Shown here one piece after another: positions 1-64,000 of a DNA stretch of 64,000 bases. This DNA is from Alphaproteobacteria bacterium. Lineage in GTDB: Bacteria; Pseudomonadota; Alphaproteobacteria; SP197. Numbering within the stretch: the first letter of the stretch is position 1; every line of letters starts with the position of its first letter. The DNA is taken from the NCBI GenBank assembly GCA_965215635.1, contig CBDCEA010000004.1, positions 308,897 to 372,896 on the forward strand, read 5' to 3'. The notes below the pieces were generated by a model that searched no databases, was not told the DNA's origin, and saw only the letters and a list, made by a program, of their open reading frames with translations. Both the position numbers and the translations under genes were made by a program.

Positions 1-243
1 GGGCATGAAGCAATAGGGTTCTGTCTTGCCGTAGGGCATGCGGGTGAGGATCGCAGGAAACGGACCGTCACCGGCGGGAAGGTAAAGATCGGTGGCGAGT
101 TTAACCCCGTCGCGCATGGCCACCATGATGTCGCGGATGACGGGACCCGACTCCGTCCGAACCGGAAGCGAGGATGGGATCGTCTCATAGGCCGCGGTCT
201 CGTGCTTTTCTTTCCAGGCCTGAAGCCCGCCAGGTTCGCTCAT
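1..243 (-). CDS. CocE/NonD-family hydrolase (S15 X-Pro dipeptidyl-peptidase fold), N-terminal 81 aa only; the gene runs off the window start
   Basis: My own reverse-strand translation gives MSEPGGLQAWKEKHETAAYETIPSSLPVRTESGPVIRDIMVAMRDGVKLATDLYLPAGDGPFPAILTRMPYGK..., the typical CocE/NonD N-terminus (MRDGV.L..D.Y.P...GPFP..L.R.PYGK). A GGGGGA Shine-Dalgarno sits 6 nt upstream of the ATG at 243. Not in the ORF track because it has no stop inside the window. Confidence 0.6.
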   Translation of the reverse strand, partial: MSEPGGLQAWKEKHETAAYETIPSSLPVRTESGPVIRDIMVAMRDGVKLATDLYLPAGDGPFPAILTRMPYGKTEPYCFMP

Positions 244-256
244 CGGTTCCCCCTTC

Positions 257-649
257 ATGCCGGTTGCCTTCGTGTTCTATCACATTGGCGAACCGGCGTT
301 GACCGTAGTAGAACAGGGCATGGACGAGGAGGCGACGATGTACGAGATCGACCCTCAAAGAACCGACCTCGTGGAGGAGTTCTGGCGCAATCCCTCGGGC
401 CCCTACAGCCCCGAACTCAACTTGCTGGTGAACCGTCTTCGCCTGCTACCCATGGGGGAGCGCTTCATTCTGGTGACGGCCCGCAACGGAGGCGAATGGA
501 CGGTGGCCAGACTGCCGAATGAGAGAGGACGAGCGGTCGAACTCCTCGAAGACCGTGTGTTCGATGATTACAACGACGCATGCCGGGAGGTCTTTCGCCT
601 GCGTTGGCAGGCGATAACGGGCCTGGATCCAAGGGAGGATGACCGGTGA
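257..649 (+). CDS. putative small subunit of an N,N-dimethylformamidase-like amidohydrolase (130 aa); start codon uncertain
   Basis: 130-aa ORF whose TGA overlaps the GTG start of the large-subunit gene by 4 nt (GTGA at 646-649). Size and position match the roughly 15-kDa alpha subunit of two-subunit DMFases. No signature motif recognised; the start at 257 has no Shine-Dalgarno and lies only 13 nt from the divergent gene start at 243. Confidence 0.4.
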   Translation: MPVAFVFYHIGEPALTVVEQGMDEEATMYEIDPQRTDLVEEFWRNPSGPYSPELNLLVNRLRLLPMGERFILVTARNGGEWTVARLPNERGRAVELLEDRVFDDYNDACREVFRLRWQAITGLDPREDDR

Positions 650-2853
650 AGAAGATCGTCGGCTATGCCAGCCAATGGAGCGTCGCTCCGGGTGACACGC
701 TCGAATTCAAAGTCAGCACCTATGGTCCGGTCGAGTATCGCGCGGATCTGGTGCGCATCATCTGCGGCGACGACGATCCCGACCGCGGCCTCTACCGGGA
801 GGAGGAGATCGATGCTCCCTTCAGCGGTATCCATCCCGGCCACACCCAGGAAATGTTCGCAGGGTCCTTCGTCACCGTCCCGTCGGCGCCGCAGTTGGAG
901 CGCATAGAGAGTTTCACGGTGCAGGCCTGGATCTTCCCCACGACACCCCTTGCAGGCGAACAGGGCGTCGTGGCCCACTGGGACGCGACCACGTCGAGAG
1001 GCTTCGCGCTCGTCATCACGGCCGACGGGGTACTTGCCCTGAAGACGGGCGACGGTACCTCCAGCGAAGTCCGGCTTGCCGCGGCACTCGAGCCCCGGCG
1101 CTGGTATCTGGTATCCGGTTCATTCGATGACCTCTCAGGCGAAATCCGTGTGCGTCAGCACCGCGCCGATTCGGAGGTCGAGGCAGGCAACACTACCGAG
1201 ACTCAAGGCAAGGGATCCTTTCGGCCGGCAGGCGCACCGCTCCTCATGGCGGCACTACCCGCCGCCACAGGGCGTGTGGAATGTCATTTCAACGGCAAGA
1301 TCGACCGGCCCCGCATTACTGCCAGGGCGCTCGAACCTCGGGAAATCGAGGCCCTTGCCTGGTCGAACCTGCCCCACGAAGGGGATGCGGATGTTGTCGC
1401 CGCCTGGGATTTCTCCAGGGACATCGGCCGCGCGCGCATCACGGATGCCGGGTACAACGGCCTTCACGGCTCGACCGTCAATCTGCCGTCCCGCGGCGTC
1501 AAGGGCTTCAACTGGTCGGGCAGGGAACAGAGCTGGGGCCACGCGGCGGAAGAATACGGTGCGATCCATTTCCATGACGACGATCACTACGATGCCGGTT
1601 GGTCGACCGATTTCAGCCACACCGTGCCCGACACCCTGAAGAGCGGGGTCTATGCCGCCCGGCTGAGAGCCGAGGACGATGAATGGCATGTCACATTCTT
1701 CGTGAGGCCGCGCCGGGGAACGGCAACATCGAAGCTCGCGTTCCTTGCCTCCACCGCGACCTACATGGCCTACAGCAATTATCGCTGGCACATGAGCGAG
1801 CACTACGCTGAGGTGGCGGAAACATTCTGGACGACACTCACACGTAACGACGCCTTCCTTCAGGAACACCGTGAGTTCGGGCATTCGACCTACGATACCC
1901 ATGCCGACGGCAGTGGCGTGCGTTATGCCTCCAGGCTACGCCCCGTCCTCAACATGGCGCCGAAGACGCCGCTCTGGAGCTTCAACCCCGACACGCACAT
2001 CCTTGCCTGGCTCGAGGAGAAGGGTATCGGCTTCGATGTGGTGACTGACGAGGACCTGCACCGGGAAGGCGCAGGGCTTCTCGAAGCTTACCGTGCCGTG
2101 ATGACGGGCACCCATCCCGAATACTACTCGACGCCGATGTGGGACGGAATGCGCGGCTACCTCGCGCGCGGCGGTCGCCTGGCCTATTTCGGTGGCAACG
2201 GATTTATCTGGCGCTGCGCCTTCTCCGAGGAATGGCCCGGCGCTCTGGAGCTGCGCCGCGCCGAGGACGGCATCCGCTACCGTGACGAGGAACCTGGCGA
2301 GTACTGGCTCGAGTTCACCGGCGAGTATGGCGGCCTGTGGCGCCGTCTGGGCATGGCACCGCAGGCGCTCGTGGGTGTCGGGACCGTGGCCGTGGGCTTC
2401 GACAGGTCAGGGTATTACCGGCGCACGCCTCAGAGCTTCGATCCCCGGGCCGCCTTCATCTTCGAGGGAATCGGCAAGGATGAACTGATCGGAACGTTCG
2501 GCATCCAGGGCGGAGGTGCCAGCGGTTCGGAAATCGATGCCACGGATCCCCTGCTTGGCACACCCGTCCATGCCCTTGTCATAGCGCGTTCGGAAGGACA
2601 TTCGGCCAACACGTGGCTCGTGCCGGACGAAACCGGATTCCACCACAGCGCCATGGACGGGATACAGAATCCACGGATCAGGGCCGACATGACATTCTTC
2701 GAAACGCCCAGCGGCGGAGCAGTCTTCTCGACCGGATCGATCGCCTGGGGTGCCAGCCTTCCGCACGAAAACTGGTGCAACAATGTTTCGAGGATATCCG
2801 AGAACGTGCTGAGGCGTTTCCTTGATCCCGAGCGCTTCGTGATATCGACCTGA
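646..2853 (+). CDS. N,N-dimethylformamidase large (beta) subunit family protein, 735 aa
   Basis: 735-aa ORF of DmfA2-like size. Sequence has the character of that family (GFALVITADG..., ASTATYMAYSNYRWH..., WSFNPDTHILAWLEEKGIGFDVVTDEDLH...). Translationally coupled to the upstream small ORF. Confidence 0.75.
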   Translation: MKKIVGYASQWSVAPGDTLEFKVSTYGPVEYRADLVRIICGDDDPDRGLYREEEIDAPFSGIHPGHTQEMFAGSFVTVPSAPQLERIESFTVQAWIFPTTPLAGEQGVVAHWDATTSRGFALVITADGVLALKTGDGTSSEVRLAAALEPRRWYLVSGSFDDLSGEIRVRQHRADSEVEAGNTTETQGKGSFRPAGAPLLMAALPAATGRVECHFNGKIDRPRITARALEPREIEALAWSNLPHEGDADVVAAWDFSRDIGRARITDAGYNGLHGSTVNLPSRGVKGFNWSGREQSWGHAAEEYGAIHFHDDDHYDAGWSTDFSHTVPDTLKSGVYAARLRAEDDEWHVTFFVRPRRGTATSKLAFLASTATYMAYSNYRWHMSEHYAEVAETFWTTLTRNDAFLQEHREFGHSTYDTHADGSGVRYASRLRPVLNMAPKTPLWSFNPDTHILAWLEEKGIGFDVVTDEDLHREGAGLLEAYRAVMTGTHPEYYSTPMWDGMRGYLARGGRLAYFGGNGFIWRCAFSEEWPGALELRRAEDGIRYRDEEPGEYWLEFTGEYGGLWRRLGMAPQALVGVGTVAVGFDRSGYYRRTPQSFDPRAAFIFEGIGKDELIGTFGIQGGGASGSEIDATDPLLGTPVHALVIARSEGHSANTWLVPDETGFHHSAMDGIQNPRIRADMTFFETPSGGAVFSTGSIAWGASLPHENWCNNVSRISENVLRRFLDPERFVIST

Positions 2854-2859
2854 GACTGT

Positions 2860-3225
2860 TCAGGCCGCGATCATGTAGAACTTGCGCAGGGTCTCGGTGA
2901 TTTCCCAGATGCAGGCGGTTCCCTTCGGGATGAAGAAGGTGTTTCCCGGTGTGTAGGTCTCCGCCTTGCCGCTGTCGTCCGTCACCGTGACGGAACCTTC
3001 CAGCACGGTCATCATCTCGTTGACGGGATAGGCCGCGATCTTCTCCCGGCACGGCGCGCATTGCCACACGCCCGTAAGAATGTCGCCGTCATCGGATGCA
3101 TAGGCATGGGATATCAGTTCGGTCTGATCGGCAGATGTGAAGGCCGCCTTGGCGATGAGTTCGGACGGCGCCATTCCTTCCTCGGAATGACCTTCGCGAT
3201 TGAGCCTTAAGGGAATTGTCGTCAT
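2860..3225 (-). CDS. cupin-domain protein (cupin_3/DUF861-like), about 121 aa
   Basis: C-terminal beta-barrel motifs (GDILTGVWQCAPCREKIAAYPVNEMMTVLEGSVTVTDDSGKAETYTPGNTFFIPKGTACIWEITETLRKFYM). Start chosen at the internal Met (MTTIPL) because GAGGA lies 7 nt upstream; the ORF-track TTG start further upstream has no Shine-Dalgarno. Confidence 0.55.
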   Translation of the reverse strand: MTTIPLRLNREGHSEEGMAPSELIAKAAFTSADQTELISHAYASDDGDILTGVWQCAPCREKIAAYPVNEMMTVLEGSVTVTDDSGKAETYTPGNTFFIPKGTACIWEITETLRKFYMIAA

Positions 3226-3646
3226 GAATGGATCCTCGCATGGTGGTGAAGTCATGATGCGCAGACGTCGTCCGACATTCAAGATTTCTGCGTCATGCCT
3301 GCAACACGGACACGAGAGCCTTTCCCGGTTTCTTGGCTGTTGGTGTTGCAGGGCTGTCCTTGCAGAGCAGCCAATTCTTGAAGATCAGAATTTCCTGATA
3401 TGGTCACATTATTATTAGAACCAGCCTGTTATATCGGTATATTCGGCTATTTCATGAAGCATTTATGGGGGCTCCGTTAACACCATTTCCGGGTTCGCCC
3501 CAGACCGCAGACAGGGCAGCCGGTGTGGACAGCCAGGAGGTGTCCGGAGACACCGGCACCGACTATTGGTGATGTCTCGAGACTGTCACCAAGACAGTTC
3601 TTTGCTGAGCTTCACCTGCATGCCGCGCAGCACTAAGGGCGATGGC

Positions 3647-5479
3647 TCAACCCATCACCGGCAGCACAATCCGTGACGGCCTTCCCTTTGCCCGGTAGAG
3701 GGTGATCCTGGCTGGAGGATCGTGGATGGGCACCCGGTCGTTGCCCCGGTCGGCGCATGTAACGGTCACGCGGATACGGTGACCGGCACGGAAGAATTTC
3801 GAGGTGGGATGGAGATCGAAGACGATTTCGACCGCTTCACCGGTCATCGGCTGGCTGTCGGCTTCGAGCCCGCTGTGCCAAGGCAATCCGAAATTGTTCC
3901 ATGGTGGGTGTGCGAGTTTGCAATTGTTCCATGGTGGGTGTGCGAGTTTGCGATGGGCAAGAAGGCTTCCCTCGGTGACGTAGCGGGAGACGCCATCGCG
4001 CCCGACATCCTCAAGATGGACATAGAAAGCACCGTCGGGTCGATCCGAACGAATCCACAGGTGAACCACCGGATGGCCGGTGATCTCGATGTCTGCTTGC
4101 AGTGGAGAGGACGTATAGGTCAGACCCCTGGCGTCGTTCGGTGCCATGTCGGGGTAGCCGCTGGGTCCGCCGTTGGCGTTGGTCCAGCGGTTGGTCTTGC
4201 CGGTCGTGGCCCGATAATCCGCCATGAGAGAGTCGGTATCCTCATCGACTGGTGCCACCATCGTCAGCGTGCCGTTATTGATTGATGTGCTGCTGCCCGA
4301 GTGGCCCGCCGCGAAATAGTGGGTGACGGCCGAGGAATTCTCCGGTGGCCAGTGCCGGGCGGAACGCCACTCCTCGCCAACCGGAGCATCGATGGTCCAG
4401 TAGTGGATCGGATCCTCGTTCATGACGCCCGTATCGATGCCCTTCAGCCAGTGGTCGTACCAGCGAAGGTGCTCGGCCGTGTAGTCGAGGCCATGCTGGT
4501 CGACATGGAACCAGGGCCCGATCACGACTTTCTGGGGATTGGGAAGATTGGCCCACCACAGCAGCGTGTCCCTCGGGAACATGTCGAACCAGCCGGCGAG
4601 GTGATAGATGGGGATACCGCTTTCCGCGATCTCCCGAAGGCAGCCATTGGGACTGCGCGTGGCGTGAAGGCATTCGCCGCTGATCGGATCGCGGCTGTCG
4701 CGGTAGGGCACGTTCAGCAGCATCCGATACCAGTCGAGGTTTGTGCGATGTTCGTGCCTGGCCTCCTCGAGCAACTCCGCGGCGACATCGTCATCGACAG
4801 GGGCTGCCGGACCCTGGTACGAACCACGCCATATCATCGGCAGGGACTGATCGAGATTGGCAGTGAGATGCTGCCAGTCGAAACGGCTGGTCTCGCGGAA
4901 GATGCCTCCGCCGAAGGCGTAATCGTAGTGATCGAAACTGGCCATCTCCGGGAAGATCGCCTTGAGATGGGGCGGTTTCCGGGAGGCGGCGAAGTATTGC
5001 GTGATGCCGAGATAGGAACGCCCGTACATGCCGATATTGCCGTTGCACCACGGCTCGGCGGCAATCCACTCGGTGATGTCGCGGGCATCGTCGCACTCTT
5101 CCGCCGCATACTGGCCGCGGTTGATGCCGAAGGAGGCACCTGCACCCCTGACATCGACCGTGGCCACGACATAGCCATGCCTGATGACGGCGTGAAGCCA
5201 GGTATCCCATGTGTCGAGTTCCGTCACGACCCTGCCGTCCTCGTCGAGGGAAGCGCGCTGATAACGCGTGTGAGTCCACAGGGCCGGCAGGGGCTCCTCG
5301 ACGAGTGTTCCGGCAAGAGTCGGACGGAAGACATCGACCGCAAGGCGGACGCCGTCGCGCACGGCGACATGGAACGAGAAACGGCAGAATCCGTCGTAGC
5401 GACCGTCTTCCCCGGTACGGTAACGTCCGAACGATGACCTTGATTCTCCCACAGCTTTCTCCGCGGCCTTATTAGCCAT
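3647..5479 (-). CDS. CocE/NonD-family hydrolase (S15 peptidase/esterase fold), about 610 aa
   Basis: 625-aa ORF with hallmarks VDVRGAGASFG, GMYGRSYLGITQ, the hydrolase domain and the C-terminal beta-sandwich. Start set at MANKAAEK (ATG). Contains an in-frame 30-bp tandem duplication (see the repeat feature at 3891..3950). Confidence 0.8.
   Translation of the reverse strand: MANKAAEKAVGESRSSFGRYRTGEDGRYDGFCRFSFHVAVRDGVRLAVDVFRPTLAGTLVEEPLPALWTHTRYQRASLDEDGRVVTELDTWDTWLHAVIRHGYVVATVDVRGAGASFGINRGQYAAEECDDARDITEWIAAEPWCNGNIGMYGRSYLGITQYFAASRKPPHLKAIFPEMASFDHYDYAFGGGIFRETSRFDWQHLTANLDQSLPMIWRGSYQGPAAPVDDDVAAELLEEARHEHRTNLDWYRMLLNVPYRDSRDPISGECLHATRSPNGCLREIAESGIPIYHLAGWFDMFPRDTLLWWANLPNPQKVVIGPWFHVDQHGLDYTAEHLRWYDHWLKGIDTGVMNEDPIHYWTIDAPVGEEWRSARHWPPENSSAVTHYFAAGHSGSSTSINNGTLTMVAPVDEDTDSLMADYRATTGKTNRWTNANGGPSGYPDMAPNDARGLTYTSSPLQADIEITGHPVVHLWIRSDRPDGAFYVHLEDVGRDGVSRYVTEGSLLAHRKLAHPPWNNCKLAHPPWNNFGLPWHSGLEADSQPMTGEAVEIVFDLHPTSKFFRAGHRIRVTVTCADRGNDRVPIHDPPARITLYRAKGRPSRIVLPVMG
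3891..3950 (-). repeat. perfect/near-perfect 30-bp tandem duplication (x2) inside the CocE/NonD CDS; in frame, duplicates the peptide KLAHPPWNN(C/F)
   Basis: (a/c)attgttccatggtgggtgtgcgagtttg occurs twice in tandem at 3891-3920 and 3921-3950; the protein reads ...NCKLAHPPWNNFGLPWH. Confidence 0.9.
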
Positions 5480-5524
5480 ATCGGGGACCGGACGTCTCCG
5501 GTCGCCGGGACACCCAGGCGACAT

Positions 5525-5983
5525 TCAGGCTTTCCTCTTCGTTCGGGATGGCAAGGACGGGCCCAGGGTTTCGATCAGGCGCCACAGGCCCCCCGATTCG
5601 AAATGTCGGGTCCCTTCCGGGAATGCACGCCCGTCAATGCCCTCCATGCGAACAGTCAGGATCGGATGACCGCCGGGCCGGGTGAGGTGCGCCAGTTTCC
5701 TGAATTCGCAATCGGGTGCATGGCTGATGCCGAAGGCGCCGGTCGATACTACGGCACCGAAACGGCCATCCAGGATGTCGATGGGTGCCGCCAGATCGGC
5801 GCAGTGAAACCCGCTGTAGACCTTGTGGTGTTCTGCGAGCGCAAGCGTGCCTTCGGACATGTCGAGGGCCTCGAGATCACCGTATCCGGCGAGCATCAGC
5901 CGTTCGTCCAGAAGCCCGGTGCCCGCGCCGGCATTGAGGGCACCTTTTCCGGTCGCCACGTGACGTGCCGTGAGCACGGTCAC
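5525..5983 (-). CDS. class I SAM-dependent methyltransferase, N-terminally short (152 aa); probably frameshifted, with the N-terminus continuing in the ORF 5980..6285 frame
   Basis: Motif I-like ALNAGAGTG only 16 aa from the ORF start, then FGAVVSTGAFGISHAPD and RPGGHPIL. The upstream ORF 5980..6285 (-) ends 3 nt away in another frame. Confidence 0.4.
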   Translation of the reverse strand: MTVLTARHVATGKGALNAGAGTGLLDERLMLAGYGDLEALDMSEGTLALAEHHKVYSGFHCADLAAPIDILDGRFGAVVSTGAFGISHAPDCEFRKLAHLTRPGGHPILTVRMEGIDGRAFPEGTRHFESGGLWRLIETLGPSLPSRTKRKA

Positions 5984-6340
5984 GAGGCCCGGCAGCCTGA
6001 AACCGCATCATAGGCCCAGATGTCGTGGCTTTCGCGCAGTTCCCCGGCGTCGCGCGGATGGCAGTTCCGTTGCAGCAGTTCCTCGCGTGAAAGGTCCATG
6101 GTGTCCCTGACCTGGTGACAAGGGTGCAACGAGACCGGAATCTCATGCTCCGCCCGACGATCCCACTTGCGAGGATCGCTGTGGTTCCTGGACTCTGGCA
6201 CATCCAGGTCCTTCAATGCCACCAGCGCGAAACAGCAAGGGCAGGGAAGCGCTCCCTGCGCGGATGAATTACCGACGTTGATCAATCGAGCACCGCACCT
6301 GTACTATTTCCTGCCATGATGCATCGAGGAGAGATTCAAG

Positions 6341-7484
6341 ATGACCAAGATCATGCCTGTTGACGAGTTCTCGGATGCGTTGGCCAAGAAGGCGTTGACG
6401 AGGAGGGATGTGGCCAGGACTCTGGCCGGCGTGGGTGTTGCAACCGTGACGATGCCGTTCATCCAGCGGCCGGCCATGAAGTGAGGACGACTGGCTCTTT
6501 CTCTTTACCTGGAACGGTTACGAGCTCCCGGAGCTCCATCCGGCGTTCACGGACAAGTACGGTCGTGAACCCGTTTCCTCGTTCTATGCCGACAACGACG
6601 AGGCACTGGAAAAGATCCGTGCAGGCTTTCTGGCCGACATCGTCTGCCCCAGCGGCAGCACCGTGATCCGGTGGATTCACGCCTGCCTGGTCGAACCGAT
6701 CGACACGAGTCGGCTTACGCACTGGCCCGACATCTTCGATCAACTCAGGAATATCCGCGGCACGACCGACGACAACGGCAATCACTATTACGCCCCTTGG
6801 TCCTGGGGCAATTCGTCCGTGGTGTTCCGTCCCGATCTGGCACCCGAGTACTCGGGCAAGGAGAACCATACCTGGAAAATCCTCTGGGATCCCAAGTATG
6901 CCAACAGGGTGGCCATGCGCGACAACTGGGCGGGCACCACCATTCCGGCCGGCCTGATCGCCGGAGTCGAGGATCCCTTCGCGATGACCGACGACGAGAT
7001 CGAGGAAGTCCGGAAACTCCTTCAGGAACAGCGCGGTCTCAACCGTTTCTACTGGGCGAGCGAGGTCGATGCCCAGTCTGCCCTGGCGACCGGGGAGATT
7101 GTTGCCATGTATGCCTGGAACTCTGCCTACGCCACACTCAAGGCCGAGGGAATTTCGGTGGAATACATGGTGCCGAAAGAAGGTCTGCTGACCTGGGTGG
7201 ATGGTCACGTGCTGCTCAACACGTATGTGGGAACCGAAGAGCAGCGTTACGACTATCTCGATGCCACACTGGCACCGGAAGTCGGGGTCTTCATGATCGA
7301 GGAGTACGCCTATGGCGCCTGCAATGCGAAGTCCTATGACATGGCGAACAGAGCCATCGTAGAAAATCTCGGTTTCGAGGATCCCGAGGCGATCCTTTCC
7401 GGAAGCCTGTGGTTCCAGACCGTGCCGCCGGACATCCAGCGCAAGCTCGTCAACCTGCACGACGAAGTCCTGGCTGGCATTTGA
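6341..7484 (+). pseudogene. PotD/PotF-like periplasmic substrate-binding protein (TAT signal), paralog 1 of 4, disrupted by a frameshift near 6480
   Basis: ATG at 6341 with GGAGAG 8 nt upstream gives MTKIMPVDEFSDALAKKALTRRDVARTLAGVGVATVTMPFIQRPAMK, then stops. The +1 frame continues SEDDWLFLFTWNGYELPELHPAFTDKYGREP...DWGNSSVVFRPDL... to 7484. Both parts align end to end with the intact paralog at 40214..41368. Confidence 0.65.
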
Positions 7485-8007
7485 ATTCCTGTGATCTGCT
7501 GATCGACAACTACGGCCCGGCAATCGGTTGCGTCGCGACCGGTTGCCGGGCCCTGCATGTCTGCTGTCTCCTGCCCATGAATGGAAACCCGGGATGGCAT
7601 TCGGACTCGACATTCTTCCCGGCGATGCCGTGGATCGATCGGGAGCAGAGATCGTCACCGGCTTCGTTCCTTTCCGGATGCCTCTAACGGTTCATCAGCG
7701 AGGCCCCAGTCCGGCGTCGACCGGGCAGAGCGCCTTGTCTTCGGCAAGCCCGGGCTTAAGAACGGTTCGCATCCACGGCCTCCTCGCCGTGGCGGACCAC
7801 CGGCTGTTTCCCCGCTGATCCAGCCATCTCTTTGGCGCAAGTGAGCTGATCGAGTCCCCAGGCGGCGAAACGGCGCAGTGCTTCCATGTCGATGACGGTC
7901 CTTGGCCCGCCTCGCCGCGCAAGTGGCAGGCCTGCTCCAGATGAACGTCATGGTGGCAGGAACAGATATCGCGGCCGACAGCGGCTCCACACTCGTGGTT
8001 AGCGGCA

Positions 8008-8062
8008 GCCATGAATGGGAAGGGGACTGGCTTCCTCTCGATGATGAGGTGGTTCAGTTGGT
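8008..8062. repeat. about 50-bp short repeat element, copy A (copy B at 10178..10232)
   Basis: gccatgaatgggaaggggactggcttcctctcgatgatgaggtggttcagttggt versus gccatgggcgggaaggggactccctcttgatgacgaggtggttcagtcggt, about 85 % identical. Both copies flank urease-related DNA. Confidence 0.6.
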
Positions 8063-8090
8063 GAGGCCGGGATTGCCATCACTCGGGGCG

Positions 8091-8575
8091 GGTGCTCGGC
8101 TGCGTAATCGGGGCCATGCTGGTCGACATGGAACCAGGGCCCGATCACGACTTTCTGGGGATCGGGCAGATTGGCCCACCACAGCAGTGTGTCCCTCGGG
8201 AACATGTCGAACCAGCCGGCGAGGTGATAGATGGGGATACCGCTTTCCGCGATCTCCCGAAGGCAGCCATTGGGACTGCGCGTGGCGTGAAGGCATTCGC
8301 CGCTGATCGAATCGCGGCTGCCGCGGTAGGGCACGTTCAGCAGCATCCGGTACCAGTCGAGGTTCGCGCGATGTTCGCGCCTGGCCTCCTTGAGTAACTC
8401 CGTGGCGACATCGTCATCGACCGGGGCCGCAGGACCCTGGTACGAACCGCGCCATATCATCAGCGAGGCTGCGTTGTCTCCCATCGCGGACCAGACAATG
8501 AGCCCTCCCTTGATGACCTGTTCCGGCTTGATCCTGAAGAATCCGAGCCGCCAGAGAACGATATCCGCGAACTCC
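8091..8575 (-). pseudogene. chimeric gene fragment: a 370-bp copy of an internal piece of the CocE/NonD gene (equivalent to 4469-4843) fused to a 120-bp copy of an internal piece of ureC (equivalent to 10745-10865)
   Basis: Direct nucleotide comparison shows about 93-95 % identity to both source segments. The junction lies at a shared tcatc (catatcATC|agcgag). ORF 7999..8643 (-) translates as urease-alpha-like ...[33 protein letters not shown] followed by CocE-like [45 protein letters not shown]... Confidence 0.85.
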
Positions 8576-8715
8576 GCGATTGGCTCACCGAGCGCAGATG
8601 CGATCCGGTGAGCCCGCCCAATTCCACACGCGACAACCGTCACCCATCAGGAAGCAACGGCAAGGGACGGGCACCGCAGGGCCCGCCCTTCCGAATGTTC
8701 AGAACGCGAGGCGGC

Positions 8716-9846
8716 TCAGAAACCGGCCTTCACCTCGTCGAACTTGATGATCATCTTTTCCCGGATATCCGAGGGAATTTCGTCGTAAAAGTTGCCTTGG
8801 GCCATCAACGCGACAGGATCGAGGATCCCGAGGGATTCCAGGATCTCGGAATCGATCAGATCGTAGGTGTTCTTGTTCGAATGCCCATAGCCATAGGCCT
8901 CGATCAGATACTTGCCTGCGCGCGGTTCCATGGCGGCATTGAGGTAGTCATAGACCAGGCCGTCGGCCGCTTCGCCGCTGCTGCCAAGCGAGAAGCCGCA
9001 GATCCAGGTCATGATGCCCTCCTTCGGGTTCATGTAGGCCACGGGGATGCCCTGGTTCTTGAGATCTATGATAGAACTGTTCCATGACCAGGCCGCGATC
9101 AGCTCACCAGCCGCCATCGCCTGCTCGAACTCGGTAGGCGAAGCCCAGTAGAAGCGCACGTTGGCATGGAGCCTCCGCACTACCTCGGTGGCGCGCTTGA
9201 TCTCCTCATCAGTCATCGCGAAGATGTCCTCGGCGCCAATCAGCAGCGCACCCACCGCGTAACTCGAATCGACCGAATCGAACATGGAAATCTTGCCCTG
9301 CAGTTCGGGCCTGAGGAGGACATCGTAGGACATTTCGTCCTCGGTGAGCGGAAGCAGGTCCGTGCGGTAGAGGATCGAACTGTTCCCCCAGTCCCACGGC
9401 ATGAAGTAGAATTCACCATCGATCTTCACGCCGCGGATCTCCAGCGTTGTGGGGAAGATATCGCCCCAGGCGTCGATGCGGGTGTGGTCGACCGGGCGCA
9501 GGGCGCCGGCGTCCTTCCAGCGCGCGACCGAGCCGCTGCAGGGATGGGTGATGTCTGTCGGAAATCCCGCCCGCATCTTCTGGAGTGCTTCTTCCTCCTC
9601 GGCGAAGAGTGCGAAGTTGGGTTCTGTGCCGTACTTTTCGACATAGGCCGGATAAAATTCGGGAAGCTCGTATCCAGCCCATTCGAAGACCGCCAGCGAG
9701 GCGGGATCGCCGCTCTGTGCGAACGCGCGGCCCGCGCCGACTGTCACGAGACCGGCGGCCGCAAGGGTGCGGTGAAAGTCACGGCGCGAAATCTCGCCGC
9801 CGACGAGGTTGTCGACCAAACGGGTCGCCTTGGATTTCCGGTACAT
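8716..9846 (-). CDS. PotD/PotF-like periplasmic substrate-binding protein (TAT signal), paralog 2
   Basis: MYRKSKATRLVDNLVGGEISRRDFHRTLAAAGLVTVGAGRAFA (twin-arginine) followed by W(A/G)GYE.PEF and DWGNSSILYRTDL blocks shared with the other three paralogs. ATG at 9846 has GAGAGGA 6 nt upstream. Confidence 0.75.
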   Translation of the reverse strand: MYRKSKATRLVDNLVGGEISRRDFHRTLAAAGLVTVGAGRAFAQSGDPASLAVFEWAGYELPEFYPAYVEKYGTEPNFALFAEEEEALQKMRAGFPTDITHPCSGSVARWKDAGALRPVDHTRIDAWGDIFPTTLEIRGVKIDGEFYFMPWDWGNSSILYRTDLLPLTEDEMSYDVLLRPELQGKISMFDSVDSSYAVGALLIGAEDIFAMTDEEIKRATEVVRRLHANVRFYWASPTEFEQAMAAGELIAAWSWNSSIIDLKNQGIPVAYMNPKEGIMTWICGFSLGSSGEAADGLVYDYLNAAMEPRAGKYLIEAYGYGHSNKNTYDLIDSEILESLGILDPVALMAQGNFYDEIPSDIREKMIIKFDEVKAGF

Positions 9847-10177
9847 GTTTGCTCCTCTCAAAGCAATGTATCACTGATCGACGGTGCCTAAAACCAGTCC
9901 TTCTGTCAACCGACGGCCAGATGTTGATGGTTGGATTCGGTGCTGTTGGGGCGATTCGATCATGCGCCTTCTGGGGTTCAGTGTAACTCCGCTTATGCGT
10001 ACGCCATTGTAGGGCGTTTCTCTTTGGCGAGCGCGAATCCCGCCCGGCAACTGGGGCCCCGAAACGGCAATCGCAGGAGTCGACCCTCCGGGAAAAAGGG
10101 GAAGACCGATGGTCGACCAGGAAGCGAGTCTCAAAGGTACCTGTCCACTTCCGCCCGGGTATCGAGAGATTCCCGGT

Positions 10178-10232
10178 AGCCATGGGCGGGAAGGGGACTC
10201 CCTCTTGATGACGAGGTGGTTCAGTCGGTTCT
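10178..10232. repeat. about 50-bp short repeat element, copy B (see 8008..8062)
   Basis: See copy A. Lies in the approximately 560-bp non-coding, decayed-looking stretch downstream of ureC. Confidence 0.6.
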
Positions 10233-10436
10233 GCAATCATTCGCGGCGATTGCCTTTACACCCAGGCACGCTGTCTCGTTCCCTTATTGCCCTGGATGAA
10301 TGCGCCCCTTGCCGTCCGATGGCGTTGCGGGATTTTCGGTGAAGCCCCGGGCTACGAGATCTACGACGGTTCCCAAGAAGAGGTCAGAATCGGTTACCCC
10401 GGATCCTGTTCGGGCCATGGCCGAGCAGCTGTGGTG

Positions 10437-12149
10437 TCAGCGGAGCATGTAGAGCTGTGTCAGGGGCAACTCCCTAGCCGGTTCACAGGTCGCCAGTTCG
10501 CCGTCCACAAAGACTTCGAAGGTATTGGGATTAACCTCCACATCGGGGCAGGTATCGTTGTGCAACATATGGGACTTGTTGAGTTTTCTCACGCCGCGCG
10601 CAGCCAGGACGGATTTCGACAGTCCAAGCTTGCCTGCAACATCAGCATCGACGGCGCGCTGATTGACGAAGCATGCAGAAAGAGCCTTGCCGGCTTCACC
10701 GAACGCACCCCATTGCGGGCGCATCAGGACCGGCTCGCACGTCATCAGCGAGGCTGCGCTGTCTCCCATCGCAGACCAGACAATGAACCCTCCCTTGATG
10801 ACCAGTTCCGGCTTGATCCCGAAAAATCCGGGCCGCCAGAGAACGATATCCGCGAGCTTTCCGTCTTCGAGTGATCCGACATAGGCATCGATCCCGAACG
10901 TTCTTGCCGCATTGATCGTGTATTTCGCAAGGTAGCGACGGATCCGGAAGTTGTCTCCTCGCGCGGTGGTCTCCTCCCCGAGGCGGCCGCGTTGATTCTT
11001 CATCTTCGATGCGAGTTGCCAGGTTCGGCAGATCACCTCACCTATGCGCCCCATGCCCTGACTGTCGGATCCCAGCATCGATATGGCGCCGATATCGTGC
11101 AGAACATCTTCGGCAGCCATGGTCTGGGGTCGAATCCGGCTTTCGGCAAAGGCGACATCCTCCGGAACAGCCGGATTGAGATGATGGCAAACCATCGTCA
11201 TGTCGAGATGCTCATCGAACGTATTGATGGTGAAAGGATTCGTGGGGCTGGTGGACGATGGCAGGCAGTTCATTTCACCGGTCACACGGATGATGTCCGG
11301 GGCATGACCGCCGCCCGCTCCTTCCGCGTGATACATGTGTATGGTGCGTCCGTTGATGGCTTCAAGAGTATCGTTGAGGAAACCGCTTTCGTTGAGCGTG
11401 TCGGTGTGAAGCTGCACCTGGAAGTCCAGTTCGTCGGCGACCTTCAGGCAACAGTCGATCACGGCAGGCATCGCCCCCCAGTCCTCGTGTATCTTCAACC
11501 CGAGGCAGCCACCGGCGAGCTGCTCGGGTAGCGAGTGCGGTCTGGAGGAGTTACCACGACCAAGAAAGCCGAAATTGATGGGCCAGTGTTCGGCCGCCTG
11601 CAGCATCTTTCCGACATTCCATGCTCCGCCACAGTCGATGCCCACAGTGATGGGCCCCAACGATCCGCCGATCATGGTTGTGACGCCGGCCGAAAGGGCG
11701 TGTTCACACAACTGTGCGGAGTCGAAGTGCACATGCGCATCGATGCCGCCAGGCGTGGCGATCAGACCCTCGGCATCGCGGACCGTGGTCGAAACTCCGC
11801 ATACGAGTCTCGTGTCGACTCCGTCCATGACCGCCGGGTTGCCGGCTTTCCCGATGCCGGCAACTCGGCCATCCTTGATGCCGATGTCTCCCTTCACCAC
11901 CCCCAGAACCGGGTCCATGACCACTACGTTGCAGACCAGCATGTCCAGTGCACCCGAGGAACTGTCATAGCCCGCGGTCAGACCCATTCCGTCGCGCAGC
12001 GTCTTGCCTCCTCCGTGAAGACACTCGTCTCCCGGAACGGCGTGATCGTGCTCTATCTCCGCGAGGAGTGACGTGTCGCCGAGACGCACCGCATCTCCGG
12101 AGGTTGGTCCGTACATGGTGGCGTAGTCTTTACGGGACATTGTGGCCAT
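10437..12149 (-). CDS. ureC: urease alpha subunit (UreC), 570 aa
   Basis: All canonical active-site elements are present: HVHFDSAQL (His-x-His), GLKIHEDWG (carbamylated Lys), [23 protein letters not shown] and [15 protein letters not shown] Shine-Dalgarno 7 nt before the ATG. Confidence 0.95.
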
Positions 12150-12152
12150 GAT

Positions 12153-12848
12153 TCATGCTCCCCTGAAACCGCGCGACCGGGCACGCCGCAGAGCTTCCGC
12201 CTTTCTCGCTTCGTTGCGTGTGGAACCGTCCGTCAGGTTGTTGAGTCCGACGATTTCTCCCGTCCCGCCGAACGTCACCAGGTTCACCTGTTTGCTTTCG
12301 CCGGGCTCAAAGCGGACCGCGGTTCCGGCCGGAACATCGAGATGCAGACCGAATGCCTTTTCCCTGTCGAAGTTGAGGGCACGATTGGTCTCGAAGAAAT
12401 GGTAGTGACTGCCGACCTGAATCGGACGATCTCCGGTATTGGTGACAACAAGGGTCACTTTCTCACGACCGGCATTGAGTTCGATGTCGCCGTCGGCCGT
12501 CATGACCTCGCCCGGAACAGTTCCGGCTGCCGGCTCCTCTTCACCCGGTCGAATGGGATCATGAACCGTCACGAGTTTGGTGCCGTCCGGGAACATTGCT
12601 TCGACCTGGACAATAGGAACGAGCTCGGCGACACCCGGCATCACATCGCCCCTGTTGAGAATCGTCGACCCGAAACTCATCAGTTCGGCGACCGTACAAC
12701 CGTCGCGGGCTCTCTCGAGAATCGCGTCGCAGATTAGCGCAACAGCCTCCGGATGATTGAGTTTCACGCCCCTTGCACGTCTTCGCCGGGCTATTTCAGC
12801 CGCAGTGAAAATTGTCAGGCGTTCCATTTCGGTAGGAGTCAGCAACAT
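12153..12848 (-). CDS. ureAB: fused urease gamma-beta subunit (UreAB), 231 aa
   Basis: N-terminal 100 aa match UreA ([39 protein letters not shown]). The C-terminal half matches UreB ([42 protein letters not shown]). The stop lies 3 nt before the ureC start. Confidence 0.9.
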
Positions 12849-12907
12849 TTGGAGTGCTCCTCAAGTTATTGCAGCGCGTCCTGCCACCACCTTCTTGTGG
12901 ACCATGC

Positions 12908-13945
12908 TCAAGCCGGCCGGGGACGCCTGATGGTCTGATCCACCACTTCGCCACGTGCCTTTGCCGCTGCCGCCATGAGCCGAAGCACGACACACACGGC
13001 GAGACGGGAGGTCGTTCCGCTGACGTCGAAAATCGGGCAGAGTTCGGAAATTTCGATGACGCTGGGGCCGCCACGCCGTCCCAGCGCGTCGGCGATCCGC
13101 ATCATCTCCCTTGATTCAAGACCGCCCGGTTCGGTGGCGGTGACGCCCGGAGCAACGGATGCATCCATGACATTGAGATTGAAGCTCAGATACTGCGCAT
13201 CGGTTCCGTTCCAAACACTCGTGGCCGCCTCGTCGACGACCGTATCGACACCGCGTTCGAGAGCTTCGAACATCGGGTGAAACCGCACATTCCTTTCTCT
13301 CGCGAGATCGATCCAGTCCTTGGGATTGAGGGAATTCCGGGCACCGACATGCCCGATATTGCCGGGGCTGACATTCGGCAATTCGCTGATCCTGGCCAGC
13401 GCGCAGGTACTGACCTCGCTTTCTCCCGCCCAACTGTCTGCAAGGTCGAGGTGCGCTCCGAAATGCAGATAGCCCATCTTCCGATGCTCGCCGATGTGAT
13501 CGGACAGTGCCCTGGTTGCGGGAATGGAAATCGATCTGTCACCGCCACAGATGATCGGTATGACGCCCGCGGCGAGAATTTCGCGTGTCGCATCGTAGAT
13601 ACGCTTGCGCGACAGCGCGGGATTCACTTTCGGCATCTGGATGTCGCCGCAATCGGCGCTGCTGCCGTTGAGATCGACCTGATACTCGAACCAGTAGGGA
13701 AAGTATTCCTGCGATGCCAGACGAAACTCCCTCGGTCCTTCATCGGATCCGGGTTTACCGACATTCCCTTCGTCGAACGGTGCGCCGACAAAGGCGTAAC
13801 GAACGCCCGCGGTACGCAATTGCTCCCGGTCGAGCGCGACGTGATCCGAGCGCATGAACGTGATCTGTCCGGGTGCCCGGTAGTTGACAGCGTCATCACC
13901 ACCCTGGGGCGAAAACAGATGTGCGTAGACCTTGGCTGGATTCAT
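12908..13945 (-). CDS. arginase/agmatinase-fold protein lacking 4 of the 6 canonical Mn-ligand residues (probable non-catalytic paralog), 345 aa
   Basis: Aligned by eye to the downstream paralog and to arginase-family motifs: GGDRS (expected GGDHS), GAHLD (expected DAHxD) and SFNLN (expected SxDxD). His101, Asp124, Asp232 and Asp234 equivalents are all replaced. Confidence 0.8.
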   Translation of the reverse strand: MNPAKVYAHLFSPQGGDDAVNYRAPGQITFMRSDHVALDREQLRTAGVRYAFVGAPFDEGNVGKPGSDEGPREFRLASQEYFPYWFEYQVDLNGSSADCGDIQMPKVNPALSRKRIYDATREILAAGVIPIICGGDRSISIPATRALSDHIGEHRKMGYLHFGAHLDLADSWAGESEVSTCALARISELPNVSPGNIGHVGARNSLNPKDWIDLARERNVRFHPMFEALERGVDTVVDEAATSVWNGTDAQYLSFNLNVMDASVAPGVTATEPGGLESREMMRIADALGRRGGPSVIEISELCPIFDVSGTTSRLAVCVVLRLMAAAAKARGEVVDQTIRRPRPA

Positions 13946-14000
13946 TTCTGGGCATTCCCTGAATTGTCGGAAGACTGAACGCGCATGCGAGGTGGAAGCG

Positions 14001-15068
14001 TCACGGCGCGGCGCCCTGTTCGCGCAGAGTCTTCGCGCGGCTTCCGAGGTAGTGGTAGATCATGCAGCATGCGAGCTTGATGCTCATCTGGCTGACATCG
14101 AAGATGGGACACAGCTCGGAGAGTTCGAGAATGTCCGCACCGTACGTGCCCGCAATGCGTGCGAGCTGGATGGCTTCCCTGGAATTGATGCCGAAACATT
14201 CCGGCGCCGTCGTTCCGGGCATGCAGCTGGCATCGAGAGAATCGGTGTCCCAGGAACAATAGACCGCGTCGGTCCCGTTCCAGGCGATGTCGAAGATTTC
14301 CTTCGTGCAGGCTTCCACGCCGCGCTCGACAACCTCCATCATGGGGATCAGACGGACATCGGTGTCGACGAAGAAATCGTACCAGTCCTTCGGATTGAGT
14401 CCGTTGCGAGAACCCATGTGCGCCATGTTGGCGCCGTCACAGTTTTCGAGATCAAATGCGCGGGACGGTCCGGAGCAGTTGGTGTTGCGGATGCCTCCCC
14501 AGTCCGGTGCCGAGTCGAGATGACAATCGATGTGAAGGTAGCCGATCCTGCCGTTCCTGTGGAAATCCGACAGCGCGCGTGCACCCGGAATGGGCGCGGA
14601 GTGGTCACCACCACAAAAGATGACTTTTGCCCCTCCTTCCAGGCACTCCGTGATGTACTGGTAAATGAACTCGTGAGAACGATCGTTGTTGCCGGGAACA
14701 ATGGGCACATCGCCGCAATCGACAGGCCTGAAGGTTTCGACCAGATCGACATCGTACTCGAACATGTAGGGAAAGTACTGGGAGGACGCCTCCCTGAGGC
14801 CGGCTGGACCGGAAGACGTGCCGGAACGGACCATCTGGCCCTGATCCCAGGGAACACCGAGGAAGCAGATTTTCGCTCCCATGGCGCGGATCGCCTTGCG
14901 GTCCGGCGGGCAGTAGGGCGCTCCCATGAAGGTGGCAATTCCCGGAGATTTCAGCGTGCCGTTGTGCAGGCGTGGTGACCGGATGTGATCGTCCGGGCGC
15001 GTGTGTTCCTGCGGGCCCTGATGCTGGTGCGGCACGAAACTCCAGGCCGTCGTTGCGCCTTGTGTCAT
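14001..15068 (-). CDS. arginase/agmatinase-family ureohydrolase with a complete metal-ligand set, 355 aa
   Basis: GGDHSAP, HIDCHLDS (D-x-H-x-D) and SWDTDSLDASCMPG (S-x-D-x-D) are all present. Shares the C-terminal ELSELCPIFDVS block with the upstream paralog. Confidence 0.8.
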   Translation of the reverse strand: MTQGATTAWSFVPHQHQGPQEHTRPDDHIRSPRLHNGTLKSPGIATFMGAPYCPPDRKAIRAMGAKICFLGVPWDQGQMVRSGTSSGPAGLREASSQYFPYMFEYDVDLVETFRPVDCGDVPIVPGNNDRSHEFIYQYITECLEGGAKVIFCGGDHSAPIPGARALSDFHRNGRIGYLHIDCHLDSAPDWGGIRNTNCSGPSRAFDLENCDGANMAHMGSRNGLNPKDWYDFFVDTDVRLIPMMEVVERGVEACTKEIFDIAWNGTDAVYCSWDTDSLDASCMPGTTAPECFGINSREAIQLARIAGTYGADILELSELCPIFDVSQMSIKLACCMIYHYLGSRAKTLREQGAAP

Positions 15069-15259
15069 TGTATTCCCCAGGCTGTTTGCCGATCGGCGCC
15101 GGCACGTTCCGATGCCGGGTAGTCGTCATCGGCGTCAAACTCCGGCTCGACTGTCGAGACCTGCATTTCACGACCGGTCACGACTTCCCGAGTCGCCATG
15201 CAGCAGACGCTGTACATGTCCTTAGCCTTCGTTCTTCGAGTCCGAATTCATGACGTCAA

Positions 15260-16078
15260 TCACATGTGTTCCCTGTTGGGACTTTCCTCCCGCATCATGT
15301 GCATGATGTGCCGCTCGAGATCAGAATAGCCCGGCAAACCTATCACGACTTCCTTGTCCGGGATTCGGTTCCCGGACTTGAACTCTGTGGTGAGGTTTTC
15401 CCGGATCCGTCCCGGATGCCGGGACATGAAGAGAATCCGGTCGGCGAGGAAAATCGCTTCCTCGATGTCATGCGTGACCAGGAGAACCGTGGTGCGTGAC
15501 GACTCCATGATGTTCAAGAGCAATTCCTGCATCGTCCAGCGCGTTTCCGCATCAAGGGCGCCGAACGGCTCGTCCATGAGGAGCATGGAGGGACTGTTCG
15601 CCAATGTTCTGGCGATGGCGACACGCTGCTTCATGCCTCCGGAAAGTTGTGTCGGATAGGCATCGCGGAACTTCTCCAACTGGACCAGGGAAATGAATTG
15701 GTCGGCCCGGTCCTTGCGTTTCTTCCTCGGCACGCCATTAAGTCGCATGCCGTATTCGACGTTCTCCTGGACCGTCAGCCAATCGAACGACGTATAGGAC
15801 TGAAAGACCATGCCACGATCCCCGCCGGGACCATCGATCCGCCGTCCATCGATCGTGAGTATACCTTCCGTCGGTTCCTCGAGGCCTGCAGCCATGCGCA
15901 GCACCGTCGACTTGCCACACCCGGAAGGGCCGAGCAGGACGCAAAGCTCGTTGTCGACAACATCGAAAGACACATCGACGACCGCATCGATGGTACCGTG
16001 CGCGGTGGAAGGAAATGACTTGGAGACCTGCGATACCGACAACTTTGGTCCAGCGATGGTCTTCGTGTACCCGTTCAT
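15260..16078 (-). CDS. ABC transporter ATP-binding protein, NitT/TauT (nitrate/sulfonate/taurine-type) family
   Basis: Walker A GPSGCGKST, signature LSGGMKQRVAIARTL, Walker B LLMDEPFGALD. Size and domain order match SsuB/TauB-like proteins. Start at the internal ATG (MNGYTK...) because the longer ORF would overlap the upstream substrate-binding-protein gene by 45 nt and uses TTG. Confidence 0.75.
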   Translation of the reverse strand: MNGYTKTIAGPKLSVSQVSKSFPSTAHGTIDAVVDVSFDVVDNELCVLLGPSGCGKSTVLRMAAGLEEPTEGILTIDGRRIDGPGGDRGMVFQSYTSFDWLTVQENVEYGMRLNGVPRKKRKDRADQFISLVQLEKFRDAYPTQLSGGMKQRVAIARTLANSPSMLLMDEPFGALDAETRWTMQELLLNIMESSRTTVLLVTHDIEEAIFLADRILFMSRHPGRIRENLTTEFKSGNRIPDKEVVIGLPGYSDLERHIMHMMREESPNREHM

Positions 16079-16170
16079 TCCGGCGACCGTCAGGCTTCCA
16101 TCGATGCGGTTGGCATCGTGACCGGCCGGAGAAACCCGTCGGCCGGTCACATGGCGACGCTGTTCCGGTG

Positions 16171-17241
16171 TCAGCCCCCGTAACCGGACTCGTACAGGTC
16201 GGTCAGCAGGGAACAATCGGTACCTTCAGACGGATCAACTTCTTCCGACATCTGGCCGAACTTGATCCACCATTCGTTCGTCATGCGCCAATGATCGGCT
16301 ATCTGTCCGTTGGTCTGCCCGAAAGGCGGATCACCGGGCGCCGAACCGCAGAATCTGGCGGTTTCCATGAATGAATAGGGATACAGTCCGCCATCTTTAC
16401 CGGTCCCGTCCTTGCCGATCACGAGTTCCACGTCTTCCACAGACATCTTCATCCTGCGGGCGATGATTTCATTGCCCTCAGTCGGATTTTCACTCCACCA
16501 GGCGATCGCGTCGTAGAGCGCCGTCATGGTCTTGAGGGCGACGTCCCTGCGCTGCTCGATGAAGCTGGCGTTCATGAAAAGTGCATCCGCAATGAGCGCA
16601 TTCTGCAACCAGAAGGGTTCCCGCGAGTGAGCGGCGAGTCTTGTATTCGGCCTGGCTTCCAGAACCTGTGTTCCGAAGGGATCCCAGAATTCGGCCGCTG
16701 CAACATCCCCGCCGATCATGGCGGATGCCGCGTCATCCATGATCAGGTTGACATATTCGACCTGATCGTACGCAACACCGTTCTGTTCCAGCCAGATGGC
16801 CATGTAGAGCTGAGCGAGTCCACCCTCGAGCACCGCGACTTTCTTGCCGACGAGATCCGCGGCACTCTCGATGCCCGGGCTTACAACGATCTTGTCCGTT
16901 CCGTAGGATATGTTGCCGTAGGCGACAAGCTTGACGGGTATGCCTTCCGCAGCTGCAATGGGAGCGAACTCGATCGTGCTCGAGACGACGTCGAGCTGTC
17001 CGGCCGCCGCAAGGGCAAATGTCTGGAAGGGATCCTCGATGGCCTCGTAGCTGATCTCGAGGTCCGGGGCCAGACCCACTTCGTCCGCAATGAACCAGAA
17101 GCCGTAGCCGGGCCACGTCAGGCCGGCGATACGGACTTCCTCGGCCGCCTGAACACGGTTCGATGACACGGCGCACAGCGCCACGCTCACCAGCACTGCA
17201 ACTGAAACAACTTTCAAACTTCCAACAAGCCTGCCGGTCAT
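16171..17241 (-). CDS. ABC transporter substrate-binding protein, NMT1/THI5-like (NitT/TauT family), Sec signal peptide
   Basis: MTGRLVGSLKVVSVAVLVSVALCAVSSNRVQAAEE signal peptide, then an NMT1-type fold. GAGGGA Shine-Dalgarno 8 nt upstream of the ATG at 17241. Confidence 0.75.
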   Translation of the reverse strand: MTGRLVGSLKVVSVAVLVSVALCAVSSNRVQAAEEVRIAGLTWPGYGFWFIADEVGLAPDLEISYEAIEDPFQTFALAAAGQLDVVSSTIEFAPIAAAEGIPVKLVAYGNISYGTDKIVVSPGIESAADLVGKKVAVLEGGLAQLYMAIWLEQNGVAYDQVEYVNLIMDDAASAMIGGDVAAAEFWDPFGTQVLEARPNTRLAAHSREPFWLQNALIADALFMNASFIEQRRDVALKTMTALYDAIAWWSENPTEGNEIIARRMKMSVEDVELVIGKDGTGKDGGLYPYSFMETARFCGSAPGDPPFGQTNGQIADHWRMTNEWWIKFGQMSEEVDPSEGTDCSLLTDLYESGYGG

Positions 17242-17266
17242 GGCGGTCTCCCTCAAATGGTCACAA

Positions 17267-18067
17267 TCAACGCTCCCGTTCATCAAGGTATGGGAACAAC
17301 CAGCGATGTGCAACACGGAACAAGTAATCGAACAGGAGCCCGAGCAGGCCGATGACAATGATGCTCGCCATGATCTTGTCGACGTGGAGGAATCGCTTGG
17401 CGCGCATCATGACGGCACCGATACCTGTGGTTGCCGCCACGATTTCGGCGATCACCAGATAGGTCCAACTGACGGCGAGCATTTGCCGCATGGCAACCAC
17501 AATGTCGGGCATGGCGGCAGGCACGATGACTGTTCTGAGGATCTGCCAGCGGTTTCCTCCCAGTGTCATCGAGGTCTCGATGAGCTCGGTGCGCACGGAC
17601 TTGACGTGATCCATGATCAGCGTGATCAGAAACCAAAGCACTCCGATGAAGAGAAGGGCGATTTTCTGCTCGTCGCCGGTGCCGAACCACATCAGCAGAA
17701 GAGGGATGAAGGAAGGTGCCGGCAGATAACGCCAGGCCGAAACCAGCGGGTTCAAGAAGGCTTCAATCCGGCGGAACGATCCCATCAGGATACCCAGCAC
17801 GACGGCAACCAGGCATGCAGCCCCGAAACTGACCACGATCCGGTAGATGCTGATGCCTATGTCGAGCAGATAGTCGCCGCTCGTCAGAAGGGAATGGAGC
17901 GTCAACAGCACCACGTAGGGCGACGGCATGAACATGGCATCGACCCACGCCAGGGATACCGCAATTTCCCACAACGCAAAGAAAATCAGCCATATGGCTG
18001 TGCCGAGCATGATGATCGTGCTGAGCGGGATGGTTGACTTGAACTCCAGCCAGCGTCGTCTGTACAT
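17267..18067 (-). CDS. ABC transporter permease, NitT/TauT family
   Basis: Six predicted TM segments and the EAA-like loop region (…TSMTLGGNRWQILRTVIVPAAMPDIV…), typical of BPD_transp_1 permeases. Start ambiguous (ATG at 18067, 18142 or 18172; none has a good Shine-Dalgarno). Confidence 0.7.
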   Translation of the reverse strand: MYRRRWLEFKSTIPLSTIIMLGTAIWLIFFALWEIAVSLAWVDAMFMPSPYVVLLTLHSLLTSGDYLLDIGISIYRIVVSFGAACLVAVVLGILMGSFRRIEAFLNPLVSAWRYLPAPSFIPLLLMWFGTGDEQKIALLFIGVLWFLITLIMDHVKSVRTELIETSMTLGGNRWQILRTVIVPAAMPDIVVAMRQMLAVSWTYLVIAEIVAATTGIGAVMMRAKRFLHVDKIMASIIVIGLLGLLFDYLFRVAHRWLFPYLDERER

Positions 18068-18234
18068 GGGACGGGTTCCGGATAGGTCTGCTTGCAGATG
18101 GACCGAAGCCGCAGGCTGAACCAGGACGTGACTGCCAACCATGCGTTCTTCGGCAATACTGGTTCCGCGCATGTGATGTGGTCAAGCTTGAAGATGTTCG
18201 GGTTCCGGCGGTGTGTCGGAGCAGGGGGAATGGC

Positions 18235-19353
18235 ATGAGGATCCTGATCTGCGGTGGTGGCGTGATCGGCGCGTCGATCGCCTTTTTCCTGAGCCGGGCA
18301 GGGGCTGAAGTGATTGTCATCGAGCGGACCGGGATCGCCTGTGCGGCATCGGGCAAGTCCGGGGGATTTCTTGCTCTCGACTGGTGCGACGGCTCACCCC
18401 AGGGGGCGCTGGCCAGGCGCAGCTTCGCCCTACATGCGGAACTCACCCAAACCCTCAACGAGAACTGGGGATACCGCAGACTCGATACCCTGAACGTGGT
18501 CGCAAGCGCCCGCCGTAGTGTCGAGGCCTGGCGAAGGCAGGCATCGCCCGCGTGGCTCGCCCCGGAAGCGGCCGTTCATGCCAGGCTTGGAACGCGGGAT
18601 ACGACGGCACAGATCGACCCGGCTGCCTTCACGAAGGCCATGTTGAACGCCGCGCTCGCGTTGGGGGCCGAACTGCGCATTGGCACCGTGACGGGCGTCG
18701 CGCTGAATCGGAACGGATCGGCTGCAATGGGGGCGGTTGTCGACGGCAGGGTGGTGGAGGCCGATGCGCTTGTCATCGCCATGGGTCCCTGGTCCGAGCT
18801 GGCGCGCCAATGGTTGCCGTTACCGCCTGTTCACGGGCTGAAGAGCCACAGCCTCGTCCTTGGCTTCGAGCCGCCGGCTGGACCCGAAGCTCTCTTTGTC
18901 GAACTCGAGACGGCAGACGGCGACGCGGAGTCGCCGGAGGTGGTTCCGCGGCCCGACGGAACGACCTGGATCTGCGGCGTTTCGAGCACAACACCACTCC
19001 CTGAGGATCCGGCCGATGTCGTTGCAGACGACGGGGCCGTCGAGAAGCTTCGCGCCCTGGCCGGTCAGTTTGCGCCCGGGCTCGCCGAGGCCCCGGTTCT
19101 GGCATCCCAGGCGTGCTACCGGCCGTTCATCCGGGACGGCCTGCCGGTGATCGGTCTGGTTCCCGACGTCGAGAGAGCCTGGATTGCGACGGGGCACAGC
19201 GTGTGGGGCATGCTGAATGCGCCCGCCACAGGCGAGGCCATGGCCGACATGATCCTCCACGGTGAAACGCGAGCGGTCGATCTCGCCCCGTTCGATCCGG
19301 GGCGCATGGCTGCCGGTCAGCCGAAGACGGCTGTCGTGACTTCGGTTTCGTAG
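18235..19353 (+). CDS. FAD-dependent oxidoreductase (DAO/glycine-oxidase-like)
   Basis: N-terminal Rossmann motif MRILICGGGVIGASIAFFLSRAG...VIVIER. GGGGGA Shine-Dalgarno 6 nt upstream. Confidence 0.75.
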   Translation: MRILICGGGVIGASIAFFLSRAGAEVIVIERTGIACAASGKSGGFLALDWCDGSPQGALARRSFALHAELTQTLNENWGYRRLDTLNVVASARRSVEAWRRQASPAWLAPEAAVHARLGTRDTTAQIDPAAFTKAMLNAALALGAELRIGTVTGVALNRNGSAAMGAVVDGRVVEADALVIAMGPWSELARQWLPLPPVHGLKSHSLVLGFEPPAGPEALFVELETADGDAESPEVVPRPDGTTWICGVSSTTPLPEDPADVVADDGAVEKLRALAGQFAPGLAEAPVLASQACYRPFIRDGLPVIGLVPDVERAWIATGHSVWGMLNAPATGEAMADMILHGETRAVDLAPFDPGRMAAGQPKTAVVTSVS

Positions 19354-20105
19354 GGGATTCTGAGAATACCGGCAACATCGGCATGGGGAACCAGCGCCTT
19401 GTACATGGCCGAAAGCACCTCCTCGTCGGTGTGCAAGCTCAGTGCGACCTTGAAGTGGGACGTGGAGCGGACGTAGCCCAGGAAGTCACCGAAAGTGCGG
19501 TCCCACGACCATGTGAAACGCCGGTATTCCACGTCCCTGGTCCCGGAAAACGCCTTGAGTTCACGGCGCGCGTCGAGATCCCGGTAGCCGCGCCGGTAAC
19601 CGGGCGAGACCGCCTCGAGCGCCGTTTCGAAGGTTTCGGCGATGGCCGAATCCCTGATCCTGTTGTTGTAGAGGATGGCGAGCCTGCCGCCGGGGCGCAG
19701 CACGCGCGCGCACTCGGCGTAGAACCTGATGCGGTCGAACCAGTGGAGGGCTTGGCCGGCAGTGACAAGATCGACGCTGCCATCGGCCAGCGGAAGCGCT
19801 TCGGCACGCCCGGCGAGCCAGTGGACTCCGGAAATCCCTGCCGCGGACGTCTTCACCAACATGTCGCTTCCCGGTTCGATGCCGATGACAAGGGCCTGCC
19901 GGAAGGTGGCATACAGTTGCCGGGTCAGGATGCCGGTGCCGCTTGCGATGTCGGCAAGGCAGCGAACCATGCCGTCGGACCTGCCGAGCCAGTCGATTGA
20001 GGCCGTGCTGTAGGACGGCCTGTAGCGGTCGTAATCCGACGAGAGTCCCTCGAAGATGGTGCCGGAATCCTTCCAGCGGTCTGCCCAGAAGTGCCCGCCG
20101 GTCAT
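19317..20105 (-). CDS. class I SAM-dependent methyltransferase (type-11-like), 262 aa; immediately downstream of fdsA
   Basis: Motif I IASGTGILT, post-I VIGIEPGSDML, then DLVTAGQALHWF and RVLRPGGRLAI. Confidence 0.75.
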   Translation of the reverse strand: MTGGHFWADRWKDSGTIFEGLSSDYDRYRPSYSTASIDWLGRSDGMVRCLADIASGTGILTRQLYATFRQALVIGIEPGSDMLVKTSAAGISGVHWLAGRAEALPLADGSVDLVTAGQALHWFDRIRFYAECARVLRPGGRLAILYNNRIRDSAIAETFETALEAVSPGYRRGYRDLDARRELKAFSGTRDVEYRRFTWSWDRTFGDFLGYVRSTSHFKVALSLHTDEEVLSAMYKALVPHADVAGILRIPYETEVTTAVFG

Positions 20106-20114
20106 GGCCGGTCG

Positions 20115-22886
20115 TCAGTGAACCTCTTCGGCGCCCGCAGCGGGTTCCACTCGCGCGGCGCAGAACTTGAACTCCGGTATCTTGCCGAAGGGGTCGAGTG
20201 CCGGATTGGTGAGTATGTTTGCAGCCGCCGTCTCATAGCAGAACGGTACGAACACCACGCCGGACTGGAGTCCTGCATCGGTGCGGACCTTCGCCTCGAT
20301 CGCCCCGCGTCTTGTCGAGATGCGAATGGCATCGCCGGGAGCGATGGCAAGGCGCCTCATGTCACCGGGTGCCATCATTGCCACGGCCTCGGGTTCGAGA
20401 CTGTCGAGCACGGTGGCACGGCGGGTCATCGCACCGGTGTGCCAGTGCTCGAGAAGCCGCCCTGTCGTCAGGATCATCGGGAAGGTCTCGTCGGGTGTCT
20501 CATCGGGCGGAATGATGTCCGCAGGCACCATGAGACCGCGTCCCGTCGGTGTCGGGAACGCGTCGGAAAAGACGATCTCCTGGCCAGGATCGTCTTCCGA
20601 ACTGCAGGGATAGATCACGGCATCCTCGCGGCTGACACGCTCCCACGAGATGCCTGCAATGGACGGCATGACCTGGCGCATCTCCTCGAAGATCTCGCCG
20701 ACGCTGCCGTAGGACCAGTCGCGTCCCAGACCCTGGGCGATCGACTGGATGATCTCCCAGTCCTGGCGCGCCTCGCCGGGAAGCGGCACCGCCTTGCGGC
20801 CACGCTGGACCTGGCGGTTGGTGTTGGTGGCTGTGCCGTCCTTTTCTGGCCACGCGCTCGCCGGCAGCACCACATCGGCGTGCATCGCGGTCTCGGTGAG
20901 GAAGAGATCCTGGACCACGAGATGATCGAGCTTCGCAAGGGCCTCGCGGGCATGATGTGCATCGGGATCCGACATCGCCGGATTTTCGCCCATGATATAC
21001 ATGCCCTTCATGGTACCGGCATGGACCGCGTTCATGATCTCGACCACGGTAAGGCCTGGCTTGTCGGAGAGTTCGGTTCCCCAGAACTCCCGGAAGCGTT
21101 GCCTGTTCGTCTCGTTGCTCACCGGTACGTAGTCCGGAAAACTCATCGGGATGAGCCCGGCGTCGGAGGCACCCTGGACATTGTTCTGTCCGCGCAGGGG
21201 ATGGAGGCCGGTTCCCTCGCGTCCCGTGTGGCCGGTCATCAGGGCAAGCGAAATCAGGCAGCGGGCATTGTCCGTGCCGTGGATGTGCTGGCTGATGCCC
21301 ATACCCCAGAAGATCATGGCGCGTTCGGCGCCTGCATAGGTCCGCGCCACCTCACGCAGGGTCTCTGCATCGACGCCGGTGACGGACTCCATCGCTTCCG
21401 GCGAGAAGGCCTTGAGATGATGCTTGAGTGCCTCGAAGCCTTCAGTCATCGCCTGGACGTACTGGGCGTCATGGAGACCTTCCTCGACGATGACGTGCAT
21501 GATGGCGTTCAGCATCGCGACATCCGCACCCGGCTTGAACTGCACCATGTGCGTGGCATGCCTGTTCAGGGCCTGACCGCGCGGATCCATCACGATGAGT
21601 CGGGTGCCGCGTTTCACTGCGTTCTTGAAGAACGTCGTGGCGACCGGATGATTTTCCGATGGATTGGCACCGATCACAATGATGCAGTCTGCCTTGAGCG
21701 CTTCGGTGAAGGGGGCTGTGACGGCACCCGATCCTATGCCCTCGAGCAGTGCGGCCACGGAGCTGGCGTGGCAGAGCCTTGTGCAGTGATCGACATTGTT
21801 GCTCCCGAATCCGGTGCGCACCAGCTTCTGGAAGAGGTAGGCCTCCTCGTTGGAACCCTTCGCCGAACCGAAGCCGGCGAGGGCATGACCGCCGTGGCCG
21901 TCGCGTATCGCGGCAAGGCCCGAGACCGCGACCGCGAGAGCCTCGTCCCAATCTGCCGCCCGGAAGTGGGTGAACGGATTGGAAGGATCGACCCATTCGT
22001 CGGCGCCCTTGGGGGCGTCGTCCCTGCGGATGAGCGGCCGGGTGAGTCGCTGGGGATCGTTGATGTAGTCGAAGCCGAAACGCCCCTTGACACAGAGCCT
22101 GCCGTGATTGGCCGGTCCTTCCTTGCCCTTCACCGCAACGATGCGATCCTCGTCGACCTGGTAGGTGATCTGGCATCCCACACCGCAATAGGGGCAGACA
22201 CTGTCCACCTCCTTCGCCGGTCCTGGCCGGCCGATTCCGTTGTCGTCCACAAGGGATTTCTCCATAAGCGCACCGGTCGGGCAGGACTGCACGCATTCAC
22301 CGCAGGCCACGCACGTCGATTCACCCATCGGATCGTCGAAATCGAACACGATCCTGGACTCGCGGCCACGCCACGCCATGCCGATGACATCATTGACCTG
22401 GATCTCCCGGCAGGCCCTCACGCAACGGTTGCAGTGGATGCAGGCATCGAGATTGATCGCCATGGCGGGATGGGAAAGATCGCTCGCGGGAGCGCTGCCG
22501 TGCCGCGGATAGCGCGAACTCTCGATACCCATCATCCGGGCCCAGTTCCAGAGTTCCGAGGACGAGGTGTGGGCTTTGGCCTCGGGCGGCTGGTCGGCGA
22601 CGAGCAACTCGAGCACGGTGGATCGTGATGCCTCGGCGCGCCTGCTCGCGCTGTGGACGGCCATGCCGGAGTGCGGCTGACGAATGCACGATGCCGCCAA
22701 CGTGCGTTCACCCTCGACCTCGACCATGCAAAGACGGCAGTTGCCGTCCGGCCTGTAGTCCTGCATTTCGGTATGGCACAGATGGGGAATCACCCGCCCC
22801 TGGCGTCTGGCCACCTGCCAGATCGTCTCGCCGGGCCGGGCGGTCACGGTCTGGCCATCCAGCGTGAAGGTGATGGGCTCACTCAC
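20115..22886 (-). CDS. fdsA: NAD-dependent formate dehydrogenase alpha subunit (FdsA/FdhF-type molybdopterin oxidoreductase), 923 aa, Cys-type
   Basis: N-terminal 2Fe-2S and 4Fe-4S Cys clusters (CHTEMQDYRPDGNCRLC, CIHCNRCVRAC, CVACGECVQSCP), the Mo-bisPGD domain with the VDHCTRLCHASSV active-site region (Cys, no TGA), and the C-terminal cap. Confidence 0.9.
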   Translation of the reverse strand: MSEPITFTLDGQTVTARPGETIWQVARRQGRVIPHLCHTEMQDYRPDGNCRLCMVEVEGERTLAASCIRQPHSGMAVHSASRRAEASRSTVLELLVADQPPEAKAHTSSSELWNWARMMGIESSRYPRHGSAPASDLSHPAMAINLDACIHCNRCVRACREIQVNDVIGMAWRGRESRIVFDFDDPMGESTCVACGECVQSCPTGALMEKSLVDDNGIGRPGPAKEVDSVCPYCGVGCQITYQVDEDRIVAVKGKEGPANHGRLCVKGRFGFDYINDPQRLTRPLIRRDDAPKGADEWVDPSNPFTHFRAADWDEALAVAVSGLAAIRDGHGGHALAGFGSAKGSNEEAYLFQKLVRTGFGSNNVDHCTRLCHASSVAALLEGIGSGAVTAPFTEALKADCIIVIGANPSENHPVATTFFKNAVKRGTRLIVMDPRGQALNRHATHMVQFKPGADVAMLNAIMHVIVEEGLHDAQYVQAMTEGFEALKHHLKAFSPEAMESVTGVDAETLREVARTYAGAERAMIFWGMGISQHIHGTDNARCLISLALMTGHTGREGTGLHPLRGQNNVQGASDAGLIPMSFPDYVPVSNETNRQRFREFWGTELSDKPGLTVVEIMNAVHAGTMKGMYIMGENPAMSDPDAHHAREALAKLDHLVVQDLFLTETAMHADVVLPASAWPEKDGTATNTNRQVQRGRKAVPLPGEARQDWEIIQSIAQGLGRDWSYGSVGEIFEEMRQVMPSIAGISWERVSREDAVIYPCSSEDDPGQEIVFSDAFPTPTGRGLMVPADIIPPDETPDETFPMILTTGRLLEHWHTGAMTRRATVLDSLEPEAVAMMAPGDMRRLAIAPGDAIRISTRRGAIEAKVRTDAGLQSGVVFVPFCYETAAANILTNPALDPFGKIPEFKFCAARVEPAAGAEEVH

Positions 22887-24586
22887 GCGACATCCTCCGG
22901 AAAGTACTTCAGAACAGTGAGAATCGAATTGGGCGCGGCCTGCCCCAGACCGCAGATGGAGGCATCTGTCATGGCTTCGGAGAGTTCCTCCAGCAGCGGC
23001 CTGTTCCAGGCGCCAGCCGACATCATCGTCACAGCCTTTTCACAACCGACCCTGCACGGCGTGCACTGGCCGCAACTCTCATCCTCGAAGAACTTCATGA
23101 GATTGACCGCAGCATCGCACATGCTGTCCTGATAGGAAAGGATCACGACAGCGGCCGATCCGATGAATGCGCCATAGGGCTGGATGGTGTCGAAGTCGAG
23201 CGGGATATCGCCGAGCGACGCAGGCAGAATGCCACCGGAAGCACCCCCCGGCAGGTAGCCCTTGAACCGGTGGCCCTCAGCCATGCCGCCGCAGTATTCG
23301 TCGATCAGTTCGCGGACCGTGATACCTGCCGGAGCGAGTTTGACTCCGGGTTCCCTGACGCGTCCAGAGACCGAGAAGCTGCGCAGTCCGGACCGGCCGT
23401 GACGGCCGTGTCCGGCAAACCAGTCGGCACCCCTGGCGATGATCCGGGGTACCCAGTAGAGGGTTTCGACATTGTGAACGAGAGTCGGACGGCCGAAGAT
23501 TCCGACCTTGGCAACAAAGGGTGGCCGGTGGCGGGGCAGGCCGCGCTTGCCCTCGATCGATTCGATCATCGCCGATTCTTCGCCGCAGATATAGGCTCCG
23601 GCGCCGCGTCGCAGGTGGACTCTTGCCGCGTCCTCGAGACCGGCCTCTTCGAGCCGTGCCAGTTCACGTTCGAGCGCGGTGCGGATACCTGGATACTCGT
23701 CGCGCAGATAGAAGTAGACATCGGTTGCCTCGACGACCCAGGCCGCAATCAGGGTGCCCTCGAGGATCCGGTGAGGTTCGCGTTCGAGATAATGGCGGTC
23801 CTTGAAGGTTCCGACCTCGCCCTCGTCGGCGTTGACGGCCATCAGCCTGGGGCCGGTCTCCATGCGCACAAACTTCCACTTGCGTCCGGCTGGGAATCCG
23901 GCACCTCCGAGGCCGCGCAGGTCCGACGATTCCATCGTGGCGATGAGGTCATCGGGTGTGTGCCTGCCGGCCAGAACCTCTTTCAGCACGGTGTAACCGC
24001 CTTCAGCCAGGTAGGCGTCGAGATCCTGGTAATCCGGCACATTCGCTTCGAGATCGCCCGCCTCAATGGCCGTTTCGACCCGCGACACGGTGGCATGGTC
24101 GATATCGTTGAATCCTGCCTTGACCGCTGGCGCACTCTCGCATCGGCCCATGCAGGGTGCCTTGAGCACCCTGACGTCCGGTCCGAGCGTCCCTTCGAGG
24201 TCGCGGAACAGCCGATCGGCTCCGGCCATCGCGCACGACAGGCTCTCGCAGACCCTGACCGTGATCGGAGGCGGCGGAACCTCGCCTTCCCTGACGACAT
24301 CGAAATGATGATAGAAAGTCGCGACCTCGTAGGCTTCCGCCATTGGTATGGAGAGTGCCTCGGCAAGCGCGTGAAGATGGCGTGCGGAGATGTGGTGGTA
24401 GCGGTCCTGGATGAGGTGCAGGTACTCGATCAGGAGATCGCGCCTCAACGGCCGCTCGCCGAGCAGTTCGGCGATCTCGACCACGGCCAGCGGGTCTTTC
24501 TGACGCCCCCTGGCGGCCGTCCGCGATTTTCTCTTCCTGGCCCCTGGCGGCCGGACCCTGGCGCTGTCACCGTTGGAAAACGTCAT
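22883..24586 (-). CDS. fdsB: formate dehydrogenase beta subunit with fused gamma (NuoE-like plus NuoF-like; FdsG-FdsB fusion), 567 aa
   Basis: N-terminal NuoE-type 2Fe-2S region (VRVCESLSCAMAG...CMGRCESAP) followed by the NuoF-type FMN/NADH site (GLGGAGFP, GAGAYICGEESA) and 4Fe-4S (ESCGQCTPCR). GGAGG Shine-Dalgarno 6 nt before ATG. ATGA overlap with fdsA. Confidence 0.85.
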   Translation of the reverse strand: MTFSNGDSARVRPPGARKRKSRTAARGRQKDPLAVVEIAELLGERPLRRDLLIEYLHLIQDRYHHISARHLHALAEALSIPMAEAYEVATFYHHFDVVREGEVPPPPITVRVCESLSCAMAGADRLFRDLEGTLGPDVRVLKAPCMGRCESAPAVKAGFNDIDHATVSRVETAIEAGDLEANVPDYQDLDAYLAEGGYTVLKEVLAGRHTPDDLIATMESSDLRGLGGAGFPAGRKWKFVRMETGPRLMAVNADEGEVGTFKDRHYLEREPHRILEGTLIAAWVVEATDVYFYLRDEYPGIRTALERELARLEEAGLEDAARVHLRRGAGAYICGEESAMIESIEGKRGLPRHRPPFVAKVGIFGRPTLVHNVETLYWVPRIIARGADWFAGHGRHGRSGLRSFSVSGRVREPGVKLAPAGITVRELIDEYCGGMAEGHRFKGYLPGGASGGILPASLGDIPLDFDTIQPYGAFIGSAAVVILSYQDSMCDAAVNLMKFFEDESCGQCTPCRVGCEKAVTMMSAGAWNRPLLEELSEAMTDASICGLGQAAPNSILTVLKYFPEDVA

Positions 24587-24689
24587 GAAACTCCTCTTCC
24601 CCGGCAAGAGGGGCGAATGGACGGGGCGCGGGAACATGCCCCATGACGCGCCGGGTGTCACCCCCCGATGGGGATTTGCCCGGCGCCGT

Positions 24690-25700
24690 TCAGATACGTG
24701 TCACCGGCCGGGCGTCCGAAGGATCGGGGTAGGGGAAGTGGCAGCTTGCCATGCGGCCGGGGGCGACCTCCCGGAACTCCGGAACGACCGACCGGCACCT
24801 GTCCTGAGCAAAGGGGCAGCGTGTGTGGAATTCGCAACCCTTGGGCCTGTTCATGAGCGACGGGATCTCTCCCTCGAGTTCCAGTTTGTCGCGACGCTTG
24901 TCGGGGTCGGGCTCGGGTACCGCCGCGAGCAGGCCGAGCGTGTAGGGATGGGCCGGCCTGGCAAATATCTCCTGGGTCGCGCCAGTCTCCACGAATCGCC
25001 CCAGGTACATGATGGCGAGGCGGTCGCTCACGTGGCGCACCACCGGCAGATTGTGGGTGATGATGAGATAGGACAGCCCGAGCTCGCGCTGCAGGCGGTT
25101 CATGAGATTGAGGATTTCGCCCTGGACCGAGACATCGAGACCCGCCGTCGGCTCGTCGGCAATGATGATCCGGGGTTCCAGTGCCAGCGCACGGGCGACG
25201 CCGACACGCCGCGCCTGGCCTCCGGAAAGCTGATGGGGGTAGACACCTAGGAAACCCTCGTTAAGACCAACCAGATTGATCAGCCGCCGTGCATCCCTCG
25301 CGGCATCGCGCCCGGCAATGCCGTGAATTCTGAAGGGTTCCGTGATGATGTTGCGAACGGTCTTGCGCGGCGACAGGCTGGCCACCGGGTCCTGGAACAT
25401 CATCGCCAAGTTCCGCCTGACGGCCCGGTAGCGGGCCTCGTCGAGGCCGACGAGCTCGTGGCCGTCGATGGTGATGCTGCCCTCGGCGGCTTCGACGAGG
25501 CCGATCACGGCGCGCCCGAGCGTTGTCTTGCCCGAGCCCGATTCTCCCACCAGTCCGAAGGTTTCTCCCTGCGTCAGGCTGAAGGAGACATGCATCACGG
25601 CATCGATATGGGGGTCGGCGATTCCCCTGATGATCGCCTTGACCAAGCCAGCCGTCCGGAAGCGCACACGCAGCTTCTCGACCTTGAGCAGTTCAGGCAT
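24690..25700 (-). CDS. dppF: oligopeptide/dipeptide-type ABC transporter ATP-binding protein (DppF/OppF-like)
   Basis: Walker A GESGSGKTT, LSGGQARRVGVARAL, and a C-terminal oligopeptide-ABC extension with Cys pairs (CEFHTRCPFAQDRC). Overlaps dppD by 8 nt. Confidence 0.8.
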   Translation of the reverse strand: MPELLKVEKLRVRFRTAGLVKAIIRGIADPHIDAVMHVSFSLTQGETFGLVGESGSGKTTLGRAVIGLVEAAEGSITIDGHELVGLDEARYRAVRRNLAMMFQDPVASLSPRKTVRNIITEPFRIHGIAGRDAARDARRLINLVGLNEGFLGVYPHQLSGGQARRVGVARALALEPRIIIADEPTAGLDVSVQGEILNLMNRLQRELGLSYLIITHNLPVVRHVSDRLAIMYLGRFVETGATQEIFARPAHPYTLGLLAAVPEPDPDKRRDKLELEGEIPSLMNRPKGCEFHTRCPFAQDRCRSVVPEFREVAPGRMASCHFPYPDPSDARPVTRI

Positions 25701-26676
25701 CGCGGACCCGGAAGCAGCGCGCCGCGTGCACGGCATTGATGTCGTAGGTAGCCGGTGCGGAAGCATCACAGGGGCCGTAGCGGTCGGGACAGCGCGGCGC
25801 AAAGATGCAACCGGGCGGCAGGTCGATCAGATCGGGAACACTGCCGGTGATGGTCGGCAGGTCCCTGCGCTTCTCCTCGATGCGCGCGGGATCGCATTCC
25901 AGCAGCATTCGCGTGTAGGGATGGCGGGCCCGGTGAAAAAGATCGTGAACCTCTCCTAGTTCCACGACCTCGCCGGCATACATGACCACCACCTCGTCGC
26001 ACAGTTCCGCGATCAGGCCGAGGTTGTGGGAGACGAACAGCATGGAACAGCCGAACCGTGCGCACAGATCTTTCATCAGATGAATGATCTGCGCCTCGAG
26101 TGTGACATCGAGCGCCGTCGTCGGCTCGTCGGCGATCAGCAGGGCAGGGTTCATCATCAGCGCCATGGCGATGCAGATGCGCTGGCGCATGCCCCCCGAG
26201 AACTGGTGCGGGTAGTCGGCGAGCCGGCGCTGCGGGTCGGGAATGCCGACCTGGCCGAGCATGTCGGTCGCAAGCCTGCGCTTGTCTGCCGCCGACATGT
26301 CGAGCCGGTAGAGAATGTCGGTCATCTGGGTGCCGATCGAGATCACGGGATTGAGCGCGGTCATGGGGTCCTGGAACACCATGGAGATTTCCCGGCCCCT
26401 TATGTTGCGCAGTTCCCTGCGGCTCATGCTGAGGACATCGCGGCCCTTGAAGACCACCGACGAGTCACCTGCGACGACCGCATTGGCCGCAAGCAGGCGA
26501 AGCACACTGTTGATCAGCGTCGACTTGCCGCAACCCGATTCCCCGACGATCCCGACGATCCTGTTATCAGGCACCGTGAGGTCGACATTACGCAGCGCGC
26601 GGACCGTTCCCCGGCCCGTCAGGAAGTCGACCGAGAGATTGCGCACCTCGAGAACCGTATCCCGGCGGTCTGTCAT
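25693..26676 (-). CDS. dppD: oligopeptide/dipeptide-type ABC transporter ATP-binding protein (DppD/OppD-like)
   Basis: [16 protein letters not shown]..., Walker [25 protein letters not shown]. Start at the internal ATG (26676), overlapping the dppC stop by ATGA. The longer ORF-track N-terminus is an out-of-frame reading of dppC. Confidence 0.8.
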
Positions 26677-27554
26677 CGGTCCTTCTTGAGCTTGGGATCG
26701 AGCACGTCGCGTAGCGCCTCTCCGAGGAAGGTGAATCCGAGCGTGGTGATGATGAGCGGAATGCCCCCGGCTATGACCAGCCACGGGGTGTTGCGGATGA
26801 AGCCGTAGCCGTCGTTCAGGATCGAGCCCCAGGACGGTGTCGGCGGTTTCACGCCCAGACCGAGGAAGGAGAGACCGGCCTCGATGGTGATGACGACCGG
26901 GATGTCCATGCTGCACAGAATGAGCAGCGGCTGAACGATATTGGGGACAAGATGGGAGAACATGATCCTCCACACACCGGCACCCAGCGACCGTGCGGCG
27001 AGAATGAATTCGGTGTTCTTGGTCGCCAGCGTCGATGCCCGGGCAATCCGGGCATAGCCCGGCGTGGTGGTGGCGATCACCACGAAGATGATGGTCTCGA
27101 GGCTCGGTCCCACCACCGTGATGACGGCCAGTGCGAACATGATGACGGGAAATGCCCTCACGGAATCGAAGATCCACATGAGGGTGTTGTCGAGCCAGGA
27201 CGGCCCGTAGCCTGCGAGCATACCCAGAACGAGTCCGAGAAGAAGTGACGAACCGACGGAGACGAGCGCGACGTAGAGCGCAATCTGTCCACCGTGAAGG
27301 ATGCGGCTGAAAGTGTCGCGTCCCAGATTGTCGGTCCCCAGAAGATGGTCCCACGAAGGACCGCCGAGTCGCGCCTTGACGTTGAGCTCCTTGTAGTCGT
27401 ACGGCGCGAGGAAGTCCGCGCCTGCCGCCGAGATGATGATCAGCAGGACGAGCACGAGGCCGAGGCAGCCAAGCGGATCGCGCAGCAATTGCCACAACCA
27501 GGAGAATCGGGGCTCCCGGCGAATCGGGACGTCGGTGGCGGCGATGTCTGCCAT
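26673..27554 (-). CDS. dppC: ABC transporter permease (DppC/OppC-like)
   Basis: N-terminal cytoplasmic segment, then 6 TM segments and the EAA loop (ARSLGAGVWRIMFSHLVPN). Confidence 0.8.
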   Translation of the reverse strand: MADIAATDVPIRREPRFSWLWQLLRDPLGCLGLVLVLLIIISAAGADFLAPYDYKELNVKARLGGPSWDHLLGTDNLGRDTFSRILHGGQIALYVALVSVGSSLLLGLVLGMLAGYGPSWLDNTLMWIFDSVRAFPVIMFALAVITVVGPSLETIIFVVIATTTPGYARIARASTLATKNTEFILAARSLGAGVWRIMFSHLVPNIVQPLLILCSMDIPVVITIEAGLSFLGLGVKPPTPSWGSILNDGYGFIRNTPWLVIAGGIPLIITTLGFTFLGEALRDVLDPKLKKDR

Positions 27555-27557
27555 GGT

Positions 27558-28502
27558 CTATAGGCCCTGCCGGATCCTGGGATCGAGCCATGCAGCGATC
27601 AGATCGGAGATCAGCGTGGAGAGCGCGAAGAGCATCGTGGTCACGAGCACGCCGCCCATCACGATCGGGTAGTTGCGGGTATTGACCGCGTCCACGACCA
27701 TCTTGCCGATGCCCGGCCGCGCAAAGATGATCTCCGCGAAAACGGCGCCCGAGATGAGGGCTCCGACTCCGACGCCAAGCAATGCGATTGTCGGAAGGAT
27801 GGCAAGCTTGAGAGCGTAGACATAGGTGATGCGCTGGCTGGAAAGGCCGTAAGCACGCGCCATCCTGATGTGGTTCTCGCCCATCACCTCCAGCATGGAG
27901 GTCCTGACGAAGCGGGCAAGGTAGCCGACCCAGCCCAGACCGACGGCAAGACCTGGCAGCACCAGATGGAGCAGCTGGTCCTCGATGTCTCCGGCGTTAC
28001 CGGCGCCGATTGCCGGGAACATCCTCAGTTCGACGGCGAACAGCAGCAGGGCGTAGAGGCCGACGATGAAGGACGGGATGGCGATGCAGCCGACAGAAAG
28101 CACACCGGTGAGCTTGTCGGTGATGCTGTTGCGGTGGACGGCGGAGTAGCAGCCCATCGGAATGCCCAGCAGGATCGACCAGCCCAGACCGACCGTGGCC
28201 AGAGCAATGGTGTGGGGCAACTGCTCGCCGATCATGGTACTGACCGGACGCTTCGACCAGACGTCGGCGCCGAGATCGCCGGTCACGACATTCCCGAGAA
28301 ACCTGAAGTACTGCAACAGGAACGGCTGATCCATGCCCATCAGGGCACGGAATTCGGCGCGCATCTCCGGTGTCGCCCGGGGCCCCAGCGCGATTCCGGC
28401 GGGATCTCCCGGCACGAGGTGAATGGCCGACAGCAGCATCAGCATCGCCAGGCAGACGATGAGGATGGCAAGACCCAGGCGCTTGACGGTGTAGAGAAGC
28501 AT
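27558..28502 (-). CDS. dppB: ABC transporter permease (DppB/OppB-like)
   Basis: MLLYTVKRLGLAILIVCL...HLVPGDPAGIALG, the typical DppB N-terminus, and the EAA loop (ARAYGLSSQRITYVYALKLAILP). Confidence 0.8.
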   Translation of the reverse strand: MLLYTVKRLGLAILIVCLAMLMLLSAIHLVPGDPAGIALGPRATPEMRAEFRALMGMDQPFLLQYFRFLGNVVTGDLGADVWSKRPVSTMIGEQLPHTIALATVGLGWSILLGIPMGCYSAVHRNSITDKLTGVLSVGCIAIPSFIVGLYALLLFAVELRMFPAIGAGNAGDIEDQLLHLVLPGLAVGLGWVGYLARFVRTSMLEVMGENHIRMARAYGLSSQRITYVYALKLAILPTIALLGVGVGALISGAVFAEIIFARPGIGKMVVDAVNTRNYPIVMGGVLVTTMLFALSTLISDLIAAWLDPRIRQGL

Positions 28503-28571
28503 AGCCCCCTATCCGGCTATGGATCGACCGGCAAGTCAACCGCAAACCGGCGCGCACCCGTCCTTAGCCGT

Positions 28572-30599
28572 TCAGTTGAGGTCACGGGGAACGGTCCGGT
28601 CCCAGGTTCTGGCGAATACGCGCCGACCGTTCTCGAAGGCCTTGCAGTCGGCCTCGAAAATCCAGTCATCTGCGGTACAGGACAGCGACGAACGCGTTAC
28701 GGCCCTGACTTCGAAACCCGTCGATTCGCGCCGGAAACGCCACGTCCAGGCCATCGTGATGCGTGCCGATTCCGGATCGCCCTCGGTGATGTCGAAATGT
28801 TGTTCACAGCGTGCACCGAACGTCCAGTCGGTCTGCGGATCATGGACGAGGCCGTCGTCACGCAGGACCGAGGCCCGGGTCTCGCCTGAGACCTCCTTTT
28901 CGATCCAGCGGCGTTCGCTCGCAGGCTCGATGATCTGGACCTTCCATGGTTCGGTGCTCTCAGGCAGGGCGAATGGCGCCAGATTCGCATCATCGTCCCT
29001 GGGTCGACGCACGGGCAGGGTGAGCGTGCCGCCCTTGAGGGTCAGCGACACCGGTTCGGGTGACGGCCAGAAAATCGGCCACATGCTGTTGGAGAGCGCG
29101 AGGCGGATCCTGTGACCCGCCGAAAATTTGTGGGCGATGTCGTTCAGCTGGATGCGAACCCGGTACGTCCTGCCGGTTTCGAGCGGTTCGGGGTGTTCGT
29201 GACTGTCGCGGTGGGTGAGATTGAGCGCTCCATAGGTCACCCGGGTCGATGCACCATCAGGCGCGACGTCACAGAGTCTGGCGACCACAAAAGCGTTGGG
29301 TCGGTCCGACGCAATCTCGAGTTCCACAACCGGGGCACCCATGATCTCCAGGTCGACTTCTCCGGGTTTCGTCTCGAAAACGACTGAACAGCCGTCGTCT
29401 TCCCGCTGGTCGCCCGGGGCGTCGTGACCCATTCCGTACTGGCACCACTCGCCCTGGCCGAGCCCCATGGTGAGCGGCGAACGGATAATCAGGGGTTCCG
29501 TTGGTTTGCCGTCTCCGGCGAGCGTGCTGGAGTGGGCAAGCCGGAGCGGAAGGTCCTCGATCATCACGGATGGCCAGGACGCCTCGGCAACCCAGCGCCC
29601 GTCACGGCGTGCGCTCCATGTGGCGGGCCGGTGACTTTCCTGCATCCAGGCCCGGTACATGGGTTCGTCCATGATCCCGTTGTCGATGTCCTTGAGCCAG
29701 TAATCCCACCAGCGCAGCGTTTCCTGAAGAAAACCGATCCGCGGCCCAGGGTTGGCAAAATGCGGATACTTGTGCGCCCAGGGACCCACCAGACCTTTCC
29801 TGGGGCATGTGAGGCCTGCCAGCATGCGCGGCACGGCGTTCGAATATCCATCGGCCCAGCCTCCCACGGCGTAGACGGCGGCCGTGATGTCGCTGTAATT
29901 CTCGATAACGGAACCGTGTTTCCACTGTTCATCTCGGCGCTGGTGGCCCAGCCACTTGATCAGCCAGGGATCGTTTGCCTCGAGTCTCGCCAGCCACAGC
30001 TCGCGCCAGTTCTCGACAAGGGCCGGATCGGGCGGTCGCGTGTTCATTCCGAACATGGTGGAGGCCCAGGCCATCGAATCGTTGGTCATGACGCCACCCA
30101 TGTAGTGGATATCGTCGCTGTAGCGGTCGTCGGTCGACGCTATGGTGACGATGGCCTTGAGTTCGGGAGGGCGGCGGGCGGCGATCTGGAGACCGTTGAA
30201 GCCTCCCCATGAAATCCCGATCATGCCGCAGTTGCCGGTGCACCATTCCCGGGCAGCGATCCACGCAAGGACCTCGAGAGCGTCGTCCTGTTCGGACTTC
30301 AGATATTCATCCTCGAGAATGCCGCCAGATTCTCCGGATCCCCGGATGTCCACGCGCACAACGCAATAGCCGTGACCGGCATACCAGGGATGCGTCAGTT
30401 CGTCGCGTTCCCGGGTCCCTTCGCGCTTGCGGTAGGGAAGATATTCGAGAATGGCCGGCACCGGATTGCTGGCCGCATCCTTCGGAAGCCAGATCCGTGC
30501 CGCGAGCTTCGTGCCGTCCGACAACGGTATCCAGGTATTCTCGATGATCTCGATCTCGCGGGGAAAATCCTTCACCACAGTGATGTCGTCAGCCGCCAT
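28572..30599 (-). CDS. CocE/NonD-family hydrolase (S15 fold), 675 aa
   Basis: VDIRGSGESGG, GMIGISWGGF (nucleophile elbow GxSxG), ...YDEHH..., and the C-terminal jelly-roll domain. Immediately upstream of dppB. Confidence 0.8.
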   Translation of the reverse strand: MAADDITVVKDFPREIEIIENTWIPLSDGTKLAARIWLPKDAASNPVPAILEYLPYRKREGTRERDELTHPWYAGHGYCVVRVDIRGSGESGGILEDEYLKSEQDDALEVLAWIAAREWCTGNCGMIGISWGGFNGLQIAARRPPELKAIVTIASTDDRYSDDIHYMGGVMTNDSMAWASTMFGMNTRPPDPALVENWRELWLARLEANDPWLIKWLGHQRRDEQWKHGSVIENYSDITAAVYAVGGWADGYSNAVPRMLAGLTCPRKGLVGPWAHKYPHFANPGPRIGFLQETLRWWDYWLKDIDNGIMDEPMYRAWMQESHRPATWSARRDGRWVAEASWPSVMIEDLPLRLAHSSTLAGDGKPTEPLIIRSPLTMGLGQGEWCQYGMGHDAPGDQREDDGCSVVFETKPGEVDLEIMGAPVVELEIASDRPNAFVVARLCDVAPDGASTRVTYGALNLTHRDSHEHPEPLETGRTYRVRIQLNDIAHKFSAGHRIRLALSNSMWPIFWPSPEPVSLTLKGGTLTLPVRRPRDDDANLAPFALPESTEPWKVQIIEPASERRWIEKEVSGETRASVLRDDGLVHDPQTDWTFGARCEQHFDITEGDPESARITMAWTWRFRRESTGFEVRAVTRSSLSCTADDWIFEADCKAFENGRRVFARTWDRTVPRDLN

Positions 30600-30668
30600 G
30601 GCGAGATCCCTCCTCTACAGGGTTGATGATGATGCCCGGCCCTCGTCCGCCGTCAATGCCCGCGACGC

Positions 30669-31553
30669 CTATTCCGCGGCGCGTGCCGGCGCCGAAAGTT
30701 CGAGAACGGCCCGGGAAATTGCCAGGACCGCGGCTTCCAGCAACCGCACCGTAGGTTGCATTCCGTCCGTCCGTTCAAGGGAATTTTCGTCCAGGTAGAG
30801 CCTGCGGTTGAATTCGATCTGTATGGCGTGAATGCCTCTGGCGGGCTCGCCGTACCGCCGGGTGATATGGCCGCCGGGATAGGGATCGTTGCGGCGAACG
30901 ACGGCACCAAGAGATTCAAGGACATCCGATGCCGCGAGAGCGACCGGCAAAGCGCATGACGAGCCGAAGCGGTCGCCGAGCACGACATCGGGCATGCGGC
31001 TGTCGCCGTCATGGCCGGAAGAAGGCATGGAGTGGCAATCGATCAGACAGACCGTGCCGAAAAGTAGGCGGGTACCCTCGATCAGCCGGGCGAGTGTGTC
31101 GTGATAGGGAACATAACATCGGCTGATTCGCCGTTCGGCTTCTCCCGCCTGCAATCTGCCACGATAGATCTCCATTCCTCCGGCAACGACTCTCGGGATG
31201 ATTCCCAGGCCCGCCCTGACACGCGGACTGTCGCTCCTGACCCGGCATGTCAGCGTGCCCTCGAACATGCACGGATCGAGTTCGCAGGGCTCGCGATTGA
31301 CGTCGATCCAGGCCCGCGGAAAGAGCGCCCGCACCGTGGGACCGCCGAGCGCCGGCACGCCCGAGATCAGTTCGTCGACAAAGGCATCCTCGGAACGCCG
31401 GATGGCGAGACCGTCGAGCCGGATATCCTTGAGGAAATCCGGGTCGTAGTGTCGGCCGCTGTGCGGTGAGGACACCAGGACGGGCAGAGTCTGCCGCACC
31501 GGACAGTCAACCGCCAGAACGGGTGGTGTTCCAATATCGTTTGCGCGTGTCAC
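30669..31553 (-). CDS. N-formylglutamate amidohydrolase family (FGase/HutG-type, PF05013-like) protein, 294 aa
   Basis: SSPHSGRHYDPDF, CLIDCHSMPS and the overall length resemble FGase-family zinc amidohydrolases. Confidence 0.6.
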   Translation of the reverse strand: MTRANDIGTPPVLAVDCPVRQTLPVLVSSPHSGRHYDPDFLKDIRLDGLAIRRSEDAFVDELISGVPALGGPTVRALFPRAWIDVNREPCELDPCMFEGTLTCRVRSDSPRVRAGLGIIPRVVAGGMEIYRGRLQAGEAERRISRCYVPYHDTLARLIEGTRLLFGTVCLIDCHSMPSSGHDGDSRMPDVVLGDRFGSSCALPVALAASDVLESLGAVVRRNDPYPGGHITRRYGEPARGIHAIQIEFNRRLYLDENSLERTDGMQPTVRLLEAAVLAISRAVLELSAPARAAE

Positions 31554-31652
31554 GCGACCGGTTTAGATTAGCGTCATGATGATGTCACGCCTCAAGTGGC
31601 GAGTGGGCTTGCCAGTTTGCCGGATCGACCGGCCAGGGTGGACATAACGCCG

Positions 31653-32012
31653 ATGGCGCGCATTCTCCTGGTGGCACAGGACGATGTGCTTCGGGGGTAT
31701 CTCGCGAAAGTGTTGTTGCGTCAGGGACATGCGGTCTCGCCGATGAGTGGTGGCCGTGATGCCATCGCATGGCTCGTGCCGGGAGCCTTCAGGATCCTCA
31801 TCACCGAGGTGCAAATGGATGATATCGACGGACCGGAACTTGCAAGGCGCGTCGTTGCGGCCGTACCCGGCCTTCGTATCCTGTTCCTCGATGGTTTCGG
31901 CGTCCTGCCGCTCAAGGAGGGCGCACGGCCGACGCTGGATGAGGAATTCCTGCATCCCCGCTTCCACCTCAACCGTCTTGTCGACGAGATCGACAATCTT
32001 CTCGCTGCGTGA
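31653..32012 (+). CDS. single-domain response regulator (CheY-like receiver), 119 aa
   Basis: MARILLVAQDD (acidic pocket), ITEVQMDDIDG (phospho-acceptor Asp), and the ...LFLDGF... T/K-loop region. Stop overlaps the downstream gene region. Confidence 0.65.
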   Translation: MARILLVAQDDVLRGYLAKVLLRQGHAVSPMSGGRDAIAWLVPGAFRILITEVQMDDIDGPELARRVVAAVPGLRILFLDGFGVLPLKEGARPTLDEEFLHPRFHLNRLVDEIDNLLAA

Positions 32013-32032
32013 CCACGCCTGAGGGACACGCC

Positions 32033-33208
32033 ATGACGGAAAGCCAGGTGTTTTCGAGCATCGAACAGGCCATTCAGGATATCGCCCGGGGCAGACCGGT
32101 TGTCGTGGTGGATGACGAGCATCGCGAAAACGAGGGCGATCTCATCATGGCGGCGGACAAGGCAACGCCTCAGATGATCGGCTTCTTTGTTCGCCACACG
32201 GCGGGTGTCATCTGTGTTCCGATGGAAGGCGAACGGCTCGACGAGCTGGATCTGCCGCAGATGGTGCAGCACAACACGGAGCAGCACCGGACGGCATTCA
32301 CGGTCTCCGTCGACTACCGTTTCGGCACGACCACCGGGATTTCCGCGGTGGACCGCGCCAGGACCATTCTTGCCCTTGTGGGTGCCGGCGGAAACCGGGA
32401 TGTGACTTCGGCGAGCTTCGCGCGTCCCGGGCACATCTTCCCGTTGCGGGCACGTGAGGGCGGCGTCCTTACGCGTGCGGGACATACCGAAGCGGCCGTC
32501 GATCTGTCGCGCATGGCCGGCTGCTATCCCGCCGGCGTGATCTGCGAGATCGTCAATGACGACGGCACGATGATGCGCCTGCCGGAACTCGTGCCCTTCG
32601 CCCGTCACCACGGGCTTGCACTGATCTCCATTGCTGATCTGATCGCTTACAGGCGGCGCACCGAACGGCTCGTCACGCTCATTGGAAGAGCGCCATTCGA
32701 GACGAAGCACGACAGTTTCGAGGCTTTTATCTACCGCTCGCAGATCGACGACACGGAACATCTGGCTCTCGTCAAGGGAGACATCCGGTCCGAGGGCGAC
32801 GGGGTTCTTGTCCGTGTTCACGCGGCCAGCGCCATCGACGATGTCTTCGGTTCGGTCAGGGGCGCGGGCCGCAGTCTGGTCGACATCGCACTGGAGCGCC
32901 TTGCTTGCGAACCGGCCGCAGTCTTTCTCTATCTGCGTGGCCCGCAAGGGTGGGGGATCGGCCTCGGGCGCAGGAGAATCTACAGCGAACTCGATGCGGA
33001 CTGCAACGATGTCCTTCATGGGCTGGACTGGCGCCAGTACGGAACGGGTGCACAGATCCTCTACGATCTCGGGTTGCGCAACATCCGGATCCTCACCAAC
33101 AATCCCGCCCCATACCGGGCCATCGAAGGCTACGGGCTCACCATTCTGGACAAGGAACCATTCGTCGATACGAAGACCGGAGCGCCGGCTCTTTCACGCA
33201 CAGTCTGA
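32033..33208 (+). CDS. ribB: RibBX: 3,4-dihydroxy-2-butanone-4-phosphate synthase fused to a GTP-cyclohydrolase-II-like domain that lacks the zinc-binding cysteines
   Basis: The RibB domain is intact (VVVVDDEHRENEGDLIMAA...RPGHIFPL...GHTEAAVDL). The C-terminal domain aligns to RibA (YLRGPQGWGIGLGRR...ILTNNP) but has RVHAASAIDDVFGSVRGAGRS where RibA has the CxxC...C zinc site. ATG at 32033 with GAGGGA 7 nt upstream. Confidence 0.8.
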   Translation: MTESQVFSSIEQAIQDIARGRPVVVVDDEHRENEGDLIMAADKATPQMIGFFVRHTAGVICVPMEGERLDELDLPQMVQHNTEQHRTAFTVSVDYRFGTTTGISAVDRARTILALVGAGGNRDVTSASFARPGHIFPLRAREGGVLTRAGHTEAAVDLSRMAGCYPAGVICEIVNDDGTMMRLPELVPFARHHGLALISIADLIAYRRRTERLVTLIGRAPFETKHDSFEAFIYRSQIDDTEHLALVKGDIRSEGDGVLVRVHAASAIDDVFGSVRGAGRSLVDIALERLACEPAAVFLYLRGPQGWGIGLGRRRIYSELDADCNDVLHGLDWRQYGTGAQILYDLGLRNIRILTNNPAPYRAIEGYGLTILDKEPFVDTKTGAPALSRTV

Positions 33209-33216
33209 AGGCAGGA

Positions 33217-34279
33217 ATGCCGTTCACCTTGCGACGTGCCGTGCGGATGATGGCTCCGTATGCTTCCGGCGAAACCACCGGCGAGATGGTCCAGCCGGGC
33301 TTCAACGAATCGGGATTTCCTCCCAGTCCACGAGCGCTCGAGGCCGCACATCTCGCTACGGCCCGGGCCCGGACCTACTGTGATCATGACTACGGTGCGC
33401 TGAGGAGGGCGCTTGCGTGCCACTACGGCCTCGACGGGGACCGCATCGTCTGCGGCGCCGGCTCGATGGACATCATGGGACACCTGGTCCACTGCTGCCT
33501 GGGGCAGGCGCGCGCGCTGGTGACGGGACGCTATGGCTACAGCTTCCCCAGGACACTCACCGAAGCGGCAGGCGCCGGGATCATTCTCGTTGACGAGGAT
33601 TCGTTTACCCACGATGTCGATGAATTCCTGGGAGCCGTCACCCCGCACACCGCCATGGTCTACATCGCCAATCCGAACAATCCCACCGGCACGGCGGTCC
33701 CCATCAGCGACATTCGGCGCCTTGCGGACGGGCTCCCGGAGCATGTGCTCCTGATGCTCGACAGTGCCTATGCCGACTATGCCTCCGGCGAGAGCCTGGT
33801 GGACGAGGGATACAATGTCGTCGTTCTGCGCACGTTTTCCAAGATTCACGGACTGGCGGGCATGAGGGTAGGCTGGGCCTACGCGTCCCGGGACCTGGTC
33901 GATGCAGTCGGAAAGGTTCGGGCACAAAGCATCGTTTCGGTCCAGAGTCTGGCGGCTGCCATCGCTTCGCTCACCGATACCGACCATGTTCTGGGCGTAC
34001 GCAACCGGACCATCGACCTGCGCGAGCGTTTCTCGGCGCGCCTCATCGAACTAGGCTTGCGATCCCCGGCCCGGCGACGCCGACTTCCTGCTGGTCGGTC
34101 TGCCCGATGGTCTCGGCATGGATGCCGAAGAACTCTGTCAGCGGATCAAGGCGCGCGGCATCCCGCTGCGGCGGCTCGCAAACTTCGGCCTTGAACGGCA
34201 TCTGAGAATCACCATCGGCTCGCCCGAGGACATGGAAGTGCTCGATCATGCGTTAACGGATCTTCTTGCCGCCAGGTGA
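33217..34279 (+). CDS. class-II (HisC-like) pyridoxal-phosphate aminotransferase; apparent -1 frameshift near 34065-34080
   Basis: YIANPNNPTG, ...RTFSKIHGLAGMRVGW (the PLP-Lys is in SKIHG). After RLIELGLRS the frame-1 reading becomes Arg-rich nonsense. The next frame reads DADFLLVGLPDGLGMDAEELCQRIKARGIPLRRLANFGLERHLRITIGSPEDMEVLDHALTDLLAAR*, the normal HisC C-terminus. Homopolymer run gatccccggcccggcg at the break. Confidence 0.65.
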
Positions 34280-34342
34280 TGCTCGTGACTTTCAGGGTGT
34301 CATCCTGTGCGATACCTTGGCCGCACCAGAGAATTGGGAGAC

Positions 34343-35281
34343 ATGCCGATGGCTCGAAGTGACAAGATTATCATCACCTGCGCCGTGACCGGATCCATCC
34401 ATACGCCGACAATGAGTCCCTGGCTCCCGGTAACTCCCGATGAAATCGCCGAGGCATCGATCGGTGCATGGGAGGCCGGCGCGTCGATCATCCATCTCCA
34501 TGCCCGCAACCCCGATGGCAGCCCGACTCCAGACCCCGACGTCTTCATGCAGTTCCTGCCCCGGATCAAGCAGTCGACCGATGCCGTCGTCAACATTTCG
34601 ACCGGCGGTGGGCATGGCATGTCCCTCGAGGAGCGACTCGCCGGGGCACTGAGGGCAAGCCCCGAAATGACGTCTCTCAACATGGGGTCCATGAACTTCG
34701 GCCTCTATCCCATCCTCGACAAGATCAGCGAGTTTCGCCACGACTGGGAAAGACGGCACCTCGAGAATTCCCGGGACTTCATCTTCCGAAACACGTTCAA
34801 GGATATCGAGTACATTCTGAAGGAACTAGGTGAGGGGCATGGCGTGCGCTTCGAATTCGAATGCTACGATATCGGCCATCTCTACTCGCTGGCGCATTTC
34901 CTCGACAGGGGGCTCGTGAAGCCGCCGCTCTTCGTCCAGTCGATCTTCGGCATTCTGGGCGGGATCGGCGCCGACGAGGAGAACCTCATGCATGCCCGCA
35001 GAATCGCCGACAAGCTCTTCGGGGACGATTACCGGTGGTCGGTTCTCGCCGCCGGGCGCCATCAGATGAGCTTCGTCACCATGGCGGCGATGCTCGGCGG
35101 CAATGTCCGGGTCGGTCTCGAGGACAGCCTCTACATCGCCAAGGGTGAGCTCGCGAAATCCAACAGGGACCAGGTCGCCAAGATCCGTCGCATCATCGAG
35201 GATCTCTCTCTCGATGTGGCGACACCGGCAGAGGCCCGCGAGATGTTGGCGCTCAAGGGCGGTGACATGGTGAGCTTCTGA
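34343..35281 (+). CDS. kce: BKACE-family beta-keto acid cleavage enzyme (3-keto-5-aminohexanoate cleavage enzyme Kce-like, DUF849)
   Basis: DKIIITCAVTGSIHTP, ASIIHLHARNPDG and NISTGGG are the characteristic BKACE motifs. GGGAGA Shine-Dalgarno upstream. Confidence 0.75.
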   Translation: MPMARSDKIIITCAVTGSIHTPTMSPWLPVTPDEIAEASIGAWEAGASIIHLHARNPDGSPTPDPDVFMQFLPRIKQSTDAVVNISTGGGHGMSLEERLAGALRASPEMTSLNMGSMNFGLYPILDKISEFRHDWERRHLENSRDFIFRNTFKDIEYILKELGEGHGVRFEFECYDIGHLYSLAHFLDRGLVKPPLFVQSIFGILGGIGADEENLMHARRIADKLFGDDYRWSVLAAGRHQMSFVTMAAMLGGNVRVGLEDSLYIAKGELAKSNRDQVAKIRRIIEDLSLDVATPAEAREMLALKGGDMVSF

Positions 35282-35311
35282 ACCAGGCGACGGCTGCCTA
35301 GGAGTTTTCCG

Positions 35312-36105
35312 ATGGGTACACAGTATTCGGACAGGGTCGTCGAAGGCATGCAGGCACTCTACGGCAAGGGGTTTCTCTCGCCGGGAGGGTCCGATGAAAT
35401 GACGGTGCTTCTGGACGGTGTCGATCTCTCTCCGGCGACGCCGTTCTCGACGTCGGCTGCGGTCTGGGGGGCGCTGCGATCATGCTCGCCGGCGAGTTCG
35501 GGGCTCGCCATGTGACGTCGATCGATATCGCCGAGGATCTGGTGGCGCGGGCGACGGCCGCGGTACGTTCCACGGGCCTTGCCGAGCGCGTGAACGCGAT
35601 CCATGTTACCCCCGGACCTCTGCCGTTCGGCGATGCCGCATTCGATGTGGTGTTCGTCAAGGATGTCGTTTGCCACATCGAGGACAAGGAGGCGTTGTTC
35701 AACGAGGCGGCCAGGGTCCTGCGGCCAGGCGGGCGCGTGGTCTGCGCGGACTTCATCGGTCCGGACGGACAAGGAGAGCCGGTTCGCCTCTACAAAGGCT
35801 GGATCGATGCCATGAAAGCCTACGGCCTCACGTTTCATTTCGAACGGCTCGGCGTCTATCGCGAGGCATTTCGCCGGGCAGGCCTCGAGGATGTCATGAT
35901 TCGTGACGATACCGAGCGTTCCCTGAAGGCTGTCGAACGCGAGGTCGCATTCGTCACGGGCCCCGATGCAGGATCTCTCGAAGAAGCCCTGGGTGATGAG
36001 AAGTTCGCCCAGCGGATCGAAGCAAGCGCGAGGCGCCTCGAAGCCCTTGCCGGTGGTGGTATCTTCCACATGCACATGGTGGCCCGCCGTCCAGAATCGG
36101 CCTGA
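35312..36105 (+). CDS. SAM-dependent N-methyltransferase, phosphoethanolamine/glycine-sarcosine N-methyltransferase-like; apparent 1-nt deletion frameshift near 35430
   Basis: N-terminal YSDRVVEGMQALYGKGFLSPGG...LLDGVDLSP, then out of frame. The +1 frame continues GDAVLDVGCGLGGAAIMLAGEFGARHVTSIDI (motif I) ...VCHIEDKEALFNEAARVLRPGGRVV. AGGAG Shine-Dalgarno before the ATG at 35312. Confidence 0.65.
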
Positions 36106-36157
36106 CAAGATCACCGATGGCAGGCATGCTTCTCGTGCCAGTGAACGGGATATCGTC

Positions 36158-37237
36158 GTGGTTCTCCTGCGCCAGCTTTTCGACCCCCAGTCCTCGACAT
36201 ACACCTATCTCGTCGTCTGTCCCCAGGCACGGGAAGCGATCCTTATCGATCCGGTCTTTCACCAGGCGCGCCGCGACCGGGCACTCGTGAAGGAGCTCGA
36301 GTTCACTCTCGTGGCGACACTCGAGACTCATCTCCATGCCGATCATGTCACGGGGGCCTGGCTCCTGAAGCAGTCCCTGGGAAGCCGCATCATGCTGGCA
36401 AGGGCGGGAAACACGGAAGGTGCAGATCGCCTCCTTGTTCATGGCGACACGGTCAAGTTCGGCAACTGCAGTGTCGAGGTGCGCGCAACGCCGGGCCACA
36501 CGGCCAGCTGCCTTACCTATGTGCTCGATGACCGCTCCGCGGCGTTCACCGGCGATTGCCTGCTGGTTCGGGGATGCGGGCGCGTGGATTTCCAGGGCGG
36601 CAACGCCCGAAGGCTCTACCAGTCGGTCCATGAACAGATCTTCACGCTTCCCGACACGTGCCTCGTCTGGCCCGGACACGATTACCGGGGGTTGACTGTC
36701 AGCAGTGTCGGCGAGGAGCGCCGCCACAATCCCCGGCTTGGCGGCGATCTCTCGTGCGGCGATTTCTGCGGTTACATGGACAATCTTGGCCTGGCGCACC
36801 CCAGACAGATGGATGTTGCTGTTCCAGCCAACCTTCGTTGCGGCAGGCCCGATGGCGAGAACGTCGTCGACGAGTACCCGAATTGGGCGCCGCTCGATCT
36901 CAACTTCGCAGGTGTCTGGGAAATCGCACCGGAATGGGTCGAGGAGCATCTCGATTCGATCCAGGTCCTCGATGTCCGGGAAGAGCACGAGTACCGCGGG
37001 CCGCTCGGACACATCCCGGGTGCCATCCTCGTGCCGCTGGGCGAGCTGGTGGACCGCGTGGCAGAACTCGATCCGGCGAGGCCTCTTGTTGCCGTCTGCC
37101 GTGCAGGAGGACGTTCTGCCCGGGCGGTCAGCCTGTTGCGCCAGGAGGGCTTCTCGGAACTGGCCAATCTGCCCGGCGGCATGTTGCGCTGGCGGGCCAT
37201 GGACCTCGTGACCGAGTCCGAATGCGACGGTTTGTGA
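36158..37237 (+). CDS. persulfide dioxygenase (ETHE1-like MBL fold) fused to a C-terminal rhodanese domain
   Basis: MBL motif HLHADHVTG, ...ATPGHT..., ...GDCLLVRGCGRVDFQGGN.... The C-terminal domain has LVAVCRAGGRS (rhodanese active-site Cys loop). GTG start inferred from the conserved N-terminus (V)LLRQLFDPQSSTYTYL; start codon uncertain. Confidence 0.7.
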   Translation: MVLLRQLFDPQSSTYTYLVVCPQAREAILIDPVFHQARRDRALVKELEFTLVATLETHLHADHVTGAWLLKQSLGSRIMLARAGNTEGADRLLVHGDTVKFGNCSVEVRATPGHTASCLTYVLDDRSAAFTGDCLLVRGCGRVDFQGGNARRLYQSVHEQIFTLPDTCLVWPGHDYRGLTVSSVGEERRHNPRLGGDLSCGDFCGYMDNLGLAHPRQMDVAVPANLRCGRPDGENVVDEYPNWAPLDLNFAGVWEIAPEWVEEHLDSIQVLDVREEHEYRGPLGHIPGAILVPLGELVDRVAELDPARPLVAVCRAGGRSARAVSLLRQEGFSELANLPGGMLRWRAMDLVTESECDGL

Positions 37238-37315
37238 GCGGACCGGCAAAAGGGTTTGCCGGTACTGCAAACAGGGGGATCTGACATGATATCCTGATTT
37301 CTCGAATCGCAAGAG

Positions 37316-38184
37316 GTGGACGCGTACCATGAGCGCGGGTTCCTGTTCCCTCCCGGGATGATGCCAGAGACCGAAGCCGCCAAGCTGCGCAGAGCGATCG
37401 AGGACGTGCTCGATCGCATCCGAGACATTCCGAACATCTTCGAGTACACCTTCAATGTTCCGCACCTCGTGATGCCTGAAGTTCACGAACGATCAGGGAC
37501 CGCCGAATTCTCGATCCCGTGGAATCCGTGGTGGGCCCCAATATCCTCCTGTGGAACGCAGGTTTCTTCATCAAGGAGCCGCACACGTCGGACTATGTCG
37601 GCTGGTATCAGGATCTGAGGTACTGGGGTCTCGACGACAACTCACGGGAACTGACGGCTTGGATCGCGGTCGGTGATGTGACCGAGGCCAACGGCGCCAT
37701 GACGTTCATCCCCGACTCCCACAGGCGTGGCATGGTCCAACACCGTGACACCTGACTGAAAGACAACCAACTTTCCCGAGGCCAGGAGCTTGCGGTCGAC
37801 GCTGACGAGAACGAGGCGGTCACAGTGGAACTCAAGGCCGGCGAGATGTCGCTCCATCACAGCAGCCTGTTCCACGCCTCGGGGACCAACCGCACGTCCA
37901 CAAGGCGCATCGGTCCCACGCTTGGCTTCGTCACGCCGGAGGTGAAGCAGGTGGTCGGTGCCGTCGACTATGCAACGCTGGTCCGCGGCGAGGACAGGTT
38001 CGGCCATTTCAGGCCCGAGCCGGAGCCCGCGTTCGACTTCGATCCGGAGAAGCCAGGCGCACTTGACGGCATGCTGCGGGACAGGAATGCCTACTTCTAC
38101 GCAGGTACCGAGGACAGGGCACCCGATGCCGCCTCACGGCAGATTCGTCAGACCGAATCGGCGGACCAGCCGCTTCCCGGCTGA
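37316..38184 (+). pseudogene. phytanoyl-CoA dioxygenase (PhyH) family Fe/2-oxoglutarate oxygenase gene, inactivated by one frameshift (about 37510) and one in-frame TGA (37753-37755)
   Basis: Three consecutive ORFs (37316.., 37519.., 37825..) together give a full PhyH-like protein: ...YHERGFLFPPG..., VVGPNILLWNAGFFIKEPHTSDYVGWYQDLRYW...TAWIAVGDVTEANGAMTFIPDSHRRG, ELKAGEMSLHHSSLFHASGTN. Segments 2 and 3 are in the same frame, separated only by TGA. Confidence 0.8.
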
Positions 38185-38423
38185 TGATCATCCAACAGGG
38201 GGTGCCGGTACATTCGAGTAGAGGCAGACAGCCGTTGTCTGACAATCGGGGCGGCAAACGAAATCGCCTTCATGGGCCCATCGCGCTTGCCGACGCCAGT
38301 TGCGGCCGAGAGCTGGGGAGGGGCTTCCGGTAGCGTTGTCGTGTCGGATGGCAGGAACATGGGCGAGGATGCCAACCGCGTGACGGGCACCCAGGATCCC
38401 GCGGCCCGTGACGATCACCACTT

Positions 38424-38885
38424 CTATCGCGAGATCTCCGGTAAATGCGCTACCGGGAAATTGACCGAGCGGGCGATGAAGCACATCGTGCCCGCCTTCT
38501 CGTGCAGCCTTTCCGCTGTTACTGCATCGCTGTCGCCGGTTATCGTCACCCGCGGCCGGAGCGTGACCTTCGTAAACTCCCCGGCACCGTCTGCGTGGGT
38601 ACGCATCTTCCCCTCCGCATGGTCCTCGTAGGCCGTGACGACGACCCCGGCGTCCACACATAAGTGCAGGTACCAGAGCATGTGGCAGGACGACAACGCC
38701 GCCATCAGCAGGTCCTCCGGATTGTGCCGGTCTGGAATGCCCCGGTAGGCGACGTCGGCCGAGCCTCGGATGACCGGCTTGCCGGGGCAGGCGATGTCAT
38801 GGTCTCGGCCGTAACCCCGGTAGCTGCGCGTGCCCGCGCCCAGGTTGCCGGCCCAGGTCACTGTCGCGGTGTAGATGTGTTCCAT
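38424..38885 (-). CDS. osmC: OsmC/Ohr-family peroxiredoxin-like protein, 153 aa
   Basis: MEHIYTATVTWAG..., SSCHMLWYLHLC and MCFIARSV are typical of the OsmC family. Confidence 0.7.
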   Translation of the reverse strand: MEHIYTATVTWAGNLGAGTRSYRGYGRDHDIACPGKPVIRGSADVAYRGIPDRHNPEDLLMAALSSCHMLWYLHLCVDAGVVVTAYEDHAEGKMRTHADGAGEFTKVTLRPRVTITGDSDAVTAERLHEKAGTMCFIARSVNFPVAHLPEISR

Positions 38886-38998
38886 TGCCTAGCGCCCCTT
38901 TCATACCGATTGCCAGAGATTGCGGTGTATACTGTTATTATTCCCCCATCTATGGGAAAAATATGAAGTATTATAGCAAGAGTTGGATTGACCCATAG
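38866..38998. repeat. about 130-bp diverged direct repeat, copy 1 (osmC 5' end plus upstream AT-rich region); copy 2 at 44031..44160
   Basis: First 60 bp are about 93 % identical (gcggtgtagatgtgttccattgcc...ccctttcatacc.attgccagag.ttg.gg). The next 70 bp are about 65 % identical and AT-rich. Copy 1 contains a 7-bp inverted repeat ctatggg...cccatag. Confidence 0.8.
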
Positions 38999-39640
38999 AT
39001 TCGCGCGCCGGTCGACCCGGTGCCGCCGAAACCGGGTCGCGCGTCTCGCTGATCAGTTGCCAGTGCGTCTCGTCCATGCACGCCACCGGAAAGGCCGCAT
39101 CGTAGGGACGCCGGTAGATGTCGAGAACCTTCTCCATCGTCGCCGTGAAGTCCGCGTTGCCTTGTGGGGGAATCACCCCGCCGACCCGGTTTGATTGCGT
39201 TTTTTTTCAGGACCCGGCGCACCGTCTCGTGCGAAACACTGTCGATGTGGCCGAGCTCCACGATGCGATCGGCCAGCAACCGCAGCGACCATTGCGAGTG
39301 GCCCTGCGCCACCAGGCGCGCCCCGAACTCGCCTGCGCACATAGTTGGAACGCCGACCCTGCCGACCGCCGAGTGCTGCCTCCATGCCCTCCTCGACGAA
39401 ACGCTTCTTGATCCGATCCACCTTGCGCGCACTGATGCGCAGGATCTCGGCAATGGCCTCCCCGCGCGCCCGGTGCTCGTTGAACTCGCCCTCGTCCGAG
39501 TTGAGCAGAATCAGCGCGTTGATCACCTTCTGCGACTGATGCGACCCCTTGCGCGTGACCCCCGCGAGTTCGTCACGCTCGCCCTTCTCCAAAGTCACCA
39601 CGTAACGCTTCATGCCACGTTAGACATGACACCAATCAAT
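38925..39640 (-). mobile_element. IS630-family insertion sequence, copy 1: 5' portion only (HTH domains plus start of DDE), 3'-truncated and frameshifted
   Basis: Reverse-strand ORFs read MKRYVVTLEKGERDELAGVTRKGSHQSQKVINALILLN..., ...WSLRLLADRIVELGHIDSVSHETVRRVLKKNAIKPG..., ...AFPVACMDETHWQLI... (first DDE aspartate), in three frames. Coding ends in the AT-rich repeat at 38998. Confidence 0.7.
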
Positions 39641-40213
39641 TTCGTGTTGGAAGCGTAGAACACCGTTTTGGCCGCGCAGGACACTTTCTTTTGGCGGGAC
39701 CTAGCCGCCTGCCTCTGGTGTTGGACTAAGGCCAGAGACACACATCCAGCAACCGGCTTGGTCAAAAGCTAGGAATTGCGCATGCGCAGAAAGGGGCGAG
39801 GGGGGTTGGCGCCCCTTACCTTGACGGTCTCCAAAACCCAAGCGCTGCGAGAGGATGACGCCAAACGCAGAGCTTGTGTCGTGGAATGCCTGTATGAAGG
39901 ATTTGAATAGTTTCTCTCGGGGTCAGCGAGGCAAGCGATTGGCATTGGCAGGTCTTTCTGTTCGAACAATTGAGAAAGTGTCATTGTCCTCACCTGGTGT
40001 CCTGTCTCACAGAGAAGGTTCGAAAGCCGAGCGAGTTTTTCGAAGATGGAATCAACCGTTGCCGTCCATTTGAAGGGGACGCGATGTGCGACATGTCTGG
40101 CAGATTCCACAAGTCTCCTTTGATTCCGCACCTTGGACAAGTCACAGGGAAGTTGGTAGCGTCAGGACCAGCATGAGTGGAAAGTTTCGCTCATCCAATA
40201 TAGGAGGATCACA

Positions 40214-41368
40214 ATGACGAAGCTTATGGATATTGAGGAGTTTCGTTCGCGCCTTGCTAACCGCGACATATCGCGACGGGACGTCAACAAGGTGCTTGCG
40301 TCGGCAGGTATCGCGACTGTCACCGTTCCGGTGATCCAGAGCCACGCCCAGGAGGAAGGCAGTTTGGAGAACGACCCGGACCTCATGGTGTTTTCCTGGG
40401 CGGGTTACGACGTTCCTGAATTCTACGGCAGCTACATCGACAAGCACGGCACCTCGCCGTCCTTCTCGTTGTGGGGCGAGGAAGAAGAAGGATTCCAGAA
40501 AATACGGGCAGGCTTTCAACCGGATGTCGCCCAGCCCTGCACGTACAGCCTGCGCCGCTGGTTCGACGCGGGCCTTCTTGAACCGTTGGACACCTCCAGG
40601 CTCGAGCACTGGGACGATGTCTTTCCCAGTCTCAAGACAGTCGAGGGAGCCGTACTCGGCGGCAATCAGGTGTTTGTGCCCATTGACTGGGGCAACAGTT
40701 CCGTCCTGTTCCGGCCCGATCTCGCTCCGGAGTATGCGGGTCCCGAGAACCACTCCTGGATGATCCTGTTCGACGAGAAGTACACGGGGCGTCTTGGAAC
40801 CTACGATTCGGTGGACGGGGTCTTCGGCGTGGTGGGTGCCCTCATCGGAGCCGAGAATCCCTTCGACATGACCGATGAGGAACTCGCCGAGGCGACGGAA
40901 TGGTTGCGCAAGCAACGCGAGATACTGCGCTGGTACTGGACAGACATCACGAGCGTCGAACAGGCGCTTGCTTCTGGCGAATTGGTCGCCTCCTACTCGT
41001 GGAACGGTTCCGTCCTCAATCTCAAGAAGCAGGGTATCCCGATCGAGTACATGAACCCGAAGGAAGGAATCTACACCTGGGTGTGTGGAGCGGTTCACAT
41101 TGCGACCGGCGAAGGATCGGACGACAAGACCTATGATTACCTGAACGCCATTTCATCTCCGGAAACCGGGACCTTCATCATCACCGAGTTCGGTACCGGC
41201 CATTGTAACCGGAAGGCTTTCGACATGGTCGACCAGGCAATTCTCGATAACCTTGGCATCTCGGATCCCACCGCCTTCATGGAAGGTAGCAGGTTTTTCT
41301 CCGAAATACCTCCAGCGACACGTGAAAGGTACATCGAACTGTTTGAAGAAATCAAGGCCGGGTTCTGA
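40214..41368 (+). CDS. PotD/PotF-like periplasmic substrate-binding protein (TAT signal), paralog 3 (intact reference copy)
   Basis: MTKLMDIEEFRSRLANRDISRRDVNKVLASAGIATVTVPVIQSHAQEE... followed by the conserved WAGYDVPEF, DWGNSSVLFRPDL and KEGIYTWVCG blocks. AGGAGGA Shine-Dalgarno upstream. Confidence 0.8.
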   Translation: MTKLMDIEEFRSRLANRDISRRDVNKVLASAGIATVTVPVIQSHAQEEGSLENDPDLMVFSWAGYDVPEFYGSYIDKHGTSPSFSLWGEEEEGFQKIRAGFQPDVAQPCTYSLRRWFDAGLLEPLDTSRLEHWDDVFPSLKTVEGAVLGGNQVFVPIDWGNSSVLFRPDLAPEYAGPENHSWMILFDEKYTGRLGTYDSVDGVFGVVGALIGAENPFDMTDEELAEATEWLRKQREILRWYWTDITSVEQALASGELVASYSWNGSVLNLKKQGIPIEYMNPKEGIYTWVCGAVHIATGEGSDDKTYDYLNAISSPETGTFIITEFGTGHCNRKAFDMVDQAILDNLGISDPTAFMEGSRFFSEIPPATRERYIELFEEIKAGF

Positions 41369-41388
41369 TCGTATTTCCCATTGGCATT

Positions 41389-41422
41389 GCAGCGGATGGG
41401 TGTCTCCGACACCCATCCGCTG
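41389..41422 (+). terminator. perfect 16-bp-stem hairpin immediately downstream of the paralog-3 substrate-binding-protein gene (terminator or REP-like element)
   Basis: gcagcggatgggtgtc tc cgacacccatccgctgc. No U-run follows. Confidence 0.5.
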
Positions 41423-41463
41423 CAAGTGTTGGCACCCTGCCGTCTTGTCATCGAGGTTGAACC

Positions 41464-41863
41464 ATGCCGCAGGCGGACCCGCGCGACGACCATGGCGTGG
41501 GCAGGATACTTGCCAAGCGCGCGAGCGCCACACCTGGTGCCCCTTTTATTCTGTCTTATTCTGTCGCACCAACGCTTCCTGGCTTACGGCGAGGCGGATC
41601 TCGAATCCAACCGCATGGCCAATGCGATGGAGGCGCTTGGCATAGACCGTGGAGACACCGTCCTTGTCATGATGCCCAATGTCGTGGAGTTCATCCTGGT
41701 CCGGTTGGGACTGGGTAAGCACGGAGCGGTCCAGGTACCCGTCAACACTGCCTGTCGGGGCAATCTCCTGGCGCACGTCAGACATGTAGGTGTCAACGTT
41801 ATGGTCAGGCTCACGCGTGATGTAAGGACATATCGTCTCCAGCCGGATAATGGATACCTCTGA
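41464..41863 (+). pseudogene. 5' fragment (about 130 aa) of an AMP-dependent synthetase/ligase gene, frameshifted and truncated
   Basis: Frame a reads MPQADPRDDHGVGRILAKRASATPGAPFIL. Frame b reads ...RFLAYGEADLESNRMANAMEALGIDRGDTVLVMMPNVVEFILVRLGLGKHGAVQVPVNTACRGNLLAHV..., the acyl-CoA-synthetase N-terminal region. The ORF stops after about 40 more codons. Confidence 0.6.
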
Positions 41864-42037
41864 ACGGGGGATTGTCCTGAAGTTTGACAGACTGTGGGAC
41901 AATTTTGACTGTTACGCCGATGTCGCCCGAAATTGTTGTTCGGCGTGATTGTTGGACGCCGATCGGCATGCTGACCCATTGACGTTGCTACGATCCGGGC
42001 GGTCAATGAGGCGCGCCGAATAACCAACGGGGAGCGC

Positions 42038-43489
42038 ATGATGTCCGAAGTCCACTACAAGTCGGCCACCGAGTTGATATCGCTGCTCGATGCGCGGGAG
42101 ATCGGCGCGCGGGAACTGCTCGATCACTTTCTCGACCGCATCGAGCGGCACAATCCGGCGCTCAACGCAATCATCTGGCAGGACGCCGACCGCGCGCGGG
42201 CGGAAGCCGACGCTTCGGACCACCGCCGCGCGGCAGGGGAGGACACCGGGCCCCTGGACGGCCTACCGGTAACCGTGAAGGAAAGCTACGACCTGGCGGG
42301 TTCGTCCACGACCTGGGGCGTTCCGGAATACAGCGACAACATCGCAGACACGGACTCGGCCGTGGTCGAGAAGTACCGCGGCGCCGGCGCGGTGGTCTTC
42401 GGCAAGACGAATGTCCCGTTCATGCTGGCGGACTGGCAAAGCTTCAACGCGATCTACGGCACCTGCAACAATCCGTGGAATCTGGCCCGCACGCCCGGCG
42501 GCTCCTCCGGCGGATCGGCGGCGGCGCTCGCCGCGGGGCTGACAGGATTGGACGCTGGCTCGGATATCGGCGCCTCGATCCGCAACCCGGCGCACTATTG
42601 CGGGGTCTTCGGCCACAAGCCGACCTGGGAGATCGTCTCGGACCGCGGCCAGGCTTTGCCGGGAGACCGAGCCCCCACCGACATCGCTGTCGTCGGGCCC
42701 ATGGCCCGGTCGGCGGCGGACCTGAAGCTGGCCTTCGGCCTTCTGGCCGGCGCCGACGGCCCGTCCGCGCGGGCATGGCGGCTGACGCTGCCGGGGCCGC
42801 GCAGGCAAAACCTCGGGGAGTACCGAGTGGGCGTCCTGCTGAGCGATCCGCAGGCGGAGGTCGAGCAATCCTACCAGGACGCCATCGCCACGCTCGCCTG
42901 CTGGCTGGAAGGCGAAGGCGCGACTGTCGAGATCGGGGCGAAGCCCGACTTCCCCACCGGAGAGGCGATGGAGGTCTACACGATGCTGCTGCGCGCCGCG
43001 ACCTCCAAGCGGCTGAGCGACGAGCTGATCTCGCAGGCACGCGAGGATCTGAGCCGCCTCCCGGCGGACGCGATTCCCTACCGCCGCCGGATGCTGGAGG
43101 CCCAGACCATGCTGCACCGGGACTGGCTCAGGTGGAACGAGCGCCGCTACGCGCTCATGGCCGGCTGGGAAGAGTGGTTCGAGACCTACGATCTGTTGCT
43201 CTGCCCCGCCGCTTCGTCGCCGGCTTTCCCGCACGATCAGGCGGGTGAGCGCTATGACCGGACGGTCGCCGTCAACGGCAGGGCCCAGCCGGTCGTCGAT
43301 CAGCTCTTCTGGGCCGGCTATCCCTGCGGGTACTACCTGCCCTCGACCGTGGCGCCGATCGGACTGACGGACGGCCTGCCAGTCGGTATCCAGATCGTCG
43401 GACGCCAGTACGACGATCTGACTTGCCTGCACATGGCAGGGCTGATCGAGGAGGGCTACTACCGCTTCACGCCGCCGCCGGGTTATTGA
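42038..43489 (+). CDS. amidase-signature (AS) family amidase, 483 aa
   Basis: GGSSGGSAAALAAG (AS motif with the nucleophile Ser), Lys in VTVKESYDLAG, Ser-cisSer-Lys triad context. Confidence 0.85.
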   Translation: MMSEVHYKSATELISLLDAREIGARELLDHFLDRIERHNPALNAIIWQDADRARAEADASDHRRAAGEDTGPLDGLPVTVKESYDLAGSSTTWGVPEYSDNIADTDSAVVEKYRGAGAVVFGKTNVPFMLADWQSFNAIYGTCNNPWNLARTPGGSSGGSAAALAAGLTGLDAGSDIGASIRNPAHYCGVFGHKPTWEIVSDRGQALPGDRAPTDIAVVGPMARSAADLKLAFGLLAGADGPSARAWRLTLPGPRRQNLGEYRVGVLLSDPQAEVEQSYQDAIATLACWLEGEGATVEIGAKPDFPTGEAMEVYTMLLRAATSKRLSDELISQAREDLSRLPADAIPYRRRMLEAQTMLHRDWLRWNERRYALMAGWEEWFETYDLLLCPAASSPAFPHDQAGERYDRTVAVNGRAQPVVDQLFWAGYPCGYYLPSTVAPIGLTDGLPVGIQIVGRQYDDLTCLHMAGLIEEGYYRFTPPPGY

Positions 43490-44030
43490 AGTTACCGGCA
43501 GCGATAACGCGCTGTCCCGGGTTTGACCCTGGACCTCGTCCGGTCGGAGCAGGATTGGACCGTACCGACGGCGCGTATGGCGGCCACCCGACAAACCTGA
43601 CCAACCATCGGACCAATTTTGGGTCTGGAGGCATCGAGGTTTCGTTTGGTGACTTCGGGCATCGGTAACTCCGGTTCCCTCTGCCGGTCGGGGCACCGTA
43701 AGGGTCTCCAACAGGATGCAAATCCCGGTGTATCGTAGCCGGTCAACTTGCGACGTTGTCTGGCTGTGGAGCAAGTAGCGCTTGCGACCCGACAACAGGA
43801 TCCGGACCCCGAAAACCTTGATCTCGGTATCTCGAAGATTATCGGTCTTTCCGCGGGGCTTGAGGGCGTCGACCCGGTATTGCGTTAGACGACTTGTCGG
43901 CATGTTTCTCTCTCCGTTCTCTGTTGCACCGGGGGCACGGAAACGTCGTGTTTCTGTATGTTCGGCGCGCTATTGTGAGAGAGAAAACGTGTTTTATCAG
44001 ATAGTTAAAGTTTTCTTCAGTACCGCAGGT

Positions 44031-44160
44031 GCGGTGTAGATGTGTTCCATTGCCCTGCGCCCCTTTCATACCAATTGCCAGAGGTTGTGGAATATTTTGG
44101 TTTTGTTCAGTCGTTATGGGAAGAAGGTGAAGTAGTACAACAGAATATTGATTAATCTGT
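44031..44160. repeat. about 130-bp diverged direct repeat, copy 2 (carries a truncated duplicate of the osmC start and its upstream region)
   Basis: See copy 1 (38866..38998). The first 20 nt reverse-complement to ATGGAACACATCTACACCGC, the osmC start. Confidence 0.8.
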
Positions 44161-44256
44161 AAACTCTACACAGGAGGTCCGGAACGATCGCATCCCTGGT
44201 AATCTCAAACGCTGACTGCACCCTGGTAAAACTGTACGAGTTGGCCAATCGATGCA

Positions 44257-45054
44257 ATGTCAAGCGGCAGTCCCGCCGTGATGCGGGTGATCGCCATGGT
44301 TGTCGATGGATGGAGTCGTGGTGAGGTTGCCAAGGTCCAGGGTACAACACCTCGGTCGATTCGTGATCGGGTGATCCGGTACGCAGCGGGCGGGCTGTTC
44401 TTGCCGATGTGAAGCGTTGTGGACGTCAACCAAAGCTCGACGAAGACCAGCGGCCGAGCGTGGCATCCCGGGTCGAAGCAGGTCCGATTCCGAACAGGGA
44501 TGGTGTGTGGCGGGGGCGTCTTGTCGACATCGCCCACAGGATCCTGAAGGTGTCCGGGATCCGGTTAAGTGCCTCGCCGCCTGCTGGATCGCCTCGGGTT
44601 CAGTCATGTCTCAAGACGTCAGGCCCATCCCAGGGCAGATCCGTTGAATCAGAAAGATTGTCGAGAAGACTTCAGGTCTCTGACCCTGGTGGCAGTCTCT
44701 CCTTGGGTAGAATCGTCCCGAATCGAGATCAGGTTTCGAGCCAACACTTCACAGGTGGACTGCCGTCTCGCCGACATTCCCCAAGCCGTGGCACCCGGTA
44801 ACCATGGTGTGATCATTCTCGACGGTGCGGGATGGCATCGTTCGAAGTATCTCGTCATTCCCGACAATCTCACCCTGCTTCACTTGTCTCCCTGTTGCCC
44901 CGATCGAAGACATCCTGTCAGACTTTCTGCCCAACCCTTCCCGAATGTCCAGGGTATCCATACCGCGCCCGGCCGAAAGCTGGGAGACTTTCGGTGCGGA
45001 CACAAGAGGGATTGCTTCCATCGCGCGGCGATCGAGGGCCAATTGCACTGTTGA
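44257..45054 (+). mobile_element. IS630-family insertion sequence, copy 2 (different subgroup from copy 1); transposase split over three frames
   Basis: MSSGSPAVMRVIAMVVDGWSRGEVAKVQGTTPRSIRDRVIRYAAG (HTH), ...GRQPKLDEDQRPSVASRVEAGPIPNRDGVWRGRLVDIAHRILKVSGIRLS..., ...VIILDGAGWHRSKYLVIPDNLTLLHLSPCCPDRRHPV... (DDE C-terminal region with the SP-x-NP-like end). Confidence 0.65.
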
Positions 45055-45173
45055 TGACACCGATCAAAACTTGAGGAAACTGGTATTGGGCCGGTCGGAG
45101 CATCGTCGAACCGCCGCCGCAGGCGGCTGCCAGCGCACTCTTTGACGAATGGCGTAACCGGGCGAACCTCGGA

Positions 45174-46412
45174 TTAGTGGGCCGACCTCGCCTTGGCGAG
45201 GTTCGGGGTTCCGCGCTTGCGACCGTTTCCGGCGTCCTTCCTCCGTGGGCGATCTCGCGCGGGTCGGAAGGGTGCCGGGGCGGGGTCGTCCCCGATCACG
45301 GTCAGCCGCTGACGGATCAGGGACTCGATCTGGCCGAGCGAATCCCGCTCGCCCGCATCGCAGAACGAATAGGCGATGCCGCCGGCGCCGGCCCGTGCCG
45401 TACGGCCGATGCGGTGGACATAACATTCCGGAGCGTTTGGCAGCTCGTAGTTGATGACGTGGCTGATATCGTCGATGTCGATGCCGCGTGCAGCGATATC
45501 GGTCGCGACCAGGACGCGGGCCTCGCCCCGCCGGAAGCGTTCGAGGGCCCGCTGTCGAGCGCCCTGGGACTTGTTTCCGTGCATCGCCTCGGCGGCGACA
45601 CCGCCTTTCTCCAGCTGGGTCGCCACCCGGTTGGCGCGATGCTTGGTGCGGGCGAAAACCAGTACCCGCGAGAGCGCCGGGTCACCCAGAATCTCGGCCA
45701 ACAGGCGCTGCTTGTCCCCGGACGAGACGTGGAAGACGCTTTGGTGGATTCGCTCCACCGGCGTCGCCTGCGGAGTCACCGCGACCCGGACGGGATCGCG
45801 GAGGAAGTCGCTCGCCAGACGTGCCACATCGCGCGGCATGGTAGCCGAGAACAGCAGCGATTGCCGCTCAGTCGGGAGGGCCACGAGGATGCGGCGCACA
45901 TCGCGAATGAAGCCCATGTCGAGCATGCGGTCCGCCTCGTCGAGTACGAGATGCTCGACCCCGTTGAGGTTGACGCGGCGCTGTCCCATCAGATCCAGCA
46001 GGCGCCCGGGTGTGGCGACGAGGATGTCGACGCCACGCGCCAGTGCACCGACTTGGGGCGCCTGGCCGACGCCGCCGAAAATTACTGCGAACCGTAGCTG
46101 CAGGTGGGTGCCATAGGCGCGGAACTCGTCAGTGATTTGGATCGCCAGTTCCCGCGTCGGCGCCAGGACGAGGGCGCGCGGTGTGCGGGTGCGAACGCCG
46201 CTATGCGCACCGGCGAGCCGGTGCAGGATCGGCAAAGCGAAGGCCGCCGTCTTGCCGGTGCCGGTCTGGGCGATGCCGAGAACATCTCGTCCGGCCAGGA
46301 CCTCCGGGATGGCCCGCGCCTGGATCGGCGTCGGGGTCGTGTGTTTGCGCGCGACTAGCGCACGTTGCAGGGTCTCGGCCAGGCCGAGTTCAGAAAACAA
46401 TTGCTTTGTCAC
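45174..46412 (-). CDS. rhlE: DEAD-box ATP-dependent RNA helicase (RhlE-like), 412 aa
   Basis: Q-motif ...[10 protein letters not shown], motif [13 protein letters not shown] ([13 protein letters not shown]), SAT, motif [12 protein letters not shown], and an RG-rich C-terminal tail. GTG start. Confidence 0.9.
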
Positions 46413-46722
46413 ATTGATCCTTGACCGCCCGGCGCGGTCCGTCGTGTCGGGACGGCCGTTCCCGGGCGCATATGCCGGCCACGTGAGAGGCCGGAACGGG
46501 TGGGGGGTGAATGTTTCCGCGTCTCATGCACGCAACTGCGTCGCGGGACCGGAAGGTGATCTATGGGAGCAGCATGTACCCTCGGGCCGGCAATGTCAAT
46601 GTGCACCACTGCCTGTCTGCCGGTCGCCGGGCAGGAGCGCGCATGGTGAAGTCCCAGGAACCTGTCGGATTTGAGGCATTGCGGCAGGCACTGCCCCTTG
46701 ATGCTGACGTCGAGGCGGATGT

Positions 46723-47240
46723 GTGTGGTCTCCTGGCCCAGGGCGAGGGATCGCCTTGTGGTGTGGGTCATGGTTGATGCTTCCTTGTGATATTGAGAAG
46801 CATCATGTCGCGAGCCAGGTGGATCGAGGGACAGCGTGGCTGCTTCCGCCCTCGGTGTGGGGCTGGCTGCCCGAGGAGCACCTGGTGCGGTTTGCGGTCG
46901 GAATTGTCGACGGCCGACCGATATCAGCGTACGGCCATGGCGGCAAACGTGCGTATCATCCCGGAATGCATACGGCTACGCCACGGGCGTGTTCTCGAGT
47001 CGCATGCCGGACCAGCCGGCGGTCTCGGTGACATTCCGCAAGCATTTTGTCGGTAAGCTAAAGGATCTGTTTGTCTGGATCCTGATGGTGGCCTGGTCGA
47101 TGGGCTTCTGAAACTGGGTACGATCAGCGTTGACGGCATCAGGGTTAAGGCCGTCGCCACCAGGCACTGAACTGGCAGCATGCCAACAGGCTCGAGGTGC
47201 AGGCCGAGGTCGAGTAGTTGATGCCGGCGCCTTCAGCAGC
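46723..47240 (+). mobile_element. remnant of an IS5/IS1182-group (DDE_Tnp_1/DUF4096-type) transposase gene, multiply frameshifted
   Basis: ...WLLPPSVWGWLPEEHLVRFAVGIVDG...AYGHGGKRAYHPGM..., then YGYATGVFSSR..., then LKLGTISVDGIRVKAVATRH in shifting frames. These are the conserved N-terminal blocks of this transposase group. Confidence 0.55.
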
Positions 47241-47348
47241 TTCACTGCGACTCAGTCCTCGGCGCCGATCTCCCGGCGTTTGATCATGGCGCCGAGTTCA
47301 CCCCTCGACCAGAAGGCGATATTTTTCCGTTGAGCGGCGATTATCGTG

Positions 47349-48968
47349 TCAGGCATCGTCCCCGAGCAGCCAGGGCGATCCTTCCTCGACCGCAATGATG
47401 GTCGGCCTGTCGGCTTCGAAGGCGGATGTGATGGCAGCACAGAACTCCTCCGCACTCTCGGGGCGAACAGCGTGGCAATGGCATGATTGGGCCAGCACGA
47501 GAAAATCCGGGTTGCGCCCCTCGACACCCACCCGGTGGATGTTGCGGATATCGAGATCGTCCTGGATCTGCTTGAGACCGCCGTTTTCCCAGATGATCAC
47601 CGGAAGCGGCAGGCCGAGATCACTCGCCGCCATCAGTTCGGGCATGGTGAACATGAAGCCGCCGTCGCCGGCCAGTGCCACGACCGGATGGTCCTGCATG
47701 GCGTGCATGGCGCCAATGGCGTTGGGCAGCGCGCAGCCAAGCGCACAGTATCCGGCGGGATAGAACCACTGGCGCGGTCCATTGACGGGAAAGGCGAATG
47801 CGCCTGTGTAGACCAGCTGGCAGGCGTCACCGGCGAAGACTGTGTTGCGAGGCGTGCAAGAGCGCAGCCGATTGAGAAGCCGGACATGCTGTTTTTCCGA
47901 GGGTGTCAGATTGTCGAGAATCGCCGCCCGGATTCTCGCGATTTCCTGCCGGGTTCGGTCGCCGATCTGAGAGCCGTCGTGGCCTTCGAGCGCGGATGCC
48001 AGCGCCGCGACGGTCGGTCCGGCATCGGCCACGATGGCGAGATCGGCCGGATAGAGGTCGTTCATCTTGCGCGCATCGATGTCGACCCTGATGAGACGGC
48101 CGCGCATGTCGAGACGTTCGACGAAGCTGTCGGTTTCGGAGAGTTCCGTTCCGACGGCCAGTATGACATCGGCCGTCGCCAGGTAGTCACGGACTTCCCT
48201 GCGCACCGTGCTGCCGGAAAGACTCAAGGGGTGCTGGTCCGGCACGATGCCCTTGCCCGCCGTGCTGGCGATGACGGCGGCGCCCAGTGTTTCGGCGATG
48301 CCCGCAAGATCGGGACCTCCCTCCCGGGCTCCGCCGCCGACCATGATGACGGGGCGCCGGCTTCTTTGCAGCATCGCTGCCGCCTCATCCACCAGTCCCG
48401 CTCCCGGTTGGGGACGCCGGGGCAGGGTGACCGTCTGCCAGTCGCCCTCGATCTCCTCGGCGAGCACATCGATCGGAATCGAAATGTGCACCGGGCGTGG
48501 CCGTTCGCCGGCAAAGATCGAAAAGGCCTGGGCCATCAATTCGGGAACATCCGATGCACGTCGCGCTGTCGCACTGAATGCCGTCAGGGGACGAGTGACT
48601 TCCTTCTGTTCGGTGATCTCGTGGAGCACACCCCATCCCTTGCCGATAGTCTCGCTCGAAGCCTCCGCGGAGAGCAGAAGGAGTGGCAGTGAATCGGCCC
48701 AGGCCTGACCGACTGCCGTTGCCGTATTCGTGACGCCGGGACCGGAAATAACCAGAGCGACACCGGGCTTGCCGGTGGCGCGGGCGAATCCCTCTGCCAT
48801 GAAACCTGCACCCTGTTCGTTGCGGCACTGGACATGGTTCACCTCGCCGGTATCGAGGCCTCTGCAGAAATCCAGGGTATGGACACCGGGGATGCCGAAC
48901 ACCTCTGTGACACCGTATCGGCCCAGGAGCCTGATCGTGGCTTCACCGCATGTCATGACGTTCTTCAT
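47349..48968 (-). CDS. thiamine-diphosphate-dependent enzyme of the acetolactate-synthase/benzoylformate-decarboxylase superfamily, about 539 aa
   Basis: N-terminal Pyr domain (GIPGVHTLDF), central domain, and C-terminal TPP motif VALAGDGGFMFTMPELMAASDLGLPLPVIIWENGG (GDG...N). Confidence 0.8.
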   Translation of the reverse strand: MKNVMTCGEATIRLLGRYGVTEVFGIPGVHTLDFCRGLDTGEVNHVQCRNEQGAGFMAEGFARATGKPGVALVISGPGVTNTATAVGQAWADSLPLLLLSAEASSETIGKGWGVLHEITEQKEVTRPLTAFSATARRASDVPELMAQAFSIFAGERPRPVHISIPIDVLAEEIEGDWQTVTLPRRPQPGAGLVDEAAAMLQRSRRPVIMVGGGAREGGPDLAGIAETLGAAVIASTAGKGIVPDQHPLSLSGSTVRREVRDYLATADVILAVGTELSETDSFVERLDMRGRLIRVDIDARKMNDLYPADLAIVADAGPTVAALASALEGHDGSQIGDRTRQEIARIRAAILDNLTPSEKQHVRLLNRLRSCTPRNTVFAGDACQLVYTGAFAFPVNGPRQWFYPAGYCALGCALPNAIGAMHAMQDHPVVALAGDGGFMFTMPELMAASDLGLPLPVIIWENGGLKQIQDDLDIRNIHRVGVEGRNPDFLVLAQSCHCHAVRPESAEEFCAAITSAFEADRPTIIAVEEGSPWLLGDDA

Positions 48969-48999
48969 CCGTCTTTCTCCGCCTTTCCTATCCGGTGCT

Positions 49000-50094
49000 T
49001 CAGGTATCGAGTTCCGCAAGGATGGCATCGGTCATCTCGCGGCTGGTGAGGCTGCCACCAAGATCTGCCGTACGCGCCCCGCTCTCGAGCACCGCTGTCA
49101 CGGCTTTTTCGATTTCTCGGGCAATGTCCCCGCGGGCGAAGGCGTAGTCGAACATCATGGCTGCCGAGAGAATGGCGCCGATCGGATTTGCGATTCCCAG
49201 ACCATCGATATCGGGTGCGGTGCCGTGAACCGGCTCGAAAATTCCGTTGACGCTGTCACCTTCCTCGGGAAGGCCGGAGAGACACGCCGACGGCAACATC
49301 CCGAGACTTGCGACGATAACACCGGCCTGGTCGCTCAGAATGTCACCGAAGAGATTGTCGGCCATGATGACATCGAAACGCCGCGGATCACGCGCGAGTT
49401 GATAGCTCGCATTGTCGGCATAGAGGTTCTCGAGCGTGACGTCGGGATACTCTTCGGCGACTTCGGCGACCACTTCGCGCCACAGCACGTGCATTTCCAT
49501 CACATTGGATTTTTCGGCGGAGACGAGGTGCTTTCGCCTGCGCCTCGCGAGGCGGAAACCCGCGTGTGCGAGGCGCGCGATCTGGTGCTCGTCGTAGACC
49601 CCGAGATCGAAACCACGTCTGGGTCCGTCTTCGGGTCGATCGATACCCCGGTGGGCGGCAAAGAAGTTGCCACCGCACATCTCGCGGAGCACGAGCACAT
49701 CGGCTCCCGCCGTCAGGCCGGCACGATACGGGGTCAACGGTTCGAGACAGTCGACGGCCCGGGCGGGACGCAGACCGGCAAAGGTGTCGAGCTCCATGCG
49801 CAGGCGCATGAGACCGTCCTGCATGTTGGGATCCCCGGGCACCCGGACATTGTCCCACTTCGGTCCTCCCGCGGCACCGATGAGGACGGCATCGGCCTTC
49901 TTCGCCCGTTCGAGTGTCTCCTCTCTCAGAAAGGTTCCGTGCGCCTCCCAGGCGGCTCCGTGCAGAAGGTCCTGCGTGACATCGACGCGGATATCCCCGT
50001 CACAGGCCTTTTCGACGACTCTGAGCGCACATTCCGTCACTTCCGGGCCAATGCCGTCTCCCCCCAGGGCGAGAAGTACGAAGGTCGCCGACAT
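49000..50094 (-). CDS. isocitrate/isopropylmalate dehydrogenase-family enzyme (tartrate/D-malate/3-IPM dehydrogenase-like), 364 aa
   Basis: LLALGGDGIGPEV and the family signature NLFGDILSDQAG. GAGGAA Shine-Dalgarno 7 nt upstream of the ATG at 50094. Confidence 0.8.
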   Translation of the reverse strand: MSATFVLLALGGDGIGPEVTECALRVVEKACDGDIRVDVTQDLLHGAAWEAHGTFLREETLERAKKADAVLIGAAGGPKWDNVRVPGDPNMQDGLMRLRMELDTFAGLRPARAVDCLEPLTPYRAGLTAGADVLVLREMCGGNFFAAHRGIDRPEDGPRRGFDLGVYDEHQIARLAHAGFRLARRRRKHLVSAEKSNVMEMHVLWREVVAEVAEEYPDVTLENLYADNASYQLARDPRRFDVIMADNLFGDILSDQAGVIVASLGMLPSACLSGLPEEGDSVNGIFEPVHGTAPDIDGLGIANPIGAILSAAMMFDYAFARGDIAREIEKAVTAVLESGARTADLGGSLTSREMTDAILAELDT

Positions 50095-50232
50095 GGACGA
50101 TATTTCCTCATGATTCGTCTTTGCCATTGGTAACAGGCCGGACGCGATGCGCAAACATCCGATGATGGCTGGCATCCTCGCCCTGATTGGCCCATTCTTC
50201 TTCGCCGCGGCGCTACCAGACGGGAATCGACC

Positions 50233-50658
50233 ATGGACAATCCACCCTATGCCGGTGACGTCATGCCGGCCGATAGCTTTTCTGCCCTCGAGAGCGACGA
50301 CGATGCCGTGCTCGTGGACGTTCGCACGGAACCCGAGTGGCGTTTCGTCGGTGTGCCGGACCTCTCGGGTCTGGGCAAGAAGACGAGATTTGTCGAGTGG
50401 CAGCACTATCCCGATGGCAGGCCCAATCCCCTGTTCGCGAGGCAGTGCGAAGAACAGGGCCTGGAAAAGGGAAGGGCGGTCTATTTCATCTGCCGATCCG
50501 GTGTCCGCTCCATGCATGCGGCGATCGCCATGACATCGCTTGGTTACGGTCCCTGTTACAACGTCGCCGAAGGCTTCGAAGGCAACAAGGATGTCGCAAT
50601 GCAGCGGGGCCATGTCGGCGGATGGAAGTCAAGGGGATTGCCCTGGCGCCAGGAATAG
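50233..50658 (+). CDS. single-domain rhodanese-like sulfurtransferase, 141 aa
   Basis: ...AVLVDVRTEPEW... and the active-site loop YFICRSGVRS. Confidence 0.7.
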   Translation: MDNPPYAGDVMPADSFSALESDDDAVLVDVRTEPEWRFVGVPDLSGLGKKTRFVEWQHYPDGRPNPLFARQCEEQGLEKGRAVYFICRSGVRSMHAAIAMTSLGYGPCYNVAEGFEGNKDVAMQRGHVGGWKSRGLPWRQE

Positions 50659-50798
50659 GCTTGAAATTTCCCCGGTCCCGCCCATATCTGGGAGTGCAAC
50701 CGTCCCTTGCCGCTATCGGAAGACCAGACGGGAGCAAGAGGTTCCGCCTCCGGGGGAACCGCATCACTCACATACCGCTCACAAGGAGGATATGTTCG

Positions 50799-51260
50799 AT
50801 GACCCGCTTCGATTTCTCTCCACTGTTCCGTTCGACCGTCGGTTTCGACCGCATGATGAATCTGCTCGAAGCCAGTGCCCGTTCCGGTGAAGATGGCTAT
50901 CCGCCGTACAATATCGAGAAGATGGGCGAGAACGACTACCGCATCACTATGGCTGTCGCCGGTTTCGGCGAGAACGATATAGTGATCGAGGTCAAGGACT
51001 CGACCGTGACGGTATCTGGTTCGACATCCAGCGAGGGCGACCAGGAGCGCTCGTACCTCTACCGCGGCATCGCGGGCAGGAGTTTCAAGCGTGCCTTCCA
51101 GTTGGCCGATCATGTCCATGTTTCCGGGGCCAATCTGGAGAACGGTCTGCTTCACGTCGACCTCGTACGCGAAGTGCCCGAGGCACTGAAGCCACGGACG
51201 ATCAAGATCTCCACGGGCCAGGACCCGCGCCAGATCGAGGCTTCCAGGAAAGCGGCCTGA
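50799..51260 (+). CDS. Hsp20/alpha-crystallin small heat-shock protein (IbpA-like), 153 aa
   Basis: ...YPPYNIEKMGENDYRITMAVAGFGENDIVIEVKDSTVTVSG... alpha-crystallin domain. AGGAGGA Shine-Dalgarno 7 nt upstream of the ATG at 50799. Confidence 0.8.
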   Translation: MTRFDFSPLFRSTVGFDRMMNLLEASARSGEDGYPPYNIEKMGENDYRITMAVAGFGENDIVIEVKDSTVTVSGSTSSEGDQERSYLYRGIAGRSFKRAFQLADHVHVSGANLENGLLHVDLVREVPEALKPRTIKISTGQDPRQIEASRKAA

Positions 51261-51287
51261 CGGCAACGCCACAGGCTTGATCAGGGA

Positions 51288-51319
51288 GGGCGCCGGACCC
51301 GAGTCCGGCGCTCTTTTCG
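51288..51319 (+). terminator. Rho-independent terminator of the Hsp20 gene
   Basis: gggcgccggaccc gag tccggcgctc followed by ttttcg. Confidence 0.65.
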
Positions 51320-51360
51320 ATTCTGCTTGACGTGCACAGCCTGACTGTCCAGATTGCCAT

Positions 51361-51425
51361 CACGTGGTGATTTGTGCCAACCGGCTTGCGGCCACGTAAA
51401 ACAAACCGCTAAAAAGGTTGCGGTC
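51361..51425 (+). ncRNA. candidate SAM-II riboswitch (alphaproteobacterial metZ/metX leader type)
   Basis: Lies 55 nt upstream of metZ. CACGUGG...CCACGUA helix enclosing GAUUUGUGCCAACCGGCUUGCGG, followed by AAAACAAACCGCUAAAAAGG. This resembles the GAUUU / GGCUUGC / UAAAAAAGCUAAAGG elements of SAM-II as I recall them; not checked against a covariance model. Confidence 0.45.
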
Positions 51426-51480
51426 GATCTTCTGGGATAAGACCGGACCCCGGGCGGGTATCGGCAAGGAAGATCAGGCC

Positions 51481-52665
51481 ATGAATGAATCCCCGAAGAC
51501 ATGGCGCCGCCGGACGCAGTTGGTACGTGGTGGATTGACACGCAGCCCACACTGCGAAACCTCCGAGGCGCTCTATCTGACCTCCGGCTATGTCTACGAG
51601 TCGGCCGAGGAAGCCGCAGCTGCCTTTGCTGACGAGACTCCCCGATACATCTATTCCCGATACGGCAACCCCACGGTCTCCATGTTCGAGGAGCGCTTGC
51701 GCGTGATCGAGGGCGCCGAGGCGTGCCGCGCCACATCCTCGGGTATGGCGGCGGTTTTCGCAGCCCTTGCCTCGATCCTCAAGGCCGGGGACAGGCTTGT
51801 GGCGTCGCGTGCGCTGTTCGGCTCCTGCCTTCACATAGTGGCGAAGGTCCTGCCGCGCTTCGGAATCGAGACCCGCCTCGTCGACGGCACGGATCTCGAT
51901 CAGTGGCGCGAGGCGCTTGAACACGGTGCCCAGGCCGTCTTCCTCGAGACACCGTCCAATCCCATGCTCGAGATCATCGATCTGCCCGAAGTCTGCTCGC
52001 TGGCACACGATGCCGGAGCTTCTATCGTGGTCGACAACGTCTTCGCCTCGCCCCTCCTGCAGAGGCCTCTGGAACTCGGTGCCGATATTGTCGTCTACTC
52101 CGCCACGAAGCACATCGATGGCCAAGGGCGCTGTCTTGGCGGTGCGATACTCGGAAGTTCACAGTTCGTGGACGGGCCGCTCTTCAACTTCCTCAAGCAC
52201 ACCGGTCCGGCCCTTTCACCGTTCAATGCATGGGTGCTTGTGAAGGGGCTGGAAACCCTTGACTTGAGGGTCGCGCGCCACTGTGAGAGCGCCGGGGCCG
52301 TTTCCGAATGGCTCGAAACAAGGAACGCTGTCCCGCGCATGCTCTACCCCTGGCACCCGGCCCATCCTCAGGCTGACCTTGCCCGACGTTTGATGCGTGG
52401 CGGCGGCAGTGTCGTCGCCTTCGAACTCGAGGGTGGTCGTGGGGGGGCCTTCAGGTTTCTCAACGCCCTCGAATTGATCGACATATCGAACAATCTCGGC
52501 GACTCGAAAAGCCTGATCACGCATCCTGCCACGACCACCCACTCCAAGCTCTCGCAGGAGGAAAGGGATCACCTCGGGATCACGGAAGGTCTCGTGCGCC
52601 TGCATGTCGGTCTCGAGGATGTCGACGATCTCAAGGAAGACCTCGCACAAGCTCTCTTTGCCTGA
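51481..52665 (+). CDS. metZ: O-succinylhomoserine sulfhydrylase (MetZ; PLP-dependent Cys/Met metabolism family), 394 aa
   Basis: N-terminus ...WRRRTQLVRGGLTRSPHCETSEALYLTSGYVY matches the MetZ consensus. PLP-Lys in YSATKHIDGQG. AAGGAAGA Shine-Dalgarno upstream. Confidence 0.85.
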   Translation: MNESPKTWRRRTQLVRGGLTRSPHCETSEALYLTSGYVYESAEEAAAAFADETPRYIYSRYGNPTVSMFEERLRVIEGAEACRATSSGMAAVFAALASILKAGDRLVASRALFGSCLHIVAKVLPRFGIETRLVDGTDLDQWREALEHGAQAVFLETPSNPMLEIIDLPEVCSLAHDAGASIVVDNVFASPLLQRPLELGADIVVYSATKHIDGQGRCLGGAILGSSQFVDGPLFNFLKHTGPALSPFNAWVLVKGLETLDLRVARHCESAGAVSEWLETRNAVPRMLYPWHPAHPQADLARRLMRGGGSVVAFELEGGRGGAFRFLNALELIDISNNLGDSKSLITHPATTTHSKLSQEERDHLGITEGLVRLHVGLEDVDDLKEDLAQALFA

Positions 52666-52780
52666 TCACCGGGAGCAAAGGGACACCGGCACGTGCGGAT
52701 CTTGGGGGGTTGGCAACGCGCGGCGCATTGAGCGCGCATTCATGTCATAGTTGCGGATGCGTATCCGGGGAGAATGAGAC

Positions 52781-53737
52781 ATGAGCGAATACACGAACCT
52801 TGAACGGCGCATGGCAGGGCGCGAGGTGATCCTGCTCGACGGCGCCATCGGCACCAGGATCCAGACGATGGGCGTACCCATGTCGGGACTGGCCTGGGCG
52901 GCGGCCGCGCTGGAAAGCCACCCCTTCACCGTGCGCCGCATGCACGAGCAGTACATCGCGGCCGGGGTCGATATCATCACCGCCAACACCTATTCTTCGG
53001 CGCGCCACAACCTCGAGCCGCTTGGTCTCGGCGACAAGGTCGTCGAGCTCAACCTGCGCGCCGTCATGCTTGCTCAGGATGCCCGCGACAAGATGGCGAA
53101 GGATCGTCCGGTGCTCATCGCGGGCTCTGTCTCGAACTACGGCCTGCGGGCCGGTTCCGAAGGGGACTACGTGCGAAGGCGCAGTGAAACCTCCGATGCC
53201 CAGGCTCGGGCGAATCTGCGCCAGCAGGCCGAGGTGCTCGCCGAGGCCGGAGTCGACTTCCTGCTGGCCGAGGCGACCGGTGGCAATACCCACCGCAAAT
53301 GGGTGGTCGATGCCTGCCTTGCGACCGGTCTGCCGGTGTGGCCCGGCTTCAAAGTGAGGTGTGACGATGGCGAGGACATTCCCCGGCTCGGTTACACGTC
53401 ACCCCAGCCGATCGCCGAGGGTTTCGATGAGGTGCTCACGCTTGGCGGCTCGGTGGTCTGTGTGTTCCACTCGCCGATCAGGGCGACCGACGCTGCGCTC
53501 GACGTGGTTCGCGCCAGGTGGCAGGGGCCGATATGCGTCTATCCCGAGGCCGAACGCGAGGACTATATCGACACCTATCGCAATCACAGTGAAGCGACGC
53601 CGGTGTCGCCCGAGGAGTTTGTGGCCTGGGCCAGAGGCTGCGTCGAGGCCGGCGTCCAGGTGGTGGGCGGCTGCTGCGGCATCGAGATCGAGCATATCCG
53701 ACCATTGCGCGAAGCGCTGCCGACGCATCTCGCCTGA
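52781..53737 (+). CDS. mmuM: homocysteine S-methyltransferase (MmuM/BHMT-like), 318 aa
   Basis: ...ILLDGAIGTRIQ..., DIITANTY, and C-terminal Zn-binding GGCCG. Confidence 0.8.
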   Translation: MSEYTNLERRMAGREVILLDGAIGTRIQTMGVPMSGLAWAAAALESHPFTVRRMHEQYIAAGVDIITANTYSSARHNLEPLGLGDKVVELNLRAVMLAQDARDKMAKDRPVLIAGSVSNYGLRAGSEGDYVRRRSETSDAQARANLRQQAEVLAEAGVDFLLAEATGGNTHRKWVVDACLATGLPVWPGFKVRCDDGEDIPRLGYTSPQPIAEGFDEVLTLGGSVVCVFHSPIRATDAALDVVRARWQGPICVYPEAEREDYIDTYRNHSEATPVSPEEFVAWARGCVEAGVQVVGGCCGIEIEHIRPLREALPTHLA

Positions 53738-54320
53738 CGACGCGGTCCCGTAGCCCGCATCGCTCACCCGCGGAAAGGCCACATTGACGCGCAGTTTTGC
53801 AGCGGTATCTGTTGTGACGGACTGTCCGGGCTGACATGCATTGGTCCCGGCTCGCTGGATCCAGGACATCTCCTGGATGCTGCGTGGGACATGTTGCTGT
53901 TGGCGATGCGCAGACTGTCGTGCTTGGCACATTGATGCCGACGGTTGCCCGCCTGAGGTCGGGCAGTCTCCGCGCGTTCGTAGTGCCAATCTTGCAGTGA
54001 GACTGACCGACGAGGTCCGATTGGAGATAACGCGTAAGGTTGTGGTGTGCTTGTGCGCAAGCCGATGATCCCGAATTGTCAGTGGTACGCCTGAAGGATT
54101 GACATGGGAGCCTGGCGGGTGGCGATCAGGTCCAGTTCATGCCGCTGCCAGCAAGGTTCAGTGACCATACCATTCCATGCTTGGGTATCGAGGCTGGACA
54201 AAAGACAGTCGAACAACCTCCTCCGTTGCAATTCCGGACACGTGCGGCAATCGATATCGTGCGCCCTCGATTGACGCCTCTCGATTGAGGCGACCGAGCG
54301 CGATGCCACGGTCAATGGTC

Positions 54321-54360
54321 GGCGGGTGGCGGCAAAATCCAGATCTTGCCGCCACCCGCC
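54321..54360. terminator. 15-bp-stem hairpin between convergent mmuM and the DppA-like substrate-binding-protein gene (likely bidirectional terminator)
   Basis: ggcgggtggcggcaa aatccagatc ttgccgccacccgcc, 17 nt downstream of the substrate-binding-protein gene's TAG. Confidence 0.55.
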
Positions 54361-54376
54361 GTGGATCAGTGAGGCG

Positions 54377-55906
54377 CTACTCGCTCTTCGTGATCAATTC
54401 CCAGCGAACGCTGGCTTCCTCGATCGGTTGGAAGCCGTCGACGTTTGCCGAGTAGGCCCGGGTGATGTTGAAGTGGAAGGGGATGAACGAGCCTCCCTCT
54501 TCGTACAACTGCCGCTGAAGCTCGCCGTAGAGCGCCTTGCGCTTCTCGAAATCCGGTTCTCCGGCAGCCGCGTCGAGATTGGCGTCGAATTCGGCAACCC
54601 TCCAGTTGTTTTCGTTCCATGACGAATCGCTGCGCCACGCAAGGTTCAGGATCACTCCGGCTGACCTTTGCCACCACCAGGTCTGGAAGACTGTTTCAAC
54701 CTGGTAGACATCGTTCCAGTAGCCGTCGGCCGGTGCCACGACGATATTGACCCTGATGCCAGCGTCCGCCACCTGTTCCTGGTAAACCTCCGCCATCGTC
54801 GACCAGTGCGGGTCCTTGTCACTGGTGTAGAGATCGAACTCGATCCCGTCGGGAAATCCTGCCTCTGCCAGCAGACGCTTCGCCTCGGCAATGTCTTGCG
54901 GACAGTCGATTTCGGCCTGATACGCATCGCCCGCCCACACCGGATGGTCACATGCGATCGTACCTCCTCCGGGGCCGGCGACCAGATCGGTCATTTCCTG
55001 ACGATCGACGGCGATCCGGACGGCCTTGCGAACCCTCGGGTCGTCGAATGGCGGTCTGTCCACCAGGAAGATGATGGCCTTCCATTCACCGGTCGGGATG
55101 GTCTGGGTCTTGAACCTGGGGTTGTTCTCGAACATCGGCTTTTGCTGGGCGGTCAACGCCTCGATGTAATCGATCTGTCCGCTCTGCAGCGCCTGTATCC
55201 GCGCCTCGCTGTCAGGGATCGCAATCACCTTGACACGGTCAACGCCAGCTCTTTGGCCCCAGTATTCCTCGTTGGCGACCACTTCGGACGTCCCTTCGGG
55301 ATCCAGTCTGGTCATACTGAAGGGGCCGGTGCCAATACCGCTCGTAGCCATTGTATCACCCGAGCCCTCCGGGATCATGACCATCTTCCATTCGGTCAAC
55401 GCAATGGGCAGATCCGCATCCGGTTGGTTCAGGTTGAAACGCACCGTGTGGCTGTCGAGAGCCTCGATGCTGTCCACCGACTTGATGGTCGAACGGTTTG
55501 GCGAATCGAGTTCGGGATCCAGGATACGGCTGATGCTGTAGACGACATCGGCGGCATCGAAGTCCGAACCGTCATGGAACCTGACGCCTTCACGCAGCTC
55601 CATGATCAAGGCCAGGCCGTCATCGGAGATGCTCCACGACGTTGCGAGGTACGGTGTTGCAGCGCCGGTCTCATCGGTCCGGGTCAGCCGCTCGTGCACC
55701 AGCTGGTTCATGATGTAGAACGCGTCGACGCTGTGCGCGTCCATGGTCTCGGCGCCTCCTCTGCCAAGACCGTGGGAAACCCGAAGAACGGTCTCCGCCA
55801 TGGCGGAGCCGGCGAACAGCGCTGCACAGAGGGCAACCGTCAAAATGGCACGACCGAATCCGGCGGCAATTTGTTGTACGATCAAAATAACGTTGTTTTT
55901 TCGCAT
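54377..55906 (-). CDS. ABC transporter substrate-binding protein, family 5 (DppA/OppA-like), orphan; 509 aa
   Basis: Signal peptide (AILTVALCAALFAGSAMAETVL) and an SBP_bac_5-type fold. GGGAGG Shine-Dalgarno upstream of the ATG at 55906. No permease or ATPase genes adjacent. Confidence 0.8.
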   Translation of the reverse strand: MRKNNVILIVQQIAAGFGRAILTVALCAALFAGSAMAETVLRVSHGLGRGGAETMDAHSVDAFYIMNQLVHERLTRTDETGAATPYLATSWSISDDGLALIMELREGVRFHDGSDFDAADVVYSISRILDPELDSPNRSTIKSVDSIEALDSHTVRFNLNQPDADLPIALTEWKMVMIPEGSGDTMATSGIGTGPFSMTRLDPEGTSEVVANEEYWGQRAGVDRVKVIAIPDSEARIQALQSGQIDYIEALTAQQKPMFENNPRFKTQTIPTGEWKAIIFLVDRPPFDDPRVRKAVRIAVDRQEMTDLVAGPGGGTIACDHPVWAGDAYQAEIDCPQDIAEAKRLLAEAGFPDGIEFDLYTSDKDPHWSTMAEVYQEQVADAGIRVNIVVAPADGYWNDVYQVETVFQTWWWQRSAGVILNLAWRSDSSWNENNWRVAEFDANLDAAAGEPDFEKRKALYGELQRQLYEEGGSFIPFHFNITRAYSANVDGFQPIEEASVRWELITKSE

Positions 55907-57187
55907 TATATTGTCCTCCCTTTGGTTATAGACCGCGCATTCCTCAACGCCTGAAGAACCCGTGTTCCGGTCGAGACCGCTTCGCTGATGCCGAAACGAT
56001 GTCAATTCGACCGGAACGCCAGTCTAGAGGTTTCACGCCAGAGGGTCCACATGACCGGGCGTGAAGCCAGGAGAAATGTTTTCTGACTTGCGCGGATTTC
56101 AAGGCGGGATCGCTTGTTTGCGGACTCACTGCATGAGTTGAGGTGCAGGTCTTGGCACAGAAGCTGCAACGGGTCGGGAACATCGGCTGGTGGCCGCGCA
56201 CTGTTACCTCGGTTCGGCGCCCAGGGTGGGGGCGATGGTCTGGTATACTGCGGTGTGGTGTTTGGCGTCGTTTTCGGCTGCGGCACTCAAGTACCAGGCC
56301 CCGTGACGCGTGGATTGGCCGGACGCTTCGTCACAAGTCAAGACCGGCCTCATCCGGTGGCCAACAACACCCGGTTCCCGGGTGCTCAGGCTGTGTGCGC
56401 GCCGTGTGGTGCGGGCCTGGCGTGCGTATTGCCTTCATCGGACCCTCGTGCTGAAGATCTTCGTCGACCCGGCCAGGTTCGAAGGCACGGTCTACCGAGC
56501 CGAGACCAGTGTGCCGGAACGACACCGAAGCAGGTCCTTGTCCGCCCTCTCACCCGGCACTCCCGTTATGTGTTTCGCGGTCCCATTCCGGAGTCCCATT
56601 ACCGACAAGGGAGATCGAAGAAAATGTTCACGGCTGATCAGATGAGGGGCCTGCCAACTTCTTCCGGACCGCCGACGACGCCAGAAGGGCGGCACGGATC
56701 TTCTGCATGCATCCACATGGTATCTGGCTGCGCGGTGCTCTCGATCAGGAATCCATTAGCCGCGACGAAGCCCTGGAGCAGATGGAGGAGCTGCTGGACA
56801 AGTTGCTCGCGAATGCGGCGGGCGGCACCGACCACCACCGTCAAGCTCATCATATCACGGGCGGTGGGCGGAGATCGAGACGTGGCGTATGCGGAGCGGC
56901 TGTCCATCGCCGACGAGACTTGGAAGATTGCGTCGCAGAGTGCCCTTGAACTCGTTCAGGAACCATTTGTTGTGGCAGCACGGGAAGTGCAGTTTCCATA
57001 CCAATTGGACATACAGCGCAGGCTCCTGGGCCAGGACCGACATGGACCGGAGCAACGGCTGCTCGCCGTTTGGTGCACCGTTATCGCCTGATTCGTGGAT
57101 TGACGCCTATGGTGTTAGCATTATCAGTTCCCTAGGGGATCTTCTCTGGAAATCCTCTTCCAAACACTCGATTGAGAGGAATAAGTC

Positions 57188-58309
57188 ATGCTCACACACG
57201 ATCCCGTCGACCAATTTCTTTCGGGCCGGATGGATCGGCGCACACTCGGCAAGGCGCTTGGCTCGCTTGGCGTCGGCATCGCGGCCATGCCGCTTGTTGC
57301 ACAGGAAACACGGGCCGACGAGGAGGAGGCTAACTTCTTCACCTGGGCGGGTTATGAAAACCCTGTGTTCCATCAGAGCTACATCGACAGGTACGGCAAC
57401 TCGCCCAATATTACGTTCTTCGGCGGCACCACAGAAGCCAAGAACAAGATTCTCGCCGGGTACAAAACCGACATCGGCCACCCCTGTTCGGGTGGTGTCA
57501 CGGAATGGTATGCCGCCGGGATCATCGCGCCGTTCGACACCGGCCGAATGAAGCACTGGAATGACTACTTCGAGCCTCTCAGGAACATCAGTTCAACCCT
57601 TACGAATGAAGGCGAACACCTGTTCGTCCCGTGGGATTGGGGTAATTCGTCAATCCTCTACCGCACCGACCTCGTGGATATCGAGGAGGAATCCTGGAGC
57701 CTGCTGTTCGACGAACGATACAAGGGCAGGCTTGCGACCTACGATTCGCCACAGGCTGGCGTACAAGTCGCAGCCCAGGTGCTCGGCTTCGAGAACCTCG
57801 AGTCGCTGAGCGACGAGCAACTCGCTGAAGTCAGGAAGCTTCTGGAGAAGCAGCGTTCGGTGCTGCGGTTCTATTGGGAAAGCCAGTCCGAGGCAGGCCA
57901 AGCCATGGTCGCGGGCGAGTTGGTCGCGACCTACGCCTGGAACGATCTCTACAAAACGGTTTCCGACCAGGGGTTGCCGGTGAAGTACATGTCGCCAAAG
58001 GAAGGGGCGCGTAATTGGGTTTGTGGTTTCGTGCTGACCAGCCCCGACAACCGCGTTGGCAGTGACGATCGCGTTTACGATTTCCTCGATGCCATGATGT
58101 CACCCGAAGCCGGTGCCTATCTGATTGACGAGTACAGCTACGGCGCGGCCAATAGCAAGTCCTTTGACCTGGTTTCGCCCGAGCGTATCGCCGAGGTCGG
58201 CCTGTCCGATCCCGATGCTTTCCTCGCAAAGGGCATCCTGGCGCCCATACCGCCCGAGTTCGATGTAAAGTACGTCAACCTGTGGGAGCAGGTGAAGCTC
58301 GGTATGTAG
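57188..58309 (+). CDS. PotD/PotF-like periplasmic substrate-binding protein (TAT signal), paralog 4
   Basis: ...MDRRTLGKALGSLGVGIAAMPLVAQ..., WAGYENPVF, PWDWGNSSILYRTDL and KEGARNWVCG. Confidence 0.8.
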   Translation: MLTHDPVDQFLSGRMDRRTLGKALGSLGVGIAAMPLVAQETRADEEEANFFTWAGYENPVFHQSYIDRYGNSPNITFFGGTTEAKNKILAGYKTDIGHPCSGGVTEWYAAGIIAPFDTGRMKHWNDYFEPLRNISSTLTNEGEHLFVPWDWGNSSILYRTDLVDIEEESWSLLFDERYKGRLATYDSPQAGVQVAAQVLGFENLESLSDEQLAEVRKLLEKQRSVLRFYWESQSEAGQAMVAGELVATYAWNDLYKTVSDQGLPVKYMSPKEGARNWVCGFVLTSPDNRVGSDDRVYDFLDAMMSPEAGAYLIDEYSYGAANSKSFDLVSPERIAEVGLSDPDAFLAKGILAPIPPEFDVKYVNLWEQVKLGM

Positions 58310-58539
58310 TGCAGTTGCAGCACGCACCGGCAGGCCAGCGCATCGTGAGCCTGGCGGTGCGTGCTGGTTCGGCGTTGATGTCTGGTACTGGCCGCAACGG
58401 CCACGCTGTGCGGTGCAAGGTCCTATGAGGCAGGGGGTCGGTGACCTCTCGCCGGTGATGCCGGACCACTTCCGCTGGCGCCGTGTCAATGGAACCCGTG
58501 AGAGACTAGGCATCAACTGTCTGTGCAATGTGATCGTGG

Positions 58540-58830
58540 AGGTGGAGCCGGGGGAGCTCGATGCCGCGGTTCACCGCCCACGGTCAGAACGACACGTCGC
58601 TGGCCATCGACGGCAATACCATGAAGGGTGTCATCGACGAGGAGGGCCGTCAGGTTCATATCCCCACCCCGTTCTGACCGGTGTTGACGGCTCCGACACG
58701 CGCGCCAACGAGATCGGGGTAGTGATCCCGGTGCTCGAACAGCTCGGCGACCTCGCCGGCAAGACCATCACCGCCGATGCCATGCCGATCCTTAAAAAAT
58801 CGCCTCTTGGCTGTTCGAACGCGAAGCCGA
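58540..58830 (+). mobile_element. remnant of an ISAs1-family (H-repeat-associated) transposase gene, frameshifted
   Basis: LAIDGNTMKGVIDEEGRQVHIPTPF in one frame and GVVIPVLEQLGDLAGKTITADAMPILKK in another. These resemble the IAIDGKTLR... and IPELL..LD..G.I.T.DAMG... blocks of ISAs1 transposases. Confidence 0.5.
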
Positions 58831-58919
58831 TTGCATGGTCATCGCCAGGGACACTTGCTCGAGTACATCCGACTGTGGTTCCACCACGACGCACAGTCTG
58901 CCGACCTGGCCGGGTACCG

Positions 58920-60836
58920 TTTGGTATCCCGCGGTTAGCCCGGCGGGGGCATTGCTGCGCCCCGCCCCCCACAGAGCCGAGCGTGCGCGATTGACGCACT
59001 CGGTTCCTCACCTGACAGGTTCGCTCACGACGGGTGTCGATGAGCGCACGAACTGGACCGACGGCAGGGGGTAGCGCTTGAGGATTGTGTTCATCCGGTC
59101 CCAGTTCAGGCACCGGCGGCGGCTGCGGCGTAAGAGCCACTTCCGCCAGGTGCGAGCGACCTGGTAGCGGAACCACTCCAGACGTTTGCCGTTGCCCGTC
59201 AGACCATAGTAGGCGTTGTGGCCCCGGACCACCCGAACAAGGTAGTCATGCTGCGCCTTGATCGGCAGATGCCGGTGGCTCTTGCACCAGTCGTGTACCG
59301 ATTTCAGCGCGCGGGCGAAGCGGCCTTTCGCCGTAATCTGGCGAACGACGTCCTTGCCTCGCAGCGACCGCCCCCAGACGTGGGTGAAGCCGAGGAAGTC
59401 GAACGTCGTGGCCGATGCCATCCGGTGACGCCCGTAGGGGCGCCTCCGGCGGAAGTCCACATAGCGCGTCTTGGTCTCATGGAGCGTGAGCCCGTATCGA
59501 CCGAGACGTTTGCCCAGCACGTCAAGCAGACGCTTGCCGCTGTGGCGGTCTTCGAAGGCAACAACAAAGTCATCAGCGAATCTCACCAGCTGGCAGTTGC
59601 CGCGCAAGCGCGGCCTCGCCTCGTCCTCGAACCACTTGTCCAGCACATGGTGCAGGAAGATGTTGGAGAGAATCGGCGAGATCACCCCACCCTGGGGTGT
59701 GCCAGCGACCGGCCTGTGCACGGTGCCCTCTTCGAGCACCCCCGCTTTCAGCCACTTGTCGATCATGCGCCTTACGACGCCGTCCTTGATCCGCAGGTCG
59801 AGGAAGGACCGCAGGTGGGTGTGCGAGATCGAGTCGAAGTACGACTTCACATCCGCATCGATCACCCACCGTTGGCGCTGCTCGATGATGCCCGCCCGAA
59901 GGGCCTTGAGGGCATCGTGAGCCGAGCGCCCGGGCCGGAAGCCGTACGAGCACGGTAGAAAGTCCGTCTCGTAGATCGCCTCCAGCAGCATCAGGATCGC
60001 CCGCTGCGCCACCTTGTCTTCGAACGTCGGGATGCCCAGTGGGCGTTTCGTGCCGTCCGCCTTGGGGATGTAGTGGCGTCGCACCGGCGGCGCGACGTAG
60101 CGGCCCGACTTCATCCGGTCCAGGAGGTCGTTGAGATTGGCCTCAAGGTCCTTCTCGTAGTCGGCCGCCGTCACGCCGTCGATGCCTGTCGCCCCATCCT
60201 TGCGCGTCCGGTGGTACGCTTCGTGCATCCACGCGCCGTCGATCAGATGGTGCAGGGACGTGAACACCCGATCCGGATGCTCCCTCGCCTGTTCGGCTAT
60301 CCACTGCTGTTTCGTGTACGTGTTCATGGAACTCAGGGTTTCCTCCAGCGTTTCCCATCAGTGGTTCTGTACAGATGACGCCCCGCTTCCCTCCAGCGGG
60401 TCCCGATGGCCACGGTTCCCCGCCTTCCACAGTACTATCAAGGCGCTACGACTCCCTGCCCCCGCATGGCCTTCGGCTTATTGGTTTCGCCAGCCGGCTC
60501 CACGAGCGCCTGCCGGGGTTCGTGTTCGCCATAGGCGCTCCCGCCGCCGTGCAGGCCCGTCGGCAGGCCAGGTCTTGATTGGTCACGCTGGCATTCCCTC
60601 TTCCAGCGGTCTTGCCCGTGGGCAAGGACAGGATCTCCCAGGTTCCCTGGTCATCCATCCCGTGGCTTTGCGCCGGTCCACGACCCCGGACGACCCGTTG
60701 CGCCTCGCCACTCGCGGCGCTTCCGATGCTGCCCCCACACGCTTAACAATGAAGGCGTCGTCGCTTTACGATTTCGAGGCTTACCCCACCGCTTCATCAC
60801 CTGCTGTCTACGCTTCACGACGGGCGCTTGCCGCAC
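58920..60836 (-). mobile_element. bacterial group II intron (about 1.9 kb) with an En-minus intron-encoded protein; boundaries approximate
   Basis: The intron-encoded protein occupies 59008-60327. A domain-V-like 33-nt hairpin lies directly after its stop (minus strand GAACCGAGUGCGUCAAUCGCGCACGCUCGGCUC, plus 58974-59006). A GUGCG 5' end candidate is at plus 60836. A G/C-rich domain-VI-like stem is at 58925-58970. Confidence 0.7.
59008..60327 (-). CDS. group II intron reverse transcriptase/maturase (intron-encoded protein), 439 aa, no endonuclease domain
   Basis: RT domains 0-7 including the FADDFVV (YADD-type) motif, and the X/maturase domain (...RVVRGHNAYYGLTGNGKRLEWF...). The C-terminus lacks the H-N-H/Zn motifs. 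Confidence 0.9.
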   Translation of the reverse strand: MNTYTKQQWIAEQAREHPDRVFTSLHHLIDGAWMHEAYHRTRKDGATGIDGVTAADYEKDLEANLNDLLDRMKSGRYVAPPVRRHYIPKADGTKRPLGIPTFEDKVAQRAILMLLEAIYETDFLPCSYGFRPGRSAHDALKALRAGIIEQRQRWVIDADVKSYFDSISHTHLRSFLDLRIKDGVVRRMIDKWLKAGVLEEGTVHRPVAGTPQGGVISPILSNIFLHHVLDKWFEDEARPRLRGNCQLVRFADDFVVAFEDRHSGKRLLDVLGKRLGRYGLTLHETKTRYVDFRRRRPYGRHRMASATTFDFLGFTHVWGRSLRGKDVVRQITAKGRFARALKSVHDWCKSHRHLPIKAQHDYLVRVVRGHNAYYGLTGNGKRLEWFRYQVARTWRKWLLRRSRRRCLNWDRMNTILKRYPLPSVQFVRSSTPVVSEPVR

Positions 60837-60873
60837 GCCATGCAAGACTCGCTTCCGGCTGGCGGGCTGCGCC

Positions 60874-60910
60874 TTTGCCGGGCGGGAGTCGAACCCGCTG
60901 GATCACAACG
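60874..60910 (-). other. tRNA 3'-half-like fragment (T-arm GCGGG-UUCGACU-CCCGC plus a 7-nt acceptor-like strand); no complete tRNA
   Basis: Minus strand ...CCAGCGGGUUCGACUCCCGCCCGGCAAA.... No matching 5' acceptor strand or D/anticodon arms were found. It lies 40 nt 5' of the intron insertion point. Confidence 0.3.
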
Positions 60911-61055
60911 AGAGGTTTCAGTTCATGTCATCCTCCTCTCCAGGGCTTGCCCTGGCGCAATAAGCGTTCGTTCCGCAGGTGATGGCTGAGTTTTTCTTTT
61001 AGCGTGATTCATTTTTCACTGGCAACTTGGATCGGCATGTGCCAGGACTGTAGGC

Positions 61056-61771
61056 ATGCCAGGTCTTCAGGAAGCATTGCACTCGATGACGGCGGGCCCG
61101 GTTCCGGGTCCGTCTGGCGCTCCGGAGGTCTGGCCCCGGCTTCACGAGGAAGAGAAGCGCCGCGCGGATGCTGTGGACGGGCGTGCCGAACGGCTCAAAC
61201 GGGAGAAGGTCCAGGCGCACCGCGAGGCGCGGTACTGGAAAGCGCAGTGGGGTCGGGCCCGGAACGCGCTCGAGGCGGCGCGTGCGGAAGCGGAGGACTT
61301 GCGCCGTGCGTCGAAGGATGCGTTGCATCTGCGCTCGGAGGTCGATCGTCTTGAGACGCTTCTTGCCGCCATCGGTGTCGATACGCGCAAGCGTAGCACG
61401 ATGGCGTCCCTGCGGATCGAGAACGGCCGGTTGCAGGCCGGGAGCGAAGCCCTGGGCAAGCGGCTGCAGGAGGTCGAGAGCGAGCGTGACGGCCTGCGCT
61501 CGCAGGTTGAGACCCTGTCGCGCGCGCAGTTCGGTCGCAAGAGCGAACGGGGCCACAAGGGTACGGGCCACAAGGGTACGGGCCACAAGGGTACGGGCCA
61601 CAAGGGTACGGGCCACAAGGGTACGGGCCACAAGGGTACGGGCCGCAAGGGTACGGGCCGCAAGACGGGGCCGGACGACAAGGGGAAGACCGGCAAGCGC
61701 GGCCCGCGGCCCGGCGGCAAGACCCACGGGCGCACGCCGCGCCCCGAACTGGCCCGCGAGAGAGAGGTTCA
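61056..61771 (+). pseudogene. N-terminal fragment of an IS66-family TnpC-like transposase gene (leucine zipper plus FGRKSE motif), interrupted by the IS481-like element
   Basis: ...[20 protein letters not shown] is the IS66 TnpC hallmark (L..LFGRKSE). It is followed by an expanded HKGTG repeat and Arg/Pro-rich sequence, with no DDE domain. Confidence 0.5.
61551..61664 (+). repeat. 15-bp tandem repeat array, about 7.6 copies (ggccacaagggtacg), encoding (H/R)KGTG repeats
   Basis: Six perfect copies followed by two ggccgcaag... variants. Confidence 0.95.
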
Positions 61772-63075
61772 CGACCTGTCGCTCCTCAAAACCTCATCGG
61801 CCCCAGAAATCCCGGCATTTCAGCCCACTGCCGACTACCGTCTGCTACATGAAAACGATCGTCATGATCCTCGTCGCCTTCGTCCACGAGATCGTCTTGA
61901 GCCGCGCGACGTTACAGCTGGAAAACGTCGCTCTCCGCCAACAAGTGGCGGTCCTGAAGCGGGAAAGACCACGGCCGCGGCTTCATCCCCTCGACCGCGT
62001 GTACTGGGTCTTGCTATTTCACCTGTGGCCACGTTGGAAGGACGCCCTTGTCATCGTCAAGCCCGAGACGGTCATCGGCTGGCACCGCCGGGGGTTCCGC
62101 CTTTTCTGGAAATGGAAGTCGTGCCACGGAAAGCCGGGTCGCCCGCGAACCTCGAAGGAAATACGTGAACTCATCCAACGAATGAGCCGCGAGAACCCGT
62201 TGTGGGGCGCTCCCCGCAACCACGGCGAGTTATTGAAGCTGGGCATCGATGTCAGCCAAGCGACTGTAACGAGATACATGGTGCGGCATCCGAAGCCGCC
62301 GTCGCAGACCTGGCGGACGTTCCTCGACAACCATGTGGGCAGTCTCGTTTCGATCGATTTCTTTGTGGTCCCGACGGCCAGGTTTGCCGTTTTGTTTGTC
62401 TTCATCGTGCTGCGCCATGAGCGGCGGCGCATCGAGCATTTTGGCGTCACCGCACATCCGAGCGCGGATTGGGTGGCACAGCAGATGCGCGAAGCCTTTC
62501 CGTGGGACACGGCGCCGCGGTATCTGATCCGCGACCGGGACGGCGCGTACGGGAAATCGTTCCGCTCGACGATAATGGCAATGGGCGCGAAAGAGGTCGT
62601 CACGGCGCCACAAAGGCCGTGGCAGAATCCATATGTTGAACGCCTGATCGGCAGCGTGAGGCGCGAATGCCTGAACCACGTGATCATCTTGAATGAACGG
62701 CATCTGAGACGGGTCCTTGTTTCGTACCTCGATTATTACCACCGATCCCGAACCCATCTTTCGCTGGGCAAGGACACCCCCGAGGGGCGACCAGTTCAGC
62801 CCGGCGGCAGCGGAAAGATCGTGTCGTTTCCACAGGTCGGCAGGCTCCATCATCGGTACGAGCGGCTCGCGGCCTGAACACCGCTGGGTTCCGTCTGAAG
62901 GTTCTCGTGTGGCTATGACGAAGCCACCGGGATCGGTCAGAGACTCGCTAGCACATCCTGCCGCGTCGAGTACCTCGCCGATGGCCGACGGAAAAATTCA
63001 AACACCGTTTTCTGAAATCACCTCGCCCGGTGGGCTGAAATGCCAGGAATTCGGCGGCCGACGAGGTTTTGAGGA
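61772..63075 (+). mobile_element. apparently complete IS481-like (IS3-superfamily, rve-integrase-core) insertion sequence, about 1.3 kb, with about 55-bp imperfect terminal inverted repeats
   Basis: IRL cgacctgtcgctcctcaaaacctcatcggccccagaaatcccggcatttcagcccactg versus the reverse complement of IRR cgcctgtcgttcctcaaaacctcgtcggccgccgaattcctggcatttcagcccaccg, about 85 % identical. The transposase ORF lies between them. Confidence 0.75.
61849..62877 (+). CDS. IS481-like transposase (HTH plus rve integrase catalytic core), 343 aa
   Basis: ...[48 protein letters not shown]... (HTH), then the DDE core (...[10 protein letters not shown]...[11 protein letters not shown]...[11 protein letters not shown]...[47 protein letters not shown]). 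Confidence 0.8.
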
Positions 63076-64000
63076 ACGACAGGCGCCCTGTAGATGGAAT
63101 TTGCGCTTCCATCGTTCGCAATCGTGATCCGTCGACCGACTTGCGCATGCAGCTCAAGCCCGAGAGGAATAGGATTGCGTGCAAGGAACTTTCCTACCTC
63201 TTCGACCTTCGTGTCGAAGTCCGGTCCGAGCCGGTAGGCCGTTTGCGCCTGCTCCATCGCGGCATTGAACGACCGGGCGCGCTGGCCCAGCAGCCCCTGG
63301 AGGCAGCGTGCGAAGTTCTCCTTCGACCCTTCGAGCTTGGCGTCCTTCAGGGCGACGTGGCTGTCGTCGTGAGCTTCGCAAAGCCACACGGTATCACCAT
63401 CAATCCGCTCGAATTGACCGAGATGACGACGTTGTCCCGGTTCGGGCTGGCACCGAACGAGATGGAGCCCGGCAAGATCAACCTTGGCGTCCTGCAGGCG
63501 GGTCAGATCCGTGTCAATATCGTAATGCATGTTGATGGTAACGAAAATGCCGACGCGGGACCATCCGTCCGCGAGTTCGTAGATCTTGGGGTGTATGCGA
63601 TAGCGCGGCCTGACACGAAAGCCATCGAGCAAGGAGGGGTCGATTCCGGCATCTTTGGCGGCCGTCGCGACCAAGTCCTGCTTTTGCGCCAGAAAGGTGA
63701 ACGGTCGCCGCCTCAGCGGTTCATACTTGTGGAAGACTTCAGCCACGCTGTCTTCCAGGCATGATCGCAGGAGCCAGGGATGCTCGCGCGTACGGAGGGT
63801 GACCGTGCGACCAGACACATTCACGCCACCGCCCTTGAGGCGGAGATAGTAGAGCATGCCCTTGAACCAGTGAACGAACCAATGGTCGGACACGCGCTCA
63901 CGCTCCGCCTTGACCTCAGCACCGTCAGGAAAGTCGCGAACCAGAACTTCAACGGTCTCCGGCAGAACAACCTCGAAACCGTTGGTGACGAGGGGTCCTG
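63018..64000 (-). CDS. protein of unknown function, N-terminally incomplete (runs off window end); its last codons and stop lie inside the right inverted repeat of the IS481-like element
   Basis: Continuous reverse-strand reading frame from 64000 (...GPLVTNGFEVVLPETVEVLVRDFPDGAEVKAERERVSDHWFVHWFKGMLYYLRLKGGG...INMHYDIDTD...) with protein-like composition. No family recognised by eye. Confidence 0.45.
   Translation of the reverse strand, partial: GPLVTNGFEVVLPETVEVLVRDFPDGAEVKAERERVSDHWFVHWFKGMLYYLRLKGGGVNVSGRTVTLRTREHPWLLRSCLEDSVAEVFHKYEPLRRRPFTFLAQKQDLVATAAKDAGIDPSLLDGFRVRPRYRIHPKIYELADGWSRVGIFVTINMHYDIDTDLTRLQDAKVDLAGLHLVRCQPEPGQRRHLGQFERIDGDTVWLCEAHDDSHVALKDAKLEGSKENFARCLQGLLGQRARSFNAAMEQAQTAYRLGPDFDTKVEEVGKFLARNPIPLGLELHAQVGRRITIANDGSANSIYRAPVVPQNLVGRRIPGISAHRAR

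Follow-up and report, generated by a model that had tools for sequence, protein, structure and literature searches.

A minus-strand operon of this DNA that has lost its nickel-maturation genes and its regulator probably encodes an uptake-to-ammonia pathway. Its substrate would be a small N-alkylated guanidine, with 1,1-dimethylguanidine as the most probable one. The cationic substrate would be imported by a NitT/TauT ABC system and converted to urea and dimethylamine by a DmgH-type complex, which by homology would be Ni-dependent and of alpha2beta4 composition. Catalysis would reside in the alpha subunit, with the beta subunit serving as an obligatory cap and scaffold. The predicted co-transcribed urease (UreAB-UreC) would then convert urea to 2 NH3 and CO2. 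This general scheme, guanidino uptake followed by urea release by an arginase-fold enzyme and by urease, had been proposed in a first-pass annotation and is supported here.

Operon layout and importer

Seven co-directional genes on the minus strand of the window, the whole 64 kb stretch analysed, encode the NitT/TauT ABC importer, two arginase-fold proteins, a fused UreAB and UreC. All of the genes previously listed were found (7/7), in the order claimed, and the UreC gene lies just beyond the interval then given. The features are:

18068..18234, no strand: divergent intergenic region between the permease gene and an FAD oxidoreductase gene, presumed promoter region
17267..18067, minus: NitT/TauT-family ABC permease, 266 aa (Pfam BPD_transp_1)
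16171..17241, minus: NMT1-type periplasmic substrate-binding protein, 356 aa (Pfam NMT1 and NMT1_2)
15260..16078, minus: ABC transporter ATPase, 272 aa (Pfam ABC_tran)
15065..15217, minus: hypA 3'-end relic, 50-codon ORF (alignment with the HypA C-terminus of relatives)
14001..15068, minus: predicted catalytic alpha subunit of a DmgH/MefH-type heteromeric ureohydrolase, 355 aa (PDB phmmer)
12908..13945, minus: predicted non-catalytic beta subunit with a degenerate metal site, 345 aa (PDB phmmer)
12153..12848, minus: fused urease gamma/beta subunit UreAB, 231 aa (Pfam Urease_gamma and Urease_beta)
10437..12149, minus: urease alpha subunit UreC, 570 aa (NCBIfam TIGR01792)

From the permease gene to ureC, the intergenic gaps are 25, 92, 191, 55, 59 and 3 bp, and judging only from this spacing the genes are likely co-transcribed. 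The gaps contain zero terminator-like sites, and the interval's ORFs on the plus strand are antisense shadows cast by these G+C-rich genes, in agreement with the original description of an operon uninterrupted by terminators or opposite-strand genes. In the intergenic region 18068..18234, no Rfam riboswitch was detected and no sigma-70-like site was seen; over the whole window, matches to the sigma-54 consensus were not above chance. Most related loci have an AsnC-type regulator in front of the importer; the window has none. Downstream of ureC lie fragmentary ORFs, including a 40-codon ureC fragment.

The importer resembles that of the Hyphomicrobium sp. SMAG_U6089 locus (L051), whose arginase-fold pair has been assayed as dimethylguanidine hydrolase, DmgH (PMC11399263). 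That pair, too, is flanked by the corresponding importer genes (54-65% identity) and by fused ureAB-ureC. The permease ORF is open up to 18172, with the start called at 18067 from the public gene call and relatives, whose alignments start near this position. Its best NCBIfam models, TauC and SsuC, are both under their cut-offs, and it is 61% identical to the L051 permease. Similarly, the ATPase (ORF 15260-16216, called start 16078) is nearest to the taurine, SaoA and nitrate ATPase models and 65% identical to its L051 counterpart. The binding protein (ORF 16171-17358, called start 17241) scores 92.8 bits with SsuA_fam, under the 163.5 cut-off, has only weak PDB matches, to TauA and SsuA, and shares 54% identity with the L051 binding protein. 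Among 31 binding-protein orthologues, 23 aromatic or acidic residues and 0 basic residues are conserved at a level of at least 95%, a pattern consistent with a cationic ligand. In GimA, the same residue classes, aromatic and acidic, build the guanidinium site (PMC12704784). Taurocyamine, an earlier candidate substrate, is unlikely because the orthologues conserve no basic residue.

The ureohydrolase and its substrate

By sequence, the arginase-fold pair belongs, as alpha and beta subunits, with the heteromeric Ni-dependent MefH/DmgH hydrolases, and is not an intact enzyme accompanied by a second arginase-fold gene, as it had been read. In phmmer searches of the PDB, the alpha protein matches metformin hydrolase subunit A (8x3g, 8snf, 8ryi) with an E value of 1.5e-170 and the beta protein matches subunit B (8ryi_C) with 5e-157. 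The alpha subunit is 73.8% identical to DmgH alpha of L051 and 65.5% to PmMefH alpha, while the beta subunit is 69.6% identical to L051 beta and 63.9% to MefH beta. All six metal ligands are intact in alpha (H156, D181, H183, D185, D274 and D276), so the description of a full ligand set holds; the label Mn-type does not, because the metal cannot be read from these residues and the same His/Asp bind Ni in MefH/DmgH. In beta, the six positions read R-G-H-D-N-N; this subunit retains the N-terminal cap as well as the counterparts of MetCb Y22 and F82. In the MefH/DmgH family, the degenerate-site beta subunit is required for activity (PMC11399263). The alpha fingerprint Q78, C182, W190, N197, T286, T287, A288 and E318 (QCWNTTAE) is identical to that of L051.

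Two other identities for the pair are hardly credible. The top PDB matches are metformin hydrolase subunits, and a Cys occupies the position of MefH Cys184; however, this Cys is invariant across the family and thus not diagnostic of a metformin hydrolase. The specificity triplet is T-T-A here but N-S-A in MefH, the Hyphomicrobium enzyme with the same fingerprint lacks metformin activity, and metformin activity was lower by a factor of roughly 20,000 in homologues sharing about 71% identity with MetCa. Moreover, metformin hydrolase releases guanylurea and not urea, so the linked urease would be left without a substrate. Equally improbable is a chance neighbourhood, with an ordinary agmatinase (SpeB) or a guanidinase of the GdmH type placed beside a transporter and urease that have nothing to do with it. 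The pair does carry the Pfam Arginase domain, and homologues are labelled 'agmatinase' in public sources, but the NCBIfam agmatinase model scores only 110 bits, under the 174 cut-off. The 14001..15068 protein, whose placement among the agmatinase and GdmH clades had been suggested as a check, falls with MefH/DmgH and is much more distant from GdmH (E 1e-40 compared with 1e-170 for MefH alpha); neither SpeB nor GdmH has a tandem pair with a degenerate beta. Linkage to importer and urease is seen in dozens of loci. Specifically, among the 37 fully flanked loci with the same fingerprint, a NitT/TauT permease is found beside the pair in 25 and ureC in 20, which indicates that the association is not due to chance.

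By homology, the best-supported substrate is 1,1-dimethylguanidine. Hyphomicrobium DmgH converts it to dimethylamine and urea and does not hydrolyse metformin (PMC11399263). Of the guanidine compounds offered to the assayed enzymes of Aminobacter and Pseudomonas, metformin and dimethylguanidine were the only ones hydrolysed (PMC11399263). The alternative, unlikely but deserving some weight, is that the machinery is unchanged while the true substrate is guanidine, methylguanidine or another natural N-substituted guanidine, with dimethylguanidine a surrogate. DmgH is a poor catalyst for dimethylguanidine, with a KM of 2.6 mM in HEPES and 57 mM in Tris and a kcat of about 0.9 per second, and it is attached to an importer type that, by analogy with GimABC, may be of high affinity. 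According to the DmgH authors, no natural source of dimethylguanidine is known (PMC11399263), and the physiological substrate of the whole DmgH family may be something else. The family has also diversified: a paralogous clade, found in the same genomes as the window type, carries the fingerprint TCWNTSCE and has a PotD-type importer linked to it. In a bootstrapped alpha tree, in which deep branching among groups is weak, the two DmgH lineages with assayed members form a group that leaves out the window clade, so phylogenetic bracketing does not secure the substrate. Against a different substrate, the eight-residue fingerprint and the operon context are common to the window and the assayed Hyphomicrobium locus. 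Furthermore, two candidates named at first pass are disfavoured: Aminobacter DmgH and MefH were inactive on methylguanidine and on the remaining guanidine compounds of the assay (PMC11399263), and guanidine was not hydrolysed by MetCaCb.

Loss of the nickel-maturation genes

Both urease proteins exceed their NCBIfam cut-offs, UreAB with 363.7 bits for NF009671 (cut-off 243) and UreC with 800.5 bits for TIGR01792 (cut-off 680). The catalytic motifs of UreC are intact, among them GSDSQGMGR, and we take these, after the K. aerogenes enzyme, to hold the Ni ligands, the carbamylated Lys and the catalytic His. ORF scans and six-frame tblastn found no HypA/HypB or UreD/E/F/G genes in the 64 kb, which extends the reported absence of HypA/HypB-like chaperones; only a hypA relic remains. 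This ORF, in the 191-bp gap between the ATPase and alpha genes, matches the HypA C-terminus of relatives (CGMPTPEVVTGREMQ...; pairwise blastp, 3e-08), and it was the single spot in the whole window matched by five different HypA queries (tblastn, E 1e-4 to 3e-3).

The relic occupies the place of hypA in a canonical layout common to the Hyphomicrobium locus and many other MAG loci: AsnC, importer, HypB, HypA, alpha, beta, UreE, UreF, UreAB, UreC, UreG and UreD. Within the window's own clade (100% bootstrap), the full layout is present in L006 and L015. The window operon is a stripped version derived from this widespread cluster; hypB, ureE, ureF, ureG, ureD and the regulator were deleted, and the hypA relic is the deletion scar. 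Nickel loading is presumably supplied in trans. In L003 and L004, the nearest relatives also lacking hypBA in cis, hypB-hypA are found elsewhere on the chromosome, adjoining a paralogous alpha/beta pair (L062, L072). Counting against the proposed pathway, knockout of the HypAB homologues abolished growth of Aminobacter on metformin, and the 64 kb encode no such protein.

Alternatively, the cluster might be decaying, with no active nickel enzymes made after the loss of hypBA, ureEF, ureGD and the regulator. Six maturation genes are missing, with the hypA relic as the only remnant, fragmentary ORFs including the piece of ureC follow the operon, and the L003 binding-protein gene contains an in-frame stop. 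This is very unlikely, however. All seven window ORFs (7/7) are intact, as are the catalytic and ligand residues of alpha and UreC, and the two closest genomes that are complete or nearly so encode hypBA at another site (L062, L072). In comparisons with L003, L004 and L005, lineages that share the ureEFGD loss, dN/dS of the seven retained genes is 0.04-0.16 at dS 0.6-1.3 (alpha 0.04-0.05, beta 0.06-0.08, UreAB 0.08-0.11 and UreC 0.05-0.06). This strong purifying selection on all seven genes argues that the pathway is probably active.

Comparison with known systems

The gene combination was first described as not being a textbook operon. The combination is indeed present, but DmgH-urease clustering was published in 2024 (PMC11399263), and the association of GdmH with a guanidine importer of the NitT/TauT type followed in 2025 (PMC12704784). 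The one unusual feature of the operon is the loss of all nickel-loading helper genes.

The closest system is DmgH of Hyphomicrobium sp. SMAG_U6089 and Aminobacter niigataensis DSM7050 (Sinn et al., 2024; PMC11399263), which shares the tandem alpha/beta genes, the six His/Asp ligands in alpha and the degenerate site in beta. The Hyphomicrobium locus likewise has a NitT/TauT importer upstream and fused ureAB-ureC downstream, but it possesses hypB, full hypA, ureE, ureF, ureG, ureD and AsnC, which the window lacks. Aminobacter DmgH has S-T-S and Ser184, whereas the predicted window enzyme has T-T-A and Cys. The metformin hydrolases MefH, MetCaCb and MfmAB (PDB 8snf, 8ryi, 8x3g) share the fold and the two-subunit family with the window pair, and the beta N-terminal cap and the pocket residues Q80, W192, N199 and E320 of MefH are conserved. 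In contrast, MefH has the triplet N-S-A, produces guanylurea, has hypAB and hupE as neighbours and often resides on plasmids. The contigs that carry the window locus range from 74 kb to over 1 Mb, and in a megablast search of a plasmid collection, no near-identical DNA match to this locus was found.

Synechocystis GdmH with GimABC and GhaAB follows the same logic, from importer to Ni arginase-family hydrolase to urease (PMC12704784). The parallel drawn at first pass, a GdmH gene beside a NitT/TauT importer, is correct: the gene adjoins GimABC, whose binding protein has a KD of 97 nM for guanidine (PMC12704784). GdmH, however, is a distant relative encoded by one gene instead of an alpha/beta pair, is controlled by a guanidine-I riboswitch, of which none was found here, and by NtcA, and its operon contains the GhaAB chaperones but no urease. 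As in the canonical urease operon ureABC-ureDEFG, the structural subunits keep the catalytic motifs and exceed the family cut-offs. Unlike that operon, which has accessory genes and stands alone, the window has a fused gamma/beta subunit, lacks the accessory genes both in the cluster and in the 64 kb, and carries its urease genes inside a substrate-specific catabolic operon.

Gene order and identity of the arginase-fold pair

A search with ORF calls and Pfam/NCBIfam profiles places seven co-directional genes on the minus strand between positions 10437 and 18172:

start 18067, minus strand, BPD_transp_1 permease
start 17241, minus strand, NMT1-type binding protein
start 16078, minus strand, ABC ATPase
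14001-15068, minus strand, Arginase-family protein, alpha (355 aa)
12908-13945, minus strand, Arginase-family protein, beta (345 aa)
beginning 59 bp past beta, minus strand, fused urease gamma/beta protein (UreAB)
beginning 3 bp past UreAB, minus strand, UreC

The three transporter-gene starts come from public calls made on metagenome contigs of identical sequence (ENA ERZ25068873 and ERZ25072760; 74 kb, 563 kb and >1 Mb) and give genes shorter than the ORFs. With these starts, the intergenic gaps are 25, 92, 191, 55, 59, and 3 bp, the fourth of which separates alpha from beta, and no terminator-like hairpin was found in any of them. Gene order, gaps and the lack of a terminator confirm the proposal of the first-pass annotation that a NitT/TauT importer, an arginase-fold pair and urease genes form a single co-directional run. 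UreC is part of this run, as proposed, although it falls just beyond the interval then assigned (12153-18172). The urease subunits score above the NCBIfam cut-offs. The UreC motifs at H139/H141, K219, H248, H274, H322, and D362, which we take from the K. aerogenes enzyme to be the Ni ligands, carbamylated Lys and catalytic His, are all intact.

On sequence grounds, alpha and beta are members of the heteromeric, Ni-dependent ureohydrolase family that includes metformin hydrolase (MefH, or MetCaCb) and dimethylguanidine hydrolase (DmgH). In the PDB, the best match of alpha is MefH subunit A (8x3g, 8snf, 8ryi; E ~1e-170) and that of beta is subunit B (E 5e-157), while cross-matches to the opposite subunit reach only ~1e-60 to 1e-68. 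The alpha and beta clades also split cleanly in the tree. MefH is a Ni-dependent heterohexamer, alpha2beta4 in the crystal structure of Sinn et al. (PMC11399263), with a metal site in alpha only and activity that requires beta (PMC11399263; PMC11271267). In the window, alpha possesses all six His/Asp metal ligands (H156, D181, H183, D185, D274, D276). Beta reads R-G-H-D-N-N at these positions, with four ligands replaced where betas of the family have three to five of the six replaced; MefH beta reads R-G-Q-D-N-N. The pocket and cap residues described for MefH (MetCa N199, Q80, W192, and E320; MetCb Y22 and F82; PMC11271267) are likewise present. Specifically, alpha N197 occupies the position of MetCa N199, where Asn stands for the non-coordinating catalytic His of arginases, and Q78, W190, and E318 match the other three. 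Beta keeps Y and F at the two MetCb positions, and its N-terminal cap, MNPAKVYAHLFSPQGGDDAVNYRAPG, is conserved.

DmgH, the presumed precursor of MefH, converts 1,1-dimethylguanidine to dimethylamine and urea. The enzyme of Aminobacter niigataensis DSM7050 was shown to do so, as was a ~70% identical pair from Hyphomicrobium sp. SMAG_U6089, and that DmgH clusters with genes for urease was already noted by the authors (PMC11399263). The alpha active-site fingerprint of the window, Q-C-W-N-T-T-A-E at MetCa Q80, C184, W192, N199, 288-290, and E320, is the same as that of the Hyphomicrobium DmgH (locus L051). Identities to L051 are 73.8% for alpha and 69.6% for beta, compared with 65.5 and 63.9% to PmMefH. 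The window system is an orthologue of one characterized in 2024. The first-pass annotation missed this family identity, which came from the structure search, and with it the nickel dependence of the family and the role of the second arginase-fold gene as a beta subunit with a degenerate metal site, required for activity in MefH. Its reading of the ligand set as Mn-type is unfounded. Among the placements it had offered for the protein at 14001-15068, neither ordinary agmatinase nor the guanidine hydrolase GdmH holds, and PDB scores favor MefH subunit A.

Related loci and the nickel-maturation genes

Scanning a single genome for each GTDB species yielded 79 related loci, nearly all in MAGs of Alpha- and Gammaproteobacteria, which were annotated by tblastn with the window proteins and accessory proteins from L051 as queries. 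Many come from MAGs labelled Alphaproteobacteria, Arenicellales, or Candidatus Poriferihabitaceae, the last two labels accounting for several, and the family is broad in environmental and apparently host-associated MAGs. The canonical layout is AsnC, permease, binding protein, ATPase, HypB, HypA, alpha, beta, UreE, UreF, UreAB, UreC, UreG, UreD. Fully flanked loci sharing the window fingerprint (QCWNTTAE) number 37; the permease is present in 25 of them, ureC in 20, and HypA in 29. A paralogous clade (clade 2; L062, L072, L060-L081) has the fingerprint T-C-W-N-T-S-C-E, versus N-S-A at 288-290 in MefH. All 13 of its fully flanked loci carry HypA, and none carries a NitT/TauT permease or ureC. 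In L062, the one examined in detail, a PotD-type ABC importer and a TetR regulator come after HypB-HypA-alpha-beta. Some genomes contain both this clade and the window type (L003/L062, L004/L072, L015/L079), and the clade probably represents a heteromeric ureohydrolase that acts on a different substrate.

The window groups with L003-L006, L008, L010, L014, and L015 at 100% bootstrap. A first NJ tree also joined it to the assayed Hyphomicrobium enzyme, but the deep nodes among the window clade, the Hyphomicrobium group, MefH and clade 2 were not supported by bootstrapping, and assigning the substrate by phylogenetic bracketing was abandoned. The nearer relatives of the Hyphomicrobium group may be MefH and clade 2. 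Among individual loci, L035, L039, L042, and L046 have Asn rather than Asp as the last alpha metal ligand (H-D-H-D-D-N) and keep HypBA and full urease clusters. An Arenicellales MAG (L030) has two adjacent alpha/beta pairs, one per fingerprint, with a urease cluster and NitT/TauT importer on the opposite strand. The aligned part of the NitT/TauT binding-protein gene contains an in-frame stop in L003 (OY763008.1), the closest complete relative, reflecting either a pseudogene or a sequencing error.

In ORF scans and six-frame searches of the 64 kb, neither an AsnC regulator nor any of the six nickel-maturation genes turned up, bearing out the earlier remark that HypA/HypB chaperones are absent beside the pair. 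The ureD, ureE, ureF, and ureG genes are absent from the whole window, and a search for relics of these and of hypB returned only noise (tblastn, E up to 1, queries from eight relatives). The sole exception is hypA. Within the 191 bp upstream of alpha lies an ORF of 50 codons, CCMATREVVTGREMQVSTVE, which can be aligned to the C-terminal end of relatives' HypA (pairwise blastp 3e-08) and is the only window site matched by five independent HypA queries. This ORF is a remnant of the 3' end of hypA, a deletion scar at the syntenic position.

The fully stripped layout is common to the window, L003 and L004 only, and synteny between L003 and the window extends to both flanks. In L005, ureEFGD is likewise missing, but the hypBA genes are relocated upstream of the importer. 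Because the loss of ureEFGD is common to these four loci, which form one group at 100% bootstrap, it is older than their divergence at dS 0.6-1.3. In the window, L003 and L004, hypBA was lost from the upstream side of the pair. Across this divergence all seven genes have dN/dS of 0.04-0.16, which, together with the intact UreC catalytic motifs, shows that the retained genes are under selection for function. This loss of every nickel-maturation gene while purifying selection continued is one of three points of modest interest, the others being the conserved NitT/TauT importer and the breadth of the family among MAGs. A clade-2 pair with hypB-hypA is also encoded on the chromosomes bearing L003 and L004 (L062, L072), a plausible source of chaperones for the stripped clusters. 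The chaperone-less variant is a natural experiment on whether maturation factors from other loci can serve two nickel enzymes.

Proposed pathway, probable substrate and genomic surroundings

In the proposed pathway, the ABC system would import a small cationic guanidine, the alpha/beta enzyme would split it into urea and dimethylamine, and urease would hydrolyze the urea. The earlier idea of guanidino import followed by urea release and urease was sound in this respect. The importer consists of an NMT1/SsuA-type binding protein, one permease and one ATPase, whose nearest NCBIfam models are taurine, sulfonate and nitrate (NitT/TauT) systems; all scores fall under the equivalog cut-offs, so the models assign no substrate. 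Solved structures were dropped as a guide to the ligand, the binding protein matching only TauA and SsuA, and these weakly. The cationic ligand is suggested by the 31 binding-protein orthologues, whose conserved positions include 23 aromatic or acidic residues but not a single basic one. This pattern argues against taurocyamine, a sulfonate previously listed as a candidate substrate. The guanidinium site of GimA is formed by aromatic and acidic residues, W59, W62, F205, D135, and D233 (PMC12704784). The main text of the DmgH paper names only HupE, SMR exporters and a CodB-like permease as transporters (PMC11399263), so the recurrent NitT/TauT importer seems not to be discussed there.

The assignment of dimethylguanidine as the most probable substrate rests on the fingerprint and orthologous operon context shared with the assayed enzyme rather than on phylogenetic bracketing. 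The kinetics of DmgH are weak (KM 2.6 mM in HEPES, kcat 0.9 per second), and no natural origin of dimethylguanidine is known (PMC11399263), which leaves room for a different physiological substrate. A wider reading, which we consider improbable as a whole, is that the true substrate is a natural N-substituted guanidine other than dimethylguanidine and that both nickel enzymes of the window's lineage work without cis chaperones, either borrowing HypAB/UreDFG from paralogous clusters or needing none. The cluster bears on the natural role of the DmgH family, from which metformin hydrolase is presumed to have evolved recently. In the window and ~80 relatives the hydrolase usually lies within a complete importer-hydrolase-urease pathway, an argument for a nitrogen source that is real and recurs in the environment. 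Candidate proteins for tracing it are the conserved NitT/TauT binding protein and the paralogous clade linked to a PotD-type importer.

The surroundings of the cluster contain the following features:

646-2853, plus strand, N,N-dimethylformamidase-like protein (DMFA2_C, E 1e-86)
2860-3282, minus strand, cupin
7999-8643, ORF fusing a UreC fragment with a piece of a Peptidase_S15/CocE-NonD hydrolase
8458-8577, minus strand, within that ORF, 40 codons 80% identical to residues 430-469 of the operon's UreC
8716-9861, minus strand, orphan PotD/PotF-type binding protein
18178-19353, plus strand, DAO-family FAD oxidoreductase, divergent from the permease gene (ThiO model 110 bits, cut-off 250)
20115-24661, minus strand, molybdopterin/NuoF-type, formate-dehydrogenase-like pair
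40214-41368, plus strand, orphan PotD/PotF-type binding protein
41381-41863, plus strand, 160-aa fragment of an AMP-binding enzyme
51354-51433, plus strand, SAM_alpha riboswitch (71 bits), upstream of the next gene
51418-52665, Cys/Met-metabolism PLP enzyme
52781-53737, homocysteine S-methyltransferase
57188-58309, plus strand, orphan PotD/PotF-type binding protein
59008-60891, minus strand, group II intron (RNA domains D1-D4, 115 bits, 60674-60891; reverse-transcriptase ORF 59008-60327)
61168-62877, plus strand, rve_3 integrase-domain ORF

The dimethylformamidase-like and cupin genes on one side of the cluster and the formate-dehydrogenase-like genes on the other are all syntenic in L003. Dimethylformamidase likewise yields dimethylamine, so dimethylamine-yielding amides may be a theme of the neighborhood, in which no dimethylamine catabolic genes were seen. 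The FAD oxidoreductase is probably unrelated to the pathway because it is missing at the equivalent position in L003 and L004. Most of ~5984-10436 is not matched by anything downstream of ureC in L003 and may be a zone of insertion or rearrangement that contains broken genes. The PotF-like protein at 8716-9861 was considered as a relic of a clade-2 importer and rejected at only 24% identity over 157 residues. The three orphan binding-protein genes, without neighboring permease or ATPase, the AMP-binding fragment and ORFs without Pfam matches suggest many gene fragments or assembly frameshift errors. The intron and adjoining integrase ORF form a mobile-element patch, and the SAM_alpha riboswitch supports an alphaproteobacterial host.

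Plasmid origin and several modes of regulation were also considered and rejected. Megablast of 10437-18172 against PLSDB gave no match, and the locus lies on contigs of up to >1 Mb, with the others as sized earlier. At the Rfam gathering score, the only hits across the window were the SAM_alpha riboswitch and the group II intron, and the cluster itself had none. The sigma-54 consensus matched 20 times, where chance alone predicts 27, and no match lies upstream of the permease gene; visual inspection picked out a weaker GG-N10-GC element (~18148-18163), which has three mismatches and is not claimed. The fold z-score of the 191-bp gap (-1.23) was not significant for an attenuator.

Comparison with characterized systems

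MefH has N-S-A at positions 288-290 with Cys at 184, and the Aminobacter DmgH has S-T-S with Ser. In contrast, the window has T-T-A with Cys, which is neither published reference state. This combination, shared with the assayed Hyphomicrobium DmgH, speaks for DmgH-type specificity without proving it. As with DmgH, the pair clusters with urease, ureAB following beta by 59 bp. While HypA/HypB genes adjoin the pair in the MefH/DmgH family, the window lacks hypB and retains only the hypA relic; adjacent HypA/HypB genes are a contextual trait of the family and not a property of the enzyme. L051 has exactly the canonical layout, and the window possesses the same pathway genes without those for nickel maturation and AsnC.

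The similarity to GdmH is more distant. Alpha matches the GdmH structures (7esr, 7oi1) only at E 1e-40, and guanidinobutyrase, guanidinopropionase and agmatinases score lower still. The GdmH system has a single-gene hydrolase close to Sll1077, GhaAB chaperones and a guanidine-I riboswitch, whereas the window has a two-gene pair, no chaperones and no riboswitch at the Rfam gathering score. The analogy to GdmH and its ABC transporter drawn in the first-pass annotation is nevertheless sound, as gdmH of Synechocystis is adjoined by GimABC, a NitT/TauT guanidine importer (PMC12704784). By this analogy, the NitT/TauT importer of the window clusters parallels GimABC.

Follow-up and report, generated by a model that had tools for sequence, protein, structure and literature searches.

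Two adjacent arginase-fold genes in the 64 kb stretch of DNA analyzed here (the window) most probably encode a heteromeric ureohydrolase of the MefH/DmgH family, an N,N-dimethylguanidine hydrolase in which a di-nickel alpha subunit would be paired with a metal-free pseudo-enzyme, the beta subunit. The assignment is based on homology, the ligand pattern, the clade of the alpha protein, pocket and cap residues, selection and synteny. A pseudo-enzyme partner of this kind has been known since 2024; the pair adds a member to the family and not a new concept.

Two arginase-fold subunits encoded in tandem

The catalytic alpha subunit, predicted to be a Ni-type ureohydrolase of the DmgH-alpha kind (14001..15068, minus strand, 355 aa), and the non-catalytic beta subunit (12908..13945, minus strand, 345 aa) are separated by an intergenic spacer on the same strand (13946..14000), which reads as 55 nt in the sequence and not as the 53 nt given in the initial annotation. 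Both products match the Pfam Arginase family (PF00491; E 3.6e-50 and 5.8e-57), and they are 39.8% identical to each other. In a MAFFT alignment with the crystallised MefH subunits, alpha carries the motifs GGDHS, D-C-H-L-D and S-W-D-T-D, and its six metal ligands (H156, D181, H183, D185, D274 and D276) coincide with H158, D183, H185, D187, D276 and D278 of MefH-alpha. The corresponding motifs of beta are GGDRS, G-A-H-L-D and S-F-N-L-N, such that four of the six ligands are replaced (H->R, D->G, D->N and D->N), leaving R/G/H/D/N/N at the ligand positions; the two that are kept correspond to His126 and Asp128 of rat arginase. The ORFs and this alignment confirm the initial description of neighboring arginase-fold paralogs, one with a full ligand set and one with four ligands replaced, and rule out an error in motif register. 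Both patterns are typical of their families: HDHDDD was found in 100 of the 106 alpha-search matches of at least 300 aa that were present in the alignment, and RGHDNN is the commonest beta pattern (87 of the 120 best beta homologs).

Purifying selection on the degenerate copy, which had been assumed from the intact reading frame, is borne out by measurement: beta dN/dS values against three orthologs at ~90% identity were 0.056-0.082, a strength comparable to that for alpha (0.042-0.046). The survey of co-occurrence that the initial annotation had proposed placed alpha directly upstream of beta, on one strand, in 79 of 80 species. On the strength of these dN/dS values and the tandem arrangement we reject the possibility, raised at the outset, that beta is an unexpressed decaying duplicate. 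The exact beta protein had matches only on ENA metagenome contigs, where a tblastn search also found alpha genes 99-100% identical to the one in the window beside the exact beta gene; a protein homolog search with alpha, limited by its index, gave no match above 86% identity. Among GTDB species, the nearest matches, at ~90% identity, were MAGs of unclassified Alphaproteobacteria.

The two proteins also have in common, as had been pointed out, a C-terminal block, SELCPIFDVS (alpha LELSELCPIFDVS, beta IEISELCPIFDVS). Gene conversion was considered as the source of this block and rejected: five of its ten codons differ synonymously, with a third-position identity of 0.36 overall, and because the block differs at synonymous sites it does not form a gene-conversion tract.

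Relation to metformin and dimethylguanidine hydrolases

The top PDB match of alpha was metformin hydrolase subunit A (E ~1e-170, 65.5% identity; 570 bits, as against 234 to subunit B and at most 144 to other PDB chains), and that of beta was metformin hydrolase subunit B (E 5e-157, residues 1-341, 63.9% identity; 525 bits, as against 211 to subunit A), each alignment covering almost the whole protein. By PDB scores and in a neighbor-joining (NJ) tree, the two subunits thus fall with the alpha and the beta family, respectively, and not with the single-gene ureohydrolases. The latter, namely the Ni-dependent guanidine hydrolase GdmH (Synechocystis Sll1077; PDB 7ESR/7OI1) and the agmatinase-like enzymes, have the arginase fold and were the next PDB matches (E ~1e-40), but they are homomeric and encoded by single genes without a degenerate partner, unlike the window pair. 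Release 20.0 of NCBIfam holds no model specific to MefH or DmgH, and the matches obtained there, to agmatinase, hutG and arginase, were all sub-threshold: alpha reached 110 bits of the 174 required for agmatinase, 98 of 229 for hutG and 49 of 228 for arginase, and beta likewise scored under the cut-offs for agmatinase, formimidoylglutamase and arginase.

Metformin and dimethylguanidine hydrolases form a family of nickel enzymes whose structures and biochemistry were described in 2024 (PMC11399263, PMC11271267 and one further paper), with PDB entries 8RYI, 8SNF, 8SNK, 8SP2 and 8X3G; arginase pairs in which one partner is degenerate have also been surveyed in the literature. The proposal of a hetero-oligomeric ureohydrolase with a non-catalytic partner accordingly holds for the family, but the accompanying statement that the arrangement was uncharacterised does not, since these three papers and five PDB entries already describe it. 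MefH (also called MfmAB or MetCaCb; 64-66% identical to the window pair) is an alpha2-beta4 heterohexamer in which two Ni2+ ions are bound by alpha only; either subunit by itself is inactive, beta is required for the solubility of alpha, and the beta N-terminus caps the alpha active site (PMC11399263, PMC11271267). In published work, heterohexamers were purified for every tested pair with an alpha 61.7-93.8% identical to MetCa, and the MetCb clade was defined by the loss of three, four or five ligands out of six. The window beta has four replaced, as compared with five in MefH-beta (RGQDNN), and the window pair has in common with MefH the fold, the alpha2-beta4 family, the alpha metal ligands and the metal-free beta. 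In addition, the MetCa pocket residues Q80, W192, N199 and E320 are all kept in the window alpha, the window beta has Y22 and F82, the MetCb residues that line the alpha pocket, and residues 1-25 of beta are largely invariant among 30 homologs.

By analogy with these enzymes we infer that the window pair forms a complex and depends on nickel, and we extend the same reasoning to its substrate and to the role of the transporter encoded upstream. One alpha and two beta subunits would assemble into a trimer and two trimers into an alpha2-beta4 hexamer; beta would hold alpha soluble, and its N-terminal ~23 residues would cap the alpha site and shape the substrate entrance.

The NJ tree of 78 alpha proteins and references resolved three monophyletic alpha clades, each associated with different transporters. 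At the specificity positions 184 and 288-290 the window alpha has C and T-T-A, and it falls in a clade with this signature (C/TTA) together with the enzyme of Hyphomicrobium sp. SMAG_U6089 (HVZ03923/HVZ03924; Sinn et al. 2024, PMC11399263). This Hyphomicrobium DmgH is the nearest tested enzyme (~79% alpha and ~72% beta identity over the published trimmed alignment, the alpha part of which spans 294 columns). It is encoded by the same tandem of arginase-fold genes, its alpha signature (C184 / T288-T289-A290) is identical to that of the window alpha, its beta shows the same kind of ligand loss (GGDRS / GAHLD / SFNFN), and it hydrolysed dimethylguanidine but not metformin (PMC11399263). DmgH enzymes of the Aminobacter type, with the signature S184 / S-T-S, belong to the sister clade; the enzyme of Aminobacter niigataensis DSM 7050 has the same heteromeric alpha/beta architecture as the window pair and converts dimethylguanidine to dimethylamine and urea, and the authors report that a urease is encoded downstream of its cluster (PMC11399263). 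The ortholog of Aminobacter AP02 and the window alpha share 66% identity, and the Aminobacter DmgH context (L084) is TetR-hypB-hypA-alpha-beta-hupE. A third clade, brought out by our survey, has the signature C/TSC and a PotD-type transporter but no urease.

The names of the top PDB matches, together with Cys184 and Ala290, which the window alpha has in common with MefH-alpha, could be taken to indicate a strict metformin hydrolase releasing guanylurea and dimethylamine. We consider this extremely improbable. The MefH-specific N288-S289 (N288-S289-A290 in MefH) is replaced by T-T in the window alpha, the two proteins fall in different clades, and it is the Hyphomicrobium enzyme without metformin activity that carries the C/TTA signature. 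In MetCaCb-like pairs at 71% and 62% identity, activity on metformin was ~20,000-fold lower or absent, and the known MefH proteins are near-identical to one another and of recent origin (PMC11399263), their genes being plasmid- or transposon-borne. Moreover, metformin hydrolysis yields guanylurea and not urea (PMC11399263), whereas the urease genes adjoining the window pair fit urea release. The published specificity residues do not separate the activities cleanly, which counts against the DmgH assignment: Thr289 is common to the window alpha and Aminobacter DmgH, and Cys184 and Ala290 occur in metformin hydrolase as well.

Urease and transporter genes around the pair

The urease genes follow the pair directly, which fits urea as the product. 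The ureAB start lies 59 nt past the beta stop codon, and its product (12153..12848, minus strand) is a fusion of the urease gamma and beta subunits (Pfam Urease_gamma and Urease_beta; NCBIfam NF009671, 363.7 bits against a cut-off of 243). Next comes ureC, encoding the urease alpha subunit (10437..12149, minus strand; TIGR01792, 800.5 bits against a cut-off of 680), whose translation carries the nickel-site motifs, including GSDSQGMGR, and whose dN/dS is 0.05-0.06. Urease genes adjoin the pair in 25 of 38 C/TTA loci and were never found within 10 kb of the pair in the other two clades. The locus is a further case of dmgH-type genes in a urease operon and supports an ancestral release of urea from a methylated guanidine; urease clustering was likewise cited as support for dimethylguanidine as the native substrate of DmgH (PMC11399263).

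Upstream of alpha, a set of ABC transporter genes opens the cluster, again on the minus strand. The first encodes a permease (17267..18067; BPD_transp_1, PF00528, E 6.4e-22) that is called at 266 aa on the identical metagenome contigs and is syntenic upstream of alpha in most C/TTA loci. It is followed by a gene for an NMT1/SsuA-type periplasmic substrate-binding protein (16171..17241; Pfam NMT1 and NMT1_2), which also stands beside alpha-beta in most loci of this clade and whose NCBIfam matches (SsuA_fam and a putative urea ABC binding protein) are all sub-threshold, and by a gene for the ATPase (15260..16078; ABC_tran, E 1.6e-32). Values of dN/dS for the NMT1-type and ATPase genes were in part unusable and were left out, as the ORF starts were too long and one comparison yielded a meaningless 1.77. 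The NMT1-type protein is presumably the uptake receptor for the guanidine substrate. In the pathway suggested by these neighbors, the guanidine would be imported by this transporter, alpha would hydrolyze it to dimethylamine and urea, and UreAB-UreC would convert the urea to ammonia and CO2. No dimethylamine catabolism genes were found in the window by tblastn or by Pfam scans of 39 ORFs.

Because no natural source of dimethylguanidine is known (PMC11399263), the physiological substrate could be another guanidine. The same alpha/beta architecture would then act natively on some other urea-yielding compound, dimethylguanidine being only an in vitro surrogate, a reading that is in line with the millimolar KM values reported (2-60 mM, buffer-dependent; PMC11399263), with the absence of a specific family assignment for the NMT1/SsuA-type protein and with the different transporters of the three alpha clades. 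We regard it as rather unlikely, given that MefH turned over only metformin and dimethylguanidine among 14 guanidine compounds screened, that Aminobacter can live on dimethylguanidine alone for carbon, nitrogen and energy, and that the two DmgH enzymes, ~70% identical to one another, have a common dimethylguanidine specificity (PMC11399263) and bracket the window alpha in the tree.

Downstream of ureC lies a gene for a PotD/PotF-like solute-binding protein (8716..9846, minus strand; SBP_bac_8), with NCBIfam PotF and PotD matches far under the cut-offs, whose membership in the operon is uncertain. Counting this gene, the window has four such paralogs. Promoter and terminator scans of 8000..19000 were uninformative: the former returned one promoter-like site against 3.5 expected, and the latter 14 terminator-like sites where 8.3 +/- 3.1 were expected, with no site at the end of a gene. 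At the Rfam gathering threshold, no guanidine or other riboswitch controlling the operon was detected. The Rfam matches elsewhere in the window, away from the operon, were a SAM-alpha riboswitch and a group II intron only.

Nickel chaperone genes

Intact hypB-hypA genes stand close upstream of alpha in ~70 of 80 related loci, mostly directly. This neighborhood, which is typical of the family though not strictly defining, is lacking in the window: no tblastn match to HypA, HypB, HupE or UreD/E/F/G was found in the 64 kb at E <= 1e-4, and Pfam scans of the 39 ORFs did not find nickel chaperones either. The urease structural subunits pass their curated cut-offs with no accessory ureD/E/F/G gene in the window. 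In contrast, the closest surveyed relative of Hyphomicrobium DmgH (93% identity), which like the window pair is embedded in a urease operon, has hypB-hypA upstream and ureE-ureF and ureG-ureD around ureAB-ureC. What is left in the window is a 3' relic of hypA, a 50-codon ORF (15065..15217, minus strand) identified by local alignment, which overlaps the alpha start codon (ATGA). Its alignment with the HypA of locus L009 (CGMPTPKVVTGREMQVTAIE versus CCMATREVVTGREMQVSTVE) scored 74, as compared with 22.9 +/- 3.9 for shuffled controls, none of which (0/2000) reached 74. The nickel-insertion proteins, not being encoded in the window, must come from elsewhere in the genome; and since an Aminobacter metAB (hypAB) mutant did not grow on metformin (PMC11271267), the function of the pair would depend on chaperones outside the window.

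The loss of hypB-hypA and ureEFGD might also mean that neither enzyme is matured any longer and that beta is an inert duplicate in a decaying remnant. Besides the hypA relic and the missing chaperone genes, the region just downstream of the cluster holds a chimeric pseudogene scar identified by tblastn (8092..8577, minus strand), in which a 40-aa ureC fragment (8458..8577; 80% identical to UreC residues 430-469) abuts a 123-aa Peptidase_S15 fragment that matches the S15 peptidase encoded at 3647..5524 over its residues 230-352, with 93% identity. We nevertheless find such decay very improbable, as the five enzyme genes are all intact and have dN/dS values of 0.04-0.10 at dS ~0.75-1.2, with orthologs that include two relatives (L006 and L008) likewise without chaperone genes nearby. 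Their genomes encode elsewhere a second alpha/beta pair with hypB-hypA (L063 and L064), which could act in trans, and in E. coli the co-expression of chaperones had no significant effect on MetCaCb activity (PMC11271267).

The low dN/dS against relatives that also lack nearby chaperone genes indicates that the compact form of the locus has long been kept under selection: the lineage lost its cis-encoded nickel chaperones, yet the five enzyme genes stay under selection. Tentatively, and with a low probability, the compact cluster kept in the window, L006 and L008 (ABC transporter, alpha, beta, ureAB and ureC) may be served by chaperones shared in trans, or may be loaded without chaperones or with another metal, and may have a natural methylated guanidine as its native substrate, a reading that concerns a widespread marine and soil clade. 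If chaperones are shared in trans, the hypB-hypA genes of a second alpha/beta pair, of the C/TSC clade, exemplify a possible source.

A catalytic subunit and its probable pseudoenzyme partner

Two adjacent minus-strand genes of the window encode Arginase-domain proteins (Pfam PF00491): alpha, of 355 aa (14001..15068; E 3.6e-50), and beta, of 345 aa (12908..13945; E 5.8e-57). The two proteins share 39.8% identity, and their genes are separated by a 55-nt spacer, rather than the 53 nt given in the initial annotation. In an alignment with the crystallised metformin hydrolase subunits, alpha, the product of the upstream gene, carries the motifs GGDHS, DCHLD and SWDTD, and with them 6/6 ligands of the binuclear metal site. 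In the downstream product, beta, the motifs read GGDRS, GAHLD and SFNLN; R, G, N and N stand in place of the residues equivalent to rat arginase His101, Asp124, Asp232 and Asp234, and the counterparts of His126 and Asp128 are kept. This alignment bears out the original motif reading of both paralogs. The SELCPIFDVS block common to the two proteins is not a gene-conversion tract, because its codons diverge at synonymous sites.

Searching PDB sequences matched alpha to metformin hydrolase subunit A (8X3G, 8SNF, 8RYI; E ~1e-170; 65.5% identity) and beta to subunit B (8RYI, 8SNF, 8SNK, 8SP2, 8X3G; E 5e-157; 63.9% identity), both over essentially the full length. This enzyme, variously named MefH, MfmAB and MetCaCb, is the subject of three papers from 2024 (PMC11399263, PMC11271267, PMC10927577). 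It is a Ni2+-dependent alpha2-beta4 heterohexamer with two nickel ions bound by alpha only; single subunits are inactive, and alpha without beta is poorly soluble (PMC11399263, PMC11271267). The N-terminal 23 residues of the homologous beta form a cap over the alpha active site, beta residues Y22 and F82 wall the alpha pocket, and beta is explicitly named a pseudoenzyme binding partner (PMC11399263, PMC11271267). Li et al. surveyed 56 paired arginase genes, in which the beta clade has three to five ligand substitutions, and purified three further pairs, with alpha 61.7-93.8% identical to the alpha subunit MetCa, as heterohexamers. The concept of a pseudo-enzyme partner is already established experimentally in these homologs; the earlier proposal of a hetero-oligomeric ureohydrolase with such a partner therefore appears right in substance for the window pair, by analogy, and the claim that the arrangement was uncharacterised was wrong. 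From the same homologs, we infer that alpha and beta form a complex that binds nickel.

Beta could alternatively be a decaying duplicate. Against three orthologs of ~90% identity (loci L006-L008), its dN/dS is 0.056-0.082, in agreement with the purifying selection assumed in the initial annotation; the values are 0.042-0.046 for alpha and 0.048-0.063 for ureC (dS in these comparisons is ~0.75-1.2, the L008 comparison, at ~0.75, being the most reliable). Across 30 diverse homologs the N-terminal 25 residues of beta are largely invariant, and the window proteins have Y22 and F82 in beta and the pocket residues Q80, W192, N199 and E320 in alpha. The low dN/dS, together with the conserved N-terminus, Y22 and F82, excludes decay.

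Clade placement and substrate signature

A beta profile run against one genome per GTDB species yielded 80 loci, mostly in MAGs of Alpha- and Gammaproteobacteria, with Aminobacter and Pseudaminobacter also represented. In 79/80, alpha immediately precedes beta in the same orientation (including L058, where the end of the contig truncates alpha). A 1.9 kb insert lies between the two genes in L010 (8126..10000), and L015 (upstream of 10001) is the sole locus without an alpha within 10 kb upstream of beta. A protein database search with alpha returned nothing above 86% identity. The exact beta is nevertheless on record (P0121), and alpha genes 99-100% identical to that of the window share contigs with this beta (L001-L005); the 86% ceiling probably reflects how far the search index reaches and has no biological cause.

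According to Sinn et al. (PMC11399263), the ancestral and more widespread activity of the family is dimethylguanidine hydrolase (DmgH), which converts N,N-dimethylguanidine to dimethylamine and urea. It was shown for enzymes of Aminobacter niigataensis DSM 7050 and Hyphomicrobium, ~70% identical to each other, neither of which hydrolyses metformin, and specificity was linked to alpha positions 184 and 288-290 (PMC11399263). At these positions the window alpha has C and T-T-A, which differs from Aminobacter DmgH (S and S-T-S) and MefH (C and N-S-A) and is the same as in the tested Hyphomicrobium DmgH (HVZ03923), as read from the trimmed alignment of 294 columns in the source data of PMC11399263; over these columns, identity between the Hyphomicrobium and window pairs is 79% for alpha and 72% for beta.

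A neighbour-joining tree built from 78 alpha sequences and references resolved three monophyletic clades, matching signature (residue 184, then 288-290) and gene context. The C-TTA clade (39 terminals) includes the window and the tested Hyphomicrobium DmgH; most of its loci have an NMT1-type ABC transporter upstream, and urease genes adjoin the pair in 25/38. The clade of S/A-STS plus C-NSA (13 terminals) comprises the Aminobacter DmgH type and MefH, with hypB-hypA upstream and no urease within 10 kb. The third, C-TSC or C-TTC (29 terminals; L024-L027, L030, L038-L041, L043, L044, L047, L050, L054, L056, L061, L063-L065, L068, L070, L073, L074, L076, L077, L079, L081, L083, L085), always has hypB-hypA and a PotD-type ABC transporter, usually a TetR regulator and never urease; alpha lies at ~8.9-10.0 kb in its full-length loci. 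The window pair therefore shares its clade with a validated DmgH, and the sister clade holds another. Most likely, the locus adds a new member to the DmgH branch of heteromeric nickel ureohydrolases, set in a reduced urease operon that includes an ABC importer, and its substrate would be N,N-dimethylguanidine.

In several genomes, two alpha/beta pairs belonging to different clades occur together (L006/L063, L008/L064, L010/L065, L011/L022, L018/L038, L032/L055); those of L068 stand in tandem on a single strand (4500..6635 and 8866..11026). Such paired copies suggest that substrates have diversified within single genomes.

A urease operon with missing nickel chaperone genes

A UreAB fusion is encoded 59 nt downstream of the pair, followed by UreC, each passing curated NCBIfam cut-offs. 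Clustering of DmgH genes with urease was remarked by Sinn et al. (PMC11399263), and the context makes chemical sense because the product of the hydrolase would be urea, which the downstream urease would remove.

Roughly 70/80 loci have hypB-hypA a short distance before alpha, most often adjoining it, and the order in most urease-linked loci is hypB-hypA-alpha-beta-ureE-ureF-ureAB-ureC-ureG-ureD. In the window ureAB comes directly after beta, and hypA/hypB, hupE and ureD/E/F/G are absent throughout the 64 kb, also in Pfam scans, leaving two nickel enzymes under purifying selection with no accessory genes in cis. A 50-codon minus-strand ORF (15065..15217) overlapping the alpha start codon (ATGA) aligns with the hypA 3' end with a score of 74 (shuffles 22.9 +/- 3.9; 0/2000 reach 74). 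Judged by this alignment, the ORF is a hypA relic, and the hypB-hypA pair has been deleted from the locus. Just downstream of the operon, what looks like a rearrangement scar is a chimeric minus-strand pseudogene (8092..8577, inside ORF 7999..8643), in which 40 aa 80% identical to UreC residues 430-469 are fused to 123 aa 93% identical to residues 230-352 of an S15 peptidase encoded 4 kb away (3647..5524).

The compact layout recurs in L006 and L008, the closest relatives, and all enzyme genes are still under selection. Nickel chaperones acting in trans are the likeliest explanation. Both L006 and L008 have a second pair with hypB-hypA elsewhere in the genome (L063, L064).

Other features of the window

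The cluster is flanked by an N,N-dimethylformamidase beta-subunit-like gene (646..2853, plus) and by genes for a molybdopterin formate dehydrogenase and its NuoF-like subunit (20115..24661, minus). This setting hints that the organism lives on methylated amines or C1 compounds, although the 64 kb showed no genes for dimethylamine oxidation. Four paralogous PotD/PotF-like solute-binding protein genes (8716..9861, minus; 6450..7481, 40196..41365 and 57206..58306, plus), 38-46% identical to one another, are scattered, most without adjoining permease or ATPase genes. A group II intron D1-D4 domain (60674..60891, minus; Rfam, 115 bits, E 6e-32) adjoins a 439-aa minus-strand ORF (59008..60327) that may be the intron-encoded protein. 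A SAM-alpha riboswitch (51354..51433, plus; Rfam, 71 bits), a type that fits an alphaproteobacterial origin, immediately precedes the gene for a PLP enzyme of Cys/Met metabolism (51418..52665), which is followed by a homocysteine S-methyltransferase gene (52781..53737).
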